NCBI GenBank assembly: GCA_035627835.1
Contig: DASPKX010000147.1
Span: 8,964 to 72,963 of the forward strand
Source of the DNA: Candidatus Methylomirabilota bacterium
Lineage (GTDB): Bacteria > Verrucomicrobiota > Verrucomicrobiia > Limisphaerales > SXQI01
Length of the DNA stretch: 64,000 bases
Reading direction: 5' to 3'
Shown here: one piece after another, positions 1-64,000 of the stretch
Numbering within the stretch: the stretch's first letter is position 1
How the letters are laid out: each line of letters opens with the position of its first letter
Position numbers and translations under genes: made by a program
Notes under the pieces: generated by a model
What the model was told of the DNA's origin: nothing
Databases searched by the model: none
What the model saw: only the letters and a program-made list of their open reading frames with translations

Positions 1-1
1 C

Positions 2-493
2 GCCATTGGGAGCGCGGCTGGGCATCCTATTTCGCTGATTGCGCTGAATGACTTTGTTATCAGCCGCGGCGCGGTGTCGCGCTTGATTGAACTGGACGTG
101 TTCATCAACGAGCAAAGCCTCACGCGGTATCGTTGCGATGGATTGATCATCAGCTCACCCACCGGCTCCACAGCGTACTCGCTGGCGGCAGGCGGCGCAG
201 TCGTCAGTCCCGACGCAGAGGTGCTCACGCTGACTCCTATTTGCCCGCACACGCTCTCGAATCGCTCGGTGATCGTGCGGCTCGATGCGGTGGTGCGGAT
301 TGAGGCGCTCAGCGGGAAAGTGGACATGTTCCTGACGGCGGATGGGCAAGAGCAACTCGCATTGCAGTCCGGAGATTCCATCACCATCCGGCAAAGTGAT
401 CGCTCCGTTCGTTTGGTGCGGTTGCCAGGAAGCTCTTTCTTTGACACTTTGCGGCAGAAGTTGAACTGGCGCGGCTCTCACGTGACCCATTGA
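2..493 (+). CDS. nadK: NAD(+) kinase, C-terminal part (5' end outside window)
   Basis: The frame is open from base 2 and reads ...IALNDFVISRG. It contains the NAD kinase motifs DGLIISSPTGSTAYSLAAGG, TPICPH and DGQ. Confidence 0.93.
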   Translation, partial: AIGSAAGHPISLIALNDFVISRGAVSRLIELDVFINEQSLTRYRCDGLIISSPTGSTAYSLAAGGAVVSPDAEVLTLTPICPHTLSNRSVIVRLDAVVRIEALSGKVDMFLTADGQEQLALQSGDSITIRQSDRSVRLVRLPGSSFFDTLRQKLNWRGSHVTH

Positions 494-494
494 T

Positions 495-1562
495 ATGATC
501 CGCTTAAAAGATATAGCTGCAGCAGCTGGCGTGTCGGTGATGACCGTCTCGAAGGTGCTGCGTGACGCGCCGGACATCTCAGCGGCCACGAAGATCAAGA
601 TCCGCCAGTTGGCGGAGCAAATGGGGTACGTGCCCGACACGATGGCCCAAAGCCTGCGCACACGGACCACGAAGTTGTTCGGTCTGGTCATCCCCGCCGC
701 CACCAACCAGAACTTCGCCCGCGTGATCATGGCAATCGAAGAGCAGGCCTACGAGCTGGGCTTCGATGTCATCCTTGCGCACACGCTCAATGATGAGAGA
801 CGCGAAGAAACCGTCATTCGCAAACTGCTCGCGCGGCGCGTGCATGGGTTGTTCATCGTGCCTGTTTACCGCCTCGCGCCGGAAGTGCCTATTTACAAGG
901 AATTGGCTGAGCGCAAAGTCCCGACGATCATCCTTGGGCATCGCGCGCCGTTCTGCGGACACTTCCCTGCGGTTGAAAGCGACGACCTCACGGGCAGCTA
1001 TCAACTGACTCAGCATCTCATCCAGGAAGGCCACCGCAGGATTGCTTACCTGAGCGGGCCGGTTTACGCGCCTGCGGCCACTGAGCGAATTGAAGGTTAT
1101 CGCCGCGCGCTGCGCGAAGCGCACATTTTCCCTGACGACCGGCTGGTTTACTCCGCGGGCAACACTCTGGAAGAAGGCGAAGCGGTCGCGCGGCTGCTGC
1201 TGAAAGAGCGTCCGGACATCACGGCGATCCAAGCCTTCAATGACACCGTCGCGGTCGGCGTTTGCTCTGTGTTGAAGAAGGAAGGGATCCGCATCCCGGA
1301 AGACATTTCCGTGGTCGGTTTCGGCAACATTCTACTCGCGGAATATGGATGCGTCCCGCTCACCACCGCGCGCCAGCCGAAGCAGCGCATGGGGCGGGCT
1401 GCGGTGGGTATGATGACGAAGCTGCTGGCCTCTCAGCAGGTGGACACGCAACGGCTGCCGACACCGATCATTGCGCGCTCCAGCACCGCGACTCCGCCTC
1501 CGACACCGGTGTTTCAGCGGAATGCGGAACCACCGACTGAGGCCGCTCCAGACCAGGAGTGA
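495..1562 (+). CDS. LacI-family transcriptional regulator
   Basis: N-terminal HTH LKDIAAAAGVSVMTVSKVL, hinge and a periplasmic-binding-type sensor domain (IPEDISVVGF, PLTT). Starts 1 bp after the nadK stop. Confidence 0.95.
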   Translation: MIRLKDIAAAAGVSVMTVSKVLRDAPDISAATKIKIRQLAEQMGYVPDTMAQSLRTRTTKLFGLVIPAATNQNFARVIMAIEEQAYELGFDVILAHTLNDERREETVIRKLLARRVHGLFIVPVYRLAPEVPIYKELAERKVPTIILGHRAPFCGHFPAVESDDLTGSYQLTQHLIQEGHRRIAYLSGPVYAPAATERIEGYRRALREAHIFPDDRLVYSAGNTLEEGEAVARLLLKERPDITAIQAFNDTVAVGVCSVLKKEGIRIPEDISVVGFGNILLAEYGCVPLTTARQPKQRMGRAAVGMMTKLLASQQVDTQRLPTPIIARSSTATPPPTPVFQRNAEPPTEAAPDQE

Positions 1563-2695
1563 AGCTCTTTCGCCAACTGAGACAACTGTTCTAAAGAGTG
1601 CCGTGCTGTCAGAGTGACCCGCAGCCGAGCCTGACCGCGTTTTACCGTTGGATAACGAATCGCAGGAACGAGCATTCCTTTGTCCCAAAGCGCCTGGGCG
1701 GCAGCTAACGCGCGTTGCTCATCCCCCAGCAGAATGGGAACGATCGGGCTGGCAGCTCGGATATCAAGCTCGCGCGCAAATCGTTCTATACGCTCCCACA
1801 GCAGCGCATTTAACTGAGCCCCTTCATCGCTCGCGAGCAACTGCAAACCAGCGGAAGCTGCCGCAGCCGCAGCGGGGACAGGGGCAGTCGAGAAGATGAA
1901 GGATCGAGCCTTGTTGATGAGAAGGTCGATGAGCTTCCGGGAACCGGCGATGTATCCGCCTGACGCACCCACAGCTTTGCCAAGGGTCCCCATCTGCACC
2001 TCCACCTGATTGGTGAGCCCGGCCTGCTGGATGAGCCCCGCTCGCCTCTGACCGAACACGCCAGTGGCATGCGCTTCATCCACCATTAACCACGCGCCAT
2101 GCTTCGCCTTAAGCGCAACCAACTCGGTGAGTGGCGCGAGATCGCCATCCATGGAGAAGACGCTTTCGGTGACAATCAGCGTGCGGCCATTCGCCTTTTC
2201 CTGATTCAGGATCGTTTCAAGCGAGTTGAGGTCATTATGGCGGAAGACGCGGAGTTCAGCGCCGCTCAATCGGCAGGCATCCACGATCGAAGCATGAACG
2301 AGGCGATCAACAATCACTCGGTCCGAGCTGGAGAGGAGCGCTGGAATGCAACCGACAGCAGTGGCGTAGCCAGTGGAAAAAGAGAGCGCGGCTTCAACGC
2401 CTTTGAACGCAGCAATAGCTTCATCCAATTGGTGGTGCGGCTGCAATGAGCCGCAGATCAAACGCGAAGCCCCGGCCCCCGCGCCGTAATCGCGAACCGC
2501 CCGCTGGGCGGCTTCCACCAAGGTTTGATGCGTGGCTAAACCGAGGTAATCATTGGAGGAGAAGTTAAGAACGGGTCGCCCGTTGATCGTCAGTTCGACG
2601 CCCTGGGCTGAGTCGATTTGCCGCAACGAGCGCGTCAGTTTCGCTTCGCGGATGCGACCCAGCTCCGCTTCAAGATGATCCTCAAACGCGTTCAT
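1514..2695 (-). CDS. bioF: 8-amino-7-oxononanoate synthase (alpha-oxoamine synthase family)
   Basis: Motifs NFSSNDYLGL, HASIVD, ESVFSMDGD, VDEAHATGV and the PLP lysine in GTLGKAVG. Start moved to ATG 2695 (MNAFEDHL). Confidence 0.85.
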   Translation of the reverse strand: MNAFEDHLEAELGRIREAKLTRSLRQIDSAQGVELTINGRPVLNFSSNDYLGLATHQTLVEAAQRAVRDYGAGAGASRLICGSLQPHHQLDEAIAAFKGVEAALSFSTGYATAVGCIPALLSSSDRVIVDRLVHASIVDACRLSGAELRVFRHNDLNSLETILNQEKANGRTLIVTESVFSMDGDLAPLTELVALKAKHGAWLMVDEAHATGVFGQRRAGLIQQAGLTNQVEVQMGTLGKAVGASGGYIAGSRKLIDLLINKARSFIFSTAPVPAAAAAASAGLQLLASDEGAQLNALLWERIERFARELDIRAASPIVPILLGDEQRALAAAQALWDKGMLVPAIRYPTVKRGQARLRVTLTARHSLEQLSQLAKELHSWSGAASVGGSAFR

Positions 2696-3599
2696 CCGCA
2701 GCGACGGAAAGAAGTTGGCGCTTCTCTGGCGGCTTCCACCGTTTGTGAACCCAGAACCAATTGGCAGGATCGCGCCGGACGGCAGCTTCAAGATGGGCGT
2801 TCACCTCGGACATCACGTCGGCCGTTTTTCGCGGCTCACCATCCGCAGTGTGCAACGCGATTTCGGGGCCGACCTCAATGCGCCAGTGGGCGAGCTTCGT
2901 CCGGTAGCAGATGGCGCTGAAGAGGCGCGCGTCATAGCGAAGGGCGAGGACAGCGGGAGCGGTCGAGGTTGAGCAGGAACGGCCGAAGAACGGAACCCAG
3001 ACGCCACTGCGGCCGGCATGCTGATCGGAGAGCAACCCGATCATGACGCGGCCTTTATTCATGGCGGTTTTTAAAGCGTCTGCATCTGTTCGGCGTTCGA
3101 AGAAGACGCAATGGGATTTAGAGCGAAGCTCCTGCATGAGGCGAGTGAGCGCGGGTTGCCGGAGAGCGCGATAGGTGGTGGCAAAAGTGTATTCGCCCAC
3201 CTTGAAGTTGGCCCGGGCGTAGAGTTCGAAGTTGCCAAAATGGCCGATGGCCACGACCAGGTTCTGCCCTCGGGCGGCATACGGAGCGAGCGGTTCAACT
3301 CCAACTGTCTCGAGGCGTTCCGCGACTGCGGCCTCACTCATGAAAGCGGTCTTTATGGCGCAGCAATAATTCTCTCCAAGCCGCTTAAAATTCTCGCGGG
3401 CCAGGGCGCGGATTTCCGCTTCTGTTCGCTCCCCTTGAAAGGCGGCTGTGAGGTTGTTCAACGCTACCTTCCGATGCCGCGCATCCAGGGTGTAAGCAAT
3501 TGCCCCGAGCGCTCTGCCGATGCGGGCGACCAGATCGAGCGGTAGCATGGAGATGCCGCCGATGATGATTCGAACTGTCCAATAGAGAAGAAAGTCCAT
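2682..3599 (-). CDS. Lipid A late acyltransferase (LpxL/HtrB family)
   Basis: HFGNFE acyltransferase motif, DQH, FFG and C-terminal NWFWVHKRWK. Start at ATG 3599, directly after the lpxK stop. Confidence 0.9.
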   Translation of the reverse strand: MDFLLYWTVRIIIGGISMLPLDLVARIGRALGAIAYTLDARHRKVALNNLTAAFQGERTEAEIRALARENFKRLGENYCCAIKTAFMSEAAVAERLETVGVEPLAPYAARGQNLVVAIGHFGNFELYARANFKVGEYTFATTYRALRQPALTRLMQELRSKSHCVFFERRTDADALKTAMNKGRVMIGLLSDQHAGRSGVWVPFFGRSCSTSTAPAVLALRYDARLFSAICYRTKLAHWRIEVGPEIALHTADGEPRKTADVMSEVNAHLEAAVRRDPANWFWVHKRWKPPEKRQLLSVAADERV

Positions 3600-3601
3600 G
3601 C

Positions 3602-4774
3602 TTACCGGAAGCAGATTTGGCGCACGCAATCCTGAAAGTCGGTGGCACCTTTCAGTATCTTGATCTCGACACGCATGAAGTAAAACGGGAGATCCCGTCG
3701 ATCAATTTTAGGGAACCGGACGGCGTCCTTTTGGGTGGTGACGATGATCTGAGCCTGCCGCTTCTTGCTGCGGTTAATGACGTTCAGAATCTCCTGCTGG
3801 CTGAAGCGATGATGATCGGCGAAGCGCTTTGTGTAGACGACTTCTGCCCCGAGCTTCTTGAGGCTGTTCTCAAAGCTTTCCGGCTGGGCGATGCCGCTCA
3901 AGGTGGCGACTCGCTTGCCGACGAGGAACTCCAATCCCTGGCGCTCACCGGTGAATACATCTTCGAAGTAAAGAGGCTCATGAATGCACTCGATGATCCC
4001 GGCAGTGGGATTGAGTTGCGTGATCCGCTTGCGCAAAGCCGTTGTGTCACCACCTGTCTTGGTAATGAAGATCGTGCTGGCACGGGCCAAGTGCGGCGGC
4101 GGCTCCCGGAGGGTTCCGCGGGGAAGCATGTGCTCGTTGCCGAACGGCTGCTGGTAATCGATGAGCACGATGTCCCGCCGGCGGCCACGCAGCTTCCAAT
4201 ATTGAAAACCATCGTCGAGCAGCAGCGTGTCGCAGCCAAAGCGCTCGATGGCGTAACGGCCGCTCTTCACGCGATCCTTATCCACGAGCACCACCACGTT
4301 CTTGAGATTGCTGGCGAGCATGTAGGGCTCGTCGCCCGCAGTTTCGGAATCGAGCAACAGGTTCTTGCCATCGGAGACCACGCGGGGCGGGGAGCTTTCG
4401 TGGCGAAAGAGGAGTTTGTCCTTCAACCGTTTGGAAATTGGCGGCGGCTTGGACCGATAACCACGGGAGAGGATGGCGACGTGGCGGCCCTGGGCCTGAA
4501 GTTCGCGGGCGAATTTTTCCACGACCGGCGTTTTGCCGGTGCCGCCTACGGTCAAGTTGCCGATGGCAATCACCTGCACGCCAAGGGTTGAGTCGCGCAG
4601 GATGCGGGCGTCGTAGAGAAATTTGCGAACCTTAACCGCGACCGTGAAGACCTTGGAGAGCGAGAAAAGAACAGCTCGGGCCACCTGCGCCTTGCCGTCC
4701 TGACGGTCCCCGAGGATGACTTCGAGAACGAACGTCTCGAAGTTTTCCACACGGTTCCGGAGTTGCTCACGCAT
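3602..4774 (-). CDS. lpxK: Tetraacyldisaccharide 4'-kinase
   Basis: [14 protein letters not shown]-loop, [24 protein letters not shown]-x-DHH and TTQKD motifs. Confidence 0.95.
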
Positions 4775-4913
4775 CGGTCCGGTATCTAAGGAGTTTCGGG
4801 AGGGCGAAGCAAGGAACGATGCGCCCAGCAGGGGTCAAACAGGGGTGGTGCAAAAATCGCCTAATCACCCTCGATTATTGTGAAAGGAGCGCTATCTTCT
4901 CGGCTCGTTTCGC

Positions 4914-6572
4914 GTGAACAAAACTGAACAACGCCCTGTGCGGGTCGGGATGGTGGCTCTTGGCTGCGCCAAGAACCTGGTCGATGCCGAGATTATGCTT
5001 GGATCCCTCATGAAAGAGGGAATGGAACTGACCAACGACGCTGCCAGCGCTGACGTGCTGATCGTCAATACCTGCTCCTTCATCGACGCGGCGCAGGAGG
5101 AAAGCGTGGACACCATCCTGGAGTCCGACGCACTGCGCGCGGCTCACAATCGAGGCCAGGGCTTGATCGTATCCGGCTGCCTGCCCCAACGCTTCCGCGA
5201 CGAGCTTCCAAAGCTGCTCCCGGAAGTCGATGCATTCATGGGTGTGGACCAGGTGGCGCAAGCGCCTGAGATCGTGCGGCAAGCGTTGGCGCATCGTTCG
5301 CTGCGGCTGGAAGGCGCGGAGACGCCGAAGAGCAAAGGCAAAAAGAAGATCGTTCAGAAGCTCGAGGAGCTGAACAAAGCCAAGCCGACAGACCATGAAG
5401 TTGAGGAAAGTCTTCGGGGGACGGATAAATTCGGCAACACTAAGAAGGTTCTCGCTCCTTTAGCCCCGATCGTTGAGGTCAACCAACGCCCCACTTTCAT
5501 CCCTGATTTCGGCACGCCACGCTTCCGCCTGACGCCAGCTCATTTTGCTTACGTGAAGATTGCCGAAGGGTGCAATCACCCTTGCAGCTTCTGCATCATT
5601 CCCCGCATGCGTGGCGGGCATCGCAGCCGAGCGCTGCCGGACATTGTGCAGGAAGTGCGTGAACTGGTGGCCCAAGGAGTAAAGGAGATCAACCTGATCT
5701 CGCAGGACTCCACGTATTACGGATTGGACTTTAGGCCGAATCGGACTGGCTCTATTGCGGCTCCCGACAAGTTCCGGGAAGCAGCATTGGCTCTTCCGAG
5801 CGACACACCGACCCTTTGCACGTTGCTCCGCGAACTGAATGCGATTCCGGGCGACTTCTGGATCCGCCTCCTCTACACGCATCCGGCGCATTGGACGGAC
5901 GAACTCATTCGCACTATCGCCGAATGCCCCAAGGTCGTTCGCTATATCGATATGCCTTTGCAGCATATCCATGGAACGATGCTGGAGCGGATGCGCCGCG
6001 AAACATCGCAGCAGTATATCGTGGACCTGATCGCCAAAATCCGAGCGGGAATCCCGAACATTGCTATTCGCACCACGTTCATCGTTGGGTTTCCTGGGGA
6101 AACGGAAGAATACTTCCAGACCCTGCTGCAGTTCATCACTGAAACGAAGTTCGAGCGCCTTGGTGTGTTTACATACTCGCAGGAAAGCGGAACACGCGCC
6201 GCCAGCATGGCTCAGCAAATTCCAGACAAAGTGAAGCAGCGGCGCAAAGACCTCGCGATGGCCGCACAACGCAAGATCGCGGAGGAAGTTTCCAACCGCT
6301 TTGTCGGACGCACGGTGAAAGCCCTTGTGGAGAAAGCCGCGACTGCTGAAGACCTTAGCGGCGCGAATGTTTCCTCATGGGAGCATGGTCTGATTCGCGA
6401 TCAACAACCGGAACGCGCGTTGAAAGGCAAATACCTCGTCGCGCGTGGGGAAGCAGATGCGCCGGATATCGACGGTCGCATCTACGTTCGCGGCAAAGTT
6501 CCTATTGGTGAGTTCGCAATGCTCAAGATCATTGGCCATACGGCCTATGATTTGATTGCGGAACCGGCTTAA
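4914..6572 (+). CDS. rimO: Ribosomal protein S12 methylthiotransferase
   Basis: LGCAKNLVDAE and NTCSFI N-terminal motifs, radical SAM CNHPCSFC, and C-terminal TRAM with APDIDG. Longer than typical because of insertions. Confidence 0.95.
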   Translation: MNKTEQRPVRVGMVALGCAKNLVDAEIMLGSLMKEGMELTNDAASADVLIVNTCSFIDAAQEESVDTILESDALRAAHNRGQGLIVSGCLPQRFRDELPKLLPEVDAFMGVDQVAQAPEIVRQALAHRSLRLEGAETPKSKGKKKIVQKLEELNKAKPTDHEVEESLRGTDKFGNTKKVLAPLAPIVEVNQRPTFIPDFGTPRFRLTPAHFAYVKIAEGCNHPCSFCIIPRMRGGHRSRALPDIVQEVRELVAQGVKEINLISQDSTYYGLDFRPNRTGSIAAPDKFREAALALPSDTPTLCTLLRELNAIPGDFWIRLLYTHPAHWTDELIRTIAECPKVVRYIDMPLQHIHGTMLERMRRETSQQYIVDLIAKIRAGIPNIAIRTTFIVGFPGETEEYFQTLLQFITETKFERLGVFTYSQESGTRAASMAQQIPDKVKQRRKDLAMAAQRKIAEEVSNRFVGRTVKALVEKAATAEDLSGANVSSWEHGLIRDQQPERALKGKYLVARGEADAPDIDGRIYVRGKVPIGEFAMLKIIGHTAYDLIAEPA

Positions 6573-6582
6573 GAAGGATACC

Positions 6583-6604
6583 CCCGGTCGGTGACCGGGC
6601 TTTC
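6583..6604 (+). terminator. Putative hairpin terminator after rimO
   Basis: CCCGGTC-GGT-GACCGGG perfect 7-bp stem followed by CTTTC, between convergent genes. The U-tract is short. Confidence 0.4.
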
Positions 6605-6633
6605 AGAAGCCGGGCCGCGAGTGCGCCACGCTA

Positions 6634-7803
6634 CTAGTCGTCGTGCTTCTTTTTCTTTCGCTCCTTGCGCTCTGAGCTGGTTTCCACGTGCTCGGATTGG
6701 CGCAAGCTGCGGGGACGGTCAGGGTCGCGATCTCTATTTTCCCGCGCATAGCCGCTTTCTTCCTCTCGGGACGATCTCTTGATGGGGCCCTGGTGGAACC
6801 GATCGATATGCTCGCGCATATCACCGAAGCGTCCTGCTTCACGAGCGTACGGCCGTTGCCGCTCCCAATTGGTTTCACTGTGCGGATACGAAGGCTGCCC
6901 TTCGCGACCGATGTAGTATGGGTCGTTGTAATGCGCCTCCTCATCACGGCGACGGCGATGCTCCCGCTCGCGCGATTCCTCGAATTCCTCCCCGCGGTTG
7001 GTGTTCCAGCCTCCCTGGTATGCGCCACCGCCCTGCCGCTCGGTCCAGCGCTCCCCTTCCCTGCCCCAGCCGCCTTCGCCGAGGCCGCGCTCGTAAGTGT
7101 CGCGGTTGCGCTCAGGGGGGCGTCGCGACTCGAAGCGTTCGTAATCGTGGCCGCGGTCGTCCTGCTCCCAACCTCCTTCCTGGCGGCGACGCTCCTGCGG
7201 CCATCCACCATACTGGCTTGGGCCGCTGCTCCTGTAGTCACGGTCCGGTCGGCGTGAGTCGTCGCGATAGTGATCACGAGACGGATCGCGGCCGTGCTGA
7301 GATTCATAACGCTCGCGGGAGCCGCGATCCTCGCGATACGGCCCACCCTGCTGTGAGCGCAGTTCTCCCCGGCGGCCTTCTTCCTGCGCGCGGCGCCACT
7401 CGCGTTCATCGTGCTGGCCCCAGCCTTGATTCTGCTCTCCGGCCCAACGTCCGTGCTGGTTGCTGCGGAACTGCTGGTTCTCCTCAGGGTCGCGGCGGCG
7501 GGCCCATTGGCCGCCGTGCTCGCCTATGCCATTCTGCGCGCGCCAACGCTCTTCCTCATAATCGCGCTCGCGCCCGCGCTCGGGTTCGCGTTCTGGAGGA
7601 CGGCTGGAGCGAAAGGTGGATTGATAGCGCTCCGGGCCGTTGCCGCGCTCCCAACTTTCATTGCCAACGCCGCCATAATCGCGCTCGCGGCTGCCTTCCC
7701 CGCGGAAAGCTTCGCGGCCATATTCCCGGTGGCGGCGTTCATCTACATCCTCGCGGCGCCGGTTGGATGGACGCCGATTACCCTCATAACGATCTTCGCT
7801 CAC
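6634..7803 (-). CDS. Hypothetical Arg/Glu/Gly/Asp-rich low-complexity protein
   Basis: 389-aa open frame with a GTG start preceded by AGGAGG at 8-nt spacing. Almost no aliphatic residues and no recognisable folded domain. Confidence 0.75.
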   Translation of the reverse strand: MSEDRYEGNRRPSNRRREDVDERRHREYGREAFRGEGSRERDYGGVGNESWERGNGPERYQSTFRSSRPPEREPERGRERDYEEERWRAQNGIGEHGGQWARRRDPEENQQFRSNQHGRWAGEQNQGWGQHDEREWRRAQEEGRRGELRSQQGGPYREDRGSRERYESQHGRDPSRDHYRDDSRRPDRDYRSSGPSQYGGWPQERRRQEGGWEQDDRGHDYERFESRRPPERNRDTYERGLGEGGWGREGERWTERQGGGAYQGGWNTNRGEEFEESREREHRRRRDEEAHYNDPYYIGREGQPSYPHSETNWERQRPYAREAGRFGDMREHIDRFHQGPIKRSSREEESGYARENRDRDPDRPRSLRQSEHVETSSERKERKKKKHDD

Positions 7804-7954
7804 GATAGAATCCTCCTGCCGAAAACCTAATTCTCGAACGGGAGGATGCTATGGGGATTTAGTCCCCTTTACGGTTACGTGATTCCTGTAGGGCCTGAGG
7901 AAGGGCCCGCAGCTGCGCAGGCTTTCGCAGATTAAAAATCCGGCAGGACTTATG

Positions 7955-8087
7955 AACCACGAAGAGCACGAAGAGCACGAAGTTTGGAAGAAGAGGTGAG
8001 ATTGAGCAATTGGATGTAGAAATGGGTTCTACTGCCTTATGCCGCATTCGGTTTCTGTTCTTCGTGTGCTTCGTGAGCTTCGTGGTT
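7955..8087. repeat. REP-like inverted repeat pair built from 9-bp CACGAAG units
   Basis: 7955-7982 AACCACGAAGAGCACGAAGAGCACGAAG versus the reverse complement of 8060-8087, AACCACGAAGCTCACGAAGCACACGAAG. Intergenic. Confidence 0.75.
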
Positions 8088-8098
8088 AAGTGCCGGTC

Positions 8099-9187
8099 TT
8101 AAGCTTTACGGACGCCGAGGCCGAGGGTCTGTTGGCAGTACTTGATGCTGCGTTCGAGTTGCTGCTTTTGGTACTCTTGCTCCGCAACTTTGCGATCGCC
8201 CTGGGGCTGGAAGCTGTCCATCGCTTTACCGCGTTTGGCCAGAGCGACGAACTTTGCGAAATCCGCTGCTTTAACTTTCGCGTAAGGTGGCCAGAACTCG
8301 GATTTGAGGTAAGGGAATGGGCGGGCGAAGCCGGAAATGATTTCCAATTGAACGGGGCATTCAGGAGCCAGTTCTTTCAGGCGAGCCATATACTTCTTCC
8401 AATCGACGAGGCCATCACCCATGGCTGTCCACTGCACGGATGCGCCTTCGGGTGTCTCCCAGATCATGGAGTCGCGGATACCGGAAGTGACGGCGTATTT
8501 GCCGAGGACTTCCAAGTTGACCATTGGATCTTCAAGTGTCCAGGTGGCGTTGCCTGAGTCGATAGTGCAACCGACGTAATCGGCTCCCGCTTCTTCGATC
8601 AGTTCGACCAACTCCCAGCCTTGCATGTCGCCAGCGTGGTTTTCGATGGCAATTTTCACGCCGGCGTCTTTCGCCTGCGAGCGGACCGCTTTGCAGACCT
8701 TCACTACTTCCTTCATTCGGGTGTAGATGCCGCCTTCAGCTTTGCGGTCATCTGCGCTGCCGAGGAAACAGCGGGCGACCGGAGAACCGAGAGCTTTGGC
8801 CACGCGAATGGTCAGGCCGAGAAGCTCTTCAGCGCTGCCCCACTTCTTGTTGAACATGCGGGAGCTTTCGCAAATCCCGCCGGTGCCCACATGAACCTCG
8901 AGCCCCAAATCCGCGGCTTTCTTCTTGAGATCCTTGAGGTAGCTCTCGCTGTGGTTCTCGTAAACATCGAGGTCCGAGAAGAAGACCATGTCCACCTTCT
9001 GCGCGGCCGCATATTCCATCAGTTGCGGCGCTTTCCACCCGAGGGCGCGGATGGAGAAGTTGTCGAAACCGAGCTTGGTTCCCTTGCCCGATTGCGCGAG
9101 GGCAGCGGGCGAGGAGAGGGCAAGCCCCGCTCCAGCTAAAGCGACAGATTTGATAAACTCCCGGCGAGAAGGCGCGAATGAATTCAT
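8099..9187 (-). CDS. Tat-exported sugar phosphate isomerase/epimerase (xylose-isomerase-like TIM barrel)
   Basis: Tat signal [18 protein letters not shown]...ALAQ. Family motifs [15 protein letters not shown]-x-VDW and LEIISG. Start moved to ATG 9187. Confidence 0.85.
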
Positions 9188-9206
9188 AAATGGCGAAGCC
9201 GCAGTT

Positions 9207-10355
9207 TTAGTATTTCGGGACCGAGTGGTCAATTTCATCCGCCCAGGCAAGGATGCCGCCTTTGACGTTCTTCAGGTATTTGAAGCCTTGCTCACGCAGG
9301 AAGCCCAACGCCTTCATGGAACGAACGCCACTCTTGCAGTGGATGTAGTATTGCTGGTTGGGGTCCAGTTCAGTGAAGCGTTGGCCCAGCGCGCTGAGGG
9401 GAAGGAGTTTCACCCCCTTGATGTGGGCGATGTCCCATTCATCCTGCTCGCGAACGTCGATGACCTGGATGCCGGCTTTTGGATCATCGAGAGCTTTCTT
9501 CATTTGCTGAACGGTGACTTCGTCCGGGTTGCTGTCGGGCACTGCGGGCTCCGGGGTGATGCCGCAGAACTGCTCGTAATCGATGAGTTCCTTGATGGTC
9601 GGATTCTCCCCGCAAATCGGGCATTGCGGATCCTTGCGCAGCTTCAACTCGCGGAACTTCATGTCGAGCGCGTTGAAGAGCATCAGGCGGCCGATGAGCG
9701 GCGTCCCTTTGCCGAGAGCCAGCTTGAGAATTTCCGTGGCTTGGATGCAGCCGATGATGCCCGGGAGAACGCCAAGCACACCGCCTTCCGCGCAGCTCGG
9801 AACCATGCCTGGAGGCGGGGGCTCTGGATACAAGCAGCGATAGCAAGGCCCGCCGAGGTGCGGAGCGAAGACGCTGGCCTGGCCTTCGAAACGGAAAATT
9901 GAGCCGTAAACATTCGGCTTCTTGAGGAGCACGCAAGCGTCGTTCGTCAGGTAACGAGTAGGAAAATTGTCCGTGCCGTCGACCACGATGTCGTATTGGC
10001 CAACGATGTCCAAAGCGTTCTCGCTGGAGATCCGGGAACGGTGCGCAACCACTTCCACGTTCGGGTTGATGCTGTTGATGGTTTCCTTGGCCGAATCGGT
10101 CTTTGGACGACCCACATCATCAGTGCCGTGGATGATCTGGCGTTGCAGGTTGGAAAAATCGACGGTGTCGAAATCAACGAGGCCGATTTTCCCCACGCCC
10201 GCAGCGGCGAGATACATCGCGATTGGGGAGCCGAGGCCGCCTGCGCCAATGCAGAGAACGCTGGTGGAACAAATCTTCTTCTGCCCCGCAAGCCCGACTT
10301 CCGGAAGAATCAGGTGTCGCGAGTAGCGGCGGATTTCATCGTTGTTTAATTGCAT
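9207..10355 (-). CDS. moeB: MoeB/MoeZ-type adenylyltransferase with C-terminal rhodanese domain
   Basis: [35 protein letters not shown] and CPIC motifs, plus rhodanese HCKSGVRS. Confidence 0.92.
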
Positions 10356-10411
10356 GCGGGAGATTATTCCAAGCTGGCCAAAACGCCAGCAAGCAGAATC
10401 CCTGTCATTTA

Positions 10412-11221
10412 GTGAACACCGCGCCAGAACCGAGGAAAACCGCTGACCAGATCAGAGAGCGCTTGCAGTGTTCCGCCAAGCTCGCAGTGGTGCTCGGCAG
10501 TGGCTTTGGGAAGCTCGCCGAATGTGTGGCGCAAGCGCGTTCAATGGCCGTGGCAGAGGCCGATGGCTTCGCGCCCGTGAACGTCGTTGGGCATGCCGGT
10601 CGGATTATTTGTGGTGAACTAGCAGGGCGGGAAGTCCTTCTGCTCGCTGGCCGGGCGCATTATTACGAAGGCCATTCCATGGAGCAGGTCACCTTCCCGA
10701 TGCGCGTTTTGGCGGAGCTGGGCATCGGAACGGTCCTGCTGACCAATGCCGCTGGCGCGATCAATCCTGCGTTTGGCGCCGGCGACTTCATGGCCCTTTC
10801 CGATCACATCAATTTCATTGGTGTGAACCCCTTGGCTGGAGTGAAAACGGAACGTTCGCGCTTCGTCGATTTGACTGAGGTCTATGACAGCAATTTGCGT
10901 TCTTTGCTGGTGAAATCAGCCCCACCCGGAACAAAGGTTCACCAGGGTGTTTACATCGCAGTGAGCGGGCCAACTTACGAAACCCCTGCGGAAATCCGCG
11001 CCTTCCGCACCTGGGGAGCGGACGCGGTCGGCATGAGCACCGTGCCCGAAGCTATTGTCGCGCATCAGTGCGGAATTCGAGTGGCAGCACTCTCGTGCCT
11101 CACGAACAAGGCGGCTGGAGTGGCTGGAACGAAGTTGAACCACCAGGAAGTTCTGGCTCAGGGTGATAAATCCAGCAGGGCAGCTTGTGAGATTATCGCT
11201 GCGTTTGTGGCGGGGGCTTAG
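10412..11221 (+). CDS. punA: Purine nucleoside phosphorylase (family 2)
   Basis: VVLGSGFG, GRAHYYEG, TNAAG, GPTYETPAE, GMSTVPE and TNKAAG. Start estimated at GTG 10412. Confidence 0.9.
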   Translation: MNTAPEPRKTADQIRERLQCSAKLAVVLGSGFGKLAECVAQARSMAVAEADGFAPVNVVGHAGRIICGELAGREVLLLAGRAHYYEGHSMEQVTFPMRVLAELGIGTVLLTNAAGAINPAFGAGDFMALSDHINFIGVNPLAGVKTERSRFVDLTEVYDSNLRSLLVKSAPPGTKVHQGVYIAVSGPTYETPAEIRAFRTWGADAVGMSTVPEAIVAHQCGIRVAALSCLTNKAAGVAGTKLNHQEVLAQGDKSSRAACEIIAAFVAGA

Positions 11222-11256
11222 GAAACACACGCAAGAAATAAGCCATAGCGACCTTT

Positions 11257-11751
11257 TTGGTATATGCATTCACAAGCGCGAAAGTTCCTTGGCAAGCGAA
11301 CGCTCTTGATCGCGGTTGTCTTGACTTTCAAGCAGCGATCCTCTGCTCCTCATGTAGGAAAGACCCAGACCGCAAGCAGCTTCATGCGGTTATTCATGCG
11401 AAACACGTTCTTAATGCCGGCTTGATCGATATGGCCCTCCATGAGCATAAAACGATGTCCGCACTCATTCTGTCACTTCATACCAACACGTCTCTAAAAT
11501 GGGCTTCTCAAGAGACAAACACCTCGTTCCAGCTACACAGCGACCTCTCACGGTGGCGCTTTCCACGCAAGTACCCCTCGGAAGTTGCAGTAATAGCCAC
11601 TGTGCGCGAGCCCGACCGAGCTTTCCGGGTCAGCATACAGTTCAACGGAGAAGCGAGGTGGGGTGACGCTTCGTTCGAAGCGCTCACCAACCTTATTACC
11701 CTGAACTTTGAGAACAAGCGCACGTCGAGCTTGGGTGCCCTTAAATTTTAA
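11257..11751 (+). CDS. Hypothetical ORF (may be spurious or a remnant) in lower-GC DNA
   Basis: Longest ORF of the segment (164 aa) but no recognisable motif, and composition is atypical for the window. Confidence 0.25.
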   Translation: MVYAFTSAKVPWQANALDRGCLDFQAAILCSSCRKDPDRKQLHAVIHAKHVLNAGLIDMALHEHKTMSALILSLHTNTSLKWASQETNTSFQLHSDLSRWRFPRKYPSEVAVIATVREPDRAFRVSIQFNGEARWGDASFEALTNLITLNFENKRTSSLGALKF

Positions 11752-11806
11752 AGGATGCCAGCCTTTATCAGGGTGTTGGGGAAATGACCGCCGAAGGGGG
11801 CCCCGC

Positions 11807-11844
11807 GAGCAACGGCAAGTGTTACTTGTCAGAGAGATAACCCC
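11807..11844 (-). repeat. Degenerate copy of the transposase-upstream element end
   Basis: 11807-11829 GAGCAACGGCAAGTGTTACTTGT matches 13837-13859 at 21/23 positions and continues to ...ATAACCCC, like ...TTGACCCC. Confidence 0.6.
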
Positions 11845-11987
11845 GTGGACGTCTTACTGTTCCTTGGTGCTTGGAAATTAATCGTGCTTCAGTTTTCTTT
11901 TTAACATGTCCATGGAAACAGTCGCGGCTATTTGCGGTGCGGTGGCCGGTGCGATTGCCACGGTTCTACTCGACGAGAAGCGCCAAT

Positions 11988-12009
11988 GGGGTCAACTCTT
12001 AACATTTAA
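11988..12009 (+). repeat. 22-bp element end, extra copy
   Basis: GGGGTCAACTCTTAACATTTAA, identical to 12806-12827. Confidence 0.92.
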
Positions 12010-12032
12010 AAGCAAACAAACAACGATCGAAT

Positions 12033-12578
12033 ATGAGACTATTACTACTCTCTGTGTCAGGGCTGCTTATAGTTGTTTGCAACGCGCAGGCTCAGTCTTC
12101 AGGGGTCAGGTTCGAGACGATGATCCCTGGCTTAGTGGACGCGCCAGTGTTACGTCCAGGTGGTGAAGGGGCGGGAGTTGGCTACACAGCTGAGTTGGTG
12201 GTGCTTACCGGTGGAAGTGCCACAGTGCTTACTCCTGTGACAACTTTCAAGAGCTCAAGTCCTATGGATGTGCCTTACGTTAACCCAATTGATGTGCAGA
12301 TTCCAGGAGGGCTGCCGGGGCAGCAGGTGACGCTTGCCTTTCGTGCATATGAGTCGGCTGCGCAGTCTTACAATACGGCAGCTTCGACGACATTGTTTCT
12401 ACATGGACAATCCTCGCCAGTTACAGTTACTTTACGATCGGCAGATCAGGGCCCTGTTGAATTAGTCGGCCTTCGGGGATTTGTGCTAACAGTGCCTGAA
12501 CCATCAGTTGTCTCAGCAGCCTTCTTGGGGATTGCTCTTATTGCTACTCGGTTCCGCACGGGCTTCCTTCGGATCTAA
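12033..12578 (+). CDS. PEP-CTERM surface protein
   Basis: N-terminal signal peptide (MRLLLLSVSGLLIVVCNAQAQ). C-terminal VPEPS, then a hydrophobic segment and basic tail (TRFR). Confidence 0.88.
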   Translation: MRLLLLSVSGLLIVVCNAQAQSSGVRFETMIPGLVDAPVLRPGGEGAGVGYTAELVVLTGGSATVLTPVTTFKSSSPMDVPYVNPIDVQIPGGLPGQQVTLAFRAYESAAQSYNTAASTTLFLHGQSSPVTVTLRSADQGPVELVGLRGFVLTVPEPSVVSAAFLGIALIATRFRTGFLRI

Positions 12579-12588
12579 GCTTACAAGA

Positions 12589-12620
12589 GTCGTTAGAAGC
12601 GGCCCGCCGCGCCTAACGAC
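12589..12620. terminator. Hairpin downstream of the PEP-CTERM gene
   Basis: GTCGTTAG...CTAACGAC 8-bp stem with an inner GCGG/CCGC pair, ~10 bp after the stop codon. No U-tract. Confidence 0.35.
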
Positions 12621-12767
12621 CCTGATCTAGTCCGGATTGGTTCTGCGGGTTGTCATCTAGTTAATCGACCCCACCTCTCCTTGGCTAAGGTGATAAGAGG
12701 CCCCGCTTCCGGTGTGCACCAGCGTTCGCGCGCGGACGCGATAACCTTTCAGGCCGACCGGAGCTGA

Positions 12768-12817
12768 AGTGTTCGCCAGTGGGGTCAACTCTAGTGTTCG
12801 CCAGTGGGGTCAACTCT
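12768..12817 (+). repeat. Perfect 25-bp tandem duplication covering flank plus element end
   Basis: AGTGTTCGCCAGTGGGGTCAACTCT occurs twice (12768-12792, 12793-12817). Confidence 0.92.
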
Positions 12818-13873
12818 TAACATTTAACAGATGCTTCATTTGTTTGAGCTTCTGCTGCTCCTCTGGTGATTTGTTTAACACTGCTTCGTATCGTTTTAAG
12901 CACATCGTCAGCGAAGCGCCACTGCCCAGCCCAGCCCCTTTGACCAGTTCCGCAGTCGCAAACCCGCCTTCCTTCCGGGCCAGCCACAGAGCCCTGTTGC
13001 GTGATCGGTCTCCATGCCGCTGGCAAAGCTCCTCCCATTTGCCTCCCCCAACACGCTCCGCTGCTTGCACAATCTTGTCCCAAGAGAGAGCGACCCTCTC
13101 CGCAGCGCTTTCCGCCGCGCCCGCAATGGGGTTTCCTAGAGCTTGCGCGCGCACCTGAGCCCACGGTGACTCGATGATCTCGTCTTTTATAACACTCTCG
13201 ACATAGGCGCGGTAATTGTCGGCGGCCAATGCCCTGCGACCGCCGCCGAGCGCCAGCACCGAGTCACGGCAGAGCCATGCAGGCGCTGGCGCCCGTCCGA
13301 TATATGCCCGATATGAACTCCACGGAAACTCCTCCAACTCTCGCAGGCGCAGCTCCGTCTGCCCAGGGTTCGGGCTTCCGGCTCCTATCTTGCGGCCTCG
13401 CTGGCTTTGCTTGCTCAAGCCCAGGCGCGCCACCCGCACTGGGTTCAAGTGGAGGTATCGGCTCAAGGCCAACCCCCACTGCAACGGCTCCACAAGAATG
13501 GATTTAAAGCGGCCCTGAAACAGGTGCCCGGAGCGCCTGTGCTTGCGGTTAAACCACACACTATAGCTGACGTTCAGCCATTGGCAGGCGCGCCCAAGGT
13601 TTGCGCGGCGTGTCTCCAGCAGCAGGTGGTAATGGTTGTCCATCAGCACATACGCGTGAATAAGCAGGTCAAAGCGGTTCGGAAGCTCAGCAAGGAGTCC
13701 GAGAAAATGAAGGCGATCGACGTTGGTGCGGAAGATTGGACGCCGCTCATTGCCACGCGCAGTCACATGATGCCACGCTCCCGCTCTTTCCATTCGCCGC
13801 TGCCGCGCCATTGGCCAGCAGCTTGTGCCCGCCAACGAGCAAGGGCAAGTGTTAATTGTTAAGAGTTGACCCC
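12806..13873 (-). mobile_element. Y1/HUH transposase element bounded by 22-bp inverted repeats
   Basis: Left end GGGGTCAACTCTTAACATTTAA (12806-12827) and right end TTAATTGTTAAGAGTTGACCCC (13852-13873) match 21/22 as inverted repeats and enclose a single transposase gene. Confidence 0.85.
12810..13811 (-). CDS. RAYT-like Y1 transposase with C-terminal DnaA-C-like helical extension
   Basis: HHVTARGNERRPIF, HUH motif MDNHYHLL, GHLFQGRFKS, catalytic Tyr in RYLHLNP and WSSY. Start ATG 13811. The stop codon lies within the left inverted repeat. Confidence 0.93.
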   Translation of the reverse strand: MARQRRMERAGAWHHVTARGNERRPIFRTNVDRLHFLGLLAELPNRFDLLIHAYVLMDNHYHLLLETRRANLGRACQWLNVSYSVWFNRKHRRSGHLFQGRFKSILVEPLQWGLALSRYLHLNPVRVARLGLSKQSQRGRKIGAGSPNPGQTELRLRELEEFPWSSYRAYIGRAPAPAWLCRDSVLALGGGRRALAADNYRAYVESVIKDEIIESPWAQVRAQALGNPIAGAAESAAERVALSWDKIVQAAERVGGGKWEELCQRHGDRSRNRALWLARKEGGFATAELVKGAGLGSGASLTMCLKRYEAVLNKSPEEQQKLKQMKHLLNVKS

Positions 13874-14111
13874 TTCTGTTGGACAAAGTCCTGCTCAGTG
13901 GTGATGTCGAAGTACTCGGACATTGAAGCTCTCCAGAGGTATCTGCGGCCTTCGAAAAAAAGCGATGCTTTTTGCTTTTGGTCCATAGCACCGGATTCAA
14001 CGACGAACCCTTCGAAACGAGTTGGGCGCTTCAGAATGACTAAGTCAGAGGCCATATGCTAACTTTTCTGCTCCAATTGCCGGTCCAATGGGGTCCATTG
14101 CTCCAAATGCC

Positions 14112-14342
14112 GTCAACTCTTAACATTTAACAGATGCTTCATTTGTTTGAGCTTCTGCTGCTCCTCTGGTGACTTGTTTAATACTGCTTCGTATCGTTTT
14201 AAGCACATCGTCAGCGAAGCGCCACTGCCGAGCCCCGCCCCTTTGACCAGTTCCGCAGTCGCGAACCCGCCTTCCTTTCGGGCCAGCCACAGCGCCCTGT
14301 CCCGTGATCGGTCTCCATGGCGCTGGCAAAGCTCCTCCCATT
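14112..14342 (-). pseudogene. Truncated second copy of the transposase 3' end plus element end
   Basis: 231 bp aligning without gaps to 12809-13039 with about 10 substitutions (manual count). Confidence 0.9.
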
Positions 14343-14447
14343 AATGGTCCTGGGGCAGAAGGCCGACGCAAAACGGCTTGGCATCAACGGACGTACGCCG
14401 GTCGAGTGGGGCACTGGAAAGTCGCGCGACCGCGAGTATCTTATCGC

Positions 14448-15590
14448 ATGGCGGTGGGGACAACGGATAAACCGAAACGGAAACGCTCAACCCTCCCCAA
14501 ATCCCGCAAACTCTCCCGCGACGCTCAGCCGCAACCGCTGACTTCCAACCTGCCGCTGACGAACTCGCAGATTGCGGAGCTTCTCGCTTTGGAGGGAGAA
14601 AAGGCGGAAGGGCATGTTCGCAAAGCTCTCTACCGGGCGGCCCATGAGGCGTTTGTTTGGCCGGAGGAAGCGGCGCTCCTGGTCGCGCACGAGCAACCGC
14701 TCACTCAATTGCCTGCTGTAGGCCCATTCATCGCGAAGACCATTAAGGCGTGGGTGGAAGCTCCGCCAACGATTCCCGAACCGCCAGTCACGCGGCGGCA
14801 GTTTATCACCCTGGCCGAAGCTCGCCGGGTCCTAGCAGCGCATCCTTCCTGGCGCGACCGCTGCAAGGGTGATCTCCAGATGCACAGCACGTGGAGCGAT
14901 GGCGCCGGGAGCGTGAGCGACATGGCGCTGGAAGGGATGCGGCGCGGCTATGAGTACATCTGCATCACGGATCACACGAAGGGACTGAAGATCGCTGGCG
15001 GTTGCGATGAATCGGAGATCGCTCAGCAGGCTGCGGAGATCGGGGCGGTCAACGCGGAGTTCAAGCGGGCGAAGAAGAACTTTCGCGTGCTGCATGGGGT
15101 GGAGATGAATTTGAGCCCCGACGGCTCTGGCGATATGGAACCAGCCGCGTTGAGGCAGCTGGATCTCGTGCTCGGCTCTTTTCATTCCGCGCTTCGGGTG
15201 AAAGGGGATCAAACGGAGCGTTACATCGCGGGGTTGCGCAACCCGCACATTCAGGTTCTCGGGCATCCCAAAGGGCGGGTTTATAACTACCGCGAAGGTC
15301 TGGTGGCCGATTGGCGGCGAGTGTTTGCCGAAGCTGCCAGACTTGGAAAAGCGGTGGAAATTGATGGGTATTCGGACCGGCAGGATATGCAACTGGACTT
15401 GCTGGAGATCGCGCGCGAGGAGGGAGTGCGGGTTTCCATGGGCAGCGACGCCCACGCGCCGGGGCAAATGTTGTTCCTGGAGATTTCGCTGGCCCTCGCG
15501 TGCCTGGCTAAAATTCCCGCTGAGCGGATCATTAACTTCATGCCCCATGAGGAACTCGCAGCGTGGGTGGAGCAAGTTCGGGTCGGCTGA
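14448..15590 (+). CDS. PHP-domain protein with PolX-like N-terminal HhH region, no polymerase core
   Basis: PHP motifs DLQMHSTWSDG, ITDH, GSFH, GHP and GSDAH. N-terminal NSQIAELL...LPAVGPFIAKTI resembles the PolX 8-kDa/HhH domain. Confidence 0.85.
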   Translation: MAVGTTDKPKRKRSTLPKSRKLSRDAQPQPLTSNLPLTNSQIAELLALEGEKAEGHVRKALYRAAHEAFVWPEEAALLVAHEQPLTQLPAVGPFIAKTIKAWVEAPPTIPEPPVTRRQFITLAEARRVLAAHPSWRDRCKGDLQMHSTWSDGAGSVSDMALEGMRRGYEYICITDHTKGLKIAGGCDESEIAQQAAEIGAVNAEFKRAKKNFRVLHGVEMNLSPDGSGDMEPAALRQLDLVLGSFHSALRVKGDQTERYIAGLRNPHIQVLGHPKGRVYNYREGLVADWRRVFAEAARLGKAVEIDGYSDRQDMQLDLLEIAREEGVRVSMGSDAHAPGQMLFLEISLALACLAKIPAERIINFMPHEELAAWVEQVRVG

Positions 15591-15691
15591 AGTGTGATTG
15601 AACAGAATCACGATGGCGCTGCTCTGATAGTAGTTCACCGGATTTGCTGGCTTTCTCAAGTGGTCTAGCATAAAGCCGGTGTGGGACCGAT

Positions 15692-16231
15692 ATGGCTGAT
15701 GACGTTTTGGAGGCCGAAGACAGGCCGCAACGCCGGGTGCCTTGGTGGCTGGCCCTCGTGGTGGGCCGTAATCCGAAGCGAACTTTCATCCGCTTAATCA
15801 TTTGGGTTTTTGGGTCGGTGCTCATTTTCAAATTTGCGCTCGCTCCAATCCGCATCCGCGGGTTGAGCATGATGCCCACCTTCCGAAACGACACCATCCA
15901 CTTCATCAACAAGCTGGCCTACAAGCGCGGAACGCCGCAGCGAGGCGATGTCGTTGCTGTGCGTTTGGCGGGAGACAAGGTGCTGCTCCTCAAGCGCGTG
16001 GTCGGGCTTCCTGGGGAAAGGGTCGCCCAGGTGAAGGGACGAATTTTCATCGATGGCGAGCTTCTGGAAGAACCGTGGGTGTCGCGGACTTCCTTCACCC
16101 CTCGCGGCCTCAGCTCGCGGGGCGAAGAGCAACTCGGGCCCAATCAATACTTCGTCACGGGAGATAATCGCGAGATCTCTGATTTTGGACCTGTCACGCT
16201 GGATAAAATTATGGGCCGCCTCTGGTTTTGA
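15692..16231 (+). CDS. lepB: Signal peptidase I (S26)
   Basis: TM segment, catalytic Ser in GLSMMPT, catalytic Lys in LKRVVGLPGE, and GDNR motif. Confidence 0.9.
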   Translation: MADDVLEAEDRPQRRVPWWLALVVGRNPKRTFIRLIIWVFGSVLIFKFALAPIRIRGLSMMPTFRNDTIHFINKLAYKRGTPQRGDVVAVRLAGDKVLLLKRVVGLPGERVAQVKGRIFIDGELLEEPWVSRTSFTPRGLSSRGEEQLGPNQYFVTGDNREISDFGPVTLDKIMGRLWF

Positions 16232-16725
16232 AAAAGCTCATTCCCATCATTCTTCTGTTGGCCTTCGCCGTTGGCGGATTTTTTGGGTGGAAGGCTTACA
16301 ACTCGGACGAGCGAAGGATCACCCGGAAGCTGCAAGCTTTGCCCGAATTGCTGACGTGGAATCCGCGTGACGGGAACATTGTCCGCCTCGGACGCGCTAA
16401 CAATCTCAAGGAAATGCTGGCGCAGAATATCACCATTGAGGTGAACGTCGGCCGGGGCGAAGTGAGAGGCATTGAAGGGCGGCAGGAGGTTTATCAGGCG
16501 CTCTTGGCGGCGCAGAGTTCGGGCATGGCTTTGAAAGTGGAAATCCCTGCGATTAAAGCCACAGTCACCAGCACGGAAGCGGCTTCAGCGGAACTCACAA
16601 CTTTCCTCTACGTCGGCAACGATAATCGCGAGCCCTTCCTGCAGGAACTCGCGATGGAGTTGGTGAAGGTCGAGGGCGAATGGCTGATCAGCAAGGTGCG
16701 CACGATTCGCACGTTGAGCAATTGA
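16228..16725 (+). CDS. Membrane-anchored hypothetical protein, possible NTF2/SnoaL-like fold
   Basis: N-terminal hydrophobic anchor and a C-terminal LVKVEGEWLISKV pattern typical of NTF2-like proteins. 4-bp overlap with lepB. Confidence 0.65.
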   Translation: MKKLIPIILLLAFAVGGFFGWKAYNSDERRITRKLQALPELLTWNPRDGNIVRLGRANNLKEMLAQNITIEVNVGRGEVRGIEGRQEVYQALLAAQSSGMALKVEIPAIKATVTSTEAASAELTTFLYVGNDNREPFLQELAMELVKVEGEWLISKVRTIRTLSN

Positions 16726-18960
16726 TCAGGAGAGGTTCACCGGGTCGATGTCGATGATGAGGGTGACATCCTCCGGCAATTGAAGTTTGGGGCGAAGCTC
16801 AGTCAGGATTTTGGCGAGCTTCGGCGTGTGAAGGGTGCGCAGCATAATTTGATGCCGATAGAATTGCTCCGCCCGCACTAACGGCGAGGGCGCTGGACCG
16901 GCGATGATTAAGTCTTTGATTTCCTGCGTCGCTTTCTGAACTTCTCCTTTTAAATAGTCCGCGCTGAGGGAGACCTTCTCGTCATTCCGACCCTTGAGTG
17001 TGAGCAACGCGATTCGCGCGAACGGCGGGTAGCAAAGTTGTTGGCGGAATTCTAACTCTTGCTCCACGAACCCTTGGTAATCGTGGCGGCGCGCGTATTG
17101 GATGGCTGGATGAAACGGCGAGAACGCCTGCACGAACACTTCGCCCTCGATATCTCCCCTGCCCGCCCGGCCTGCGACCTGGGTTAGCAATTGGAACGTG
17201 CGTTCGCCCGCGCGAAAGTCGGGTTGGTGCAGGCTCAGGTCCGCGTAAATGATTCCCACCAGCGTCACGTTCGGGAAATGAAGGCCTTTGGCGATCATTT
17301 GCGTGCCGACCAGGATGTCGATTTTGCCGGTGCGAAAGTCGCCAAGGATCGTGCGGTAATCTTCCTTTCGCTTGAGCGTGTCAGAATCCATGCGGGCCAG
17401 GCGCGCGTGGGGAAGTTCTTGCTTCAGCAAGGCTTCAACGCGCTCTGTCCCGATGCCAGCGTAGCGGATCGCGGGGTTCTTGCACTTGGGTTCCGGGCAA
17501 ACGACCGGTGCGTTCTCGGAATGCCCGCAGATATGGCAGCGGAGTTCCTGGGCATGGCGATGATACGTAAGGGAGATGCTGCAGTTGGGGCAGCCGCAGA
17601 CATGGCCGCATTTCGGGCATTGCAGTGAGGAGGCGAAGCCACGCCGGTTCAGGAAGAGAATCGATTGCTCGCTGCGCTCAAGCCTTTGCAGGAGGGCTTC
17701 CTTTAGTTGCACCGAAAGCACAGCGATGCCTGCGCCCTTCGTTTTGCGCGTCTCGTGCCGAAGATCGACAACGCGCATGATCGGCATCTTCTTGTCGTCG
17801 GCGCGGGTCGGCATGTCGAGGATTTGGTATTTGCCTCGCTGGGCGTTGTGGAAACTTTCGATGGAAGGAGTCGCGGAGCCGAGCGCCACCACAGCTTTCT
17901 CCAAGTGGCCGCGCATGACGGCGACGTCGCGCGCGTTGTAGCGGGGCGTTTCGTCCTGCTTGTAGGAATGCTCGTGCTCTTCATCCACGATGATCAAGCC
18001 GAGCGGATCGACAGGAGCGAAGATGGCCGATCGCGCGCCGATGACGATTCGTGCGCGGCCCTGGCGGATCTTTTGCCACTCATCGTGACGCTCGCCCGCG
18101 GAAAGGTGCGAGTGAAGCACCGCGACTAAAGTTCGCTGCGGGCCGGCGCTGAAGCGAGCTTTGAAGCGTTCAACTGTTTGCGGCGTGAGCGAGATTTCGG
18201 GCACGAGCACGATTGCGCCTTTGCCGCGATCCAGCGCGTGCGCGATGGACTGGAGATAAACCTCGGTTTTGCCACTGCCCGTGACGCCGTGGATCAGGAA
18301 AACAGGCGCGGCAGCGGCAGCGTGATTGCTGTCGATAGCGGCTCGAATGGCAGCAAACGCGCGCGCTTGGTCATCGTTCAGCGGGAGCGGTTGCGTCGGG
18401 AGAATCGTCTCCTCGGCGTAAGGGTCGCGCTCGGTGATCTCGCGGTTGATCGAGACGAGATGCTTCTCCTCCATTTGCCGCAGCGTGGCGGAGGTGGTGT
18501 GCAACTCCTCAAGGAGATGCGTGAGCGGCATGGGCGGTTTGCCGTCGAGAAATTCGTAGATCTCACGCTGGCGTTTGGTGAGCGAGGGCATTTCACCAGG
18601 TGGAACGGTGCGGCGGACGAAGAGTTGCTCACGCCAGCCTTCCTTCTCTTTGCGCACGGAATCTGGCAGCACGGTCCGCAGCGTCGTCTCAAGCGGCGCG
18701 CAGTAGTAATCAGAAATCCAGCGCGCGAGTTTCAGGACATTCGGAGTGACCTGCGGACGGGAGCCGAGGACTTTGGTGATGTAGCGGAGGTTTGTGTGCG
18801 GGGATTCCTCAACGAGCGCGGTCACAGCGCCGAGCACTTCGCGGGGGCCGAACGGAACCTTTACTCGGCTGCCCACTTCGACTTTCCCCACCAGCTCGTC
18901 GGGGATGAGGTAATCGAAATCCCGCCGAAGGGCTATATCGAGCGTGACGCGCGCGATCAT
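16726..18960 (-). CDS. priA: Primosomal protein N'
   Basis: GVTGSGKTE, VPEISLTPQ, DEEH, LNRRG, paired Zn-finger cysteines, GTQMIAKGLHFP and QVAGRAGR. Confidence 0.97.
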   Translation of the reverse strand: MIARVTLDIALRRDFDYLIPDELVGKVEVGSRVKVPFGPREVLGAVTALVEESPHTNLRYITKVLGSRPQVTPNVLKLARWISDYYCAPLETTLRTVLPDSVRKEKEGWREQLFVRRTVPPGEMPSLTKRQREIYEFLDGKPPMPLTHLLEELHTTSATLRQMEEKHLVSINREITERDPYAEETILPTQPLPLNDDQARAFAAIRAAIDSNHAAAAAPVFLIHGVTGSGKTEVYLQSIAHALDRGKGAIVLVPEISLTPQTVERFKARFSAGPQRTLVAVLHSHLSAGERHDEWQKIRQGRARIVIGARSAIFAPVDPLGLIIVDEEHEHSYKQDETPRYNARDVAVMRGHLEKAVVALGSATPSIESFHNAQRGKYQILDMPTRADDKKMPIMRVVDLRHETRKTKGAGIAVLSVQLKEALLQRLERSEQSILFLNRRGFASSLQCPKCGHVCGCPNCSISLTYHRHAQELRCHICGHSENAPVVCPEPKCKNPAIRYAGIGTERVEALLKQELPHARLARMDSDTLKRKEDYRTILGDFRTGKIDILVGTQMIAKGLHFPNVTLVGIIYADLSLHQPDFRAGERTFQLLTQVAGRAGRGDIEGEVFVQAFSPFHPAIQYARRHDYQGFVEQELEFRQQLCYPPFARIALLTLKGRNDEKVSLSADYLKGEVQKATQEIKDLIIAGPAPSPLVRAEQFYRHQIMLRTLHTPKLAKILTELRPKLQLPEDVTLIIDIDPVNLS

Positions 18961-18996
18961 GGGAGGAACTTCGGTTTTGAGCGGCTTGTGGGCAAC

Positions 18997-19023
18997 AAAA
19001 AAGGCCGCGCGAACGCGGCCTTT
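18997..19023 (-). terminator. Intrinsic terminator of pfk
   Basis: Minus strand reads AAAGGCCGCG-TTCG-CGCGGCCTTTTTT: GC stem, UUCG loop and U-tract, 19 bp past the pfk stop. Confidence 0.8.
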
Positions 19024-19041
19024 GTGAAAGTTGTGAGTCGC

Positions 19042-20313
19042 TTAGGCGCGTGGTGGGAGGACTTTGTCCACCATCTCACGCTCAAGCGTGACGTAGCGAG
19101 GGAGGCCGCCTTCGGTTGGAGGGCGAACTTCGCCTTCAATCAAGGGGCGCGCATACGCGAGGAATTGCTCGTTTGGCATGAAGCCATCCTCACTGATCCA
19201 TTCGCGTGGGATGTGATGCACCGCGTTGGCGATGTCGTTCAAATCCTGCAGGTCGTAAGTGATCTTGTAAGGGGCGTCGGAGGTGCGAACCATCTTGATC
19301 ATGAACCCGCTCTTGCCATCAACCGCCGCGCGAACGGCTGCTTCACCGCAGGCAGCGGCTTCAGCGACATCGGTGGCGCTGGCGTAGTGAGCCGCAGCCC
19401 GTTGAGCGTAGCCGAGCTTCACGGTGCGGGTCTTGGTGTTCAGCTTGCCCTGGACCAATTCAGCCAGACGATCAGCAGCGCCGGAGAGCACTGGGTGGCC
19501 GAAGGCGTCGAGGCGGCTCTTGTCCGCGCCGATTTCTTCGCCAGCAGCGTTCTTGAGGCCTTCGCCAACCACCACGATGCAATACTTCAGCGCGGCGACG
19601 GTTTCTTTGACCTTGTTTAGGAAGGCAGCTTCGTCGAACGGAATTTCCGGGAGGAGAATGATGTGCGGAGCGTCGTTTGGTGAACGCTTGGCGAGCGCGG
19701 TGCCGGCGGCGATCCAGCCAGCGGAACGGCCCATTACCTCAACGATGCAGCAGGACCCGTCATCAGTCGCCATGCCGCCAACATCGAGGGCGATTTCCAT
19801 CACGGTGGTTGCGCAATACTTGATCACGGAACCATACCCGGGGCAGTGATCGGTGTGCGGGAGATCGTTATCGATCGTCTTAGGCACGCCAATGACGCGC
19901 ATCTCATAATTCCGCTTAACAGCCTCCGCATGGATTTGGTTCGATGAATCCTGGGAATCATTCCCGCCCGCGTAGAAGAAATAGCGGATGTTATGAGCCT
20001 GAAAGACCTCGAACAGGCGATCCATGTCCTTGGCCGCTTGTTCAGGCTTCTTCTTGAAATCGATCTTGTAACGGCAGGTGCCGAGGGCGGGGCCGGGGGT
20101 GTACTTCAACCCTTCAATTGCGCGCGCCTTCTCTTCGTTAAGGTCGATCAGCTCCTCGTTGAGGATGCCGAGGATGCCATTGGCGCCCCCGTAAATTTCT
20201 TCGATCTCGCCGTGCTTGCCGGCCTCCTGGATCACACCAGCAACACTGGCGTTGATCACGGATGTTGGCCCGCCGGATTGGGCGACCAACAGATTTCCAA
20301 CTAGTTCTGCCAT
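19042..20313 (-). CDS. pfk: 6-phosphofructokinase, probably PPi-dependent
   Basis: QSGGPTSVIN, GGNDS and PKTIDND (Asp/Lys pattern of PPi-type enzymes), and EVMGR. Start moved to ATG 20313. Confidence 0.9.
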   Translation of the reverse strand: MAELVGNLLVAQSGGPTSVINASVAGVIQEAGKHGEIEEIYGGANGILGILNEELIDLNEEKARAIEGLKYTPGPALGTCRYKIDFKKKPEQAAKDMDRLFEVFQAHNIRYFFYAGGNDSQDSSNQIHAEAVKRNYEMRVIGVPKTIDNDLPHTDHCPGYGSVIKYCATTVMEIALDVGGMATDDGSCCIVEVMGRSAGWIAAGTALAKRSPNDAPHIILLPEIPFDEAAFLNKVKETVAALKYCIVVVGEGLKNAAGEEIGADKSRLDAFGHPVLSGAADRLAELVQGKLNTKTRTVKLGYAQRAAAHYASATDVAEAAACGEAAVRAAVDGKSGFMIKMVRTSDAPYKITYDLQDLNDIANAVHHIPREWISEDGFMPNEQFLAYARPLIEGEVRPPTEGGLPRYVTLEREMVDKVLPPRA

Positions 20314-20477
20314 AATAAAATTATCATCTGGGGCGGGCGCACCCATATTTCATCTGCAATTCCAGCCCGGGTTTCAACAGAGCCGAAACCTTGCCAACCT
20401 GCCACCCCCATGTCAAAGGGGAATCACAGGGCAATTTGCTTTGCGCCATACCACAGCGCTCGTATGCTTTCCGGCTC

Positions 20478-21230
20478 ATGAACGGCAGCTCTGAAGCCCC
20501 GAAAACGCGGGAGGATGGCCGGGCGGCAGATCAACTCCGACCCATCAAATTCGTCAACGGAATCGCTCCTTATGCGACGGGCTCCACGCTCATCGAGTGG
20601 GGCAACACGCGCGTGATTTGCGCCGCGACTATCGAGGAAGGCGTTCCCCGCTGGATGAAGGAGCAGAACGTCACCGGCGGCTGGGTGACTGCCGAATATT
20701 CCATGCTCCCCTACTCTACTTTGACCCGGAAGCAACGGGACATTTCCAAGGGGAAGATCGACGGGCGCTCCCAGGAAATTCAGCGGTTGATCGGCCGCTC
20801 CATGCGCGCGGCGATTAACCTGGAAAAGGTTGGGCAGCGGACAATCTGGATCGATTGCGATGTGCTGCAGGCCGACGGCGGAACTCGCACCGCGGCAATC
20901 ACCGGCGCTTACGTGGCCGTTCGACTCGCTGTGCAGAAGTTGATGACCACCGGCAAGCTCGCGTCCGACCCGATCAGCCAACCTGTCGCTGCAGTTAGCG
21001 TGGGCATCGTGTCCGGCGCGGCCTTATTGGATTTAGCCTACACCGAGGACGTGAGTGCGGCGGTGGATATGAACATCGTCATGACAGGCGCGGGTGAATT
21101 CGTGGAGCTGCAAGGGACCGGTGAAGAATCAACCTTCAGCGACGCGCAACTGGCGCAACTGCTTCAACTCGGGCGCAAGGGAATTAAGGAACTGCTTGGC
21201 TTGCAAAAGGCGGCAGTGGGCGTGTCGTGA
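20478..21230 (+). CDS. rph: Ribonuclease PH
   Basis: GSTLIEWGNTRVIC, AEYSMLP, GRSQEIQRLIGRSMR, QADGGTRTAAITG and DMNIVM. Confidence 0.96.
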   Translation: MNGSSEAPKTREDGRAADQLRPIKFVNGIAPYATGSTLIEWGNTRVICAATIEEGVPRWMKEQNVTGGWVTAEYSMLPYSTLTRKQRDISKGKIDGRSQEIQRLIGRSMRAAINLEKVGQRTIWIDCDVLQADGGTRTAAITGAYVAVRLAVQKLMTTGKLASDPISQPVAAVSVGIVSGAALLDLAYTEDVSAAVDMNIVMTGAGEFVELQGTGEESTFSDAQLAQLLQLGRKGIKELLGLQKAAVGVS

Positions 21231-21850
21231 GCGTGGTGACGCCACTCCGGCTCTTCCTGATTCGCCACGGCGAAGTTGAACCGAAATACCATAAAGTATT
21301 CGGTGGGCGCATTGACATGGAGTTGTCCCCCCTCGGCCACGAGCAGGTGCGCGCGCTGGCCCAATACTGCAACCGCTTCACTCTGGATAAGGTTTATGCC
21401 AGCCCCATGCGGCGGGTGAAGCAGACGATGGCGCCGCTCCTCGAGATCACAGGCCACGAACCCGTGATTCTGCCGGGGTTGCGCGAGGTGGACTTCGGTG
21501 TTTGGACCGGGCTTAGCTGGGATGCGGTCACTGAGAAGTATAATTGCAGCGCGTTCGAGTGGCTCGACAAACTGGAAGCTGGTGAGATCGCGGAAGCCGA
21601 ATCGACGCGCGATTTCCGCGCAAGAGTGGACGAAGCGCTGAGGACAATCCTCGGGGCGCCCAACCAGCAGAATGTGGCGGTTGTTTGCCACGGTGGCGTG
21701 ATCCGAATGCTGCTCTCGATCCTCCTCGGCTTGCCATTGCAACGAATGGCTGGGTTCGACATTGAATACGCCAGCATCACGAGTGTCCTTTACCGGCCTA
21801 ACAAAGTTGAAGTGCAACTGCTCAACCTGACTCCGTGGCGTGATTTATAG
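21227..21850 (+). CDS. Histidine phosphatase (phosphoglycerate mutase/CobC family)
   Basis: LIRHGE, SPMRR, LREVDFGVW and VVCHGGVI. Confidence 0.9.
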   Translation: MSVVTPLRLFLIRHGEVEPKYHKVFGGRIDMELSPLGHEQVRALAQYCNRFTLDKVYASPMRRVKQTMAPLLEITGHEPVILPGLREVDFGVWTGLSWDAVTEKYNCSAFEWLDKLEAGEIAEAESTRDFRARVDEALRTILGAPNQQNVAVVCHGGVIRMLLSILLGLPLQRMAGFDIEYASITSVLYRPNKVEVQLLNLTPWRDL

Positions 21851-21852
21851 AT

Positions 21853-22761
21853 ATGGCTGTCAAAAAAGCTAAAACCCTTTGGCACTTTGCGATCACCACC
21901 AGCGTGGAAGCTGAGGAAGCTGTTGCTGAATTGCTGACGCGCACGTTTGGCCAATCGCCTGTCGTTTACACGAACCAGGACACAGGGCTGACGATTGCGA
22001 GCAATTATCTGCAGATGCCCCGCGCTAATTTGACGAAATTAGAGCGGGAGATCGCGGCGGAATTTTCCAAGCTGCGCAGCTTCGGCCTGCAGGCGGGCTC
22101 GGGCGAGATTCAGATCAAGCCGGTAAAACGAGAGGACTGGGCGGAGTCCTGGAAGAAGTATTTTAAGACCATCCAAATTGGCTTGAAGCTCCTGATCAAG
22201 CCGAGCTGGAGCAGGCGCGTTCCAAAGCCGGGACAACAAGTAGTCGTTCTCGATCCGGGGTTAAGCTTCGGCACCGGCCAACATGCGACCACCTCGTTTT
22301 GCCTCAAAGAGACAGTTCGCAGCCGCAAGCCAGGCACAAAGCAGTCCTTCCTGGATGTGGGGTGCGGCTCGGGCATCCTCGCAATTTCCGCAGCCAAGCT
22401 CGGCTATTCGCCGGTAGAGGCTTTCGATTTCGATCCGGTGGCGGTGCGCGTGGCTCGCGCGAACGCGCGCCGGAATCGCGTTGAGAATAAATTAACGCTT
22501 GGCCAACGGGACCTCACGAAGATACCCGCCAAACCTAAAGCTGCTTTTGACGTGGTCTGCGCAAACCTGATCTACGATCTGCTTATCGCTGAAGCAGATC
22601 GGATCACTGCGCGGGTCAAACCTGGCGGGTTGCTGGTGCTCGCGGGCATTCTTTCCACGCAGTTTGAGCAAACGATCGAGCCCTTCTTAAAGCGTGGTTT
22701 CAAGCTGCTGCGGACCAAAGTGGAGCGGGAATGGCAGAGCGGCGCCTTGCGGCGGCAGTAA
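21853..22761 (+). CDS. prmA: Ribosomal protein L11 methyltransferase
   Basis: DWAESWK, LDPGLSFGTGQHATT, SAM motif LDVGCGSGIL and VCANL. Confidence 0.93.
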   Translation: MAVKKAKTLWHFAITTSVEAEEAVAELLTRTFGQSPVVYTNQDTGLTIASNYLQMPRANLTKLEREIAAEFSKLRSFGLQAGSGEIQIKPVKREDWAESWKKYFKTIQIGLKLLIKPSWSRRVPKPGQQVVVLDPGLSFGTGQHATTSFCLKETVRSRKPGTKQSFLDVGCGSGILAISAAKLGYSPVEAFDFDPVAVRVARANARRNRVENKLTLGQRDLTKIPAKPKAAFDVVCANLIYDLLIAEADRITARVKPGGLLVLAGILSTQFEQTIEPFLKRGFKLLRTKVEREWQSGALRRQ

Positions 22762-22818
22762 TGCCAAGCTGAACAGCATTCGTCTTGCTTGTGGCGTGGT
22801 TAATGCTGAAATGCTGCT

Positions 22819-24642
22819 ATGCCTGTTGTTTCCGAGCGGTGGCACGCTTTTCCTCACTCCAAGGAAACGCTCTGGCCAATCCTCAGCAAGACCGACTGGA
22901 TCAACCGCGCGCTTGGCCTTCCCCCGGTCGATTACGAGATAGAGCCCACCGGCCTCGGCGGAACGATTGTCACAGCTCGAGCCCGCGTCTTCGGGATTCG
23001 GCTGGCCTGGCAGGAGCACCCCTTCGACTGGCGTGAATACGAGCGCTATCGTGTGCGGCGGACCTTCAAGGGCGGCCCGCTCGCTGAAGGAACGATGGGG
23101 ATGGACTTTCACGAGCAAGAGGATGGCTCGTGCCGGGTGCGCGTGTTTTCAGAGTGGAAACCCCGCAACAAGCTGGGCCATTGGCTCGCCAAGCAGCTTA
23201 TCGTTCCCAAAACAGAGAAGGACATGGCCGTCCTTATGGACCACGTGCGGGATTACCTCGGAGGCTCCGTTGCGGAGGTCATGCCGAACCTGCCGATCAC
23301 ACCTCCGAAGGAGGCGGCGCTTGCGGCTGCCCTGAACGCGCTTGCGGAGCGTGGCCACTCGGCGCATCTGATTTCACTCTTCCAGGAATTCATACAACAC
23401 GCGCCCGATGTGGAGGCCAGCCGTCTGCGGCCATTGGCTTTAGCGCGGCGTTGGAAGCATAATCCTTGGAGAACCCTTCGTTTGTTCCTGGACGCCACAC
23501 GAGTTGGGTTGCTGGAGTTGAGCTGGGAAGTGCTTTGCCCCAATTGCCGCTCCAGCAGGCACCCGCTCAAGAAAACCCTCGGCGATGTTGCCCGCGAGAT
23601 GCATTGCGAGGTCTGCCAAATCGACTATGACGGACGCTTTGATGAGTCGGTGGAGCTGAAGTTCACGATCCATCCATCCGTTAGGCCCGTGAAGATGGAG
23701 ACCTACTGCCTGGCTGGACCGGGAGCAAAGCCGCATATTCTGACACAGCTCACCGTCGGCCCAAATGAGCGACGCTCCTGGGACATACCATCCTTTGAAG
23801 CCACCGCGCGGCTGCGCTCACCGCAAGTGAAGCAGTTTGTGAACTTGAAGCCGGAAGAGGCCGGAAATCCTTATGTGACCCCGGTGGTCGTTTGCAAACC
23901 CGAGGGTTTCGATGTGGTGACGGAAGCAACAGGTGGTGGCGATTACACGCTGCGCGTCATTAACCCGAACCCCTACCCTGTCCAATTGATCCTGGAGCGG
24001 TTGGAATGGGATCCCGACATTCTCACCGCCGCGCGTGTGACGAACTGGCAGGACTTCCGTGATTTGTTCGCGCGCGAAGTGATCGCGCCGAACGAGCGGA
24101 TCACGGTAGGCTCTCAAATCGTGCTCTTCACGGACCTTCGCGGCTCCACCGCGATGTATCGGGATGTCGGCGATGCGCCTGCATACGTGCTCGTGCGCAA
24201 ACATTTTGAATTGATCGAGCAATCGGTCCGCGAAGCTCACGGAATCGTGGTTAAAACCATCGGCGACGCTGTGATGGCGGTTTTCAGCGATGTCACAGAG
24301 GCATTGGAAGCTGTGCATCGCATGCAGCGCGACGTGAGCAAAGCGACAGCCAACCTGGGTTCCACCGCGTCCAAATTGACACTTAAAGCCGGGTTGCACA
24401 TAGGCCCTTGCCTGGCGGTCAACGCCAATGATCGGCTCGATTATTTTGGCACGACTATCAACCTCGCCGCGCGCATCGTGGATTCGAGCCAGGGCGGAGA
24501 CATGGTAATTTCTGATGATCTTTACAGCCGCCCGGAAGCGGCAGCTTTTATCGACAAGCTCAACCTGATGCCTGAGTTGAAAGAGCTGCAGTTCCGGGGC
24601 TTCACCGCGCCGCAAAAGGTCTGGCGCATCGCTCTGGATTGA
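22819..24642 (+). CDS. Class III adenylate cyclase with N-terminal DUF5939-like region
   Basis: FTDLRGST, KTIGDAVM and DYFGTTINLAAR catalytic motifs. CPNC...CEVC Zn-ribbon in the N-terminal region. Confidence 0.87.
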   Translation: MPVVSERWHAFPHSKETLWPILSKTDWINRALGLPPVDYEIEPTGLGGTIVTARARVFGIRLAWQEHPFDWREYERYRVRRTFKGGPLAEGTMGMDFHEQEDGSCRVRVFSEWKPRNKLGHWLAKQLIVPKTEKDMAVLMDHVRDYLGGSVAEVMPNLPITPPKEAALAAALNALAERGHSAHLISLFQEFIQHAPDVEASRLRPLALARRWKHNPWRTLRLFLDATRVGLLELSWEVLCPNCRSSRHPLKKTLGDVAREMHCEVCQIDYDGRFDESVELKFTIHPSVRPVKMETYCLAGPGAKPHILTQLTVGPNERRSWDIPSFEATARLRSPQVKQFVNLKPEEAGNPYVTPVVVCKPEGFDVVTEATGGGDYTLRVINPNPYPVQLILERLEWDPDILTAARVTNWQDFRDLFAREVIAPNERITVGSQIVLFTDLRGSTAMYRDVGDAPAYVLVRKHFELIEQSVREAHGIVVKTIGDAVMAVFSDVTEALEAVHRMQRDVSKATANLGSTASKLTLKAGLHIGPCLAVNANDRLDYFGTTINLAARIVDSSQGGDMVISDDLYSRPEAAAFIDKLNLMPELKELQFRGFTAPQKVWRIALD

Positions 24643-24648
24643 GCGGGC

Positions 24649-25614
24649 TTAGTTCAGCCCAGAGGCTTTTTTCGCGCGCTCGAGCACCGCGCGAGCAACC
24701 ACGCTGGCCCGAGCTGCGCCGTCACGAAGCACACCGTTGACGTAGTCGAGGTTGCTCGCCAACTCCTGACGCCGCGCGCGAGCCGCTGCAAAGTAATTCC
24801 AGTAATGCTCGAAGAGCGCCTTCTTCAAATCGCCGTAACCAAGCCCGCCTGCGCGAAGCCGATTCTCAAAATCCGTTGACACTTCCTTCGGGGCGACGAG
24901 CTTTAGCAATTGGATGGCAATGTTTTTATCGGCATCGGGCTTGGGTTCCGCCGGGGTGCGGCTATCCATCACCAGGGCCATGATTTTCTTTTTGGTGGCT
25001 TTCTCCTCGCCAAAAATCTCAATCGTGTTGCCGTAGCTCTTGCTCATCTTCTGCCCATCCGTGCCGGGCACGACTGACACGTCTACGCGTATCTGCGGCT
25101 CGGGAATGACGAAGGTCTCGCCATAGGTCATGTTGAACTTGATGGCGATATCGCGCGTGACCTCCAGGTGCTGCTTTTGGTCTTTGCCGACCGGAACAAT
25201 GTTCGAATCGTAGATCAAAATGTCTGCGGCCATCAGCACAGGGTACGCGAATAAGCCGTGGTTCGGGGAAATGCCCTGGGCAATTTTATCCTTATAACTG
25301 TGGCACCTCTCCAACAGGCCCATCGGTGTGATGGTGGTGAGAAGCCAGGAGAGTTCAGTCACCTCAGGGACATCAGATTGCCTGAAGAAGACGGCTTTTT
25401 GAGGATCAAGCCCGCAGGCGAGAAAATCGAGAGCGACATCGAGCGTGTTTTTCCGGCGTTGATCCGCATCCGTGAGGCTCGTCATCGAGTGATAATTCGC
25501 GATGAAGTAGTAAGCCTCGCCTTGCTTCTGCAACTCGATGGCAGGAAGCATCGCTCCAAAATAATTGCCGAGGTGCAAAGCCCCCGATGGTTGGATGCCG
25601 GTCAAAATTCGCAT
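24649..25614 (-). CDS. trpS: Tryptophan--tRNA ligase
   Basis: TGIQPSG, HLGN (HIGH), YPVLMAADIL, GKDQKQH and KMSKS. Confidence 0.97.
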   Translation of the reverse strand: MRILTGIQPSGALHLGNYFGAMLPAIELQKQGEAYYFIANYHSMTSLTDADQRRKNTLDVALDFLACGLDPQKAVFFRQSDVPEVTELSWLLTTITPMGLLERCHSYKDKIAQGISPNHGLFAYPVLMAADILIYDSNIVPVGKDQKQHLEVTRDIAIKFNMTYGETFVIPEPQIRVDVSVVPGTDGQKMSKSYGNTIEIFGEEKATKKKIMALVMDSRTPAEPKPDADKNIAIQLLKLVAPKEVSTDFENRLRAGGLGYGDLKKALFEHYWNYFAAARARRQELASNLDYVNGVLRDGAARASVVARAVLERAKKASGLN

Positions 25615-25668
25615 GGCGCAGAACGTAATGGCGGGGAACTCGAAAAAAAAGCCTCAACAACGCAGGAT

Positions 25669-26310
25669 TCACAAATACTCGCGCGGCGGCGGCGCTTTCA
25701 CAAAAGCAGTCTCACGGAGATAAATCGGATCCAGAAACTCCGCTGAGGCGGAAGGAGCAATGCGGGCTCCGAGGTGAGCCAGGGCGAGCGCGTCGGGGTG
25801 CAGTGGTTGAGCCCCTGGTAGCCAGGCCGCCACGTCCGGACCGGCGATGCGGGCGTCCGTTACCGTGAACCCGGCGACCGGCGCTACGTGAACCGCCCTT
25901 GTGACCGTAACTTGATCTTCCGCCAGTTGATAATCGGCAACGTACAATTCGTTCCGCTGGGCGTCCGCAGCCAGCCGCAAGGGTCCGCGCCAACCGCGGC
26001 GCCGCGCCGATTCGGCCATCACGTCGAAGGAGTTGACCCCACAGCATTCAACATTTCTCGCGAGTTGCATTCCCTGCGCCACCGCAATGCTGGAGCGAAT
26101 GCCAGTGTACGAGCCGGGCCCCAGGCCCACGGCAACACGGGCGAGGTCTTTGACCCGCACACCTGCTTCCCTCAACGCCTGGTCAGCCAACGCCACACTT
26201 GAGAAGGTCCGAGCGGCTTCCTCCCGGACTATATGCGCGAGGGTTCGCGTGCCATCGAGAATGGCGGCGCTTCGCACGGTCGTGGAGCAATCAAGCGCAA
26301 GTATCATCAT
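25669..26310 (-). CDS. tsaB: t6A modification protein TsaB
   Basis: ILALDCST and VGLGPGSYTGIR. Confidence 0.92.
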   Translation of the reverse strand: MMILALDCSTTVRSAAILDGTRTLAHIVREEAARTFSSVALADQALREAGVRVKDLARVAVGLGPGSYTGIRSSIAVAQGMQLARNVECCGVNSFDVMAESARRRGWRGPLRLAADAQRNELYVADYQLAEDQVTVTRAVHVAPVAGFTVTDARIAGPDVAAWLPGAQPLHPDALALAHLGARIAPSASAEFLDPIYLRETAFVKAPPPREYL

Positions 26311-26731
26311 AACTGATCTCGCGTGTCTCTTGATCCATCAGCCGGAAGCGCACAAGGCAGAGCTTCGGCAGCTTGATTTCGGGCGCGAACTCAATCAGCC
26401 GATCGACCCACTCGATCAAGGTCACGCCGTCCCGTTGGTAGTAGTAATCCTCCAAGGCAGCGCTGCGAATCTCGCGCCCACTTTCGAGGCGATAAAGATC
26501 GATGTGATACATCGGCAGACGGGCGCCGCGATACTCGTTGAGCAAGGCGAATGTCGGCGAGTGGACGCGCTGGCCTACTCCAAGGCCCTTCGCTACGCCT
26601 TTTGCGAATTCTGTTTTTCCCGCGCCCAGGTCGCCCTGCAACCCGAGAATCAAACCTGGCCGAGCTTCACGGCCGAACCGCTCGCCAAGCGCGAACGTTT
26701 CAGCAGGGCTACGCGAAATGATCGTACCCAT
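26291..26731 (-). CDS. tsaE: t6A ATPase TsaE
   Basis: GDLGAGKT P-loop, SPTF, HIDLYRL and IEW. Confidence 0.95.
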   Translation of the reverse strand: MGTIISRSPAETFALGERFGREARPGLILGLQGDLGAGKTEFAKGVAKGLGVGQRVHSPTFALLNEYRGARLPMYHIDLYRLESGREIRSAALEDYYYQRDGVTLIEWVDRLIEFAPEIKLPKLCLVRFRLMDQETREISYDDTCA

Positions 26732-27641
26732 GGAAGTTCAATTCTTTCACCCCGCGCGCATCACGCAGCCGCAAACCAGGATCCTTGGTGATCTTCCCAA
26801 TACAAGTCAGGCGAACATCTGGAAACGCGGCTTTGAAGCCGTCGAGGGCTGCCACAGCGGACTTGCTGGGCAGCGTGAAAAGCAGCTCGAAATCTTCACC
26901 GTCCGTCAGGGCGGCCAGTGTGGGAGGTTTCGCGTTGCTGTGCTCCCTGGCCCGAAGCTTCGCAACGCGGCTGACCGGGAGGGATTGCTCGAAAAGTTCC
27001 GCGCCCACATTGCTTTGATTGAGGATATGGCGAAGGTCAGAAGCAAGGCCGTCGCTCACATCAATCATCGCGGTAAGAGGAAGGTTTTCAGCCAGCCATT
27101 GCCCTTCCTTCAACCGTGGCACGAAATCAAAGTGCTTCCCTTCAATCGAGCCGCCCAACTCGCCAGTGACAAAGATGGCGTCACCCGCCTGCGCGCGCGA
27201 ACGGCGAATGCAGCGCTCGCGGCCAACGCTTCCGAGCATCGCGATGGAGATGAACATCCGCTCGGGATTTCGTGTCGTTTCCCCGCCGACAATGGAAATC
27301 TTGAACTCGTCGGTGATCGCCCTCATCCCGGCGTAAACGCGATCGAGGACGGCCACATCAAAGTGTGGCGGCAAGCCCAGCGTGACCAGCGCGTGCAGAG
27401 GCGTTCCGCCCATGGCTGCAATGTCACTGCAGCATCGAGCGATCGCTTTCCGTCCAATTCGCTCCGGCTCGGATTCGGCATGGAAATGAGAGCCTTCAAC
27501 CACCGCATCCGTTTTCAGCAGAAACAGTTTATCAGGAACTCCCAGGTCCACGACAGCGCAGTCATCACCGGGACCGGTGACGACGCCGTCGTGCTGAGGA
27601 AGGCCTTGTGTCAGCCGCGCAATTAACTCGACCTCTTTCAT
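26709..27641 (-). CDS. thiL: Thiamine-monophosphate kinase
   Basis: GPGDDCA, SDIAAMGG, GGET, IDVSDGL and DGEDFEL. Confidence 0.95.
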   Translation of the reverse strand: MKEVELIARLTQGLPQHDGVVTGPGDDCAVVDLGVPDKLFLLKTDAVVEGSHFHAESEPERIGRKAIARCCSDIAAMGGTPLHALVTLGLPPHFDVAVLDRVYAGMRAITDEFKISIVGGETTRNPERMFISIAMLGSVGRERCIRRSRAQAGDAIFVTGELGGSIEGKHFDFVPRLKEGQWLAENLPLTAMIDVSDGLASDLRHILNQSNVGAELFEQSLPVSRVAKLRAREHSNAKPPTLAALTDGEDFELLFTLPSKSAVAALDGFKAAFPDVRLTCIGKITKDPGLRLRDARGVKELNFHGYDHFA

Positions 27642-27644
27642 CGC

Positions 27645-28343
27645 TTACGTGCTCACCAGCCAGGCAAAGTTCGCCGCATTAAAAATCGCATGCGCGGCAA
27701 TCGGCGCCAGCAGATTGTCAGCGCTTTCATAAAGCACGGCCAGCGCGACACCCAAAAATGCCAACGGCAGAAAGGTCAAACCGTGGCCATGGACAGCGGC
27801 AAACACCACCGCGCTGCCGTAGAGAGCCAAGCGTGGAAACCCACGTTGTTTGACGAGCGGGTACAGAATCCCCCGGAAGAGAACTTCCTCAACAATGGGC
27901 GCGCCAATAACAGCGAGGAGCGCGAAGCCGGCTTGCTCCACGAGCGAGTTCGTTTCTTCCAGGACTTTAACCGCGGGTTGAAGGCTCACCTCCCCGGCGA
28001 ACTTTTGATAAACGTAAACACAGACGCCGTTAATCAGCAGGGCGATTGGAATGATGAGAAGCGAGCTGATCACGCCCAGTCGAAGCGCCCGCGAAGGGAA
28101 TGTTCGAAAGCCGAATCCTTCCGACCATGTGCTCCCTTGGTTGCGCAGGAAAAAGTGAACCGCTGTGAGGGCGGAAACGTGAACGCCGAGTGTTCCAAAA
28201 AAGAACATCAACCCCTCAATGGTCTCGCCAGGTATGAGCCGGCGGCCGAGGTCCATAACCACAGAAACGATGGCTAATCCGAGGAACAGGTAAAGAAGCA
28301 AGCGAATGACATGCTCCCCCTGCCATGGTTTCGCGGATAACAT
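27645..28343 (-). CDS. CPBP-family (CAAX/Abi) intramembrane metalloprotease
   Basis: Multiple TM segments, EEVLFRG, FAAVH and HAIFN. Confidence 0.9.
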   Translation of the reverse strand: MLSAKPWQGEHVIRLLLYLFLGLAIVSVVMDLGRRLIPGETIEGLMFFFGTLGVHVSALTAVHFFLRNQGSTWSEGFGFRTFPSRALRLGVISSLLIIPIALLINGVCVYVYQKFAGEVSLQPAVKVLEETNSLVEQAGFALLAVIGAPIVEEVLFRGILYPLVKQRGFPRLALYGSAVVFAAVHGHGLTFLPLAFLGVALAVLYESADNLLAPIAAHAIFNAANFAWLVST

Positions 28344-28385
28344 GAAGCGTTGCCGGAGCGCTGCCACGAAAGGCAGCGACGGCTG

Positions 28386-28646
28386 CTAGTTGTTGCGGGG
28401 TTTCGGCAGCTCGTGAAGGCCGACCGCATGCGCTATGTCGCGGAATTCCTCGCGGCTGACAGTTTCGAGCTGCTTGCCCTTTGCCGAAAGCTTTTCGTTA
28501 ATCTTGATGACCTTTTCCGTCATCACTTCGTGAGTCTCAGCGCTTCCACCCACGAGAGCAAAGTTCTCCCCGGTGGTCACACGTTTGTGGCCGTCGGAGT
28601 CGAGTCCCACACCTAGCAGCACCGCTTTCTTCTGCGTCTTCGGCAT
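28386..28646 (-). CDS. Small hypothetical protein
   Basis: 86-aa ORF co-oriented within the operon, with natural-looking composition (LLGVGLDSDGHKRVT...GGSAETHE). Confidence 0.65.
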   Translation of the reverse strand: MPKTQKKAVLLGVGLDSDGHKRVTTGENFALVGGSAETHEVMTEKVIKINEKLSAKGKQLETVSREEFRDIAHAVGLHELPKPRNN

Positions 28647-28692
28647 GAAGTCACCGTAACGAGAAGGACCCAGCGATGGCAAGCGCGAGAGG

Positions 28693-31600
28693 TTAATCCT
28701 TGCCGAGCTTCTCGTAATAATTCTTCACCAGCTCGGAATACTTCGGGGGAACGGGATCGCGATCGATCGGCACGAGCGACTCCGGCGATTCGAGTTTGGC
28801 CAGCTCTTCCGCGAGGCGTTGCCGCACTTCCAGCAAAGGAGTGAGCACCTGGTTTTGGACGAGATCCCATTTCGGCTCCTGGGAATGCCGACGGAACTCC
28901 GCTCGAACGGAGCGCGCTTGCTCGCGAGCGCGGACGAGCTGCTCGCGCAACTCCGGCTGGCTCACGAGTTCCTCGACTTCACGCAGACGATCCTCCCACT
29001 GGCGGAAGTCGCCGCCAGTCAGCGGCCCTTCCTGACCCTCACGTGCACCGGTGCCGTTGTTCATGTTGTCGAAGAAAGCTCCGCCGCCATTGCGGTTGCC
29101 ACCATTCCGATTGCCGCCGCGGTTTTGACGCTGGCCTCCGGGTTGTTGGCCGCCTTGCTGATTATTGTTGGCAAGCTGCGGAGTCTGGCCGGCCCCGCCG
29201 TTTTGGCCGCCTTCCTCCTGACCGCCCTGCCCCTGCCCCCCCTGCTGACGGCCATTTTGTTGGCCCTGTTGTTCCCCGCGCCCCTGCCCTTGTTGTTGGC
29301 CGGGCTGACGACCTCCTTCCTGGCCCTGGCCTTGCTGTTGGCCCTGCTGGTTGGACTGCTGTTCACCACCTGGACCCTGCTGCTCGCCTTGGCCGGGAGT
29401 TTGGCCGGTTTCGCCGCGCCGCCCCGGCTGCCGGCCTTGACCTTGCCGTTGAGTGTTGCTGGCCAACTGGCGTGGCCGCTCACCTTCCACGTTCTGCTCG
29501 GAAGCCTCAGCCGATTCAGATTCACCCTGCCCACGCGCTTGCGCCAACTGGTTCGTTCCTCCGCCTTGGGCTCTGCCGGTCAGGTTCGTTGAGCCGGGCT
29601 CCCGTTGGCCCGAAGCGTTCTCCGCGAGCTGATTTCGCTGCCCGCCCTGACCGCCTTCTCGCCGCCCCGCTTCGCCAATCTCATTCTGAAGGCGCTGACT
29701 TAAATCTGTTAGCTCGCGCTGCGCCAGCCGAAGACTTTCAGCTTCATTGCCGAGAACGGATTCCGCCGCGCGATCGACGCTGTCGCGAAGGCTCTCGAGG
29801 CTCGTGCGGGCGCGTTGCTCGAATTGGTCCGCCTGGCTTAACAAGCCGCGACGCACCAGTTCGGCTGACATATCGAGATCCCGTTCGGTCGTTTCCTGAG
29901 CTTGCTTGCGCAAGGTGTCGTAAAGCTGCTTCGACAAGAGCGGTTCGCTGGCTTCAGCCTGCTCTGTGACCTGGCGCATATTGCTGAGCATGTTGGTCAG
30001 CGCGGTTCCTTGTTTCTCCAAACGCTCCGCGATTTGCGCCTTCTCACCGGAGTCGCCGAGGGACTTCCGTTGCGGCTCTTTCATTTTCTCAAGCTGTTGG
30101 GCGAGCTGCTCCTGGTTCTGCGCGAGCTGGCGAGCTTGATTCCGCAATTCCCGCATCTGTTCTGTGAAGGCGCTGCTGGTTTCCTGGCGGAAATCTTCCT
30201 TGAGCTTTTCCAAGTCCCGCTGGGCGCGAGCGCTGGAGCTGAGCGCCTGGCCGACCTGCCCCTGCTCCATCTGCTCCGCCGCTTTGTTGGCCTGCTCGCG
30301 GGTCTGGTCGAGTTGGGAAAGAGCTTCACTTGCGCGCTCCATGTTCTGCTGATTGGCCACGCGCTCACGGACCTCATCCATATCCTGGACCATTTGGCGC
30401 TGCTCCTCGCGAAGACGTTTGAGCTGGCGCATCAATTCTTCACGCTGCTTCTCGTCAGCGGCTTGCAACGCCGTCTGCAATTCCTGGAGCCGCTCCTGAA
30501 TGTCCTGCTGGCGTCGAGCGAGGTCTTTAAGGCGGCTCAGGATCTGCACATTCTCACGCTGCTCAGGCGTTTGGGCGCCCTGCGCCTGTGAGCGCGTTTC
30601 GTAACGATCCTCTGATTGCTCGAGGTCGAGTTCGTTAACCTGCTGTTGATTGCGCCCTCCCCCACCGCCGCCGCCACCGCGTTGTTGGCGCGAGCGCGCG
30701 ACCTGAAACTCACGGGCCGCTAGCTTTAGCAATGACTGATAAGCGCTTTGCTCAGATGCCAAGGCTTTGGGCAGCGGCTGCGTGACTCCTTTACCCGCGG
30801 CGGCCAACTGGTTCATCGCCTCGGTCATGGATTTGGTGGCGCTCTCGAGGAACGGTTTTAACCGGGCATCCTGAAGCTCCTCCATCATCGCCTCTGCTTT
30901 TTGCAGCGCGTCCCGTTGGGAGTTCAGGATGACATTCACATCGTCCTTGTACTTCGGCGAAACTTTCAGGCTGCTTTCGCGCCGCTGGAGGTTCCAGGTT
31001 GCCGTGACGATTTGCTTTTGGATTTCTGCCAGTTGCTCTGTTGGGTTTCCTTGCTGGCCCTGCTGCTGTTGTTGCTCTTGCTGATCCTGCTGGCCGGCGG
31101 TGCTTTCGCGGAAGATCTCCTCGAAAGGACGAACTTCGGCAAAAAACATGTCGCTGTACGTGCGGCGGGGCTGGCCGTCAGGCCCGACATCCTCCGCCCA
31201 ATAAAAATAGCTCACCAGTTGGTCTGGCTGCGCATCGAGCGTCTCCAGCGGGAGCATGTAATTAACCTGCTTCTTTGGCAGCGCCTTGGAGTTGGTGCTC
31301 TCCACAGCCGCAACCGTGGGTGGCGCTTGAATCACGTCCGCCTTGATAAACTGCGGCTCATCTCCCCCGACCGAGTAGGCAATGCCGTAGTCGCTGAGTC
31401 CGAAGTCGTCCCACGTCTCTGCGGCAAAGGCAATTTCCTCAAGGGGAGAAACGCGCAGATCGCCGCGTGGAAATGCCAGCTTGAACTGAGGAGGCCGATT
31501 GGGTTGCGCGGTGAATGCAAATTCCGGTGGGGCTTTGTTCGTGCGCCCGTCAGCATCCACGAGGCGCAGCTCGTACTTCTTGCTCTCCAACAGCTCCAGG

Positions 31601-32643
31601 CCGAGCTGGTAAATGTTGCTTTGCCCAGGGCTTGGTTGCAGTGCGATTTTGCTGTTATCACGCGCAACCAACTCAGCGCTCTTCACCGGCTTGTTGAGCT
31701 GCAACTGATATTCGACCTTTGTTCCTTCCACGGCCGTAACGCGCGTGGTGTCCATGATCGTTTTTGGCTCCTGCTTCGTGTAAGTCGGGAAATTTAACGT
31801 GGCGTTGGCCTGCTTCAGCTCGGGCAGCTCGAAGACCTTGATCTTGTAATCACCGACTTCTCCGCCTGTGAACTGGACCTTGTAAACGAAATCATGCTGA
31901 ACGTCGTGGATGGTTCCGCCGAACAGGGGATCATCAAGGCTGCGCTGCAGATCGATCGTGCGCATTGCGCCGCCAGCGGGGCCAAACGACAACTTGGCTT
32001 CGCGCGGCCCGGGCTTTGGAAATTGCACCACCACCGCGACACTGGATCCCTTCTCCACCTCCGCGTCCCCGGGAGAGACTTGAATGCTCTTGAGAGCCGC
32101 TGGCACCGCGACACCTTTGCGGGCCAATGCTTCAGGGCGGCTTTGGTGCAGGCCCACCAACACGGCCATGGCGACCACCAAAGCTATCGAGTGACCGACA
32201 TGCGCGAAGAACAACCGATCGTAGAATTTCTGGAAGGAGCCTTTGCGGCGGACCATGTCACCCGCTTCGCGAATGACGCGTTCCTGCAGGTAACTGAACT
32301 TGCCGTCTGCGCCCGGCTGTTGCTCGATTGCTGCGAGCAAGCTCGCATTGAGTGTTGGATTCTCCTCTTCAAAGGCGCGGGCCACGTCGCGCCCCGTTAG
32401 CCGAATGCGCAGGGTTCGCGCCAAAGTGACGCCAGCGAGCAGGAGGGCCAGGAACACGACCGCACCGAACACCCAGCGGGTCATCCAGCCAGTTGACCAA
32501 TAAATGACCAGAAACACTGCGCCGACGAACGCCGTCACCGACCACGCGGTGGCAAGCCCGGTCCAGAGGCGAAAACGCTTGTAGCTAATGGCGAGCCGCT
32601 CGAGCTGCGTTTGCAAAGGGTTTCGCGTTATCATCGGTTTCAA
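28693..32643 (-). CDS. Large membrane-anchored coiled-coil protein (DUF4175-like) of a BatA/vWA cluster
   Basis: N-terminal TM helices, Ig-like beta region, long heptad-rich helices, a Gln/Gly-rich tract and C-terminal DPVPPKY...YYEKL. Confidence 0.75.
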   Translation of the reverse strand: MKPMITRNPLQTQLERLAISYKRFRLWTGLATAWSVTAFVGAVFLVIYWSTGWMTRWVFGAVVFLALLLAGVTLARTLRIRLTGRDVARAFEEENPTLNASLLAAIEQQPGADGKFSYLQERVIREAGDMVRRKGSFQKFYDRLFFAHVGHSIALVVAMAVLVGLHQSRPEALARKGVAVPAALKSIQVSPGDAEVEKGSSVAVVVQFPKPGPREAKLSFGPAGGAMRTIDLQRSLDDPLFGGTIHDVQHDFVYKVQFTGGEVGDYKIKVFELPELKQANATLNFPTYTKQEPKTIMDTTRVTAVEGTKVEYQLQLNKPVKSAELVARDNSKIALQPSPGQSNIYQLGLELLESKKYELRLVDADGRTNKAPPEFAFTAQPNRPPQFKLAFPRGDLRVSPLEEIAFAAETWDDFGLSDYGIAYSVGGDEPQFIKADVIQAPPTVAAVESTNSKALPKKQVNYMLPLETLDAQPDQLVSYFYWAEDVGPDGQPRRTYSDMFFAEVRPFEEIFRESTAGQQDQQEQQQQQGQQGNPTEQLAEIQKQIVTATWNLQRRESSLKVSPKYKDDVNVILNSQRDALQKAEAMMEELQDARLKPFLESATKSMTEAMNQLAAAGKGVTQPLPKALASEQSAYQSLLKLAAREFQVARSRQQRGGGGGGGGRNQQQVNELDLEQSEDRYETRSQAQGAQTPEQRENVQILSRLKDLARRQQDIQERLQELQTALQAADEKQREELMRQLKRLREEQRQMVQDMDEVRERVANQQNMERASEALSQLDQTREQANKAAEQMEQGQVGQALSSSARAQRDLEKLKEDFRQETSSAFTEQMRELRNQARQLAQNQEQLAQQLEKMKEPQRKSLGDSGEKAQIAERLEKQGTALTNMLSNMRQVTEQAEASEPLLSKQLYDTLRKQAQETTERDLDMSAELVRRGLLSQADQFEQRARTSLESLRDSVDRAAESVLGNEAESLRLAQRELTDLSQRLQNEIGEAGRREGGQGGQRNQLAENASGQREPGSTNLTGRAQGGGTNQLAQARGQGESESAEASEQNVEGERPRQLASNTQRQGQGRQPGRRGETGQTPGQGEQQGPGGEQQSNQQGQQQGQGQEGGRQPGQQQGQGRGEQQGQQNGRQQGGQGQGGQEEGGQNGGAGQTPQLANNNQQGGQQPGGQRQNRGGNRNGGNRNGGGAFFDNMNNGTGAREGQEGPLTGGDFRQWEDRLREVEELVSQPELREQLVRAREQARSVRAEFRRHSQEPKWDLVQNQVLTPLLEVRQRLAEELAKLESPESLVPIDRDPVPPKYSELVKNYYEKLGKD

Positions 32644-32669
32644 CCTTCCACTTCAGTCACGTCTTCAAA

Positions 32670-34751
32670 TCATGCGGTCGCGGCGCTTTCCCCGGAGCTT
32701 CGCTTCAGCGTTTTCCACCCGGCGATCGCGCTCTCCAATAATAACCCAGCCACAGCCGCCACAAGGAACCATCTCCACATTTTTTGGCGGTTCTCCAACT
32801 CGACGGCCATGAGGTTCTTCTCGGACTTCACAGTTGCCGGGGAGATGGCTGGAGGTTGCTCCTTTATCGGGACTCCCATCCTCTCGAGTTCTTCGAGGGT
32901 GCGCGGCTTCGTGCGACCCTCGCTTGGATCCATGTTCACCGCGAACTCCAGCGGCGGAGTTCCCTCCATCACATAGATCCCGGGCGTTGCCGTGTCGGTG
33001 AAAGCAGCGTCTGCGGGCACAATCTTCACTTCGCCGGACGGCACACGGACGCGCGCCTCGCCACGCCCTTTGGGCAGAGGCAGAGCCTCGCCCACTCGCA
33101 CTTCCGTCGTGCCGCTTCGGACCGCGCCGGAATGGTCGAGCATGCCGTAGAGCAGCGGCACGAACTTCGAGGAGAGAGCGAGTTGGGAATCGGCTGGTTG
33201 CCAGCCGCTCGCAAGGATGAAGATGGAGCCTTGGCCCACAGGCGCGTGCAGGATGGCCGGACTGTTGTCATCAAATCGGGCAATCACTCTTGCATTGGAG
33301 CCAGAGTCGAGGCTCACAGCACGGCGTTTCCAAAAACGTATCTTCGTAAAATCACTAAAGCGCGGGTCTGCGAATGGGGCGAACAAGGGATGGTCAAAGG
33401 AGATTTGGCCGAACAGCGCGTCCTTCGTTGGGCCATTCTGGACAGTCAACTTTGCGTCTGGAGCCAACCTTGCCAGCAGTGGCCCCATCTCTGGAGAACG
33501 CAGCATCAGCAACACCGTTTTGCCGGTTGTAATTGCGGCGGCCAAAGGCGCCACCGCGTCATCCGGCATCTGCCCAGCCACGACCACCAAGCCGGCGTTC
33601 TGCAACTGCTCGGGCGCGGGCGGACGGATGAGGTTCGTCACCACGATCTTTTGGCGGGGGTCTTGCTCAAGAGCGCGTTGCAGATAGTAAAGCGGTTGGG
33701 CCGTGTCCTTGGGATCATCCCCGCCGAAGTAGAGGACCGAGACGTTTTGCTGGGCGGCTGCGGCCACAAACAACTGATTGTCGAACAGATGATCATCGCC
33801 TGTCAGGAGCAAGGAAACAGGGCCGTTGGAAGAGGGACGCTCGGGCACGGTGACGGTCTGACTTTTTCCTGGAGCCACGTACACGTCGAGGGGCTTGCCC
33901 AGATGCGTCAGGGCTCCAGGGACTGCCCAACCCAGCTTGAATTGTTCCTTGCGGGAATCACCGGAATTGTGAACTCGCACCCGCCCACCTTTCGCTCCGC
34001 TCGGAGCGCCAGCTTCTGCCAGCACGGTCAAGCTGGCGTTCGATGCGGAGGTTTCCAGGTTAACGAGCGACACCCTGGTGTTCTTCGGCCATTCAAGTCC
34101 TTGCAATCCGTCCAGACGCCCGCCCTCCTGAAAATCAGTGATCAGGTAAATTAACTGCTCGGCGTCGGCATCGTTCATGGCAGCTTCGTGAAGCAACTCC
34201 ACTGCGGCGGCGACGGCGTTGCCGTAGTGGCCGGTGTTCCATGATGGTTTGATGTTCGCGAGCTGCTGCTGCAAACGCGCTTTGCGCTCGCCCACTGGGA
34301 GCGCGCGCGATTCCTCAAGCCTCAGGAGCGCCGTGCTCGTGCGGTCAAACGTCAGGACGGCGAGTTCATCTTCCGGCCGGGTTGAGCTGACTACTTTGTC
34401 GAGTTCGCTGCGGGCTTTAGTCCAGAGATCTGCGCGGCGCATGCTCGCGCTCGTGTCCACTAGCGCCACAATGCGTTTGTGGGTTCCTTTGGTGGTGGGC
34501 AGCGCGAGGGACTTTTGCACGTAAGGCCGCGCGAAAGCTAAAGCGAGGGCTGCAATAACGAGGCATCTCAGGATGAGCAGAAAGATGTCCTGCAGCCGAC
34601 TTTTGCGCGTGATCTGGGGCGGTGATTGCTCCAGGAACAATAGCGAGCTGAACTGCACCCGCTGGCGGGTGATATGCCGGATCAGGTGGTAAATGATTGG
34701 TCCCGCTATCGCGAGCCCGCCGAGAAGAAATAATGGAGTAAGGAAGCTCAT
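32670..34751 (-). CDS. BatA-domain / vWA protein
   Basis: N-terminal BatA pattern (FLTP...PIIYHLI...F-S-L-FL...LALAFARP), vWA MIDAS DTSASM and ITDFQ, and a C-terminal TM. Confidence 0.88.
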   Translation of the reverse strand: MSFLTPLFLLGGLAIAGPIIYHLIRHITRQRVQFSSLLFLEQSPPQITRKSRLQDIFLLILRCLVIAALALAFARPYVQKSLALPTTKGTHKRIVALVDTSASMRRADLWTKARSELDKVVSSTRPEDELAVLTFDRTSTALLRLEESRALPVGERKARLQQQLANIKPSWNTGHYGNAVAAAVELLHEAAMNDADAEQLIYLITDFQEGGRLDGLQGLEWPKNTRVSLVNLETSASNASLTVLAEAGAPSGAKGGRVRVHNSGDSRKEQFKLGWAVPGALTHLGKPLDVYVAPGKSQTVTVPERPSSNGPVSLLLTGDDHLFDNQLFVAAAAQQNVSVLYFGGDDPKDTAQPLYYLQRALEQDPRQKIVVTNLIRPPAPEQLQNAGLVVVAGQMPDDAVAPLAAAITTGKTVLLMLRSPEMGPLLARLAPDAKLTVQNGPTKDALFGQISFDHPLFAPFADPRFSDFTKIRFWKRRAVSLDSGSNARVIARFDDNSPAILHAPVGQGSIFILASGWQPADSQLALSSKFVPLLYGMLDHSGAVRSGTTEVRVGEALPLPKGRGEARVRVPSGEVKIVPADAAFTDTATPGIYVMEGTPPLEFAVNMDPSEGRTKPRTLEELERMGVPIKEQPPAISPATVKSEKNLMAVELENRQKMWRWFLVAAVAGLLLESAIAGWKTLKRSSGESAATA

Positions 34752-35779
34752 TCAGCTCGCGCCTCCCTGGGGCTCGGTTCCGGCAGCTCGGCGTAAAGGT
34801 GGGAAAGTTGAACCAGTACCTGCTCCAGCTCTTTGTAGTAAAGAGCGCGCTCCATGGTTTCCTTGCGACCGCGAAGTTGCTCCACCTGCATCTCCAAAGC
34901 GTCGCGCTTCTGGCGCCATGCTAAAGGCGCGCCGCGCTCGCTCTCCACAGGCAGAAGCGCGATTTGCAAAGCTCTGCTGCCATCGACCGCTTTAGAACCG
35001 GCGGCTTTCTTGGCAGCGCGCACTCCTTTGAAGAAGTCTGGCGGGGTGCCGACGCCATCGCCGTTGTCATCGACAAGCGCGTGCTCGGTCATCAAACGGC
35101 CATTGTTGGAGTAGAACTCTGCGGTTCGCCGAGCGGCCATCAGGAAAGCTTCAAGGGCGGAGGTTTGCCCGTCCTTATCCAGATCACCTTCAGGGCGGCA
35201 GGCAACATCAGCAAAGTGCTCGCCAAAGCGGGTGTAGTTCACTTCCGCCCCGCTCCGTGTCGCGCTCAACACCACACGATCTTTGCCTGCAACCTTGCCC
35301 ATGAAGGCAGCGCTGCTTGAAAATCCCAGCACGACCACCAAGGGGCGCTGGAAAGGCTGAAGGAGGGCGCCCAACTCGGTCGCGGAGAGATCGGGTCCCC
35401 GCAGGTTGAACTTGCCTTCCCGGTTATCGAATGTGCCGTGGCCATGAAACACAAGCCAAAGCTCAGCGCCGGTGGTGGGTTGATCCTTTAACCAGCCACG
35501 GAGTTGCTCCAAATCGTTCGTTGCTGCTGGGTCGGCGCCGAAAACCTGCAAAGGCACGCCCGCCATCTTGCAGTTTTCTGCCCATGCTTGAGCGACACGG
35601 TTGAAGGCATTCGTGTATGCGTCTTCACCCGGCGCGCTAAAGACAAGCAGCACAGCGGGCTTGTCGGAAAGGGGAGCTGCGGGAGCGGAGGCAGCAGCGC
35701 GAGGCGCGCAGAAGAACAGCATCAGGGGGAGCGCGAACCCGGCCAAAAAGGCGCGAGGGTTCAAAAGCGGCCGGGGCAT
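34748..35779 (-). CDS. Exported hypothetical protein, caspase/C13-like fold suspected
   Basis: Signal peptide, LVFHGHG motif, SATRSG-x-E and DDNGDG. 4-bp overlap with the BatA gene. Confidence 0.7.
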   Translation of the reverse strand: MPRPLLNPRAFLAGFALPLMLFFCAPRAAASAPAAPLSDKPAVLLVFSAPGEDAYTNAFNRVAQAWAENCKMAGVPLQVFGADPAATNDLEQLRGWLKDQPTTGAELWLVFHGHGTFDNREGKFNLRGPDLSATELGALLQPFQRPLVVVLGFSSSAAFMGKVAGKDRVVLSATRSGAEVNYTRFGEHFADVACRPEGDLDKDGQTSALEAFLMAARRTAEFYSNNGRLMTEHALVDDNGDGVGTPPDFFKGVRAAKKAAGSKAVDGSRALQIALLPVESERGAPLAWRQKRDALEMQVEQLRGRKETMERALYYKELEQVLVQLSHLYAELPEPSPREARAE

Positions 35780-35963
35780 AAGTTCTCCAACGCGATATAG
35801 TGCCTCACCGCTTCTCAGGCCCCAAGTAGTAATTTTCACCTGCGCACTCCTCAGGGCTGCGCTGATCGCTTTGCTGTGAGGACAGTATAAAGACGCGCGC
35901 GAGGGGCGGCAGGTTGCAGGAAACTTCGTTGCGCTTTGCCCCGCCTGCTACTTCCATTGCGCG

Positions 35964-36725
35964 GTGCAGGAGTTGTTTGGGATGCCCGGGAGCGCGCTAT
36001 TGGCTGGAGCCATCGGCGTGCTTTTTATCGGGCTCGCCAAGGCGGGGTTCGGCGGCGGGCTTGGAATGCTCAGCACGCCCTTGTGCGTCGTCGCTTTCGG
36101 CCCGGAGCACGCCATTGGCATTCTCCTGCCCCTGCTCTGCGCCGGGGACTCATTCTCACTGTGGCACTACTGGGGCAAGTGGAGGATCGAGAACCTGAAG
36201 TTCCTGCTGCCGGGCGTTTTCATCGGCGTGCTGATTGGGGTTCAGCTGTTCAACCGGTTTTCGGCGCGGGAACTCAATTTGATCATTGGCCTGTTGGCTA
36301 TCGTCTTTGTGCTGTTCCAACTAACGAAGCAGTGGCTCTTTCGGTCCGACAGCGCGTTCAAACCCAACCACCTTGTTGGCTTCCCGTGCGGGGTTGGCGC
36401 CGGGGTAACCTCCACGTTTGCGCATGGGGCCGGGCCGGTGGTGGCTGTGTTCCTCATCCCGCAGAAGCTGCCGAAGGAGGTCTTCGTTGGAACGACAGTC
36501 CTGGTCTTTACCTGGATAAACTGGGTAAAGCTCCCGTTCTTTGTGGCGAATGATATCATCAATGGCCACACCTTGAAGGTCGCTGCCTTGTTCTTCCCGC
36601 TCGTGCCGCTGGGGGTCTGGGTCGGCGTCTGGATGAATCGCAAGATCTCGGACCAGCACTTCCCCAAAGTGATCTACGCGCTCACGTTTCTCACGGGTCT
36701 GCACCTCGTCATCAAGAACCTGTGA
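35964..36725 (+). CDS. Sulfite exporter TauE/SafE family membrane protein
   Basis: About 8 TM segments, GFGGGLG and STFAHGAGP patterns. Confidence 0.88.
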   Translation: MQELFGMPGSALLAGAIGVLFIGLAKAGFGGGLGMLSTPLCVVAFGPEHAIGILLPLLCAGDSFSLWHYWGKWRIENLKFLLPGVFIGVLIGVQLFNRFSARELNLIIGLLAIVFVLFQLTKQWLFRSDSAFKPNHLVGFPCGVGAGVTSTFAHGAGPVVAVFLIPQKLPKEVFVGTTVLVFTWINWVKLPFFVANDIINGHTLKVAALFFPLVPLGVWVGVWMNRKISDQHFPKVIYALTFLTGLHLVIKNL

Positions 36726-36740
36726 CGCCGACCGGCGGCC

Positions 36741-38540
36741 TTACTCTTTTCGTTGGGCGCGGAGGTCGATGTGCAGATCGCGGAGTTGCTTCGGCTCCAC
36801 GGGCGCTGGGGACTCCGTCATCAGATCGGTGCCCTTCGCGGTTTTCGGGAAGGCGATCACGTCACGAATGCTTGGGGTGCCGCACAGAATTGCGATCAGA
36901 CGGTCAAAACCGAGGGCGATGCCGCCATGCGGAGGCGCGCCGTACTTGAACGCTTCCAACATGTAGCCGAAACGGGCTTTCACCATGTCCGGTGGAATCT
37001 GGAGCAGTTCCTGGAAGATGGTGTTTTGAACCTCGGGCTGATGAATGCGGATGGAGCCGCCGCCCAACTCGACGCCGTTCACGACGATATCGTAATGCTG
37101 GCCACGAACCTTCTTCGGATCGGTCTTGAGCAGCGGGATATCCTCAGCAACCGGAGCGGTGAATGGATGGTGACTGGAGTACCAGCGGTTGAATTCTTTA
37201 TCGTAGGCCAGGAGCGGAAACTCCACCACCCAAAGGAAGTTGAACTGATCGGCTGGAATGTTCAGCTTCCCGCGGCTCTTTAAGAGGTCGGCGCAATAAA
37301 GGCGAATGCGGCCGAGAATCTCGCAGGCGTTTAACCATTGGTCCGCAGCGAAGAGGATCAAGTCGCCTTCCTCGATTTGCAGCTTCTCGGTGAGCGCCTG
37401 CTTCTCAGCTTCGCTGAAGAAGCGGACGATCGGAGACTTCCATTGGCCAGCTTCGACCTTGATGTAAGCGAGACCTTTGGCGCCAAAGCTCTTGGCGAAC
37501 TCGGTCATCGTTTCGACCTGCCCCTGCGTGACGTCGGCGAAGCCTTTGGCGTTCATTGCTTTGATGACGCCGCCTGCGGCGACGGCGCTGGCGAAGACTT
37601 TGAATTCGCTCTTGGCGAACGTCTCCGTGAAATCGACCAGCTCCATTCCGAAACGGGTGTCCGGCTTGTCGATGCCGTAGCGGTTGAGCGCTTCCTCAAA
37701 CGAGATGCGCTTGAACGGCGTCGGGATATCCATGTTGAGCGCGGTTTTCCAAACGCGCTTCAGCAAGCCCTCAATCAGGTTGTAAATGTCTTCACGCTCG
37801 ATGAAGGACATTTCCAAATCGACCTGGGTAAACTCGGGCTGGCGGTCGGCGCGAAGGTCCTCGTCGCGGTAGCACTTAGCGAGTTGGAAGTAACGCTCGA
37901 CGCCAGCAACCATCAGGATTTGCTTAAACTGCTGAGGCGATTGCGGGAGAGCGTAGAAGTGGCCGGGGTGCAAACGGCTCGGCACGAGAAACTCGCGCGC
38001 GCCTTCGGGTGTGGACTTGAAAAGGGTTGGCGTCTCGACTTCGAGAAAGCCTTGCTCATCGAGGAACACGCGCGTGGCGGTGGCCACTTTGCTGCGCAAA
38101 CGGAGGTTGCGAGCCATCTCCGGGCGGCGGAGGTCCAGATAGCGGTATTGCAGCCGCAGCTCTTCATTCACCTTGCTGGCGACTTCAGGATCGTCCACTG
38201 GGAATGGCAGGACTTCCGCGTGGTTCAGGATCTCCAGCTCCTTGGCCACGATCTCCACTTCACCAGTGGGAATTTTGCTGTTGTTCGTCCCTTGAGGGCG
38301 GGTGCGCACGCGACCCGTCACGCTGATGACCGACTCGCTCCGAAGGCTGGAGGCGCGGTCGAACAGTTCCTTCGACATGTCGGAGGGATCGAACACGGTT
38401 TGGGTGCGGCCCTCCCGGTCACGAATGTCGATAAAGATAAGGCCGCCGAGATCACGGCGGGAATGAACCCATCCCTGGAGCGTCACAGTCTGGCCAACAT
38501 GGCCCTGGCGCAACTCGTTGCAATGGTGCGTGCGTTTCAT
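36741..38540 (-). CDS. aspS: Aspartate--tRNA ligase
   Basis: RTHHCNEL, RRDLGGLIFIDIRD, STPEGAREF, PQSPQQFKQ, RDEDLRADRQPEF and PPHGG...GFDR. Confidence 0.98.
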   Translation of the reverse strand: MKRTHHCNELRQGHVGQTVTLQGWVHSRRDLGGLIFIDIRDREGRTQTVFDPSDMSKELFDRASSLRSESVISVTGRVRTRPQGTNNSKIPTGEVEIVAKELEILNHAEVLPFPVDDPEVASKVNEELRLQYRYLDLRRPEMARNLRLRSKVATATRVFLDEQGFLEVETPTLFKSTPEGAREFLVPSRLHPGHFYALPQSPQQFKQILMVAGVERYFQLAKCYRDEDLRADRQPEFTQVDLEMSFIEREDIYNLIEGLLKRVWKTALNMDIPTPFKRISFEEALNRYGIDKPDTRFGMELVDFTETFAKSEFKVFASAVAAGGVIKAMNAKGFADVTQGQVETMTEFAKSFGAKGLAYIKVEAGQWKSPIVRFFSEAEKQALTEKLQIEEGDLILFAADQWLNACEILGRIRLYCADLLKSRGKLNIPADQFNFLWVVEFPLLAYDKEFNRWYSSHHPFTAPVAEDIPLLKTDPKKVRGQHYDIVVNGVELGGGSIRIHQPEVQNTIFQELLQIPPDMVKARFGYMLEAFKYGAPPHGGIALGFDRLIAILCGTPSIRDVIAFPKTAKGTDLMTESPAPVEPKQLRDLHIDLRAQRKE

Positions 38541-38638
38541 GAGCTAACATTCCATTTCCCGGGAAAGTCCCGGTAAATGGGAGGCGGATGTTCGCCGACG
38601 ATTATCCCCATTTCAAATTGAAAATGGGGGTAGTGCGC

Positions 38639-39775
38639 TCAGCTTGGGAACCCAAGAAAGCGAATGCAGACTGGCTTGGCGACTTTGACGGAATGGCCCG
38701 TGGGGGTGAGGCGGCCTGTGGCCGGATCAATCTTGAACACGACGATGTTCCCGGAGTCCTGGTTTGCTGCGAGCAGGTATTTGCCGGTTGGCTCCATGCC
38801 GAAGTTGCGCGGGGTCTTCCCCTGGGTGGACACGTTTTCGATGTGGGTGAGCTTGCCGCTGGCTGGATCAAAGCCAAACACCGCGATGCTGTCATGGCCA
38901 CGATTCGAGGCGTAGATCCATTTTGAAGACAGGTGCGCGCGAATCTCGGCGGTGCTGTTGTTCCCCTTAAAATCAGAAGGAAGTGTCGAAAGCGATTCAA
39001 TCGGGGTCAGGGCTCCTCGGGTGAAGTCGTAGCGGAATGAGTTGATGGTGGAATCCAGCTCACCGAGGGCAAAGAGGTATGGCCCGCCCGCAAAGGTGAA
39101 ATGCCGCGGCCCAGCGCCCGGCTTCAGACTGGCGGAGGGAGGATCGTTCGGGCTGAGAGCGCCAGTGCGTTTATCGAAGCGATAGACAAGCAGCTTATCG
39201 AGGCCGAGGTCCGCAGCGATGGCGAAGTTGTTTTGGAAATCGAGGTTGATGGCGTGCGCGTGCGGCTCCTTCTGGCGGTTCTGATTCACGCTCGATCCCG
39301 TGTGCTGAACGAACGCGCTCCGTTCCGCGAGGGAGCCATCCGGCTTCACCGGGAAAGCGGCGACGCTGCCGCCTCCGTAGTTTGCAATCAGCACATGCTT
39401 CCCCTGCCGATCCATGCTGATGTGGCAGGGGCCGTCTCCGCCGGAAGGTTGCTGGTTGAGGAGGCGCAGCTTGCCCGTCGTGGCATCGACCGCGAAGGCG
39501 CTGACGGCGCCGGTTTTGCCACCTTGAAAGTTGCCGACTTCATTGACCGCGTAAACAAACTGCTTGCTCGGGTGGATCGCGAGAAACGAGGGGCTTTCCA
39601 CTTCGGCGGCAAGCTCCGGCTCTGTGAGAGCCCCGGTGGCAAGGTCCAGTTTGCTAACGTAAATCCCTTTGCTGCCGCTGCCGGTGTATGTCCCAATGTA
39701 AAAAGAAACCGTCTCGGCCAAGGCCGAAGATGCGATGCTCATAATTGCTGCCAAAAGAAGCGCTACCCGTTTCAT
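38639..39775 (-). CDS. Exported 6-phosphogluconolactonase-like beta-propeller (lactonase family)
   Basis: Signal peptide, YIGTYT, SPSFLA, PCH, PHAH, GAGPRH, SNRGHDSIA and PRNF. Confidence 0.9.
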   Translation of the reverse strand: MKRVALLLAAIMSIASSALAETVSFYIGTYTGSGSKGIYVSKLDLATGALTEPELAAEVESPSFLAIHPSKQFVYAVNEVGNFQGGKTGAVSAFAVDATTGKLRLLNQQPSGGDGPCHISMDRQGKHVLIANYGGGSVAAFPVKPDGSLAERSAFVQHTGSSVNQNRQKEPHAHAINLDFQNNFAIAADLGLDKLLVYRFDKRTGALSPNDPPSASLKPGAGPRHFTFAGGPYLFALGELDSTINSFRYDFTRGALTPIESLSTLPSDFKGNNSTAEIRAHLSSKWIYASNRGHDSIAVFGFDPASGKLTHIENVSTQGKTPRNFGMEPTGKYLLAANQDSGNIVVFKIDPATGRLTPTGHSVKVAKPVCIRFLGFPS

Positions 39776-39797
39776 AAATTGAATGGAATGCCCGTGT

Positions 39798-41072
39798 TTA
39801 ACGCCCGCGCAGAGCGCTGGCAATCACCTTTCCGAGACGCTTTGCGCCTTCCTCGAGATTCGCCTCGTTGGCGCTTCCAAAGCTTAAACGCATCTCGTTT
39901 CGTGGCGCGCGCCGGGTTTTATCCGCGCAATAGCAGAGTTCTCCCGGGACATAGAGCACATCATGCTCAAGGGCGCTCTGGAAGAGAGCGGATTTCGGCC
40001 CGACCGCGACGAGCTTCGGCAGCCCGGCCCAAATGTAAAGGCCACCTTCCGGCTCCAACCAGCGCGCCTCCGCAGGGAAATGCTTCCTGACGGCTTCGGC
40101 AAAGATGGCGGCTTTGTCCGCGTAGCGTTTTTGCAGGCGCTCCACATGGGAGCTGTATTGCCCCGAGCTGAGCGCTTTCAGCAAAATCTGCTGCAGCAGG
40201 TGAGAGGTGCCGAAGTCATGGTTGCCTTTGATCCTGGTGACGATCTCGAAAACGTCGGGAGGCAGAATTCCAAAGCCAACGCGCACGCCGGTCGCGAACG
40301 GTTTGCTATACGTTCCGGCGTAAAGTGTGCGGTCAGGCCCGCCAGGCAGAGAGAGGGCTGACGGAACATCGCGCCCGGCAAAGCGCAGATCGCGATAGGC
40401 GGCATCTTCGAGCAGGTAAATCGGATGCCCTGCGGCTTTCTCGAAACGCTTCAGGAGCGCAAGCGCTCCACGTTTTTTCTCCAACGCCATCGTAATAGCG
40501 GAGGGGTTTTGGAAATAGGTCACGGCGTAGAGAGCCTTCAGACGCGGCAGTTCGCCGGACTTCTCCAAAGATTTGAGAACCGTTTCAAGGCTCTCCAGGT
40601 TTATCCCGTCGCGGTCCAGACGCACGCCGCGGCAGTCCACTCCCCTGCTCTCGGCAATTCCGAGGAAAACGAAGTAGGTCGGGTCTTCGACGAGGATAAT
40701 GTCGCCAGGATCGCAAAGAGCCTCCGTGAGCAAGTAGAGCAGTTGCTGCGAGCCGTGGGTGATAACGGTTCGTTCAGCGAGGTAAGGCGTGCCTTTCGCA
40801 GCGCCATCCTCCCGGCGGATGCGGTCCGCCGTCAAATCGCGCAATTGCATGTCCCCTGCGGTGGAGCCGTACTGCAATGAACTCCGGGCGAGCTTCGGCT
40901 CCTTGAGGATGTCGTTCAGCAAGGCGGTCGTTTCTTTGACCGGCAAGGAGGGGTTGTCAGTGAATCCTGCGGCTAAAGAAATGAGGTTCGGCCGCTCGAG
41001 CGCGGTTTTCATCAACCAGGAAATGGGCGGCTCTTTCGTCCGTTGCGCCAGCGCTGAGAATGCCTTGTTCAT
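39798..41072 (-). CDS. PLP-dependent aminotransferase class I/II
   Basis: ISLAAG, EDPTYF, FQNPSA, EDAAY and the PLP lysine in GTYSK...G-x-RVG. Confidence 0.9.
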   Translation of the reverse strand: MNKAFSALAQRTKEPPISWLMKTALERPNLISLAAGFTDNPSLPVKETTALLNDILKEPKLARSSLQYGSTAGDMQLRDLTADRIRREDGAAKGTPYLAERTVITHGSQQLLYLLTEALCDPGDIILVEDPTYFVFLGIAESRGVDCRGVRLDRDGINLESLETVLKSLEKSGELPRLKALYAVTYFQNPSAITMALEKKRGALALLKRFEKAAGHPIYLLEDAAYRDLRFAGRDVPSALSLPGGPDRTLYAGTYSKPFATGVRVGFGILPPDVFEIVTRIKGNHDFGTSHLLQQILLKALSSGQYSSHVERLQKRYADKAAIFAEAVRKHFPAEARWLEPEGGLYIWAGLPKLVAVGPKSALFQSALEHDVLYVPGELCYCADKTRRAPRNEMRLSFGSANEANLEEGAKRLGKVIASALRGR

Positions 41073-41174
41073 GCGGAGATGTTAGATTGCAGATTCATGA
41101 ATGAAAACGGAGTTCTGCGCTGCATAGCCGCTGGATTCGAGGGGGGCTTGGAATGACCGTGAATCGCGCAAGAC

Positions 41175-41210
41175 CGTGTATTATCGTGTAAAAGCGTGTA
41201 AAAACGTGTT
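41175..41210. promoter_or_regulatory. Four CGTGT(A/T) motifs at exact 10-bp spacing
   Basis: CGTGTA-TTAT-CGTGTA-AAAG-CGTGTA-AAAA-CGTGTT in the divergent aminotransferase/dprA intergenic region. Confidence 0.5.
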
Positions 41211-41490
41211 TTTCCGAAACAGCGGCTCATTTGGCATTTTGGATGCTTGCCGCCGAATGGCGCATGACCGTGGATGATCGCGCTTTCGCATTACGGAGGT
41301 CAGATGGCGCGCCTTCGACTCGTGATGGCATCATGGATTGCACACAACTGGTTACATGTAATCTGTTTGGACGGTCATTGTCAACCGGATTTCAAAGGGG
41401 GGACTGGCATATTGCGTGGCGCTGTTTGGGTTCTGAAACGCTTCATTTCACTCGCTGGTGTTTATCTGCTCGGCTAATCTGCGTCAGCGC

Positions 41491-42597
41491 ATGACTTCAA
41501 GGGAGGCATTCATTGCATTGAACATGATCGAGGGGGTTGGACCGGTGCGGGTTCGGCAGCTTCTCGAGTTCTTTGGCAATGCCCCTGCGATTTTAGCCGC
41601 GCGGGAAAGTGACCTTGTCCGCGCTCCAGGAATTGGGCCGGACACCGCGCGTTCAATAGCGTCCTGGCAATCGACGGTCGATCTCGACAAGGAGCTTCGC
41701 TCGATTGAGGAGCATGGCTGTCATGTTCTCATTCACGATGACGACAATTTTCCGCCGCTGCTGAAGCAGATCTACGATCCGCCCATTCTTCTCTACGTAC
41801 GGGGTGACCTGCGGCCGGAGGATCGAAACGCGATTGCGCTAGTGGGCTCGCGCCAGACGACTTCTTATGGGATGGAAACCGCCCGGAGGCTTGGATTTCA
41901 ACTGGCGCAAACGGGCGTGACGGTTGTGAGCGGAGGGGCGCGAGGCATCGACACCGCAGCGCATCAAGGGGCGCTAGCCGGCCAGGGGCGCACGATCGCA
42001 GTGCTGGGGACTGGCATTAACATTGTCTTCCCGCCGGAAAACAAAAGCCTGTTCGACCGCATCGCTGAGCGCGGCGCGGTCGTGACGCAGTTTCCGTTTA
42101 ACAGGCCTGCGGACAAGCAGAGCTTTCCGATTCGGAACCGCATCGTGGCGGGTATGACCCTTGGGACGGTGGTCATAGAAGCAAACCTCACGAGCGGAGC
42201 GTTAATCACGGCGAATTTCGCCGTTGAGTACGGAAGGCAGGTTTTCGCCGTGCCGGGGATGATTACTTCGCCCCGCAGCAAAGGGTGCCACGATCTCATC
42301 AAGAAAGGAGCCAAGCTCTGTGAAGGGATAGACGACATTCTTCCAGAGTTTGAATACCTGTTTCCACCGCCGAATCGGGCGATCAGCGAGCCCGGAACTC
42401 CGATGCTGGCCGGATTGACCCTGACGGAAAATGAGCAGAAAATTTACGACGCGGTCTCAGACCAGGAATCGAGCATGGATGAAATCATCCGTCGGACCGG
42501 TTTGCCAGCTTCGGCAGTGGCTGTAGCCTTGCTGACGTTGGAGATGAAGCGGTTGGTCAAGCAACTGCCCGGGAAGTTGTTCGTGCGGAATCGTTGA
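41491..42597 (+). CDS. dprA: DNA-processing protein DprA
   Basis: YDPP-x-LLYVRG, VGSR, VSGGARGID-x-AAH, FPIRNRIVAG, SGALITA and a C-terminal winged helix. Confidence 0.95.
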   Translation: MTSREAFIALNMIEGVGPVRVRQLLEFFGNAPAILAARESDLVRAPGIGPDTARSIASWQSTVDLDKELRSIEEHGCHVLIHDDDNFPPLLKQIYDPPILLYVRGDLRPEDRNAIALVGSRQTTSYGMETARRLGFQLAQTGVTVVSGGARGIDTAAHQGALAGQGRTIAVLGTGINIVFPPENKSLFDRIAERGAVVTQFPFNRPADKQSFPIRNRIVAGMTLGTVVIEANLTSGALITANFAVEYGRQVFAVPGMITSPRSKGCHDLIKKGAKLCEGIDDILPEFEYLFPPPNRAISEPGTPMLAGLTLTENEQKIYDAVSDQESSMDEIIRRTGLPASAVAVALLTLEMKRLVKQLPGKLFVRNR

Positions 42598-44132
42598 AAG
42601 ATTATTGGATGGGAAGTCTTAGAACATGGGTTGGGCTCATCGCCGCGTTCGCGCTCTCAGCGCTTTTCGCCACACAATCTCATGGGGCGACACCAGCGGG
42701 GCTGCAGACGCACCATGTTCAATTAAGTCGCGGGGAGGATCTGCTGAATACGCTCCAGCAATTTGGGCGCACCCAGCAACTGAACTCCGCGGTGGTGCTA
42801 TCCGCGTCCGGAAGCCTCACGCGCGCGGCCATTCTGTTGCCTGAGCGGGAGCAGCCCACCGTCTTAACCGGCGCGTGGACTTTGATTTCGCTCACAGGCT
42901 CGCTGAATCGAACGAACGCGTTGCTCCAGATTTCGATGAGCGACAAGGATGGTCGCACGATGGGAGGGCAGTTGATGGAGGGAACGACGGTTGGGCAAAT
43001 GCAAGTGATGCTCGGGGATCTTGCCTCCAGCCCTGCCCCTCAGCGCACAAATGCAGGCCCCACAACTATTCAGCCACCCATCCTCTCGCCGGAGATTACA
43101 CCGGACAAGCGGGTGATCGTTCGACTCCTTGCGCCGAACGCCACGTCTGTGGCAGTGGCCGGTGATTGGGGAGGCGGGGTGAAGCCGCTCACGATGGATG
43201 CTGCGGGGATCTGGAGCGGAACGGTGGGGCCGCTGGAGCCGGATATTTATAGTTACACTTTCATTGTGGACGAGCTGCGGATGTTGGACCCGGGCAACTC
43301 ATGGGTGAAGCCTGCGCGCTCGCCTCGTTCGAGCATTGTGCGAGTTCCGGGAGACACGTTGCTGGCGCACGATTTCCAGGATGTTCCGCATGGAGTGCTT
43401 CGGCAGCACATGTACGATTCAAAATCCCTGAAGCGGCAGCGATCCGTAGTGGTTTACACGCCGCCCGACTACGACAAGAACGCGCTCTCGAGGTACCCCA
43501 CGCTGTATCTGTTGCATGGGAACGGTGACACCGAACAAACGTGGAGTGTGCTGGGCCGCGTTGGGATGATCATGGATAACTTAATCGCGAGCGCAAAGGC
43601 CAAGCCAATGCTGGTCGTGATGCCGGATGCGCATGCGTTGGCGCCGGAAGGAGCTGGCGCTGATTACCGGCAACGCAACCGGGAAGCTCTGCGGACCGAG
43701 CTGCTGCAGGAGATATTGCCGCTCGTGGAGAGCAACTATCGTGTGGCGCAGACGAACACGTCGCGCGCTCTTGCTGGTTTGTCGATGGGCGGAGGGCAGG
43801 CCTTGATCATTGGCTTGGCCGAAAATCGCTTCGGCTGGGTGGGCGGATTCAGCCCCTCGCTCCCAGATGCTGAGAGCGCGCTAGCCAGCGTGCTTGATGA
43901 TTCGCGTGCGCTGAATGATCGCTTGAAGCTGCTGTGGCTCGCGTGCGGGAAGGATGACTTCCTCATCGACCAGTCTCGCAAGTTTAACCAACTGCTGACC
44001 CAAAAGAAGGTGCGTCACCAGTTCACAGAGTCGGACGGCGGGCATACATGGCCGGTATGGCGGAAATATCTGGGGGAATTTGCCCCGTTACTTTTTCAAA
44101 CGCCCTCGGAGGTAACGGCGAGCCGGCCTTAA
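42594..44132 (+). CDS. Exported esterase (CE1-like) with N-terminal PPC/DUF296-like and E-set domains
   Basis: Signal peptide, PPC-like segment, Ig-like E-set segment, and an alpha/beta hydrolase with YLLHG, GLSMGG and GGHTW. Confidence 0.85.
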   Translation: MKDYWMGSLRTWVGLIAAFALSALFATQSHGATPAGLQTHHVQLSRGEDLLNTLQQFGRTQQLNSAVVLSASGSLTRAAILLPEREQPTVLTGAWTLISLTGSLNRTNALLQISMSDKDGRTMGGQLMEGTTVGQMQVMLGDLASSPAPQRTNAGPTTIQPPILSPEITPDKRVIVRLLAPNATSVAVAGDWGGGVKPLTMDAAGIWSGTVGPLEPDIYSYTFIVDELRMLDPGNSWVKPARSPRSSIVRVPGDTLLAHDFQDVPHGVLRQHMYDSKSLKRQRSVVVYTPPDYDKNALSRYPTLYLLHGNGDTEQTWSVLGRVGMIMDNLIASAKAKPMLVVMPDAHALAPEGAGADYRQRNREALRTELLQEILPLVESNYRVAQTNTSRALAGLSMGGGQALIIGLAENRFGWVGGFSPSLPDAESALASVLDDSRALNDRLKLLWLACGKDDFLIDQSRKFNQLLTQKKVRHQFTESDGGHTWPVWRKYLGEFAPLLFQTPSEVTASRP

Positions 44133-44136
44133 GCCT

Positions 44137-44994
44137 TTAGCGGGAATTTCGAATCTCGTTGAGGGGCTCGGCGAACCCTTCGCGGAATGTGGGATACCGC
44201 AGCGTCCATCCAAGTTCGTGGCGCGCTTTGCGATTGCTGACGCATTTGTCGGTCACACCACGTTTGCGAGGGGATTCAGATGGGTCGCGCGGAGGAATGG
44301 GCTTGTTGAGCTGAGCGGCCAGCCAGTGATAAAAATCGGTCTGCCGCACGGGCTCATCGTCAGTGATGTTATATAAGTTCCCTGAGCCTTTCCCATGAAC
44401 GGCTGATTGGAATGCGGTCACGATGTCGTCGCGATGAACCATGTTCAGGTGGCGCTCGGGCTTTCCGGTGATCCTCGCCTGACCGGCAACGAATTGTTTA
44501 AAGAGGTGCCCACGTCCGGGGCCGTAAATGCCCGAGATGCGCAGGACGATGCCTTTGAAATGGTTGCGAACCATCTGCTCCATCGCGACAAGGGCCTGGC
44601 CCGTTGCGGCTTCTGGGCTGGTGGGGCTGTCCTCATCGACCCATTCGCCGTCATCTTGCGCGTAAACACTGGTGCTGCTGGCTTGGACAAAGCGGCTGAC
44701 GGAGGTTGGGAGCGCGTGCAGCAAGTTACGGGTGCCATCGACGTAGATGCGGTGATAATCCTCAGGCCCTCCTCCTGATGAGGAGACGAGGTTCACGACG
44801 ACATCGACGACGGGGAAATTGTGCAGAGTGGAGGCATTCGTGATGTCGGCCACCAAAGTCTGGAAGCCGGCGTTCGTGAGTTCAGAAACTCTTGCTGGTT
44901 TTGAGGTGGCCGTAACGACGTGGACGCCCTCCGCGCTCAGCGCCTGCGCCAGGGGCAATCCGACATAACCCACTCCGAAGATTAGAACTCGCAT
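44137..44994 (-). CDS. NAD-dependent epimerase/dehydratase (atypical SDR)
   Basis: GVGYVG, SSTSVY, LRISGIYGPGR and VHRDDI. Start moved to ATG 44994. Confidence 0.88.
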   Translation of the reverse strand: MRVLIFGVGYVGLPLAQALSAEGVHVVTATSKPARVSELTNAGFQTLVADITNASTLHNFPVVDVVVNLVSSSGGGPEDYHRIYVDGTRNLLHALPTSVSRFVQASSTSVYAQDDGEWVDEDSPTSPEAATGQALVAMEQMVRNHFKGIVLRISGIYGPGRGHLFKQFVAGQARITGKPERHLNMVHRDDIVTAFQSAVHGKGSGNLYNITDDEPVRQTDFYHWLAAQLNKPIPPRDPSESPRKRGVTDKCVSNRKARHELGWTLRYPTFREGFAEPLNEIRNSR

Positions 44995-45052
44995 TAGAAG
45001 CCGTCTCACAAATACCCAAGCAGCGTCTTGCGGGTTGTTTATGAGACGGCTT

Positions 45053-46516
45053 CTAGCACGCGATCTGTTTGCGCGGTGAAAAGTCACCGCAACGCTTTGA
45101 ACCAGGGAACATTTTGTGCGGGTTCATGACTTGGTCTGGATCGAACACCGAACGCAGCATCTTCATGGCATCGAGGTCAGCGGGCGAGAACTGACGGGAC
45201 ATGAACTCCACCTTTTCCACGCCAATCCCATGCTCACCACTGACGCTGCCGCCGAGTTCAATGCACCTGGCCAGGATGTCCTCCCCTGCCGCGACTGCGC
45301 GGCGCACCTGCTCAGGATCGCGTTCATCAAAAAGAATGAGCGGATGAATGTTCCCGTCGCCTGCATGGAAGACGTTGGGTATGCGCAAGTCGTGCTTGTG
45401 GCTGGTCTCCTGGATGAATCGCATGATCTCAGGCAACTTCGAGCGTGGGACCACGCCGTCTTGAGTGAGGTAGCTGGGGCTGAGCCGGCCAATGGAGCCA
45501 AAGGCGCGCTTGCGGGATTTCCATAGCAACGCGCGTTCCTCTTCAGTTTTTGCGACACGGACTTCCCGTGCTTTATTTGCCATGCAAAGGGAGACGACCT
45601 GTTCCGATTGGCGATGCAGACCGGCCGCGAGCCCGTCGAGTTCCACGATGAGGACAGCGCCAGCGTCTTGCGGGAACCCGAATTGATAAGCCGCCTCAAC
45701 CGCCTGCGTGATCAAGCTGTCCATCATTTCGATCGCAGCCGGGACGATGCCCGCGGAAATAATCGCGGAAACAGCTTTGCTCGCGTCATCAACCGTTTCG
45801 AAAACGCCCAGCATTGTTTTGAATGCTTCGGGCGCATGGATCAGGCGGACCAACACGCGCGTGACAATCCCGAACATTCCCTCGGAGCCAATGATAGCGC
45901 CTCGGAAGTCGTATCCATCGACGTCTTCTCCTCCATTCGGCGTCACTCCCACCCAATCGATCTCCCCTTCCGCATTCACGAACTCGAAGCCCAAGACATG
46001 GTTTGTGGTCACGCCATATTTAAGGGTGTGGGGGCCGCCAGAGTTCGTCGCAACATTGCCGCCGATGGTGCAGGCGGGTTGGCTGGAAGGATCCGGAGCG
46101 TAGAGCAGCCCATGGGCTTTTACCGCGTTGGTGATCCAGGCGTTAACGCAGCCGGCTTCGACTAAAGCGCGTTGGTTCTCCACGTCCACGCTCAAGACTC
46201 GGTTCATTCGAGTCATGGCAATCATGACTCCGCCGGTCACCGGAAGGACCGCGCCGCTTAAGCTGGTGCCAGCGCCACGAGGAATAATGGGCAGACGGTG
46301 TTTGCGACAGAACTTAACAACCTGACTTATTTGTGCCGCGCTGGTCGGAAGAACAACAGCGGTGGGTGGATGTTTCTCAAGCGTGTAGGCATCGCATTCG
46401 TAGACGAGAACATCCGAAGGCGCGATGAGGGCGCCGTCCTTCCCAACAATGTGGCGAAGCTCCTCCGCTAGCTCTTGTGAGAGCGGCGCAGGGGGTTCGC
46501 TGTGGGTATGCGGCAC
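45053..46516 (-). CDS. glcD: FAD-linked oxidase, glycolate oxidase subunit GlcD-like
   Basis: PRGAGTSLSG, PDPSS...CTIGGNVA, GSEG, HAGDGNIHP and GEHGIG. Confidence 0.82.
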   Translation of the reverse strand: MPHTHSEPPAPLSQELAEELRHIVGKDGALIAPSDVLVYECDAYTLEKHPPTAVVLPTSAAQISQVVKFCRKHRLPIIPRGAGTSLSGAVLPVTGGVMIAMTRMNRVLSVDVENQRALVEAGCVNAWITNAVKAHGLLYAPDPSSQPACTIGGNVATNSGGPHTLKYGVTTNHVLGFEFVNAEGEIDWVGVTPNGGEDVDGYDFRGAIIGSEGMFGIVTRVLVRLIHAPEAFKTMLGVFETVDDASKAVSAIISAGIVPAAIEMMDSLITQAVEAAYQFGFPQDAGAVLIVELDGLAAGLHRQSEQVVSLCMANKAREVRVAKTEEERALLWKSRKRAFGSIGRLSPSYLTQDGVVPRSKLPEIMRFIQETSHKHDLRIPNVFHAGDGNIHPLILFDERDPEQVRRAVAAGEDILARCIELGGSVSGEHGIGVEKVEFMSRQFSPADLDAMKMLRSVFDPDQVMNPHKMFPGSKRCGDFSPRKQIAC

Positions 46517-46562
46517 GAATGGACGTTACGAAGGAGAAGAGGTTGTGTCCAGAAAGGGTGGC

Positions 46563-47291
46563 TCAACGACGCCCATCGTACCAAATTGCGCAGGCGGCAC
46601 GGTCCTTCACCACGCGACCGCGAGTCGTGAAGAACCGGAGGAAAAGTTTTAGATACTCCGTGCGGGAATACAGCTTGGCTTTCCGCGCGGAGGTCAGCAG
46701 AGGATGTTTTCGAAGAATGACGATCTTCTTCCCTTCTCGCGCCGCCCACTTGTGCAAACGCTGGCTGAGGTCCAGCTCTTCGCTAACGTAAAGGTTCGAG
46801 CTAAACCCGCCGACTTCTCGGAAAGCTCGGGTATCGCAGAAGATGAAGGAACCGGCCATCCACTCGCGGTTTTTGCTGATTTGGTTCCAGACCCAAGTGG
46901 CGAAATCCATTGCCCAATCGCGAGCATCCATCCGCACAACCGCTCCACCAGCGGCGACTTTGCCAGACTCAATCTGCGCAGCCATGTCATTGAGCAATTG
47001 GCGGGAGGGATAAGAGTCAGCGTCCACGAACAACAGCCAATCGCCAGTGGCAGCTTCAGCCCCGCGGTTCCGGGCGCGGCCAATCTGGTTGATCGGCTCA
47101 AACACGACGGTGGCGCCTTTGGCCTTGGCGATGTCAGCCGTACCATCGGTGGAGTTATTGTCACATACGATCAACTCCCAACTCCAACCGCGCTGCGTTA
47201 GAGCCGCCGCAGCAGCCTTAATCGCCTCCAAGGATGAGGCCAGCAGCTTCGCTTCGTTGAAAGCGGGGACGACGATGGAGAGTTTCATCAT
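46563..47291 (-). CDS. Glycosyltransferase family 2
   Basis: IVVPAFNE, VCDNNSTD, ARNRGA and FVDAD. Confidence 0.92.
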   Translation of the reverse strand: MMKLSIVVPAFNEAKLLASSLEAIKAAAAALTQRGWSWELIVCDNNSTDGTADIAKAKGATVVFEPINQIGRARNRGAEAATGDWLLFVDADSYPSRQLLNDMAAQIESGKVAAGGAVVRMDARDWAMDFATWVWNQISKNREWMAGSFIFCDTRAFREVGGFSSNLYVSEELDLSQRLHKWAAREGKKIVILRKHPLLTSARKAKLYSRTEYLKLFLRFFTTRGRVVKDRAACAIWYDGRR

Positions 47292-47364
47292 GGGACTCTA
47301 CTCGTGAAGCGAGTCCATGCAATGTAGGACAGGTGAACGAACCCTTCGTTCTGCGAGGACTTGA

Positions 47365-50300
47365 TTAACGGCGGACGTCTTTGGAGGACTTGCCGTTGCC
47401 GGGTTGTGGATCGGAAGGGGCGCCCGTTTGATCACCGGCTTGAGGATCACCTTGCATGACCAAACCGAGTTCGCCGTAAGGCTCGCCATTGCGCGCTGGT
47501 GTGCCCAAGCCGCCGCCTGTGCGGGTCTGGTCAGCCCCATCGCTCTTGCTGACGGCGTAGAGGAGATCGCGGGTGTCCGGGTTTAATGCGCGGATAATCG
47601 TTGCGGCGCCATAAGGGCTGAACGGAACGACGTAGCTATTGAATTCACCGTGTGAGTCCACCATGCGGTCTGCGCCAGTGTTGCCCAGCATGTAATCCAG
47701 GCCGCCGCCGCCGTAGGCCAAGTCAGCGTCACCGTACAGGCCTGCGTCAGGAGCGTCATTCAGGCCGCCGTTTGTTTCGAGATTGTCGTCGGAATTCAGG
47801 AGGTCATCGCCCAGGCCGCCGAACATGTGGTCGGAGTTAGTGCCGCCGACGAGCCAGTCATTGCCCAGGTCACCGAACAGGACGTCGTTGCCGTCATTGA
47901 CCTTGTTAGTGGTTGCGCCAACGAACGCTTCGAAGTTGAGCGCATGGCCAGCAACTTTCAGCAGCGCGTTGTTTTCGTTGTAATCGGTGAATTCGCGGAC
48001 CGTGGCATCGTAAACGATTGCTCGGGCCGTCGAAGGCGCAACGTAGATGGAGTCGAGGGCTTCCGCGCCAGAGATGCCGTCGTCCCCTGCTCCGCCGTGC
48101 AGGAAGTCGTCACCGAGGCCGCCGTAGATCAGGTCGTTGCCACCAATGTCGAATGGTTCCAAATCGACCGCTTTATTCAGTCGCCCAGTCGCGTTCAGAA
48201 TGTAGCTAGCGGCCATGGATTTGGATTGGATCGAACTCTGGGCCACAGCAACCAAACCATAGAGCGGTTCAGCGATGCCGTTGCGGGAGGTCAGGATCTT
48301 GCCGTCATCACCAAGGATGCCGTCTTCGCCTGTGCCGCCGCTCAGCCAGTCGTTACCGGATTCGCCGTAGAGATCATCGTCCTGGCCTTCGCCGTAGATC
48401 ACGTCATTGCCGCTGGCGCCGTGGAGGATGTCATCCCCAGCTTCGCCGTGAATCACATCACCAGCGCCGATGTCATCTGAGGCCACACCATTTGCGGTGT
48501 AGTCGATGAGATCAATCGCGCGTGGGATGATGCGGATCGTGCCGCCGTAGTTATCGTAGTTGAAGGTGAGGAATGCTCCTGAGGCCGAGCCTTTGCCAAT
48601 TGGGCGGAAGATTCTGCCGTTGTCGCCGAGCACCATGTCTGCGTCACGTGAATGCGCGTTTACGCCGGATGCGCCGACAGTGTTGCGTGCCAGGTCGATG
48701 CCCGAGCCGCCAAAGATCAAGTCGCCGCCATCTGGGCGTTGAGCCGGTGTGGTCAGACCAAAGAGATCCGAATTCCCGCCGATGATGTCGTCCTGGCCTT
48801 CGTTGCCGTAGATACGATCATCGCCACCATTGCCCTCGATGTAATCGTCACCGTCGTTGGCGGCTGTCACTGAAGCATTGGCTGCATCGTGATCGATGCT
48901 GCTATCGCCTTGGATGATTTCGTTGCCTAGTTGGCCAAAGATCAAGTCATCGTGAGCCCCGCCAGCAATGACATCGTTGCCAAAAACCATTGCGGCTGGT
49001 GTGATGGAATGGTCCAAAAGAATGATGTCTCGGCTTGCAGCACCGGTCGGGATCGCTTGAGCTTGTGCAGCCACGGCCGCTGAGCCATCAGTCGAGTACA
49101 GAAGGTTCCCGAGCAACACTCGGACGCGTGAAGTGACTGAATCGCCACGGCGGATGATCCAGGCATTGTCACCCGCGATCACATCGTTGCCGGTGCCGCC
49201 ATCAAGTTTGTCATTAAACCCGGAGACGCCTTCGATCTCGTCATGGCCGAGCACAACATTGTGGCCGCCGATGATATCGTCATCATCCGCGTCGCCGTAA
49301 ACCACATCGTCGCCCTGCCCGCCGAGAATAATGTCATCGCCAGCGTCGCCATGGATAAAGTCAGCAGCCCCGAGATCAGTGCTTTGGGTGTCGATTGAGC
49401 GGAAATTGTCATTGGCCGGCAGGCTGTAGTCGATGCGGCCGTGATCCCCGAAAACGAGGTCTTTCTCGCTGCCAGCGGAGATGGTGTCGCTCAATGTGCC
49501 GCCGAAGATCAGATCGTCGCCTTCGTTGCCGAAAATAGTGTCATTGCTGCCGATCGTGGGCTGAATCGTTGTGATGATTGAACGGGCGCCGTTGTTGTGG
49601 CGGAGGATCGAGGCGTTGTCGCCGAGAACAACGTCGTTGTTGGCTTGAGCTGTGATGGTGTCTGAACCAAAGCCGCCGAGGACGATGTCGTCACCTGCGC
49701 CGCTGAACACAACATCTGCGCCGCCGCGGGCAAAATCATGGCTGACCAGTTCGGTCCAGATGCCGGACTGCAGAATGTTGAGAGTGGCCTGGTCACCGGC
49801 TACGATGTCGGAGCCACTGAGCGTCACGATGGCATCCGAGCCCAAGCCGGCGAAAACGATGTTGTCGCCTTCTCCAGCATTGATCGAGTCGTCGCCGACT
49901 TCGCTGAGCAATCCGTCGGTGGTCGTGAGCTGGGTGAGCTTGCCGTTGGTGTAGGTCAGCTGCCCTTGGTCACCAACGATAATGTCGCTGTTGGCATCGC
50001 CGGTGATGGTGTCACTCGCCGTTCCGCCGAGGATGATATCATCGCCAGCATTGCCATGAATTTCGTCAGGGCTGCCGATGGACGGGGCGGTTGTCTGGAT
50101 CAGTGACAACCAACCATTGTTTAGACGAGAGATCGAGCCATTGTCCCCGATGACGAGGTCCGAGCCTTCCTCGGCCGTAATGGTGTCATGGCCGAAGCCG
50201 GCGAGCACAATGTCCTCACCTGCGCCGCTGAAGATCACATCATCCCCGCCGCGTGCGAAGTCATGGGTGACGAGGCTCGTCCAGACGCCGGTCTCAAGGA

Positions 50301-53300
50301 TATTGAGCGTGCCTTGATCGGCCACGATAATGTCGGCGCCGGTCAAGGTTGCGATGCTGTCAGAGCCGAGGCCGCCGAAGACAATGTTGCTGCCTTCTTC
50401 CGCGTTGATGGTGTCAGCGCCCACTTCCGCTAAGGTTCCATCGGTCGTCGTGATCTGGGTCAGATGACCGTTGGTGTAGGTCAAGAGACCCTGGTCGCCG
50501 ATCACGATATCATTGCCGCTGTGGGCTTCGATATGATCGCCCGCAGCGCCGCCGATCACGATATCATCCCCTTCATTACCGTTGAGGAGGTCAGCCGCGC
50601 CTTGCTCAGGAGCAACCGAGGCCATGCTAATGAACAGGCCGGTGCTGGTGCGGTTCAGCTCGCCGTTATCTCCAATGACGATGTCGGCGTTCGCCTCAGC
50701 ACTCACAGTGTCCTGAGCATAGCCCGCCAGCACAATATCCGCTCCAGCACCGGTAGCGATCATATCGTCACCACCGCGTGAAACGTCGTGTGAAGTCAGT
50801 TTCGTCCACACCCCGGCTTCAGTAATCGTGAGCGTGGCCTGGTCACCAGCGATGATGTCAGCACCGGAAAGAGTAATGATCGAGTCGTTGCCGAGGCCAC
50901 CGAAGACAACATTGTCACCTTCGCCTGCGGAGATGGTGTCTCCGGCTGCTTCTTGTGCATCACCGTCTGTGTTGGTGATTTCAGTCAAATGACCGTTCGA
51001 GTAGCTCAGCTTGCCCTGGTCGCCAATGATGATGTCATTGCCAGCATCGGAGGCGATACTGTCACCTGCTGTGCCGCCGAGGATGATGTCATTGCCATCC
51101 TGGCCGTGGAGAATGTCCGAGCTGCCGAAGAGCGGCGCTGAGGTCTCGATGATGGCCAACCAGGCGTTGGCCTGCCGGAGGATCCTGCCGTTGTCACCTA
51201 TCAGAGTGTCGTCCCCGGCTTGGCCGAGAACGAGATCTTCACCGCAACCAGCGAGCACAACGTCCGAGCCGTTGCCGGCGTGGATGGTGTCAGAGCCGCC
51301 GCGTTCAGTGTCGTGGCTAACGAACTCGAACCAAACGCCAGCTTCGTGGATGTTCAAAGTGGCCTGATCGCCAGCAATGAGATCTGTGCCTGATTGTGTG
51401 GTGATTGTATCGTCGCCGAGGCCCGCGATGACGACGTTGTCACCCTCACCTGCGCTGATCACGTCACCACCGACTTCAGTCAACTGGTTGTCGGTCGAGG
51501 TGATCTGGACGAGGTAACCGTTGGTGTAGGTGAGCAACCCTTGATCACCGACGAGGATATCATTGTCATTTCCGCTGTTGAGCAGGTCACCGGCGGCGCC
51601 GCCTAGAACAATGTCGTTCCCTTCAGCGGTCGAAATTGTGTCAGACGCACCGATGGATGGGCTGATGGTGCGGATAGTGACAAGAACGCTGTTTAAATAA
51701 TCGATCTGAGCGCTATCACCGATGGCGATGTCGTCGCCAGATTCACCGTCAATAAGGTCACTGTCGGCGCCGCCCACGAGGACATCAGCGGCCGCTCCGC
51801 CGTTCAGGATGTCGGCGCTGCCGTCAGCGGTAGCCGTGCTCGTTACGAAGTCCAGCAGGCCAGCGGGGGTGCGGAGGATTTGACCGTTATCGCCGATAAT
51901 GAGGTCAGCACCGGCCTCCCCATTAGCAACATCATTACCTTGGCCAGCAATCACTGTGTCGTCACCGCTGCCCGCATTGATTGTATCAGCACCGCCACGA
52001 GCAGTGTCGTGACTGAGTGAGTCGTGCCAAACGCCCGTGGAGGAAATCTTCACGGACCCTTGATCACCGAAGACGAGGTCCGCGCCGCTGAGGGTCACAA
52101 TTTCGTCACTGCCCAGGCCACCGAGAACAATGTTATTGCCTTCACCACTGTTGATCGTGTCGTCGCCCACTTCGGCCAGCGCTCCGTCCGTGGTCGTAAC
52201 GAAAGTCAGATCCCCATTGGTGAAGCTGACGGATCCCTGATCGCCAAGAAGAACATCGTCGCCATCATTACCGAAGACGGAGTCTGAGCCAGCGCCCGAG
52301 AGAATGATGTCGTTCCCTTCGTTGCCGTGAACTGTGTCAGCGGCGCCGTAAGATGGAGCTGTGGTCGCGGCGCCGATGAGTACGGCGAAGGATGTTCTCG
52401 TTACAGACCCGTTATCACCGAGAACGAGGTCAGCGCCAGCGCCTGCGGTGATTGTGTCTGCGTCAAAACCACCGATCAGAACGTCATTGCCAGCAGCGCC
52501 GTTGAGAGTGTCGGATGCACCGCGGCCATGATCCTGGCTGCTTGCCTCGGTCCAGACACCTGCGACGGTCAGTGTCACGGTCGCTTGGTCGCCGATGAGC
52601 AAGTCGTTGCCCTCAGCAGCTTGAAGAGTGTCGGCACCTAGACCGCCGACGAGAATGTTATCCCCGGAACCGGATGTCAGAGTGTCGGAGGCGTATTCAG
52701 CGGCGTTTCCGTCGGTTGTTGTTACAGCCGTAAGAGCGCCGTTGGTGTAGGTGGCAATCGCCTGGTCGCCGATCAAGATGTCGTTGCCTGCCTCACCATG
52801 GATCGTATCTGTGTTGGTTCCGCCAATCAGCAGATCATTGCCATCCCACCCCCACAGCGTGTCGGCCGCCCCATTCGCTGGGCTGGTGGATGCGATGCTG
52901 ATCCGATTGGCGCCAGAGAAGATCGCCTGGGCATTATCACCCACGAGGGCGTCATTGCCGATCCAACCGAAGAGAACATCCGCGCCGATACCGCCGACCA
53001 AGGTGTCGTTGCCCCTTTCCCCGTGCAGAACGTCGTCTGCACCAGTGGCGGTGAGAATGGACGTGGCAGAGCCAAGAGCGCCATTGCTGTAGAGCAGTTC
53101 CGCGTGATCGCCAAAGAGGATGTCGTCCCCGTCCCAGCCCCAGAGTGTGTCAGCGCCGCCACCGGAGATCAGAACATCACTGCCGATGTCGCCGTAAAGG
53201 GTTTCTGATTGAGCGCCATCCTGGTCGCTGGATGTCACCCGTACTAGAACCCCATTGGAATAGTCGATGGAAGCGCCGGAGCTGACGAGAATGTCGTTCC

Positions 53301-56300
53301 CAGCGTGACCAGCCAAGGTATCGACGCCGCCGCTGCCCACGAGGATGTCGTTGCCGTCATCCCCGTTCAAGGTCTCGTTCGTGGAAGGACCATTGTACGA
53401 TTCAGCAGAGTTTAAAAGACCGTGGTTTGTCCGGGTGATGCGGCCATTATCGCCGAAGACCAGGTCATGACCGGAACCAGCGAAGAAGGCATCAACACCT
53501 TCACCCCCGAGGATCATGTCGTTATCCGCGTCACCGTAGATGGTGTCCCCTGAGCCCACAAAGTCGTGAGTCGTGGCGTTGTTCCAGGCGCCCCAGAAAT
53601 AATGGACAGTGGCATTGTCGCCGATAATCAAATCTGCGCCATTCCAACCCGCAAGCAGGTCAGCGCCGACGCCGCCAACCAGAATGTCGTTTCCGTCATC
53701 AGCGTAGAGATCATCTCCTGCCCCTGCTGCCGAAGTTGATTCGAATTTGGCTGCTTCATTAGCGCCGGTGTTCCGGTCGAAGGAGAATTCAAGATATCCT
53801 TCGTCACCAGCGAGCAAATCGTCGCCAGAACCGCCGGAGAGGAAGTCAGCCCCTGCGCCGCCGATCAGGAAGTCGGCGCCATCATGACCGAACAAGGTAT
53901 CATTGCCGCCCTGGCCGCTGTTGACCGATTTGGCGAAGTAAACTGGGACACCGAGTTCCCACTCGAAGTCGATGTTATCGCCAGCGATGATATCCCGGCC
54001 ACTGCCGCCGTGGATTGTATCGTTGCCCATGCCGCCAACGATGATGTTCGTTCCACTCCACTCGTAGATCTCATCGTTGCCGCCATTGCCGAAAATTTGA
54101 TCGTCACCGGAATCGCCGTGGATCACGTCAGCGCGGCCGCTGCCCTCGATACGATCGTCACCGGAGCCGCCGTAAATGACAGCATTCCCCAGGAACGCAT
54201 CGGTTAGGATAATCAGGTCGTTGCCAGAACCGCCACTAATGGTGGAAGTGCGGCCGGAGAGGGAAGTTCCTTCGTAGATCAACTGGTCGTCACCACTGCC
54301 ACCTTCCAATTCGACTGGAGCAGTGACACCGTCACCCACAAGGATAAAGTCGTCGCCATTGCTGAAATCACCGACGATCTTCTTGACGCCTGTGAACCGT
54401 TGCTTGCGACCCCAGGCGGTCACATTGATGGTTTCGCCCTCTGGGTCGGAAGCACTGCCTGCAACATGCTCGATGATGTAGGTTTCGCTGGCGTCATCTT
54501 CCTCAAGGTTGCGCCAGTTCGCGCGGTCACCAACATTGAGGTAAAGGGTGCCGTTGCCGCCTTGGTCCGCGCCGACCCACTCTTCGGGTTGTGAGGCGAG
54601 GCCGCCGAGGTAAACAGGCTTTGGAATGCGGATGTAACCGAGTGTGAAACTGGCGCTCTTGCGGAAGGTCCAGAACAGGAACTCGATTTCAATCGTGACC
54701 GATGCGACAACTTTGATGCGTTCATCGCCACCTTTGGTCCGCTTGGCGCTGAACTCGAATTCAAGAGCTACGCCAGCCAGCTTGAACCCGAAGAGACGGG
54801 CTGACACTTCGCCACGGCCCCAGATGCCGAAATCTTCCTCCCCAACGTCGCCCGTGAACCAGACTTTGAAGCTAACTGCTCCGACGAGGCCGTTGCTGCG
54901 GGAGCCGAGGACGATCTCACCGTAGAAATTAACTTCGAAGTGACCGTTGGAATCGATCCATCCGTCCGCATCCAATGTAGCAAGCCCGAAGAAGCTCATT
55001 CCGGCAGAGAACTCGATCTTCCAGGCACCATTGCGAACGTTCATCGTGAACGATGCGTCCATGCTGAAGATCTTGAGGATGGTCAGCTCACCGTTGAGGT
55101 GGAGGCGGAAGGAGTTGGCCGGTATGCCGTTGACGCTTGAGTCCGTGGTGTTGATGCGTAGTTGACCGCTGGCTTCAAACTCAACGATCGAAAGCACATC
55201 TGCCTCAACGGAAACATTAACACTGAGCACGATGCCCCCGCTGCGGAAGATGCCGAAGCCATCGACGTGAACGTCCAGGGGGCCAAGCACCAGCGTGGCG
55301 TCAATATCGATGCGCAGCTCGTTATTGCGGAAGGCAATCTCGAGCTTGCCGGAGGCTGTCGCAAAACCGAGGAATTCAATAGAGCCAGTAATGCGAATCA
55401 GAATGCCAGGAGCGATGGTCGTGGCGCGCGCTCCGAGGGACATTCCGACTGGCAATGTGGCGTTATGGCCGGTGGTGTTGATTTCGAGAGTGAAAGTTCC
55501 CGTGATCTTCACCCCTGCCCCGCCGCCGAAGTCGTTACCCACGCCGGCGCTGATATCGATTCGCGCCACGATCCCGTCGTTCCGCACAGCGAGCCCTGCC
55601 TGAACAGCGATCTCACCGATGAAGCCTACTTTGAGATAACCATCCACCCCAATCACAATCCCGTTGGAATTCCCTGTGAACTCAAACTGGGTCTTGAGTT
55701 CAAAGCTGTTAACAAACGACAGAGTGCCCGCGCCGAAAACGCGAACAGTGCGGCCTTCAATAGTTACAGTTTCGATTTCGTCGGTGAACGTGCCTGTGCG
55801 TTTGTTAACCACGGGGCGGCTAATCTCAGCTGCGGCAGCTTTCGTGTTCAGCTCGACTTTAAAGCGTCCCGAAATCGTGATGCCTAACGCGGCGGCAATA
55901 TTCGGCGCGGTTTGAAGGGTCGCGTCAAGGCTCGCGACCAAACCTTCGGAACTAATCTGCAAATTGCCCACGATGTTGGCGGAGCCAATCGGTCCCAAGC
56001 CCATGGCCGCAGCCATCATCATGTCCAACTTCTCGCCGCTGGCTTCGAACCAAAGGTTTGCCTGGAGAACGAGACTCCCAGCAACGCTGATTTCAGCAGC
56101 CGCGTTGATGACGAGATAAACGCCAGGAGCGCCGATGGACCCGTTGAGCTGCGGGGCTCCTTTCGGAATGACGAACGCCTTCGTCCCATCCGCATTCGTT
56201 ATGAGTGCAGCTTGCGTTTCGGGGGCGAGGAATTGAACGTAGCTGGCCGGGACCGTGACAGATTGGTTTAAGCCGCTCGTGTTGACCCGCAGACGAGCTG

Positions 56301-59300
56301 TGGAGGTGTTGCTGAAAGTCGAGGCTAAGTCACCGCCAAAGGATAAGGTTAACGAAACATCGGCGGCAAAGCCCTCCTCGTTCAGGACAAAGACGGCGCG
56401 ACCATGAAGGTTCAGGGCGTCGCCGCCGGGAACGCCGAGCTTCACCGAACCATCGGCAAACAAACTAATGCTGCCAGTAGTGACAGAGAACACGAAGGCG
56501 CCACTGATTTCCAGCAGTTGTGTGTTCGTGCCAGGAATCTTAAGTCCAACTTTGCCCGCAAGTTGAGCCTGGATGAAGACTTCGCTGAAATCGATGACAA
56601 TGGTGTCACCACCCGTATCGAGGACAAGGCCAGCCTGGCCGTTATTCGCGGACGCTGCGAAATCACCCTTGGTGAAATCGATGGCGGAGAGGCCGGAGGT
56701 GAGACCAACGCCAAGGTTCAGGTCCAACTTAATGTCGCGGAAGGTCGCGGTCAGAAAATCCAGGCCAACAACATCCACGCCCCCAATTTCACCTTTAATA
56801 GCGAGGTAGCGGGCTGGGTCGAGCAGGTTGGTTGGGATGAAAAGAGCGGCTCCGATGGTGACGTCGTTGATTGAGAGACCAATCGCGTCCGCATCAGGCG
56901 CATCATAGATCGGCGAGCTTGGGTTTGTCGTAATGATGCCATCACCGTTGCGGTCAGCCCAGTAAGGGCCGTTCGCTCCGATAAAACCAAACAGGTCGAT
57001 ACCTGCGATCGTGAGGCTCGTAACTTCCTTGTGCTGCCCGTTCGTCAGTTGAACGTCGTAAACAGCGCCCTTCGTGATCTCGATTCCACCGACCAGGTTC
57101 AGCACCCCAAGAATGTCGATGACGACCTTGGAGGAAGCCGCACGGATATAGTGACTCTCCATGTCGAGAGTCACAGTTATTGGCGTCTCCATACCGTCCA
57201 CGATGGTTACGGCGCCGGTTGGAACTTTGTAGCCAGCTGTTTCAGGACCGTTTCCATCGGGGTCAGGGAAGCTCGCGACGAAGTCAACAACCGGAGGATT
57301 GAGCGGGTTGCCAATGACTTTACCAATATTCAGTTCGACGGCCAAGTCCTTGGCGGAAATCTCGATGCCATCGATGCCAATCAAGCCCGCGTTATCGGCG
57401 CTGATGCTAACGGCATAGTAACGGCTAGGATCAATTGGGTTCGTCGGCGTCATGATTGCCACGCCGAGATCGAGGTTATCCAGGACGAACCCTACTGCTG
57501 AAGAATTGACGGTATCTGAACCGTTGATAACACCATCGTTGTTGGTGTCTGAGCGATATGGCCCATTAACGCCGACAAACGCTTGAACATCGGAAGCTCC
57601 GATGGTCAGGAACTCGAGTTCGGTTTCCCGGCCAGCAAACCCGAAGGAAGAGAGAGTGATGTCGTAAGCGTTGCCCTTTGTGAACGCGAAGCTGCCTTGC
57701 AGATGAACAAACCCGCCAATCCCCAACACTGCTTGTTCAACGGCGACTTCAATGACTGCGTCTTCGAAGTTAAGATAGACAGGATCCTGGCCCGTTGGGA
57801 TGGCAAAGCCTGCACCGTCATCAACTTCGGCGAAGTTGATAGCGTCTGGAGCCCACAACGGGTTTTCAAGAGGGTGAGAAACCTGGTTCAGACCAACTGT
57901 AATACCGCGACCTGACAATTGGAAATCATCACCAAGGCCAACGAACTCGATGGAGCCTGCGCTCGCGGAGAGCGCGAAGTAACTGGTCGCATCAAAAATG
58001 TTGGTTGGCTCGAAAATGCCAACACCGACATCGAGATCTTCCAGGGCCAAACCGATCGCGCCGCTATCCTCGTCTGCGGAAATGTTGCCGTTTTGATCAC
58101 GGACCCAGTATGGCCCATTCCAACCGACGAAGGCGTAAACGTTGCTCGCACCAATGGTCATGGTCTCGACTTCGACCATGTCACCACCTGTAGTCGGCAG
58201 CTCGACAGTTTTGCCCTTCTGGAATTCAAAACTGCCAGTGAGGTAAACGAACTTGGAAATCTTCAGGGTCGCTTGCTCGACGGACACCCCGACGAAAGCG
58301 TCGTCATAGTCAAGGTAAACAGAGTCATCGCCGGTTGGAACTTCGAAGCCGAGACCGTCATTTAGGGCCGGGAAGTAAATCGGATCAGGCCCGAGCAACC
58401 CACCCAACTCAATTAACGCGGTGGCTTCATTGAGGGACAGAGTGATGTTCTTCCCAGAGAGTTCGAAATCATCTTCCAATCCGACGAACGCGATGGATTC
58501 AGCGGAGGCCTTCAGCGCGCGATAGCTTACATCATCAAATGGATTGGTTGGCTCGAACAATGCCATGCCAAAATCAAGATCTTCCAATGCCAAGCCGATG
58601 GCTTCGTTATTCGGGTCAACGATCACTTCGCCGGCATTGTTACGGGTCCAGTATGGACCACCCCAACCAACGAAAGCATAGACGTTGCTTGCGCCGATCG
58701 TCATTGTTTCAACTTCCTTCCATTCCAAGTCGCCCTCAGAGCCAACTGGAACTTCGGTCGTCTTCCCCTTCTCGAATTGGAAGCTGCCGGTCAGGTAAAC
58801 GAATTGCGAAATCTGGAGTGTGGCCCGCTCAACAGAGATGCTCAGGTAAGCGTCATCAAAGTCGAGGAGCACAGGAGCGCCGCCTGTTTCAACCTCAAAC
58901 CCGCCACCTTCAAGGCCAGGGAAATAGATCGGAGTTTCGAACATATCGAGCACCAATGGGCTCGAACCTTGGTTCAAACTGACGCTGATATTCTCACCAG
59001 AGAGTTGGAAATGCTCACCCAAGCCGACGAAGCTAACGCTTTGCGCGGTGGCTTTCATGGCCATGTATTCGTAAGCATCCAGAGGATTGGTCGGCTCAAA
59101 TATAGCCAATCCGAAATCCAGATCCTGCAGCGCTAGACCAATCGCTTTGCTGGTTGGGTCGGCGACAATCGAGCCATCGACATTCCTCTTCCAGTATGGG
59201 CCGTCCCAACCGACGAAGGCATGAACATCGCTTGCGCCGATGGTCAGCGTCTCGACTTCCTTCCAATCTTCGGGATCCTGCCCCTCCTCGGTTGGCACAC

Positions 59301-62300
59301 GAAGCGTGCGGCCTTTCTCGAAAGCGAAGCTGCCAGTGAGGTAGATGAACTTGTAAATCTGGAGAGTGGCTTCCTCGACTGTAACGCGCGTGATCGCCTC
59401 ACTGTAATCGAGAGTCACAAACTCAGAACGAGGCCCCGCGCCTGGGACTTCGCTCACTGCACCGGTCTTAATCTTCAGACCGTTCGAGCCGTCCTCGTTT
59501 TCAATCGCGCTGAAATCCACGGCTTCCAAGAGGAAGTCTGGAGTGCTCCAGTCTTCAACTTGATTTAAACCAACTTCCAAGCCTTTGACTTCAACCTTGA
59601 GAATATCGCCGAAGCCAACCAAACCCGCGTGGTCGGCATTGACCTTCACGGCCATGTACTTGGAAGGATCGGTAAGAGATGTGGCCTCCAGCATCGCGAC
59701 GCCCACATCAACACCGTCGAGCACGAAGCCCAGGGCATCGGTGTTCACGACACCGTTTTCATCCCAGTATGGACCGCCAACACCAGCAAAAACACGAAGG
59801 CCGGAACCACCAATGAGAAACGCCTCGACCTCCTTCGTGTCGTCACCCACGGGGACATCAATGGAGCGTCCCTTTTCAATGGAGAGGCTTCCCTGGATCT
59901 GAATGAAATTAGCAATCTGGAGATTTGCGAAGTCGATGGAGGCCTCGAGGATTGCTCCTTCGAAATCCAAGGCGACTTCGGTGACTGCTCCGGCGCCAGC
60001 TATCTCAGTTTTCGCGCCAGTGGGGATGACAAGCTTGCCACCGTCCATGGAGCTGAAGTCAATTGCAGGCGCTGGGTTAAAGCGGGTGGCGGTGGGGTTG
60101 CTTCCCTCATTAATGCCCAGTTCAATCCCCGAGATCTCCAACTTGAACAAATCGCCGAACCCGACAGCGCGCGCGCTGTCCGCGCTCACTTTCAGAGCGA
60201 AGTAGCTGCTGTAATCGAAGAGACTGCTCGACTCGCCGATGAGCAAACCGAGGGCGACATCTTCCAGGACAAAGCCCATCGCCTCATTGTTTGTGCCGGC
60301 GGGCGTCCAATACGGCCCACCCACACCGACGAATGCGCGAACGCGAGAAGCGCCGACGAGCAGGACATCGACTTCTTCCGAGTCTCCGTTGTCGAGCGGG
60401 GCTTCGATAGACCCGCCGTTCTGGAAAGCAAAGCTGCCCTGGATTTGAACGAACTGCGAAATCTTAAGTTCAGCAAGATCAACACTGGCTTCGATGATTT
60501 CACCATCGAAATCAAGAACCACCTCGGAATTACCCGCTGGAATGGCCAGGCCGCCCGTTGCAGCGAAATCGATCGCTTCTTCAGGAGTAAGGGCGGTTTC
60601 GAGAGGATGATCCGCCGTGTTTACACCGAAGGTGATTCCAGAAAAACTCAGGCTGAAGATATCACCCAAGCCAACGATCTGCGCGGTCTGCGCCTCGATC
60701 TTAGCCGCGAAGTAAGAACTGAAGTCGGTGATCTCGGAACCTTCCATCATGGCGATGGCAAGATTCACGTTATCCAAAACGAAGCCAATGGAACGATCAT
60801 TGAACCCATTACCGTTCCCATCGAGATCCTCGAAGTATGAGCCACCAACACCGGCAAATGCCCGGACGCCACTGGCGCCAACGCTCATCAGGTCAACTTC
60901 CTTGAGGTCACCATCAACACTTACCTCAACCGGAACTCCCTTTTGGAAGGTGAAGCCCCCTTCAATATGAATGAAGTCACCGAGCAGGAGCTTGGCGTTG
61001 CCGATGCTCGCGCTGAAGATGGTGTCTTCAAAATCGATGCTGATCGGGTTGCCAGCCGAGCCAAGGATCAATGGGTCTCCCGAGAAATCCACGACCGGCG
61101 GCGCAAGTGGATTCCGGAGAGGATCGCCGCCGCCGTTCACTTGGATAACGATGTCAGAGGCGCTGATCTCGACTTCGTCCATCCCAACGGTTTTGATGGA
61201 GTCCGCCTCGATTTTCGCGGCGTGGAAACGACCAGTGACACCCATCATCAATGTCAGGCCGAACTTGGCGCCGTCTAATGCAAAGCCAAATGCGCTGTCA
61301 TTAATTTCGGACGCATCCTGAACTCCGTCATTATTAACATCGTTCCAGTAAGGCCCGTTAAAGCCAGCGAAAGCGTGGATGTTCGACCCACTGATGTTCA
61401 GGGCAAGAACAGAGACGGTATCGCCATTGGTCAGAGTGACGGTGTCAGTCGTGACCTGTGGAAGGACGAAATCGCCGGTCAGATGAGCGAACCCAGAAAG
61501 GCCGAGAGTAATGCGGCCTTCCATCTGCATGAAGTTTGGATTGGCGATGGAAAGCGTTGTAGTTGAGCCACCTACATTGAAGGATTCGTTAACGGGCTGA
61601 CCGGTGGTGTTAAACACCACCTTCATGTTGTCAGCCAAGGTCAGATCACTGAAACCGGCGAGATTAACGGAGCCCGACAGCTCCCCCGCAATGCCGCCAC
61701 CAGTGATGAAGAATGCGCCGCTTGCTTCGCTCAACGTGACGCCGGCACCGAAGCCACCGAACGTGACACTCGCATCTTCAGCCTGAACTGCGATGCCGGA
61801 ATCCCCATCGGTCGTGGTCACATTCTGTAGGACGAATGAGCCGGTGATCGTCTCCCCGCGCACGAGGAAAGTTCCAACGAAAGCCAGCGGCGTGGAGCCG
61901 CCGCCGCTGAGGAAGGAATCAACCTGAGCCTGCGAAGCGCCACTGATCGCCGTGACCGTAAAACTGTTTGCCGCCAGAGCAGAAATATCCACCCGACTTG
62001 AGGCGTCTGAGGCTGAGAGCAGAGAATCCTGCTCAAGTCCTTCGAAGATGTTGTCGATGATCTCAGCAGGATTGAAGGTCAGGTTTTCGGCCTGTGAGAG
62101 AGCGTCAGAGGACACTTCCGCGCCTTCAAAGATAACCTCAATAGCTTGATCTGGAGCGGGGACGCCCTGCAAGGCTTCCGTGTTCGCGTCCACGGGAGCA
62201 GCGGCGAGAAGAACGCGAGCTTCAAGCGCCTCAAGGTCAAAACGGGCTAAGCGTGAACCTTTTGGAGGCTCACACGCGCGCGAAAATGCGTCCCGTTTTG

Positions 62301-62307
62301 TTTCCAT
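47365..62307 (-). CDS. Giant LEPR-XLL / RTX calcium-binding surface protein (~4,980 aa)
   Basis: Uninterrupted ~15-kb frame. N-terminal LEALEARVLLA motif, nine beta-rich repeats and dozens of GGxGxD nonapeptides. Start placed at ATG 62307. Confidence 0.92.
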   Translation of the reverse strand: METKRDAFSRACEPPKGSRLARFDLEALEARVLLAAAPVDANTEALQGVPAPDQAIEVIFEGAEVSSDALSQAENLTFNPAEIIDNIFEGLEQDSLLSASDASSRVDISALAANSFTVTAISGASQAQVDSFLSGGGSTPLAFVGTFLVRGETITGSFVLQNVTTTDGDSGIAVQAEDASVTFGGFGAGVTLSEASGAFFITGGGIAGELSGSVNLAGFSDLTLADNMKVVFNTTGQPVNESFNVGGSTTTLSIANPNFMQMEGRITLGLSGFAHLTGDFVLPQVTTDTVTLTNGDTVSVLALNISGSNIHAFAGFNGPYWNDVNNDGVQDASEINDSAFGFALDGAKFGLTLMMGVTGRFHAAKIEADSIKTVGMDEVEISASDIVIQVNGGGDPLRNPLAPPVVDFSGDPLILGSAGNPISIDFEDTIFSASIGNAKLLLGDFIHIEGGFTFQKGVPVEVSVDGDLKEVDLMSVGASGVRAFAGVGGSYFEDLDGNGNGFNDRSIGFVLDNVNLAIAMMEGSEITDFSSYFAAKIEAQTAQIVGLGDIFSLSFSGITFGVNTADHPLETALTPEEAIDFAATGGLAIPAGNSEVVLDFDGEIIEASVDLAELKISQFVQIQGSFAFQNGGSIEAPLDNGDSEEVDVLLVGASRVRAFVGVGGPYWTPAGTNNEAMGFVLEDVALGLLIGESSSLFDYSSYFALKVSADSARAVGFGDLFKLEISGIELGINEGSNPTATRFNPAPAIDFSSMDGGKLVIPTGAKTEIAGAGAVTEVALDFEGAILEASIDFANLQIANFIQIQGSLSIEKGRSIDVPVGDDTKEVEAFLIGGSGLRVFAGVGGPYWDENGVVNTDALGFVLDGVDVGVAMLEATSLTDPSKYMAVKVNADHAGLVGFGDILKVEVKGLEVGLNQVEDWSTPDFLLEAVDFSAIENEDGSNGLKIKTGAVSEVPGAGPRSEFVTLDYSEAITRVTVEEATLQIYKFIYLTGSFAFEKGRTLRVPTEEGQDPEDWKEVETLTIGASDVHAFVGWDGPYWKRNVDGSIVADPTSKAIGLALQDLDFGLAIFEPTNPLDAYEYMAMKATAQSVSFVGLGEHFQLSGENISVSLNQGSSPLVLDMFETPIYFPGLEGGGFEVETGGAPVLLDFDDAYLSISVERATLQISQFVYLTGSFQFEKGKTTEVPVGSEGDLEWKEVETMTIGASNVYAFVGWGGPYWTRNNAGEVIVDPNNEAIGLALEDLDFGMALFEPTNPFDDVSYRALKASAESIAFVGLEDDFELSGKNITLSLNEATALIELGGLLGPDPIYFPALNDGLGFEVPTGDDSVYLDYDDAFVGVSVEQATLKISKFVYLTGSFEFQKGKTVELPTTGGDMVEVETMTIGASNVYAFVGWNGPYWVRDQNGNISADEDSGAIGLALEDLDVGVGIFEPTNIFDATSYFALSASAGSIEFVGLGDDFQLSGRGITVGLNQVSHPLENPLWAPDAINFAEVDDGAGFAIPTGQDPVYLNFEDAVIEVAVEQAVLGIGGFVHLQGSFAFTKGNAYDITLSSFGFAGRETELEFLTIGASDVQAFVGVNGPYRSDTNNDGVINGSDTVNSSAVGFVLDNLDLGVAIMTPTNPIDPSRYYAVSISADNAGLIGIDGIEISAKDLAVELNIGKVIGNPLNPPVVDFVASFPDPDGNGPETAGYKVPTGAVTIVDGMETPITVTLDMESHYIRAASSKVVIDILGVLNLVGGIEITKGAVYDVQLTNGQHKEVTSLTIAGIDLFGFIGANGPYWADRNGDGIITTNPSSPIYDAPDADAIGLSINDVTIGAALFIPTNLLDPARYLAIKGEIGGVDVVGLDFLTATFRDIKLDLNLGVGLTSGLSAIDFTKGDFAASANNGQAGLVLDTGGDTIVIDFSEVFIQAQLAGKVGLKIPGTNTQLLEISGAFVFSVTTGSISLFADGSVKLGVPGGDALNLHGRAVFVLNEEGFAADVSLTLSFGGDLASTFSNTSTARLRVNTSGLNQSVTVPASYVQFLAPETQAALITNADGTKAFVIPKGAPQLNGSIGAPGVYLVINAAAEISVAGSLVLQANLWFEASGEKLDMMMAAAMGLGPIGSANIVGNLQISSEGLVASLDATLQTAPNIAAALGITISGRFKVELNTKAAAAEISRPVVNKRTGTFTDEIETVTIEGRTVRVFGAGTLSFVNSFELKTQFEFTGNSNGIVIGVDGYLKVGFIGEIAVQAGLAVRNDGIVARIDISAGVGNDFGGGAGVKITGTFTLEINTTGHNATLPVGMSLGARATTIAPGILIRITGSIEFLGFATASGKLEIAFRNNELRIDIDATLVLGPLDVHVDGFGIFRSGGIVLSVNVSVEADVLSIVEFEASGQLRINTTDSSVNGIPANSFRLHLNGELTILKIFSMDASFTMNVRNGAWKIEFSAGMSFFGLATLDADGWIDSNGHFEVNFYGEIVLGSRSNGLVGAVSFKVWFTGDVGEEDFGIWGRGEVSARLFGFKLAGVALEFEFSAKRTKGGDERIKVVASVTIEIEFLFWTFRKSASFTLGYIRIPKPVYLGGLASQPEEWVGADQGGNGTLYLNVGDRANWRNLEEDDASETYIIEHVAGSASDPEGETINVTAWGRKQRFTGVKKIVGDFSNGDDFILVGDGVTAPVELEGGSGDDQLIYEGTSLSGRTSTISGGSGNDLIILTDAFLGNAVIYGGSGDDRIEGSGRADVIHGDSGDDQIFGNGGNDEIYEWSGTNIIVGGMGNDTIHGGSGRDIIAGDNIDFEWELGVPVYFAKSVNSGQGGNDTLFGHDGADFLIGGAGADFLSGGSGDDLLAGDEGYLEFSFDRNTGANEAAKFESTSAAGAGDDLYADDGNDILVGGVGADLLAGWNGADLIIGDNATVHYFWGAWNNATTHDFVGSGDTIYGDADNDMILGGEGVDAFFAGSGHDLVFGDNGRITRTNHGLLNSAESYNGPSTNETLNGDDGNDILVGSGGVDTLAGHAGNDILVSSGASIDYSNGVLVRVTSSDQDGAQSETLYGDIGSDVLISGGGADTLWGWDGDDILFGDHAELLYSNGALGSATSILTATGADDVLHGERGNDTLVGGIGADVLFGWIGNDALVGDNAQAIFSGANRISIASTSPANGAADTLWGWDGNDLLIGGTNTDTIHGEAGNDILIGDQAIATYTNGALTAVTTTDGNAAEYASDTLTSGSGDNILVGGLGADTLQAAEGNDLLIGDQATVTLTVAGVWTEASSQDHGRGASDTLNGAAGNDVLIGGFDADTITAGAGADLVLGDNGSVTRTSFAVLIGAATTAPSYGAADTVHGNEGNDIILSGAGSDSVFGNDGDDVLLGDQGSVSFTNGDLTFVTTTDGALAEVGDDTINSGEGNNIVLGGLGSDEIVTLSGADLVFGDQGSVKISSTGVWHDSLSHDTARGGADTINAGSGDDTVIAGQGNDVANGEAGADLIIGDNGQILRTPAGLLDFVTSTATADGSADILNGGAAADVLVGGADSDLIDGESGDDIAIGDSAQIDYLNSVLVTIRTISPSIGASDTISTAEGNDIVLGGAAGDLLNSGNDNDILVGDQGLLTYTNGYLVQITSTDNQLTEVGGDVISAGEGDNVVIAGLGDDTITTQSGTDLIAGDQATLNIHEAGVWFEFVSHDTERGGSDTIHAGNGSDVVLAGCGEDLVLGQAGDDTLIGDNGRILRQANAWLAIIETSAPLFGSSDILHGQDGNDIILGGTAGDSIASDAGNDIIIGDQGKLSYSNGHLTEITNTDGDAQEAAGDTISAGEGDNVVFGGLGNDSIITLSGADIIAGDQATLTITEAGVWTKLTSHDVSRGGDDMIATGAGADIVLAGYAQDTVSAEANADIVIGDNGELNRTSTGLFISMASVAPEQGAADLLNGNEGDDIVIGGAAGDHIEAHSGNDIVIGDQGLLTYTNGHLTQITTTDGTLAEVGADTINAEEGSNIVFGGLGSDSIATLTGADIIVADQGTLNILETGVWTSLVTHDFARGGDDVIFSGAGEDIVLAGFGHDTITAEEGSDLVIGDNGSISRLNNGWLSLIQTTAPSIGSPDEIHGNAGDDIILGGTASDTITGDANSDIIVGDQGQLTYTNGKLTQLTTTDGLLSEVGDDSINAGEGDNIVFAGLGSDAIVTLSGSDIVAGDQATLNILQSGIWTELVSHDFARGGADVVFSGAGDDIVLGGFGSDTITAQANNDVVLGDNASILRHNNGARSIITTIQPTIGSNDTIFGNEGDDLIFGGTLSDTISAGSEKDLVFGDHGRIDYSLPANDNFRSIDTQSTDLGAADFIHGDAGDDIILGGQGDDVVYGDADDDDIIGGHNVVLGHDEIEGVSGFNDKLDGGTGNDVIAGDNAWIIRRGDSVTSRVRVLLGNLLYSTDGSAAVAAQAQAIPTGAASRDIILLDHSITPAAMVFGNDVIAGGAHDDLIFGQLGNEIIQGDSSIDHDAANASVTAANDGDDYIEGNGGDDRIYGNEGQDDIIGGNSDLFGLTTPAQRPDGGDLIFGGSGIDLARNTVGASGVNAHSRDADMVLGDNGRIFRPIGKGSASGAFLTFNYDNYGGTIRIIPRAIDLIDYTANGVASDDIGAGDVIHGEAGDDILHGASGNDVIYGEGQDDDLYGESGNDWLSGGTGEDGILGDDGKILTSRNGIAEPLYGLVAVAQSSIQSKSMAASYILNATGRLNKAVDLEPFDIGGNDLIYGGLGDDFLHGGAGDDGISGAEALDSIYVAPSTARAIVYDATVREFTDYNENNALLKVAGHALNFEAFVGATTNKVNDGNDVLFGDLGNDWLVGGTNSDHMFGGLGDDLLNSDDNLETNGGLNDAPDAGLYGDADLAYGGGGLDYMLGNTGADRMVDSHGEFNSYVVPFSPYGAATIIRALNPDTRDLLYAVSKSDGADQTRTGGGLGTPARNGEPYGELGLVMQGDPQAGDQTGAPSDPQPGNGKSSKDVRR

Positions 62308-62339
62308 CTGGGCTACCTGGCGATCGGACGGGCGACAGA

Positions 62340-62385
62340 TTGCAAAAGAGATGCAACCTTCGTCAAATTTTTTCTGTAAAAAATT
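62340..62385. promoter_or_regulatory. Two adjacent palindromes in the divergent promoter region of the giant gene and the peptidase
   Basis: TTGCA-N7-TGCAA (62340-62356) and AATTTTTT-CTGT-AAAAAATT (62366-62385). Confidence 0.35.
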
Positions 62386-62477
62386 GTGACACTTGGTGGA
62401 ACTCTGGCCTTTGCGGAGAAATGGCGCGGAGCCATTGCGTTTAACAACACCTCCACGCAAAATCTTCGCAGGAGAAA

Positions 62478-64000
62478 ATGAGCTTACTTCCTTTTACAGA
62501 TCTGAAGCCATACAAGGCGCGGGCCTTTGTATCCCCAAACGCAGACCTTGGTGACTGGAGCGCGGTCGAGCCGCTATACGCCCAGCTGGAAGCTCGCGCG
62601 AGGGAACTACAAACCGAAGGGGAACTTCGGCAATGGCTGCTCGACTGGGGAGAGTTGAACGCTGCTATTGATGAGGAGTCATCGAAACGCTACATCGCGA
62701 TGACCTGCCACACGGAAAACCCAGACGCGGAGAAGGCATTCCTGCATTTCGTCGAGGAAATTGAGCCGAAGCTCAAGCCCTGGCAATTTAAGTTGGAGCA
62801 ATTGTATCTTGCGTGCCCGCTCCGCTCCCAACTGCGGGGTTTCGAGGTCTTTGATCAGCTCACCAAAATTCATGTGGAGCTGTTCCGGCAAGAAAACGTG
62901 CCGTTGGAAACTGAAGAGGCGAAACTGAGCCAGCAGTATCAGAAGTTAAGCGGCTCACTCACTGTTCAGTTCCGTGGCGAAGAAAAAACCCTCGTTCAAA
63001 TGGGTCGTTATCTTGAAGACCCGGATCGCTCCCTGCGCGAGGAGGCGTGGCATCTCATGGCGCAACGGCGTCTCCAGGAGCGCGACAAGTTCGAAGACAT
63101 CTTTGACCAGTTGATAAAGCTGCGGGAGCAAATCGCCAGAAATGCTGGCTTCTCGAACTATCGTGATTACGCCTTCAAAGCACGCGGGCGACTCGATTAC
63201 ACCGCTGAGGATTGCCACCGCTTTCACGACGCCATCGAGACACACATTCTGCCAATACTCCGCCGACTGCATGCGGAGCGTGTGCAACAATTGCAATTGC
63301 CCTCGTTGCGCCCTTGGGATTTGGCGGTGGATCCACTAAATCGCCCTGCCCTGCGCCCGTTCGAACAGGTGGACACCATGGTTGAGCGGACTCAAAAGAT
63401 TTTCGATAAACTCGACGCAGACCTGGCTCGAGGATTTAAGCAGATGAACGATCTTCGCCTGCTGGATCTGGCAAATCGCAAAGGGAAGGCTCCCGGGGGT
63501 TATCAATCCACTCTCGCAGAGGCGCGGCTGCCGTTTATCTTCATGAACGCCGTTGGTGTTCAACGCGATGTGGAAACGATCCTGCACGAGGCGGGCCATG
63601 CGTTTCATGCCTTGGCCACACAGAGGCAGGATTTTTACCCGTATCGGAGCGCGCCCATTGAGTTCTGTGAGGTGGCGTCCATGAGCATGGAACTGCTTGG
63701 CAATGCGCACATCGAGGAGTTCTACGACAGCGCAGATGCCAAGCGCGCGCGCCATGATCATCTGGAGGGCATCATCGAGATCTTCCCCTGGATCGCGACG
63801 GTGGATGCGTTCCAGCATTGGATCTACACACATCCGGGGCATACTCGTGAAGAACGCCGAGCGGCCTGGGAAGGGTTGATGGTTCGGTTCGGCGGGGATG
63901 TGGATTGGCGCGGGTACGAAGAGGTCCAGGCCTACCTTTGGCACCGGCAACTGCATATCTTCATCCACCCATTCTACTATATTGAGTACGGGATTGCGCA
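62478..64000 (+). CDS. M3-family oligoendopeptidase (3' end outside window)
   Basis: Not in the ORF track because it has no stop in the window. ATG 62478 follows AGGAG and reads MSLLPFTDLKPY..., with KAPGGY and the zinc motif LHEAGHAFH near 63585-63610. Confidence 0.92.
   Translation, partial: MSLLPFTDLKPYKARAFVSPNADLGDWSAVEPLYAQLEARARELQTEGELRQWLLDWGELNAAIDEESSKRYIAMTCHTENPDAEKAFLHFVEEIEPKLKPWQFKLEQLYLACPLRSQLRGFEVFDQLTKIHVELFRQENVPLETEEAKLSQQYQKLSGSLTVQFRGEEKTLVQMGRYLEDPDRSLREEAWHLMAQRRLQERDKFEDIFDQLIKLREQIARNAGFSNYRDYAFKARGRLDYTAEDCHRFHDAIETHILPILRRLHAERVQQLQLPSLRPWDLAVDPLNRPALRPFEQVDTMVERTQKIFDKLDADLARGFKQMNDLRLLDLANRKGKAPGGYQSTLAEARLPFIFMNAVGVQRDVETILHEAGHAFHALATQRQDFYPYRSAPIEFCEVASMSMELLGNAHIEEFYDSADAKRARHDHLEGIIEIFPWIATVDAFQHWIYTHPGHTREERRAAWEGLMVRFGGDVDWRGYEEVQAYLWHRQLHIFIHPFYYIEYGIA

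Follow-up and report, generated by a model that had tools for sequence, protein, structure and literature searches.

A TIRtron with a RAYT-like HUH/Y1 nuclease and a predicted DnaA domain IV-type tail, and a proposed mechanism of end recognition

Introduction

The TIRYT/TIRtron class, i.e. RAYT-like Y1 genes bracketed by terminal inverted repeats, was described from a genome survey by Di Nocera, De Gregorio and Rocco (2013, BMC Genomics 14:522, PMC3733652), who gave the end motif as GGGGWSAS and already recorded the overlap of a TIRtron repeat with the 3' end of its gene. Enzymes with a Bac_DnaA_C-like tail were subsequently assigned to TnpA-REP subclass 2.1, subgroup 2.1.2, by Quentin, Siguier, Chandler and Fichant (2018, PMC6006769). 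TIRYT/TIRtron, TnpA-REP subclass 2.1.2 and RAYT Group 1 of Bertels, Gallie and Rainey (2017, PMC5581495) are one and the same class. Copy number is generally low for Class 2 Y1 genes (PMC6006769). Among the groups clustering within the RAYT clade, RAYT Group 1 (equal to subclass 2.1) is the most IS-like, with near-identical duplicates in 6.3% of its members and some members on plasmids (PMC5581495). In the 2013 and 2018 papers the DnaA box was compared with the repeat tip only; subrepeats and co-evolution are not described there. The hairpin-and-guide system of IS200/IS605 and REP enzymes is so far the sole known route by which HUH transposases recognise their ends.

Here we analyse a locus in the window, i.e. 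the whole 64,000-nt stretch covering positions 8,964 to 72,963 of contig DASPKX010000147.1 (assembly GCA_035627835.1, Candidatus Methylomirabilota bacterium). The novelty implied by a first-pass annotation of this locus is not supported. Judged from its sequence the element is not new and has the architecture of the published TIRYT/TIRtron class, the ends (PMC3733652) as well as the subclass 2.1 Bac_DnaA_C tail (PMC6006769) having been described before. What the comparison with its relatives adds is a probable, concrete mechanism of end recognition.

Results

The features of the locus are listed below by window coordinates and strand.

12806..13873, minus strand: whole TIRtron element, 1068 bp tip to tip
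12810..13811, minus strand: TIRYT gene, 333 aa plus TGA (ORF; Pfam Y1_Tnp match)
13422..13811, minus strand: HUH/Y1 catalytic domain, aa 1-130 (Pfam Y1_Tnp, aa 14-108; predicted model)
12822..13082, minus strand: DnaA domain IV-like helix-turn-helix, aa 244-330 (profiles and predicted structure)
12806..12834, plus strand: gene-distal (left) inverted-repeat arm, encoding L-L-N-V-K-S and the stop (repeat search)
13845..13873, minus strand: gene-proximal (right) inverted-repeat arm (repeat search)
12768..12792, plus strand: tandem copy, a scar at the element end (repeat family D2, 100% identity)
14112..14342, plus strand: truncated second copy, 231 nt, 96% identical
11988..12009, plus strand: solo arm, 22/22 identical to the left arm
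11806..11846, plus strand: remnant of a right arm, decayed, plus about 14 nt of adjoining leader

The two arms (12806-12834 and 13845-13873) are 29 nt long, lie 1010 nt apart and are identical at 26 of 29 positions (90% complementary). The first-pass annotation had reported inverted repeats with 21/22 identity around a 333-aa Y1 transposase. Both observations hold: the repeats extend to 23/24 in the outermost 24 nt (read by eye, one mismatch), and the protein between them is a single ORF with a Pfam Y1_Tnp match at E = 3e-9. The left arm begins with the tip GGGGTCA-AC-TCT (12806-12817), which is adjoined by the subrepeats TTAACAT and TTAACAG (12817-12830); in the right arm the same tip is followed by TTAACAA and TTAACAC (13849-13862). 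Compared with the published GGGGWSAS, the window motif GGGGTCAA matches at 7 of 8 bases. Its eighth base, A, is the minority state, present in 20% of family arms, while the consensus S covers about 75%.

The start codon of the TIRYT gene is located 38 nt past position 24 of the gene-proximal arm. At the other end the downstream arm overlaps the gene, so that the repeat dictates the C-terminal peptide and the stop codon. The left arm supplies the final codons (L-L-N-V-K-S-stop), as had been noticed for LNVKS-stop, and the TGA is the complement of 12810-12812, corresponding to repeat positions 5-7 within the tip GGGGTCA. The early remark that the repeats contain no internal hairpin was likewise borne out by single-arm ssDNA folding, in which three of four folds were no better than shuffles (z = +1.4, +0.4 and +0.1); the exception is one right-arm strand with its flank (z = -2.5, -5.5 kcal/mol). 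No target-site duplication was seen at the window element, and across the family 93 of 110 loci have no matching flanks, the others showing flank matches of 2-4 nt, which is chance level. No convincing sigma-70-like promoter match was found for the window copy (score 7).

The catalytic domain carries the HUH motif H60-Y61-H62 and the motif Y-x3-NP as Y119-LHL-N123-P124, Y119 being the catalytic residue. An alignment of 32 homologues shows no variation at H60, H62, Y119 and N123 and very little at P124. Downstream of the core the serine motif W164-S165-S166-Y167 is invariant in the homologue alignment as well; a serine-containing motif past the core domain has been described as a subclass feature (PMC6006769). 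The predicted model of the catalytic domain (pLDDT mostly >90) also matches IS608 and ISDra2 TnpA in Foldseek, and the top match for the model of the whole protein is E. coli TnpA-REP (4er8).

Beyond the Y1 core of about 130 aa the protein continues for about 200 aa. Here a disordered linker (aa 225-238) is predicted to separate a helical middle region from a helical C-terminal domain of about 90 aa. The helical extension of about 100 aa proposed in the first-pass annotation was correct in its helical nature and too short in its length. A single-sequence search of PDB sequences gave a chance haemoglobin match only, and profiles were needed. The family profile A4 matches DnaA with E = 6e-14 and profile A1 with E = 2e-5; Of 69 family members, 34 match Pfam Bac_DnaA_C. 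The C-terminal sequence of the window protein is itself below Pfam Bac_DnaA_C significance and is assigned through the family profile and the fold only. For the model of its C-terminal 100 aa (pLDDT 90.5) the nine best Foldseek matches are all DnaA chains, the top four (3pvp, 8btg, 1j1v) with query TM-scores of 0.75-0.78 and rmsd of 1.8-2.7 Å; E. coli 1j1v and M. tuberculosis 3pvp reach 0.77-0.78. The suspected resemblance to the C-terminal helix-turn-helix of DnaA is thereby upheld, and the tail is predicted from profiles and models to be a true DnaA domain IV fold, with a TM-score of about 0.8 to complexes of DnaA with DNA and with its recognition helix at about aa 297-314. The DnaA match is limited to domain IV, the remaining protein consisting of the HUH domain and the helical middle region. 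Unlike DnaA, TIRYT lacks the AAA+ module (domain III) and any other DnaA domain, and we do not regard it as a member of the DnaA family.

The element resembles the TIRYT class in several traits, i.e. a Y1 enzyme of the RAYT-like kind that carries the HUH and Y-x3-NP motifs, terminal inverted repeats that bracket the gene in place of REP hairpins, a low copy number with few solo or grouped repeats and a patchy taxonomic spread, and a tail related to Bac_DnaA_C (the class criterion being Bac_DnaA_C, HTH_23 or HTH_28). With E. coli TnpA-REP and the REPtrons of groups 2 and 3 it shares the HUH/Y1 fold, Y-x3-NP, cognate repeats flanking the gene in inverted orientation and short non-autonomous repeat units dispersed in the genome. 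TIRYT repeats also have a conserved CT at positions 11-12, reminiscent of the CT at which TnpA-REP enzymes cleave (PMC8266576). In contrast to REPtrons it has neither a REP hairpin nor a GTAG guide, its protein, of twice the length, includes the DnaA-like domain, and its repeat copies number about a dozen in the window genome versus hundreds. The NCBIfam model REP_Tyr_transpos (NF047646) gives 46.2 bits, under the cut-off of 80, and membership in REPtron groups 2 and 3 is rejected.

The Pfam Y1_Tnp match and the structural similarity to IS608 and ISDra2 TnpA would also suit an ordinary element of the IS200/IS605 type, in which one strand carries the subterminal hairpins and the guide sequences. 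Such elements share with ours the HUH/Y1 core and the lack of a target-site duplication. The anatomy of the element contradicts this scenario. Its arms form no significant hairpins and its ends are inverted copies, whereas IS200/IS605 ends are subterminal hairpins on the same strand, read with 4-nt guides. IS200/IS605 proteins measure about 130-155 aa and have no helix-turn-helix; the TIRYT protein is twice as long, with a class 2 Y-x3-NP motif and such a domain, and its closest structure is TnpA-REP, not IS608 TnpA. We consider this explanation highly improbable and reject it. A DDE-type element is rejected too, the protein containing no such domain.

The family is very large. At least 4900 full-length homologues of about 349 aa were counted in 90% clusters, and 12,900 representatives at E <= 1e-10; the nearest relatives of the window protein are only about 50% identical. 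Our comparison covered 140 homologous, full-length loci drawn from many phyla; a flanking inverted repeat with an alignment score of at least 34 is present at 116 of them. Shuffled controls in a pilot of 41 loci never scored above 30, which rejects a chance inverted repeat. In the consensus from 112 anchored loci the arms agree in at least 75% of loci out to position 24, and the median tip-to-tip length in the family is 1056 nt. The end repeat measures 24-27 nt and has two modules. The tip, GGGGTCA-NN-TCT, is conserved family-wide; the module after it, a pair of 7-bp direct subrepeats, is lineage-specific (here TTAACA-N, in some relatives TTGACA or TCGACA). A stop codon within the arm is found at 92 of the 112 anchored loci and is the TGA at repeat positions 5-7 at 46 of them. 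A good promoter match with its -35 box inside a subrepeat is present in the upstream arm of 50 of 112 relatives.

The scar at 12768..12792 is 25 nt long and repeats 13 nt of flanking sequence together with nt 1-12 of the repeat tip. Among 212 family arms, 26 show comparable tandem duplications anchored at the tip, against about 2 that we estimate to arise by chance (an exact 6-mer match within some 40 positions of each arm). We read these duplications as putative footprints of nicking. Position 7 is the end point in 17 of the 29 duplication events and position 12 in 3, that of the window among them. Since the junctions fall at both 7 and 12, the nick site is not fixed by them.

Further copies point to past activity. 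The truncated copy at 14112..14342 corresponds to the arm from position 4 onwards and the final 75 codons (one TAA stop); because the similarity begins at repeat position 4, just the first three G are absent. On contigs C104 and C149 there are two mini-elements with internal deletions, in which both arms are retained. The C104 mini-element is 80 nt long and folds as a long hairpin (-14.8 kcal/mol, z = -3.0). Genome-wide there are about a dozen arm copies, including several solo ends, and one intact element. None of 13 genomes of the same taxonomic family has an orthologue of the element. The neighbouring PHP-domain gene has orthologues in two same-family genomes (56-62% identity), with which no other neighbour gene is shared, so that the comparison yields no insertion boundary. 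Taken together, the locus appears to be one intact TIRtron of about 1.07 kb whose only gene encodes TIRYT and which is mobile or was so recently.

A domesticated, immobile RAYT-like gene, whose arms serve its own product as operator or regulatory sites, or are seeds of REP-like repeats, in place of being transposon ends, would agree with the single intact copy in the genome and with the low copy number usual for Class 2 Y1 genes (PMC6006769). An operator role would also be plausible in view of those 50 of 112 relatives with a promoter match and the -35 box in the subrepeat. The downstream arm, however, is kept equally well and has no obvious regulatory role, and truncated copies and two-arm mini-elements exist at other loci. 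The patchy occurrence among relatives, with no same-family orthologue, and the IS-like character of RAYT Group 1 (PMC5581495) also speak against domestication, which we regard as unlikely.

The subrepeats show co-evolution with the DnaA-like domain. Among the 15 top-ranking protein columns by mutual information with subrepeat positions, 9-12 belong to the DnaA-like domain (enrichment p = 0.003 to 5e-6), and the enrichment persists after removal of sequences with >60% identity (p = 5e-4). Branch co-change on the tree links R307 to position 23 (13 events, p = 8e-9), M303 to position 21 (19 events, p = 1e-8) and A299 to position 21 (p = 1e-5). In sister pairs with differing subrepeats the relative rate of the recognition helix is doubled (1.20 vs 0.62, p = 0.007). 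In profile alignments the co-varying recognition-helix residues correspond to DnaA D433, T435, H439 and K443, which lie at the start of helix 434-451, by which DnaA reads TnCACA in the major groove (PMC5742627); the positions aligned with these four residues may be the contacts of the reader. Residue and base correspond in a simple way: the H439-equivalent is Q or K where the base is G and M, V or A where it is A, and at the T435-equivalent S accompanies G, A accompanies A and T accompanies C. In addition, the subrepeat end ACA resembles the TnCACA half of the DnaA box. Differences from DnaA concern the site, a pair of 7-bp direct repeats as candidate in TIRYTs versus a 9-bp DnaA box, and the subrepeat specificity, which varies by lineage in TIRYTs.

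Mutual information between tip and HUH domain pointed to helix 77-86, and in the tree-aware analysis tip position 8 co-changes with E22, Q4 and V81 of the HUH domain. At the level of domains the tree-aware test gave no enrichment for tip-HUH coupling (p = 0.45), and sister pairs gave none either (p = 0.70). We keep the coupling, which concerns individual residues only, as a lead.

Discussion

Our comparison of 112 relatives provides the first computational evidence supporting that the DnaA-like tail reads both subrepeats, and the earlier suggestion that the extension may bind the repeats gains support from this residue-base co-evolution. As to the form in which the repeats would be bound, the co-evolution fits a helix reading a duplex, and a chromosomal duplex and an intrastrand stem are not told apart by it. 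Because an arm usually carries two similar subrepeats, the data are compatible with one or two reader domains per arm; in our judgement a spacing of 7 bp looks tight for two domains of the DnaA type.

We consider it probable that the element is a TIRtron in which a RAYT-like HUH/Y1 nuclease is fused to a DnaA domain IV-type helix-turn-helix, and that its ends are recognised as follows. The HUH/Y1 single-strand nuclease would be joined to the helix-turn-helix via the helical middle region and the flexible linker. The DnaA-like domain would bind the subrepeats as a duplex, either the chromosomal one or a stem formed by arm pairing in ssDNA, and this binding would place the HUH domain at the tip. 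There, Tyr119 would nick and rejoin one strand near GGGGTCA|NN or TCT|. The ends being inverted, the same reaction would be possible on opposite strands at both ends. In many relatives the inner subrepeat of the upstream arm doubles as the -35 box, and binding there would repress the gene. The predicted target preference is an A/T-rich triplet adjoining the tip. We infer each of these steps, from binding and the nick site to the choice of strand and transposition.

Duplex-bound iterons adjoining the nicked site are known from the HUH Rep origins of rolling-circle plasmids, geminiviruses and parvoviruses. The analogy with TIRtrons is a functional one, and homology is claimed for the HUH core only. 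Unlike in the mechanism proposed here for TIRYT, it is the HUH domain itself or some other domain that reads their iterons, and the process leads to replication in place of transposition.

A purely single-stranded, REPIN-like scenario would have the arms pair on one strand and the enzyme recognise the resulting stem, never duplex chromosomal ends. Such pairing would give a hairpin in the mini-elements and a panhandle in the full element, and the C104 unit indeed folds (z = -3.0). Arm complementarity is kept family-wide, and the characterised TnpA-REP and IS200/IS605 enzymes all act on folded ssDNA (PMC8266576). The arms of the full element, however, are 1 kb apart, and the co-evolution fits a duplex-reading helix, yet an intrastrand stem is equally compatible. 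Since co-evolution does not distinguish duplex from stem, this scenario overlaps with our main model. As an exclusive explanation we hold it to be rather improbable, though less so than domestication.

Conclusions

As a single instance the element is unremarkable and adds one copy to a very large family. The co-evolution signal yields a concrete and cheap hypothesis in the form of residue-to-base assignments and a candidate nick position. We tentatively suggest, at somewhat less than even confidence, that TIRYTs combine a modular, evolvable reader with a nicking domain, the reader recognising two lineage-private 7-bp iterons per end and the HUH domain reading the two variable tip bases beside the nick. 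If this modular reading is true, it would explain how several paralogues can share a genome with no cross-reaction, and TIRYTs would represent a naturally re-targetable family of single-strand nickases/transposases. If end recognition by the DnaA-like tail is confirmed, HUH transposases would have a second route to their ends, based on duplex iterons and a domain borrowed from a replication initiator.

Results

Repeat search recovered the inverted repeats that the first-pass annotation had placed around a 333-aa Y1 gene, and its stop codon within the repeat was confirmed as well. The features in the window are as follows (positions within a repeat are counted inward from the outer tip).

12806-12834 and 13845-13873: left (gene-distal) and right (gene-proximal) inverted repeat arm, 29 nt each, 90% complementary, 1010 nt between them
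12810-13811, minus strand: ORF of 333 aa
12768-12792 and 12793-12817: tip duplication of 25 nt (13 nt flank plus 12 nt tip)
11988-12009: solo left arm
11806-11846: decayed right arm
14112-14342: truncated copy, 231 nt, 96% identical

Read from the tip, the arms (GGGGTCAACTCTTAACATTTAACAGATGC and GGGGTCAACTCTTAACAATTAACACTTGC) are identical at 23 of the first 24 bases. The left arm holds the final six codons of the ORF and its TGA stop, the complement of repeat positions 5-7. Four single-strand folds were computed for the arms. Three did no better than shuffled sequence, in line with the earlier claim of no internal hairpin; the exception was one right-arm strand folded together with its flank (z = -2.5). 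A hairpin element of the IS200/IS605 type is extremely improbable.

The element is one more member of a described class and the finding is real; the earlier remark that the architecture may not be new was right. The names TIRYT for genes of this kind and TIRtron for the unit come from Di Nocera, De Gregorio and Rocco (2013), who described a common end motif GGGGWSAS, repeats that overlap the 3' end of the gene, and solo, dimeric or grouped copies of the repeat in moderate abundance (PMC3733652). Of 26 TIRYTs, Quentin, Siguier, Chandler and Fichant (2018) assigned 20 to TnpA-REP subclass 2.1, whose subgroup 2.1.2 shows C-terminal similarity to Bac_DnaA_C, HTH_23 or HTH_28 (PMC6006769). In the scheme of Bertels et al. 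(2017), subclass 2.1 is RAYT Group 1, which resembles IS elements more than any other group clustering within the RAYT clade (PMC5581495). A literature search found no biochemical study of the TIRYT class.

The architecture extends across the family. A word-indexed search yielded at least 4982 family proteins, the 120 best matches being mostly ~349 aa long and most covering ~100% of the query; 12,902 cluster representatives were found at E <= 1e-10. From genomes and metagenomes 160 loci were fetched, spanning Verrucomicrobiota, Planctomycetota, Lentisphaerota, Desulfobacterota, Nitrospirota and other phyla. An inverted repeat scoring >= 34 surrounds the gene in 116 of the 140 loci with full-length gene and flanks (shuffled controls in a pilot run: <= 30). 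In 112 tip-anchored loci the tip consensus is G-G-G-G-T-C-A-N-N-T-C-T, followed inward by two 7-bp direct subrepeats, usually with an ACA end. The two arms of a locus agree in at least 75% of loci through position 24 and at random beyond position 27. The stop codon lies within the downstream arm in 92/112 loci, 46 of them sharing the window's arrangement of TGA at positions 5-7, and the median tip-to-tip length is 1056 nt. No target-site duplication was seen in the family loci. Just beyond both tips, at positions -3 to -1, A and T predominate (A 53-61% at -3; A or T ~80% at -2 and -1), either a weakly conserved repeat extension or a target preference. The end structures of some relatives are much longer: in L081 (an Aminicenantes MAG) each end is a REPIN-like self-complementary unit with two opposed tips (GGGGTCGCGTCTACA...TGTAGACGCGACCCC), and in L099 the arms measure 72 nt.

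The N-terminal third of the protein is a Y1 HUH nuclease (Pfam Y1_Tnp, E = 3e-9), in which H60-Y61-H62, Y119-x3-N123-P124 and W164-S-S-Y167 are invariant or nearly so among 32 full-length homologues. It reaches 46 bits against NCBIfam REP_Tyr_transpos (cut-off 80) and is therefore not a canonical RAYT. In an AlphaFold model (pLDDT 86) the HUH domain is followed by a helical middle region, from which a disordered linker (aa 225-238) leads to a helical domain at the C-terminus. The model's top Foldseek match is E. coli TnpA-REP with bound REP hairpin (4er8), with IS608 and ISDra2 TnpA ranking below. The linker (window 13095-13140) is ~15 residues shorter than in homologues, with every invariant residue still present.

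By profile and predicted structure, the protein ends in a DnaA domain IV fold. The family profile built from 32 sequences matched DnaA domain IV at E = 2e-5; a profile of the final 100 residues of 69 family members matched DnaA at E = 6e-14 (8btg) and 2e-13 (1j1v), and 34 of the 69 individually matched Pfam Bac_DnaA_C. For the window's final 100 residues, modelled alone (pLDDT 90.5), each of the nine best Foldseek matches was a DnaA chain; query TM-scores were 0.75-0.78 and rmsd 1.8-2.7 A for the first four (3pvp, 8btg, 1j1v). The guess of a DnaA-like HTH in the C-terminal ~100 aa was therefore right.

Each protein column was compared with each variable repeat position across 112 loci, using the non-coding upstream arm and leaving out the C-terminal residues encoded by the downstream arm. 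Mutual information fell into two modules, subrepeats and tip. The partners of subrepeat positions 13-24 are residues 294-308 and 266-268 in the DnaA-like domain, which holds 9-12 of the top 15 columns for these positions (enrichment p = 0.003 for the upstream and 5e-6 for the downstream arm; p = 5e-4 without sequences > 60% identical). Tip positions 8-9 pair chiefly with HUH residues 77-86. A tree-aware test counted the branches on which both characters change.

Co-changes between protein residues and repeat positions
R307 / position 23: 13 co-changes, p = 8e-9
M303 / position 21: 19 co-changes, p = 1e-8
G294 / position 23: 10 co-changes, p = 2e-6
A299 / position 21: 15 co-changes, p = 1e-5
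E22 / position 8: 9 co-changes, p = 6e-7
Q4 / position 8: 8 co-changes, p = 2e-5
V81 / position 8: 9 co-changes, p = 4e-5

Among sister pairs, the relative rate of evolution of the recognition helix (aa 297-307) was 1.20 where the subrepeats differ versus 0.62 where they do not (p = 0.007); no link between tip and HUH domain was seen in these pairs (p = 0.70). HMM alignments set S297, A299, M303 and R307 against D433, T435, H439 and K443 of E. coli DnaA, at the start of helix 434-451, which enters the major groove and reads TnCACA; T435M abolishes DnaA-box binding (PMC5742627). Tabulated against each other, residues and bases resemble a simple code. At the counterpart of H439, Q/K accompanies G and M/V/A accompanies A; at that of T435, the residues S, A and T accompany the bases G, A and C, respectively. 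A299 and M303 of the window, with TTAACA subrepeats, are consistent with these pairings. There is thus good computational support for the DnaA-like domain reading the subrepeats, and weaker support for the HUH domain reading the tip. The earlier idea that the extension binds the repeats gains from this co-variation (R307/position 23, p = 8e-9).

A strong sigma-70-like promoter match occurs in the upstream arm and leader of 50/112 relatives, compared with 4/112 in the downstream-arm control; no convincing one was seen for the window copy (13811-13873; score 7). The -35 box mostly coincides with the second subrepeat (positions 19-24, 44 loci) or with a third copy, TTGACA, just inside it (positions 26-31, 19 loci). 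A distance of 5-8 nt separates the end of the -10 box from the start codon in roughly half of the strong cases, which suggests leaderless transcripts in these relatives. By binding its own upstream end, the protein could repress its own gene.

Characterised TnpA-REP enzymes cut single-stranded DNA at CT (or CA) adjoining the REP hairpin (PMC8266576); TIRYT repeat positions 11-12 are C (96%) and T (91%). An exact extra copy of an arm's own positions 2-7 lies within 45 nt outside the tip in 26/212 arms (chance expectation ~2, estimated for a 6-mer and ~40 positions per arm). Most are true tandem duplications of ~12 nt flank plus tip that recur across unrelated loci (L010-L181), with a 19-nt period in six occurrences. 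The 29 events end after position 7 (GGGGTCA|) in 17 cases and after position 12 (TCT|) in three, that of the window included. Such scars point to position 7/8 or 12/13 as a possible site at which a strand is broken or joined.

The assembly holds one intact gene copy, and remnants on further contigs of the source genome.

C104:74900-75110 (L007:2400-2610): three forward arms and one reverse arm in one intergenic gap
C149:24423-24596 (L009:2423-2596): internally deleted element, ~175 nt
C54: solo arm

The last arm pair on C104 forms an 80-nt mini-element (hairpin fold -14.8 kcal/mol); outside the tip of the reverse arm lies a 15-nt tandem duplication, ACCCTGTGGGTTCGA then ACCCTGTGGGTTCC. The C149 derivative, in which the upstream arm is joined directly to codons 284-326 and then the downstream arm, looks like a MITE-like non-autonomous copy. 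In the window's truncated copy similarity starts at repeat position 4, so that of the tip just the three leading G are missing. The window's TIRYT gene has no orthologue in 13 of 13 genomes of the same taxonomic family. Full-length relatives (42-50% identity) occur sporadically in the same order, as does one at 56% identity whose match is limited to aa 1-225, and some genomes of the order carry several diverged paralogues and pseudogenes. Remnants and patchy distribution fit a mobile element that moved and decayed here, which does not prove present activity. Between the single intact gene and these remnants, a domesticated gene with operator-like sites appears quite improbable.

The intact element, truncated copy, solo left arm and decayed right arm all lie within 2.5 kb (window 11806-14342). 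The solo arm (11988) and the element's right arm (13873) bracket an ORF (12033-12578) whose C-terminus resembles a PEP-CTERM signal by eye, with no match in Pfam; the whole could be a composite unit with a passenger gene. The long ORF (14304-15590) of a PHP-domain gene has its first codon inside the truncated copy. It is conserved against orthologues only from near residue 80, and the alignment of one orthologue crosses a stop codon before residue ~80; its real start is therefore probably further downstream, e.g. the Met near 14445.

Discussion

On sequence grounds, a mechanism in three parts is most likely: the DnaA-like domain would dock on duplex subrepeats, the HUH domain would act on the adjoining tip, and Tyr119 would nick and then rejoin one strand. 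The duplex read could belong to the chromosome at the element's end or to a stem in single-stranded DNA in which the two arms pair, and the sequence fits either. A purely single-stranded, REPIN-like mode is unlikely. The value of the finding lies in this testable model of recognition, not in the single instance.

Follow-up and report, generated by a model that had tools for sequence, protein, structure and literature searches.

A 4,980-residue LEPR-XLL/RTX giant and a candidate ABC-less export cassette encoded in trans

Giant RTX proteins are textbook substrates of type I secretion, addressed through their C-terminus to an ABC transporter. The giant encoded in the window, as we call the whole 64,000-nucleotide stretch of DNA analysed here, is unlike the textbook case in that its genome is without such an ABC transporter and it carries a conserved N-terminal leader instead. 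How, then, might it reach the outside of the cell? A preliminary description of the locus had proposed a four-part LEPR-XLL/RTX giant of about 4,980 residues and of surface or adhesin type, with an N-terminal LEALEARVLLA motif, nine beta-rich repeats, a region of about 650 residues of alternating-residue beta structure, about 2,200 residues of RTX nonapeptide modules and a distinct tail. The gene proved to be intact and each of the parts was verified, as listed here with the neighbouring genes.

47365..62307, minus strand: whole gene, 4,980 codons plus stop, a single open frame.
62188..62307, minus strand: leader, residues 1-40, a basic stretch then RFDLEALEARVLLAAAP (LEPR-XLL / Planc_extracel-type motif).
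61627..62187, minus strand: N-terminal region, residues 41-227, an acidic linker and a short beta segment (from the translation).
56608..61626, minus strand: nine tandem all-beta repeats of about 181 residues, residues 228-1900 (from anchors and autocorrelation).
54628..56607, minus strand: mid domain, residues 1901-2560, a predicted 36-strand, strictly amphipathic antiparallel beta-meander (from AF2 and hydropathy).
54328..54627, minus strand: junction module, residues 2561-2660 (YLNVG...GVKKIVGDF...), leading into the RTX roll.
47653..54327, minus strand: RTX calcium-binding beta-roll region, residues 2661-4885 (PF00353).
47368..47652, minus strand: C-terminal tail, residues 4886-4980 (EFNSYVVPFSP...DPQPGNGKSSKDVRR), non-RTX with a Gly/Pro/Gln-rich charged end.
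46563-47291, minus strand: GT2 gene.
From 62478, plus strand: M3 peptidase gene, divergent to the giant.

The open frame spans 62460 to 47365 and gives 4,980 residues from the ATG at 62307. Translation probably starts there, given where the divergent peptidase gene sets in (62478); an AGG sits 9 nt upstream of the ATG. The orthologue P0003 (4,998 aa) shows 44% identity over 99% of query residues 250-2650, the part searched, so the gene is conserved and is not a chance frame. Paralogues of each domain of the giant were sought across the genome and none was found. The protein contains 718 D+E against 205 K+R and only two cysteines. Judged from the sequence, this acidic, cysteine-poor make-up, together with the extensive calcium-binding repeats, is that of a surface or extracellular protein. 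A characterised adhesin family was not matched, Pfam giving RTX only and the repeats having no relative in the PDB.

The neighbours are a GT2 and a peptidase, as had been described, the latter of the M3 type. The interval that separates the giant from the GT2 gene shows neither a terminator nor a promoter consensus. A functional link with the GT2, oxidase and epimerase neighbours was considered and rejected because these are not conserved beside the orthologue (locus L018). The giants P0024 and P0009 run to the end of their contig or locus.

The RTX region, built of tandem GGxGxDxUx calcium-binding nonapeptides, is the part for which type I export would be expected. PF00353 scores 467 bits across 28 stretches, and between residues 2650 and 4900 there are 91 loose motifs (GxDxUx cores), with 22 strict ones; residues 3150-4300 form a 175-aa super-repeat (45% identity at lag 175). 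AF2 folds the junction module that precedes the roll into a small beta domain; the module is conserved across the family, with invariant columns in the homologue alignment and tblastn matches in loci L018, L022, L019 and L023. At the other end the final 95 or so residues are not RTX, and a PDB sequence search with the tail gave matches that fall only on the preceding RTX turns. Over residues 4700-4980 the giant shares 81% identity with P0003 and 59% with a second RTX protein encoded in L018. In the giant, P0003 and P0004 the tail block closes the protein; in P0014, P0015, P0019 and P0022 a further 356-961 aa follow it.

The genome assembly consists of 184 contigs and is 94% complete. Searched genome-wide, the PrtD-type ABC model (TIGR01842) gives at best 263 bits (cut-off 510) and the HlyD-type adaptor model (TIGR01843) 56 bits (cut-off 208). 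Six full-length ABC exporters are present, none on the same contig as an adaptor match, along with about 11 TolC-family (OEP) proteins and four secretin genes. The window had been said to contain no HlyB, HlyD or TolC genes, and this holds for the whole of the contig in which it lies (C147), where neither an ABC nor a HlyD nor an OEP gene came up in the genome-wide searches. At 94% completeness the genome is without a canonical type I pair; an operon could lie in the missing part.

We regard it as unlikely that the giant leaves by a classical ABC-dependent type I route, in which a generic ABC exporter, or an operon in the unassembled 6%, would work with a separate adaptor and a TolC-family protein and take the chain out C-terminus first via the tail. 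Some 2,200 residues of RTX in a strongly acidic, cysteine-poor protein, and a C-terminal block common to the second RTX protein in L018, are what such a route would predict, and ABC exporters and many OEP genes are to hand in an incomplete genome; however, neither ABC nor adaptor reaches its model cut-off, and ABC exporters and adaptor matches never share a contig. Four relatives have the tail block at an internal position, the giant's own tail is charged and Gly/Pro-rich at its end, and a route that reads a C-terminal signal leaves unexplained why an N-terminal leader is conserved across the family. Type I C-terminal signals, which are uncleaved and lie in the last 60 or so residues, have no sequence model against which the tail could be scored. 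The suggestion that the protein carries two potentially different export signals finds no support, since a type I ABC/adaptor pair that might read a C-terminal one is not recognisable in the genome and the tail block is internal in relatives.

Nine anchors (F.G..GPYW), at residues 313, 484, 659, 840, 1031, 1212, 1393, 1577 and 1775, mark the repeats, and the autocorrelation of the region peaks at lag 181. The AF2 model of a repeat pair (pLDDT 84.4, pTM 0.78) consists of long antiparallel strands for which Foldseek finds no real match in the PDB, the best TM being 0.25 and that of the top hit ranked by E-value 0.15. A PDB sequence-profile search was empty, no Pfam model covers the repeats and a self-BLAST of the giant returned the identity match only. 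Extender repeats of the Ig-like, Big, VCBS or cadherin type were not found by Pfam, which reports only RTX. In the short region before the repeats, residues 41-227, profile searches gave no family match, and there is a weak tblastn match to L022.

The mid domain is built differently. Its 36 predicted strands are mostly 12 residues long and joined by tight hairpins, with one face of L/I/F/V/A (mean hydropathy +2.6) and one of S/E/T/R/D (-1.3). Related sequences form 357 clusters among 1.84 billion representatives; a PDB sequence search was empty and there is no Pfam model. Together with the 181-aa repeats, about 2,300 residues of the giant belong to domain families that have neither a Pfam model nor a solved structure. 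AF2 modelled an 881-aa segment containing the mid domain with pLDDT 77.6 and pTM 0.50. The top Foldseek match of the domain in the PDB is the beta-belt of ApoB100 (E 6e-6, probability 1.0, TM 0.20), followed by the barrels LptD, FimD, PapC and SlpA at E 1e-4 to 1e-3, with TM-scores of only 0.12-0.20.

These matches raise the idea that the mid domain is a very large outer-membrane beta-barrel, or a sheet embedded in the membrane, by which the protein would be anchored much as an autotransporter or intimin is, with the repeats and RTX displayed outside. This idea concerns anchoring and is compatible with any export route. The amphipathic strands are of membrane-spanning length, with tight hairpins, and barrels are among the matches, but the aromatic girdle and the fixed strand number of an outer-membrane barrel are absent. 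Tryptophan makes up about 1% of the hydrophobic face and tyrosine is not among its common residues, and the relatives P0012 and P0017 contain differing numbers of copies of the inner unit, something that a closed barrel with a set number of strands could not accommodate. The pTM of the model and the TM-scores are both low, and the best match, the ApoB100 belt, is open. A closed barrel was dropped as the leading reading because of the copy-number variation and the missing aromatics, and an anchor of this general kind seems to us improbable.

The leader recurs in one other protein of the genome and in members of the family. LEALEARVLLA occupies residues 25-35, and the NCBIfam model NF012209 (LEPR-XLL) matches residues 25-43 at 17.1 bits, a borderline score against a cut-off of 17; the features of that family are found here, with a motif 25 residues from the ATG of a 4,980-aa protein. 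A Pfam scan of the first 72 residues gave no family, and the Planc_extracel model (PF07595) did not score. The leader fits the motif RRLxxExLExRxLLA of Studholme 2004, as quoted in PMC8567305, and motifs of the LEPR-XLL type are regarded as putative export signals (PMC8567305; PMC10952558). Amongst the homologues and cassette-linked giants compared, 12 of 13 leaders contain E-x-L-E-x-R-x-[LM]-L, that of P0018 reading AERLEPRTLL. In the orthologue P0003 the leader (LEPLEPRLMLSA) is conserved too, in sequence that precedes the gene call, and no fewer than 11 of 24 homologues have kept it. LEPR-XLL had been described as a mark of the PVC group, to which it is not confined: some leader-bearing homologues bear the label Massilia, and in Pigmentiphaga a gene call starts within the motif. 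The giant is a member of an uncharacterised multi-phylum family that combines a LEPR-XLL leader, beta repeats of about 181 residues, an amphipathic beta-meander, a junction module and RTX. Only two proteins in the genome carry the leader, this giant and one of 9,521 aa on contig C152; the two have the leader alone in common, with no blastp match between them and unrelated C-termini.

A candidate reader of this leader is encoded on contig C178 (locus L017), where five genes, all with intact frames, form a cassette without an ABC transporter.

C178, 582 aa: OEP (TolC family).
C178, 253 aa: small adaptor.
C178, 627 aa: GAF-HlyD adaptor.
C178, 718 aa: M50-HlyD fusion (protease-adaptor), with HEFGH and NPLMRFDG motifs.
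C178, 677 aa: truncated SecA paralogue, with DEAD, preprotein-binding and P-loop domains.

The SecA paralogue gave no Pfam match to the C-terminal scaffold domain. Residues 21-405 of the M50-HlyD fusion align to the whole of the daptide protease model NF041824 (E 4.7e-50, 171 bits against a cut-off of 300), and the fusion also has a weak PqqD match (E 0.023), its PqqD-like domain covering about residues 40-100. The five-gene order is identical in the relatives L020 and L021. The giant and the cassette lie on separate contigs with unrelated flanks, the orthologue locus L018 is unlinked as well, and the cassette adjoins neither LEPR giant in this genome, so the link between them rests on association in other genomes.

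By searching 301 genomes of the phylum with a strict DNA pattern for the leader, which misses variants including the leader of the giant itself, we found the pattern in 13, and 10 of these are among the 25 genomes with a strong cassette orthologue (odds ratio 61, p = 5.6e-10). The other 15 cassette genomes have no match to the pattern. A control with the pattern reversed is likewise biased towards cassette genomes (odds ratio 5.6), probably owing to genome size, and the leader pattern differs from this control at p = 0.005. The association is also physical. In the genomes G225 and G123 the SecA paralogue is followed immediately downstream, and in the same orientation, by the start of a LEPR giant. 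G267 has one of 6,038 aa upstream of the cassette and likewise in its orientation, with 4.4 kb between the end of the frame and the M50 gene; in G213 one of at least 5,983 aa, covered here from its start, begins 23.6 kb upstream, again on the strand of the cassette. Three of these giants have parts related to the protein studied here: that of G225 carries its repeat family of about 181 aa (tblastn E 4.7e-48) and those of G267 and G213 carry mid-domain-like segments (tblastn). The cassette and LEPR giants are thus statistically and physically linked in relatives, and a literature search returned no paper that links LEPR-XLL giants to the SecA-paralogue locus. The export route had been described as an open matter; the presence of this cassette in the genome, and its position next to LEPR giants in relatives, can narrow it.

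The linkage in relatives is left unexplained by a two-step Sec route, in which LEPR-XLL would be an unusual Sec signal peptide and the protein would pass SecYEG and then either leave through a secretin in a type II-like manner or stay in the periplasm. Literature that treats the motif as a type of signal peptide (PMC8567305; PMC10952558) favours this, as do the basic N-region followed by hydrophobic VLLAAAPV and the four secretin genes. However, the hydrophobic core is only about 8 residues long with D/E residues before it, and the best 12-residue hydropathy window of the leader is only 1.45. For a secretin to pass a folded substrate of about 500 kDa, the size given by 4,980 residues, would be unusual. 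We consider the Sec route very improbable. That the gene is silent or decaying and yields no functional product is scarcely credible, given a 14.9-kb frame without a stop and a collinear orthologue at 44% identity with leader and tail conserved.

It would seem reasonably likely, on the other hand, that the giant is a surface or adhesin-type protein exported in trans by the C178 cassette through its N-terminal leader. We infer the giant to be a cargo of the cassette, and with this the direction and energetics of export, the cleavage of the leader and an adhesive or structural role. The exporter would not be a classical type I system, which this genome lacks. The leader would be recognised by the five-gene cassette, the truncated SecA paralogue may supply ATP-driven threading, and the intramembrane M50 (HExxH) protease, with its weakly PqqD-like, putative leader-binding domain and fused adaptor, would bind the leader and probably cleave it off. 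The two further adaptors, one of them with GAF, and the TolC-family channel would take the chain through the periplasm and the outer membrane. Once outside, calcium would fold the RTX roll of about 90 turns and so make export irreversible, and the repeat array and amphipathic beta domain would form an extended surface fibre, an adhesin or a matrix element.

Against the cassette it can be said that its link to the giant comes from other genomes, with no adjacency here, that RTX with a conserved C-terminal block also fits a classical type I substrate, and that the leader deviates from the consensus and barely reaches the NCBIfam cut-off, the PqqD match being weak.

A wider proposal, plausible and put forward tentatively, is that both LEPR giants are cargos of a distinct ABC-less system of double-membrane bacteria, acting in trans, in which a truncated SecA and a RiPP-type, adaptor-fused protease would read the leader into adaptors and TolC, and that the mid domain is a bacterial amphipathic beta-belt holding the fibre on the outer membrane or on hydrophobic substrates. 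With one cassette and two unlinked candidate cargos that have the leader alone in common, the genome offers a clean natural test of LEPR-XLL export.

The comparison with ApoB100 concerns the mid domain. Its beta-belt is likewise a long run of amphipathic antiparallel strands and is the best fold match, though with so low a TM, and sequences that are unrelated, the likeness is one of sheet type and not homology. As a whole the giant is similar in plan to LapA of Pseudomonas, MpIBP of Marinomonas and SiiE of Salmonella, with their LapBCE/SiiCDF machinery: all are acidic, cysteine-poor proteins of several thousand residues with tandem beta repeats and C-terminal RTX, and the giant, too, would likely pass a TolC-type channel with periplasmic adaptors. 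It differs in that its repeats are not Pfam-detected Ig-like, Big or VCBS repeats and have no Pfam or PDB relative, and in that its genome has no ABC of the HlyB/LapB type or matching adaptor. LapA and MpIBP carry an N-terminal retention module, in place of which the giant has the conserved LEPR-XLL leader. With the LEPR-XLL proteins (NF012209; PF07595) it shares an N-terminal E-x-L-E-x-R-x-L-L on a very large protein; however, it has A for P and A for S, and the Pfam model does not score.

The fusion of the cassette resembles RiPP leader proteases (the daptide HExxH protease NF041824; YydH/LiaK) in keeping HExxH, NPxxxxDG and a weak PqqD match, but it falls below the family cut-off and carries a periplasmic adaptor, and its presumed substrate is a protein of 5,000 residues where theirs is a short peptide. 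The cassette itself has the composition of the locus described by Kamneva, Poudel and Ward 2015 (PMC4452313), namely a SecA paralogue, three HlyD-type proteins (one weakly M50-like, one with GAF), an OEP and no ABC. They named no cargo and called its role 'completely unknown'; Methylobacterium extorquens AM1 is a candidate cultivable carrier of the locus in their account (genes META1p2399-2402). The present genome has a complete copy of this gene set. What differs from that account is its position beside LEPR-XLL giants in four relatives and the part proposed for it here, as exporter of two unlinked giants of this kind.

The gene of the LEPR-XLL/RTX giant is a single open frame on the minus strand (62460 to 47365 of the window), which gives 4,980 residues when read from the ATG at 62307. 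Two features make this ATG the likely start, the M3 peptidase gene that runs divergently from 62478 and an AGG 9 nt before the ATG. The protein has 718 Asp and Glu residues against 205 Lys and Arg, and two cysteines. The leader, repeats, beta region, RTX part and tail named in the preliminary description are all present.

Parts of the giant (window 47365-62307, minus strand; residues of the protein)
25-35: leader, LEALEARVLLA
228-1900: nine repeats, each of ~181 aa
~1900-2560: mid domain, 36 predicted antiparallel strands, mostly exactly 12 residues, with tight hairpins
2561-2660: conserved junction module leading into the RTX region
RTX part, ~2,200 aa: PF00353 at 467 bits, 91 GxDxUx cores, 175-aa super-repeat
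Last ~95 aa: non-RTX tail

The part of the gene that encodes leader and repeats, its 5' half (window 56000-62000), has a G+C of 0.54-0.55, lower than the 0.58-0.60 elsewhere in the window; amino-acid composition or a different origin could be the cause.

Against the NCBIfam LEPR-XLL model, residues 25-43 score 17.1 bits (cut-off 17). The leader is also found in the ortholog P0003, upstream of its annotated start (LEPLEPRLMLSA), and in 11 or more of 24 homologs, some of them labelled Massilia or Pigmentiphaga. Only one other frame of the genome carries it, a 9,521-aa giant on contig C152, which has no similarity to the window giant beyond the leader and an unrelated C-terminus. In the 4.9 Mb of this genome 39 stop-to-stop frames reach at least 1,500 aa, only two of the 39 with the leader; among them are frames of 9,919 aa (C25), 9,521 aa (C152) and 5,420 aa (C43). 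A secretin domain (PF00263, 179 bits; C54:52386-52883) lies within a 3,866-aa frame, unusually large if this is a secretin-containing protein. Elsewhere (L019:10001-30719, GCA_965283725.1) the 3,572-aa homolog P0002 has a 12,717-aa frame as its immediate same-strand neighbour; a frameshift or assembly error seems to have divided what is a single giant of more than 16,000 aa, with a ~183-aa repeat in 17 near-identical copies.

The earlier observation that no secretion genes adjoin the giant extends to the whole contig, which is without an ABC, HlyD or TolC-family outer-membrane channel (OEP) match. Throughout the assembly (4.89 Mb, 184 contigs, 94% complete) the best PrtD-type score was 263 bits (cut-off 510) and the best HlyD-type score 56 (cut-off 208), and the six full-length ABC exporters all lie on contigs that have no adaptor match. 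No canonical type I system can thus be recognised in the genome, though one might lie in the missing 6%. The tail, which is conserved in P0003, the homolog P0004 and a second RTX protein adjoining P0003, was considered as an export signal. In the giant its conserved block, EFNSY...DPQPGN, is placed 93 aa from the C-terminal end; in P0014, P0015, P0019 and P0022 it is internal, 356-961 aa from the end, and this makes a strictly terminal signal less likely. The adjoining protein (2,235 aa; L018:19-6726, GCA_040754135.1), directly upstream of P0003, has a tail 59% identical to that of the giant over 268 aa, and the tail is therefore a module common to several RTX proteins. A classical type I route, by way of an ABC system that went unrecognised or unassembled, seems rather unlikely.

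The genome has two SecA_DEAD proteins. The canonical one is encoded on C113 (frame of 1,071 aa); the other, a paralog on contig C178, belongs to a group of five intact genes, all on one strand.

Cassette on C178 (all genes intact)
OEP, 582 aa
Small adaptor, 253 aa
GAF-HlyD adaptor, 627 aa
M50-HlyD fusion, 718 aa (L017:8439-10595)
SecA paralog, 677 aa, with DEAD, preprotein-binding and P-loop domains

No Pfam match was obtained for a C-terminal scaffold domain in the SecA paralog. The M50 fusion retains the HEFGH and NPLMRFDG motifs, has a weak PqqD match at residues 43-98 (E 0.023) and aligns through residues 21-405 with the entire daptide leader-protease model (E 4.7e-50, below cut-off). Its homologs are abundant (>4,000 proteins at E <= 0.001), often named 'putative peptide zinc metalloprotease' by JGI, and highly conserved, the top 120 matches being mostly of 718 aa (range 715-740), with identities of 58% or more. 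The five-gene order, likewise standing alone, is found in two relatives.

Among 301 sampled genomes of the phylum, 25 have a strong M50-fusion ortholog. The leader pattern E-x-L-E-P-R-x-[LIVMF]-L-[SA], searched in DNA, occurs in 13, ten of which are among these 25 (odds ratio 61, p = 5.6e-10). With the reversed pattern the odds ratio was 5.6, probably an effect of genome size, and the leader pattern differs from this control (p = 0.005). At the four loci fetched the two are linked. In G225 and G123 the SecA paralog is immediately followed by a giant frame that begins with the leader; in G267 a 6,038-aa leader-bearing giant precedes the cassette in the same orientation, with 4.4 kb between the end of its frame and the M50 gene; and in G213 one of at least 5,983 aa (3' end beyond the sequence examined) starts 23.6 kb upstream, again on the same strand. 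The ~181-aa repeat family recurs in the G225 giant (tblastn E 4.7e-48) and mid-domain-like segments in those of G267 and G213 (tblastn).

Taken as a whole, the most economical account, and in our judgement a probable one, is of a surface or extracellular giant addressed by its N-terminal leader, which may be cleaved, with the C178 cassette as its exporter in trans. Folding of the RTX part outside the cell would give export its direction, and the repeat array and amphipathic sheet would form the functional fibre, possibly an adhesive one. What the analysis establishes is the anatomy of the giant, the lack of a canonical type I pair, the presence of the cassette and its linkage to members of the family in other genomes; that the giant is a cargo, how it would be exported, leader cleavage and adhesion are inferred.

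For a repeat pair, AF2 with an in-phase alignment of 19 such pairs gave a confident, all-beta model (pLDDT 84.4, pTM 0.78) with strands of 12-23 residues. Foldseek found no similar fold in the PDB (best TM 0.25; top by E-value TM 0.15), and a profile search against PDB sequences was empty. In the mid domain one face of the predicted strands is of L/I/F/V/A/G (mean hydropathy +2.6) and the opposite of S/E/T/R/D/N (-1.3). Among fold matches to this domain the ApoB100 beta-belt ranks first (E 6e-6, TM 0.20), then large outer-membrane barrels, a likeness in sheet type only, and the domain's family is rare (357 clusters in 1.84 billion representatives). The copy number of the inner part differs among relatives, which argues for an open, extensible sheet and against a closed barrel. 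That this domain is embedded in the outer membrane, a separate question compatible with any export route, is accordingly unlikely.

Beside the linkage of leader-bearing giants to the cassette, a Sec and secretin route appears distinctly improbable. P0003 (4,998 aa, from a Verrucomicrobiota MAG) is collinear with the giant and 44% identical over 99% of the searched residues 250-2650; this marks the frame as a conserved gene, and a silent one is scarcely credible. Labels on the closest homologs of the giant and of the cassette proteins suggest Verrucomicrobiota/Verrucomicrobiales as the taxon. None of the neighbours of the giant (GT2, FAD oxidase, epimerase, M3 peptidase) is kept next to P0003. 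A 1,316-aa frame at 28693-32643 (minus strand) has no Pfam family match at E <= 0.001.

The C178 cassette preferred here as exporter is the locus of Kamneva, Poudel and Ward (2015; PMC4452313), who found no ABC partner, suggested the SecA paralog as the ATPase, and described the locus without a cargo, its biological role being "completely unknown". The LEPR-XLL-type motif is given as a putative export signal by Studholme (2004), as quoted in PMC8567305 and listed in PMC10952558. Our literature search found no paper connecting the motif or LEPR-XLL giants with the SecA-paralog locus. To these the window adds a proposed in-trans case with two candidate cargos, and it shows how the domains of one such cargo family are arranged.
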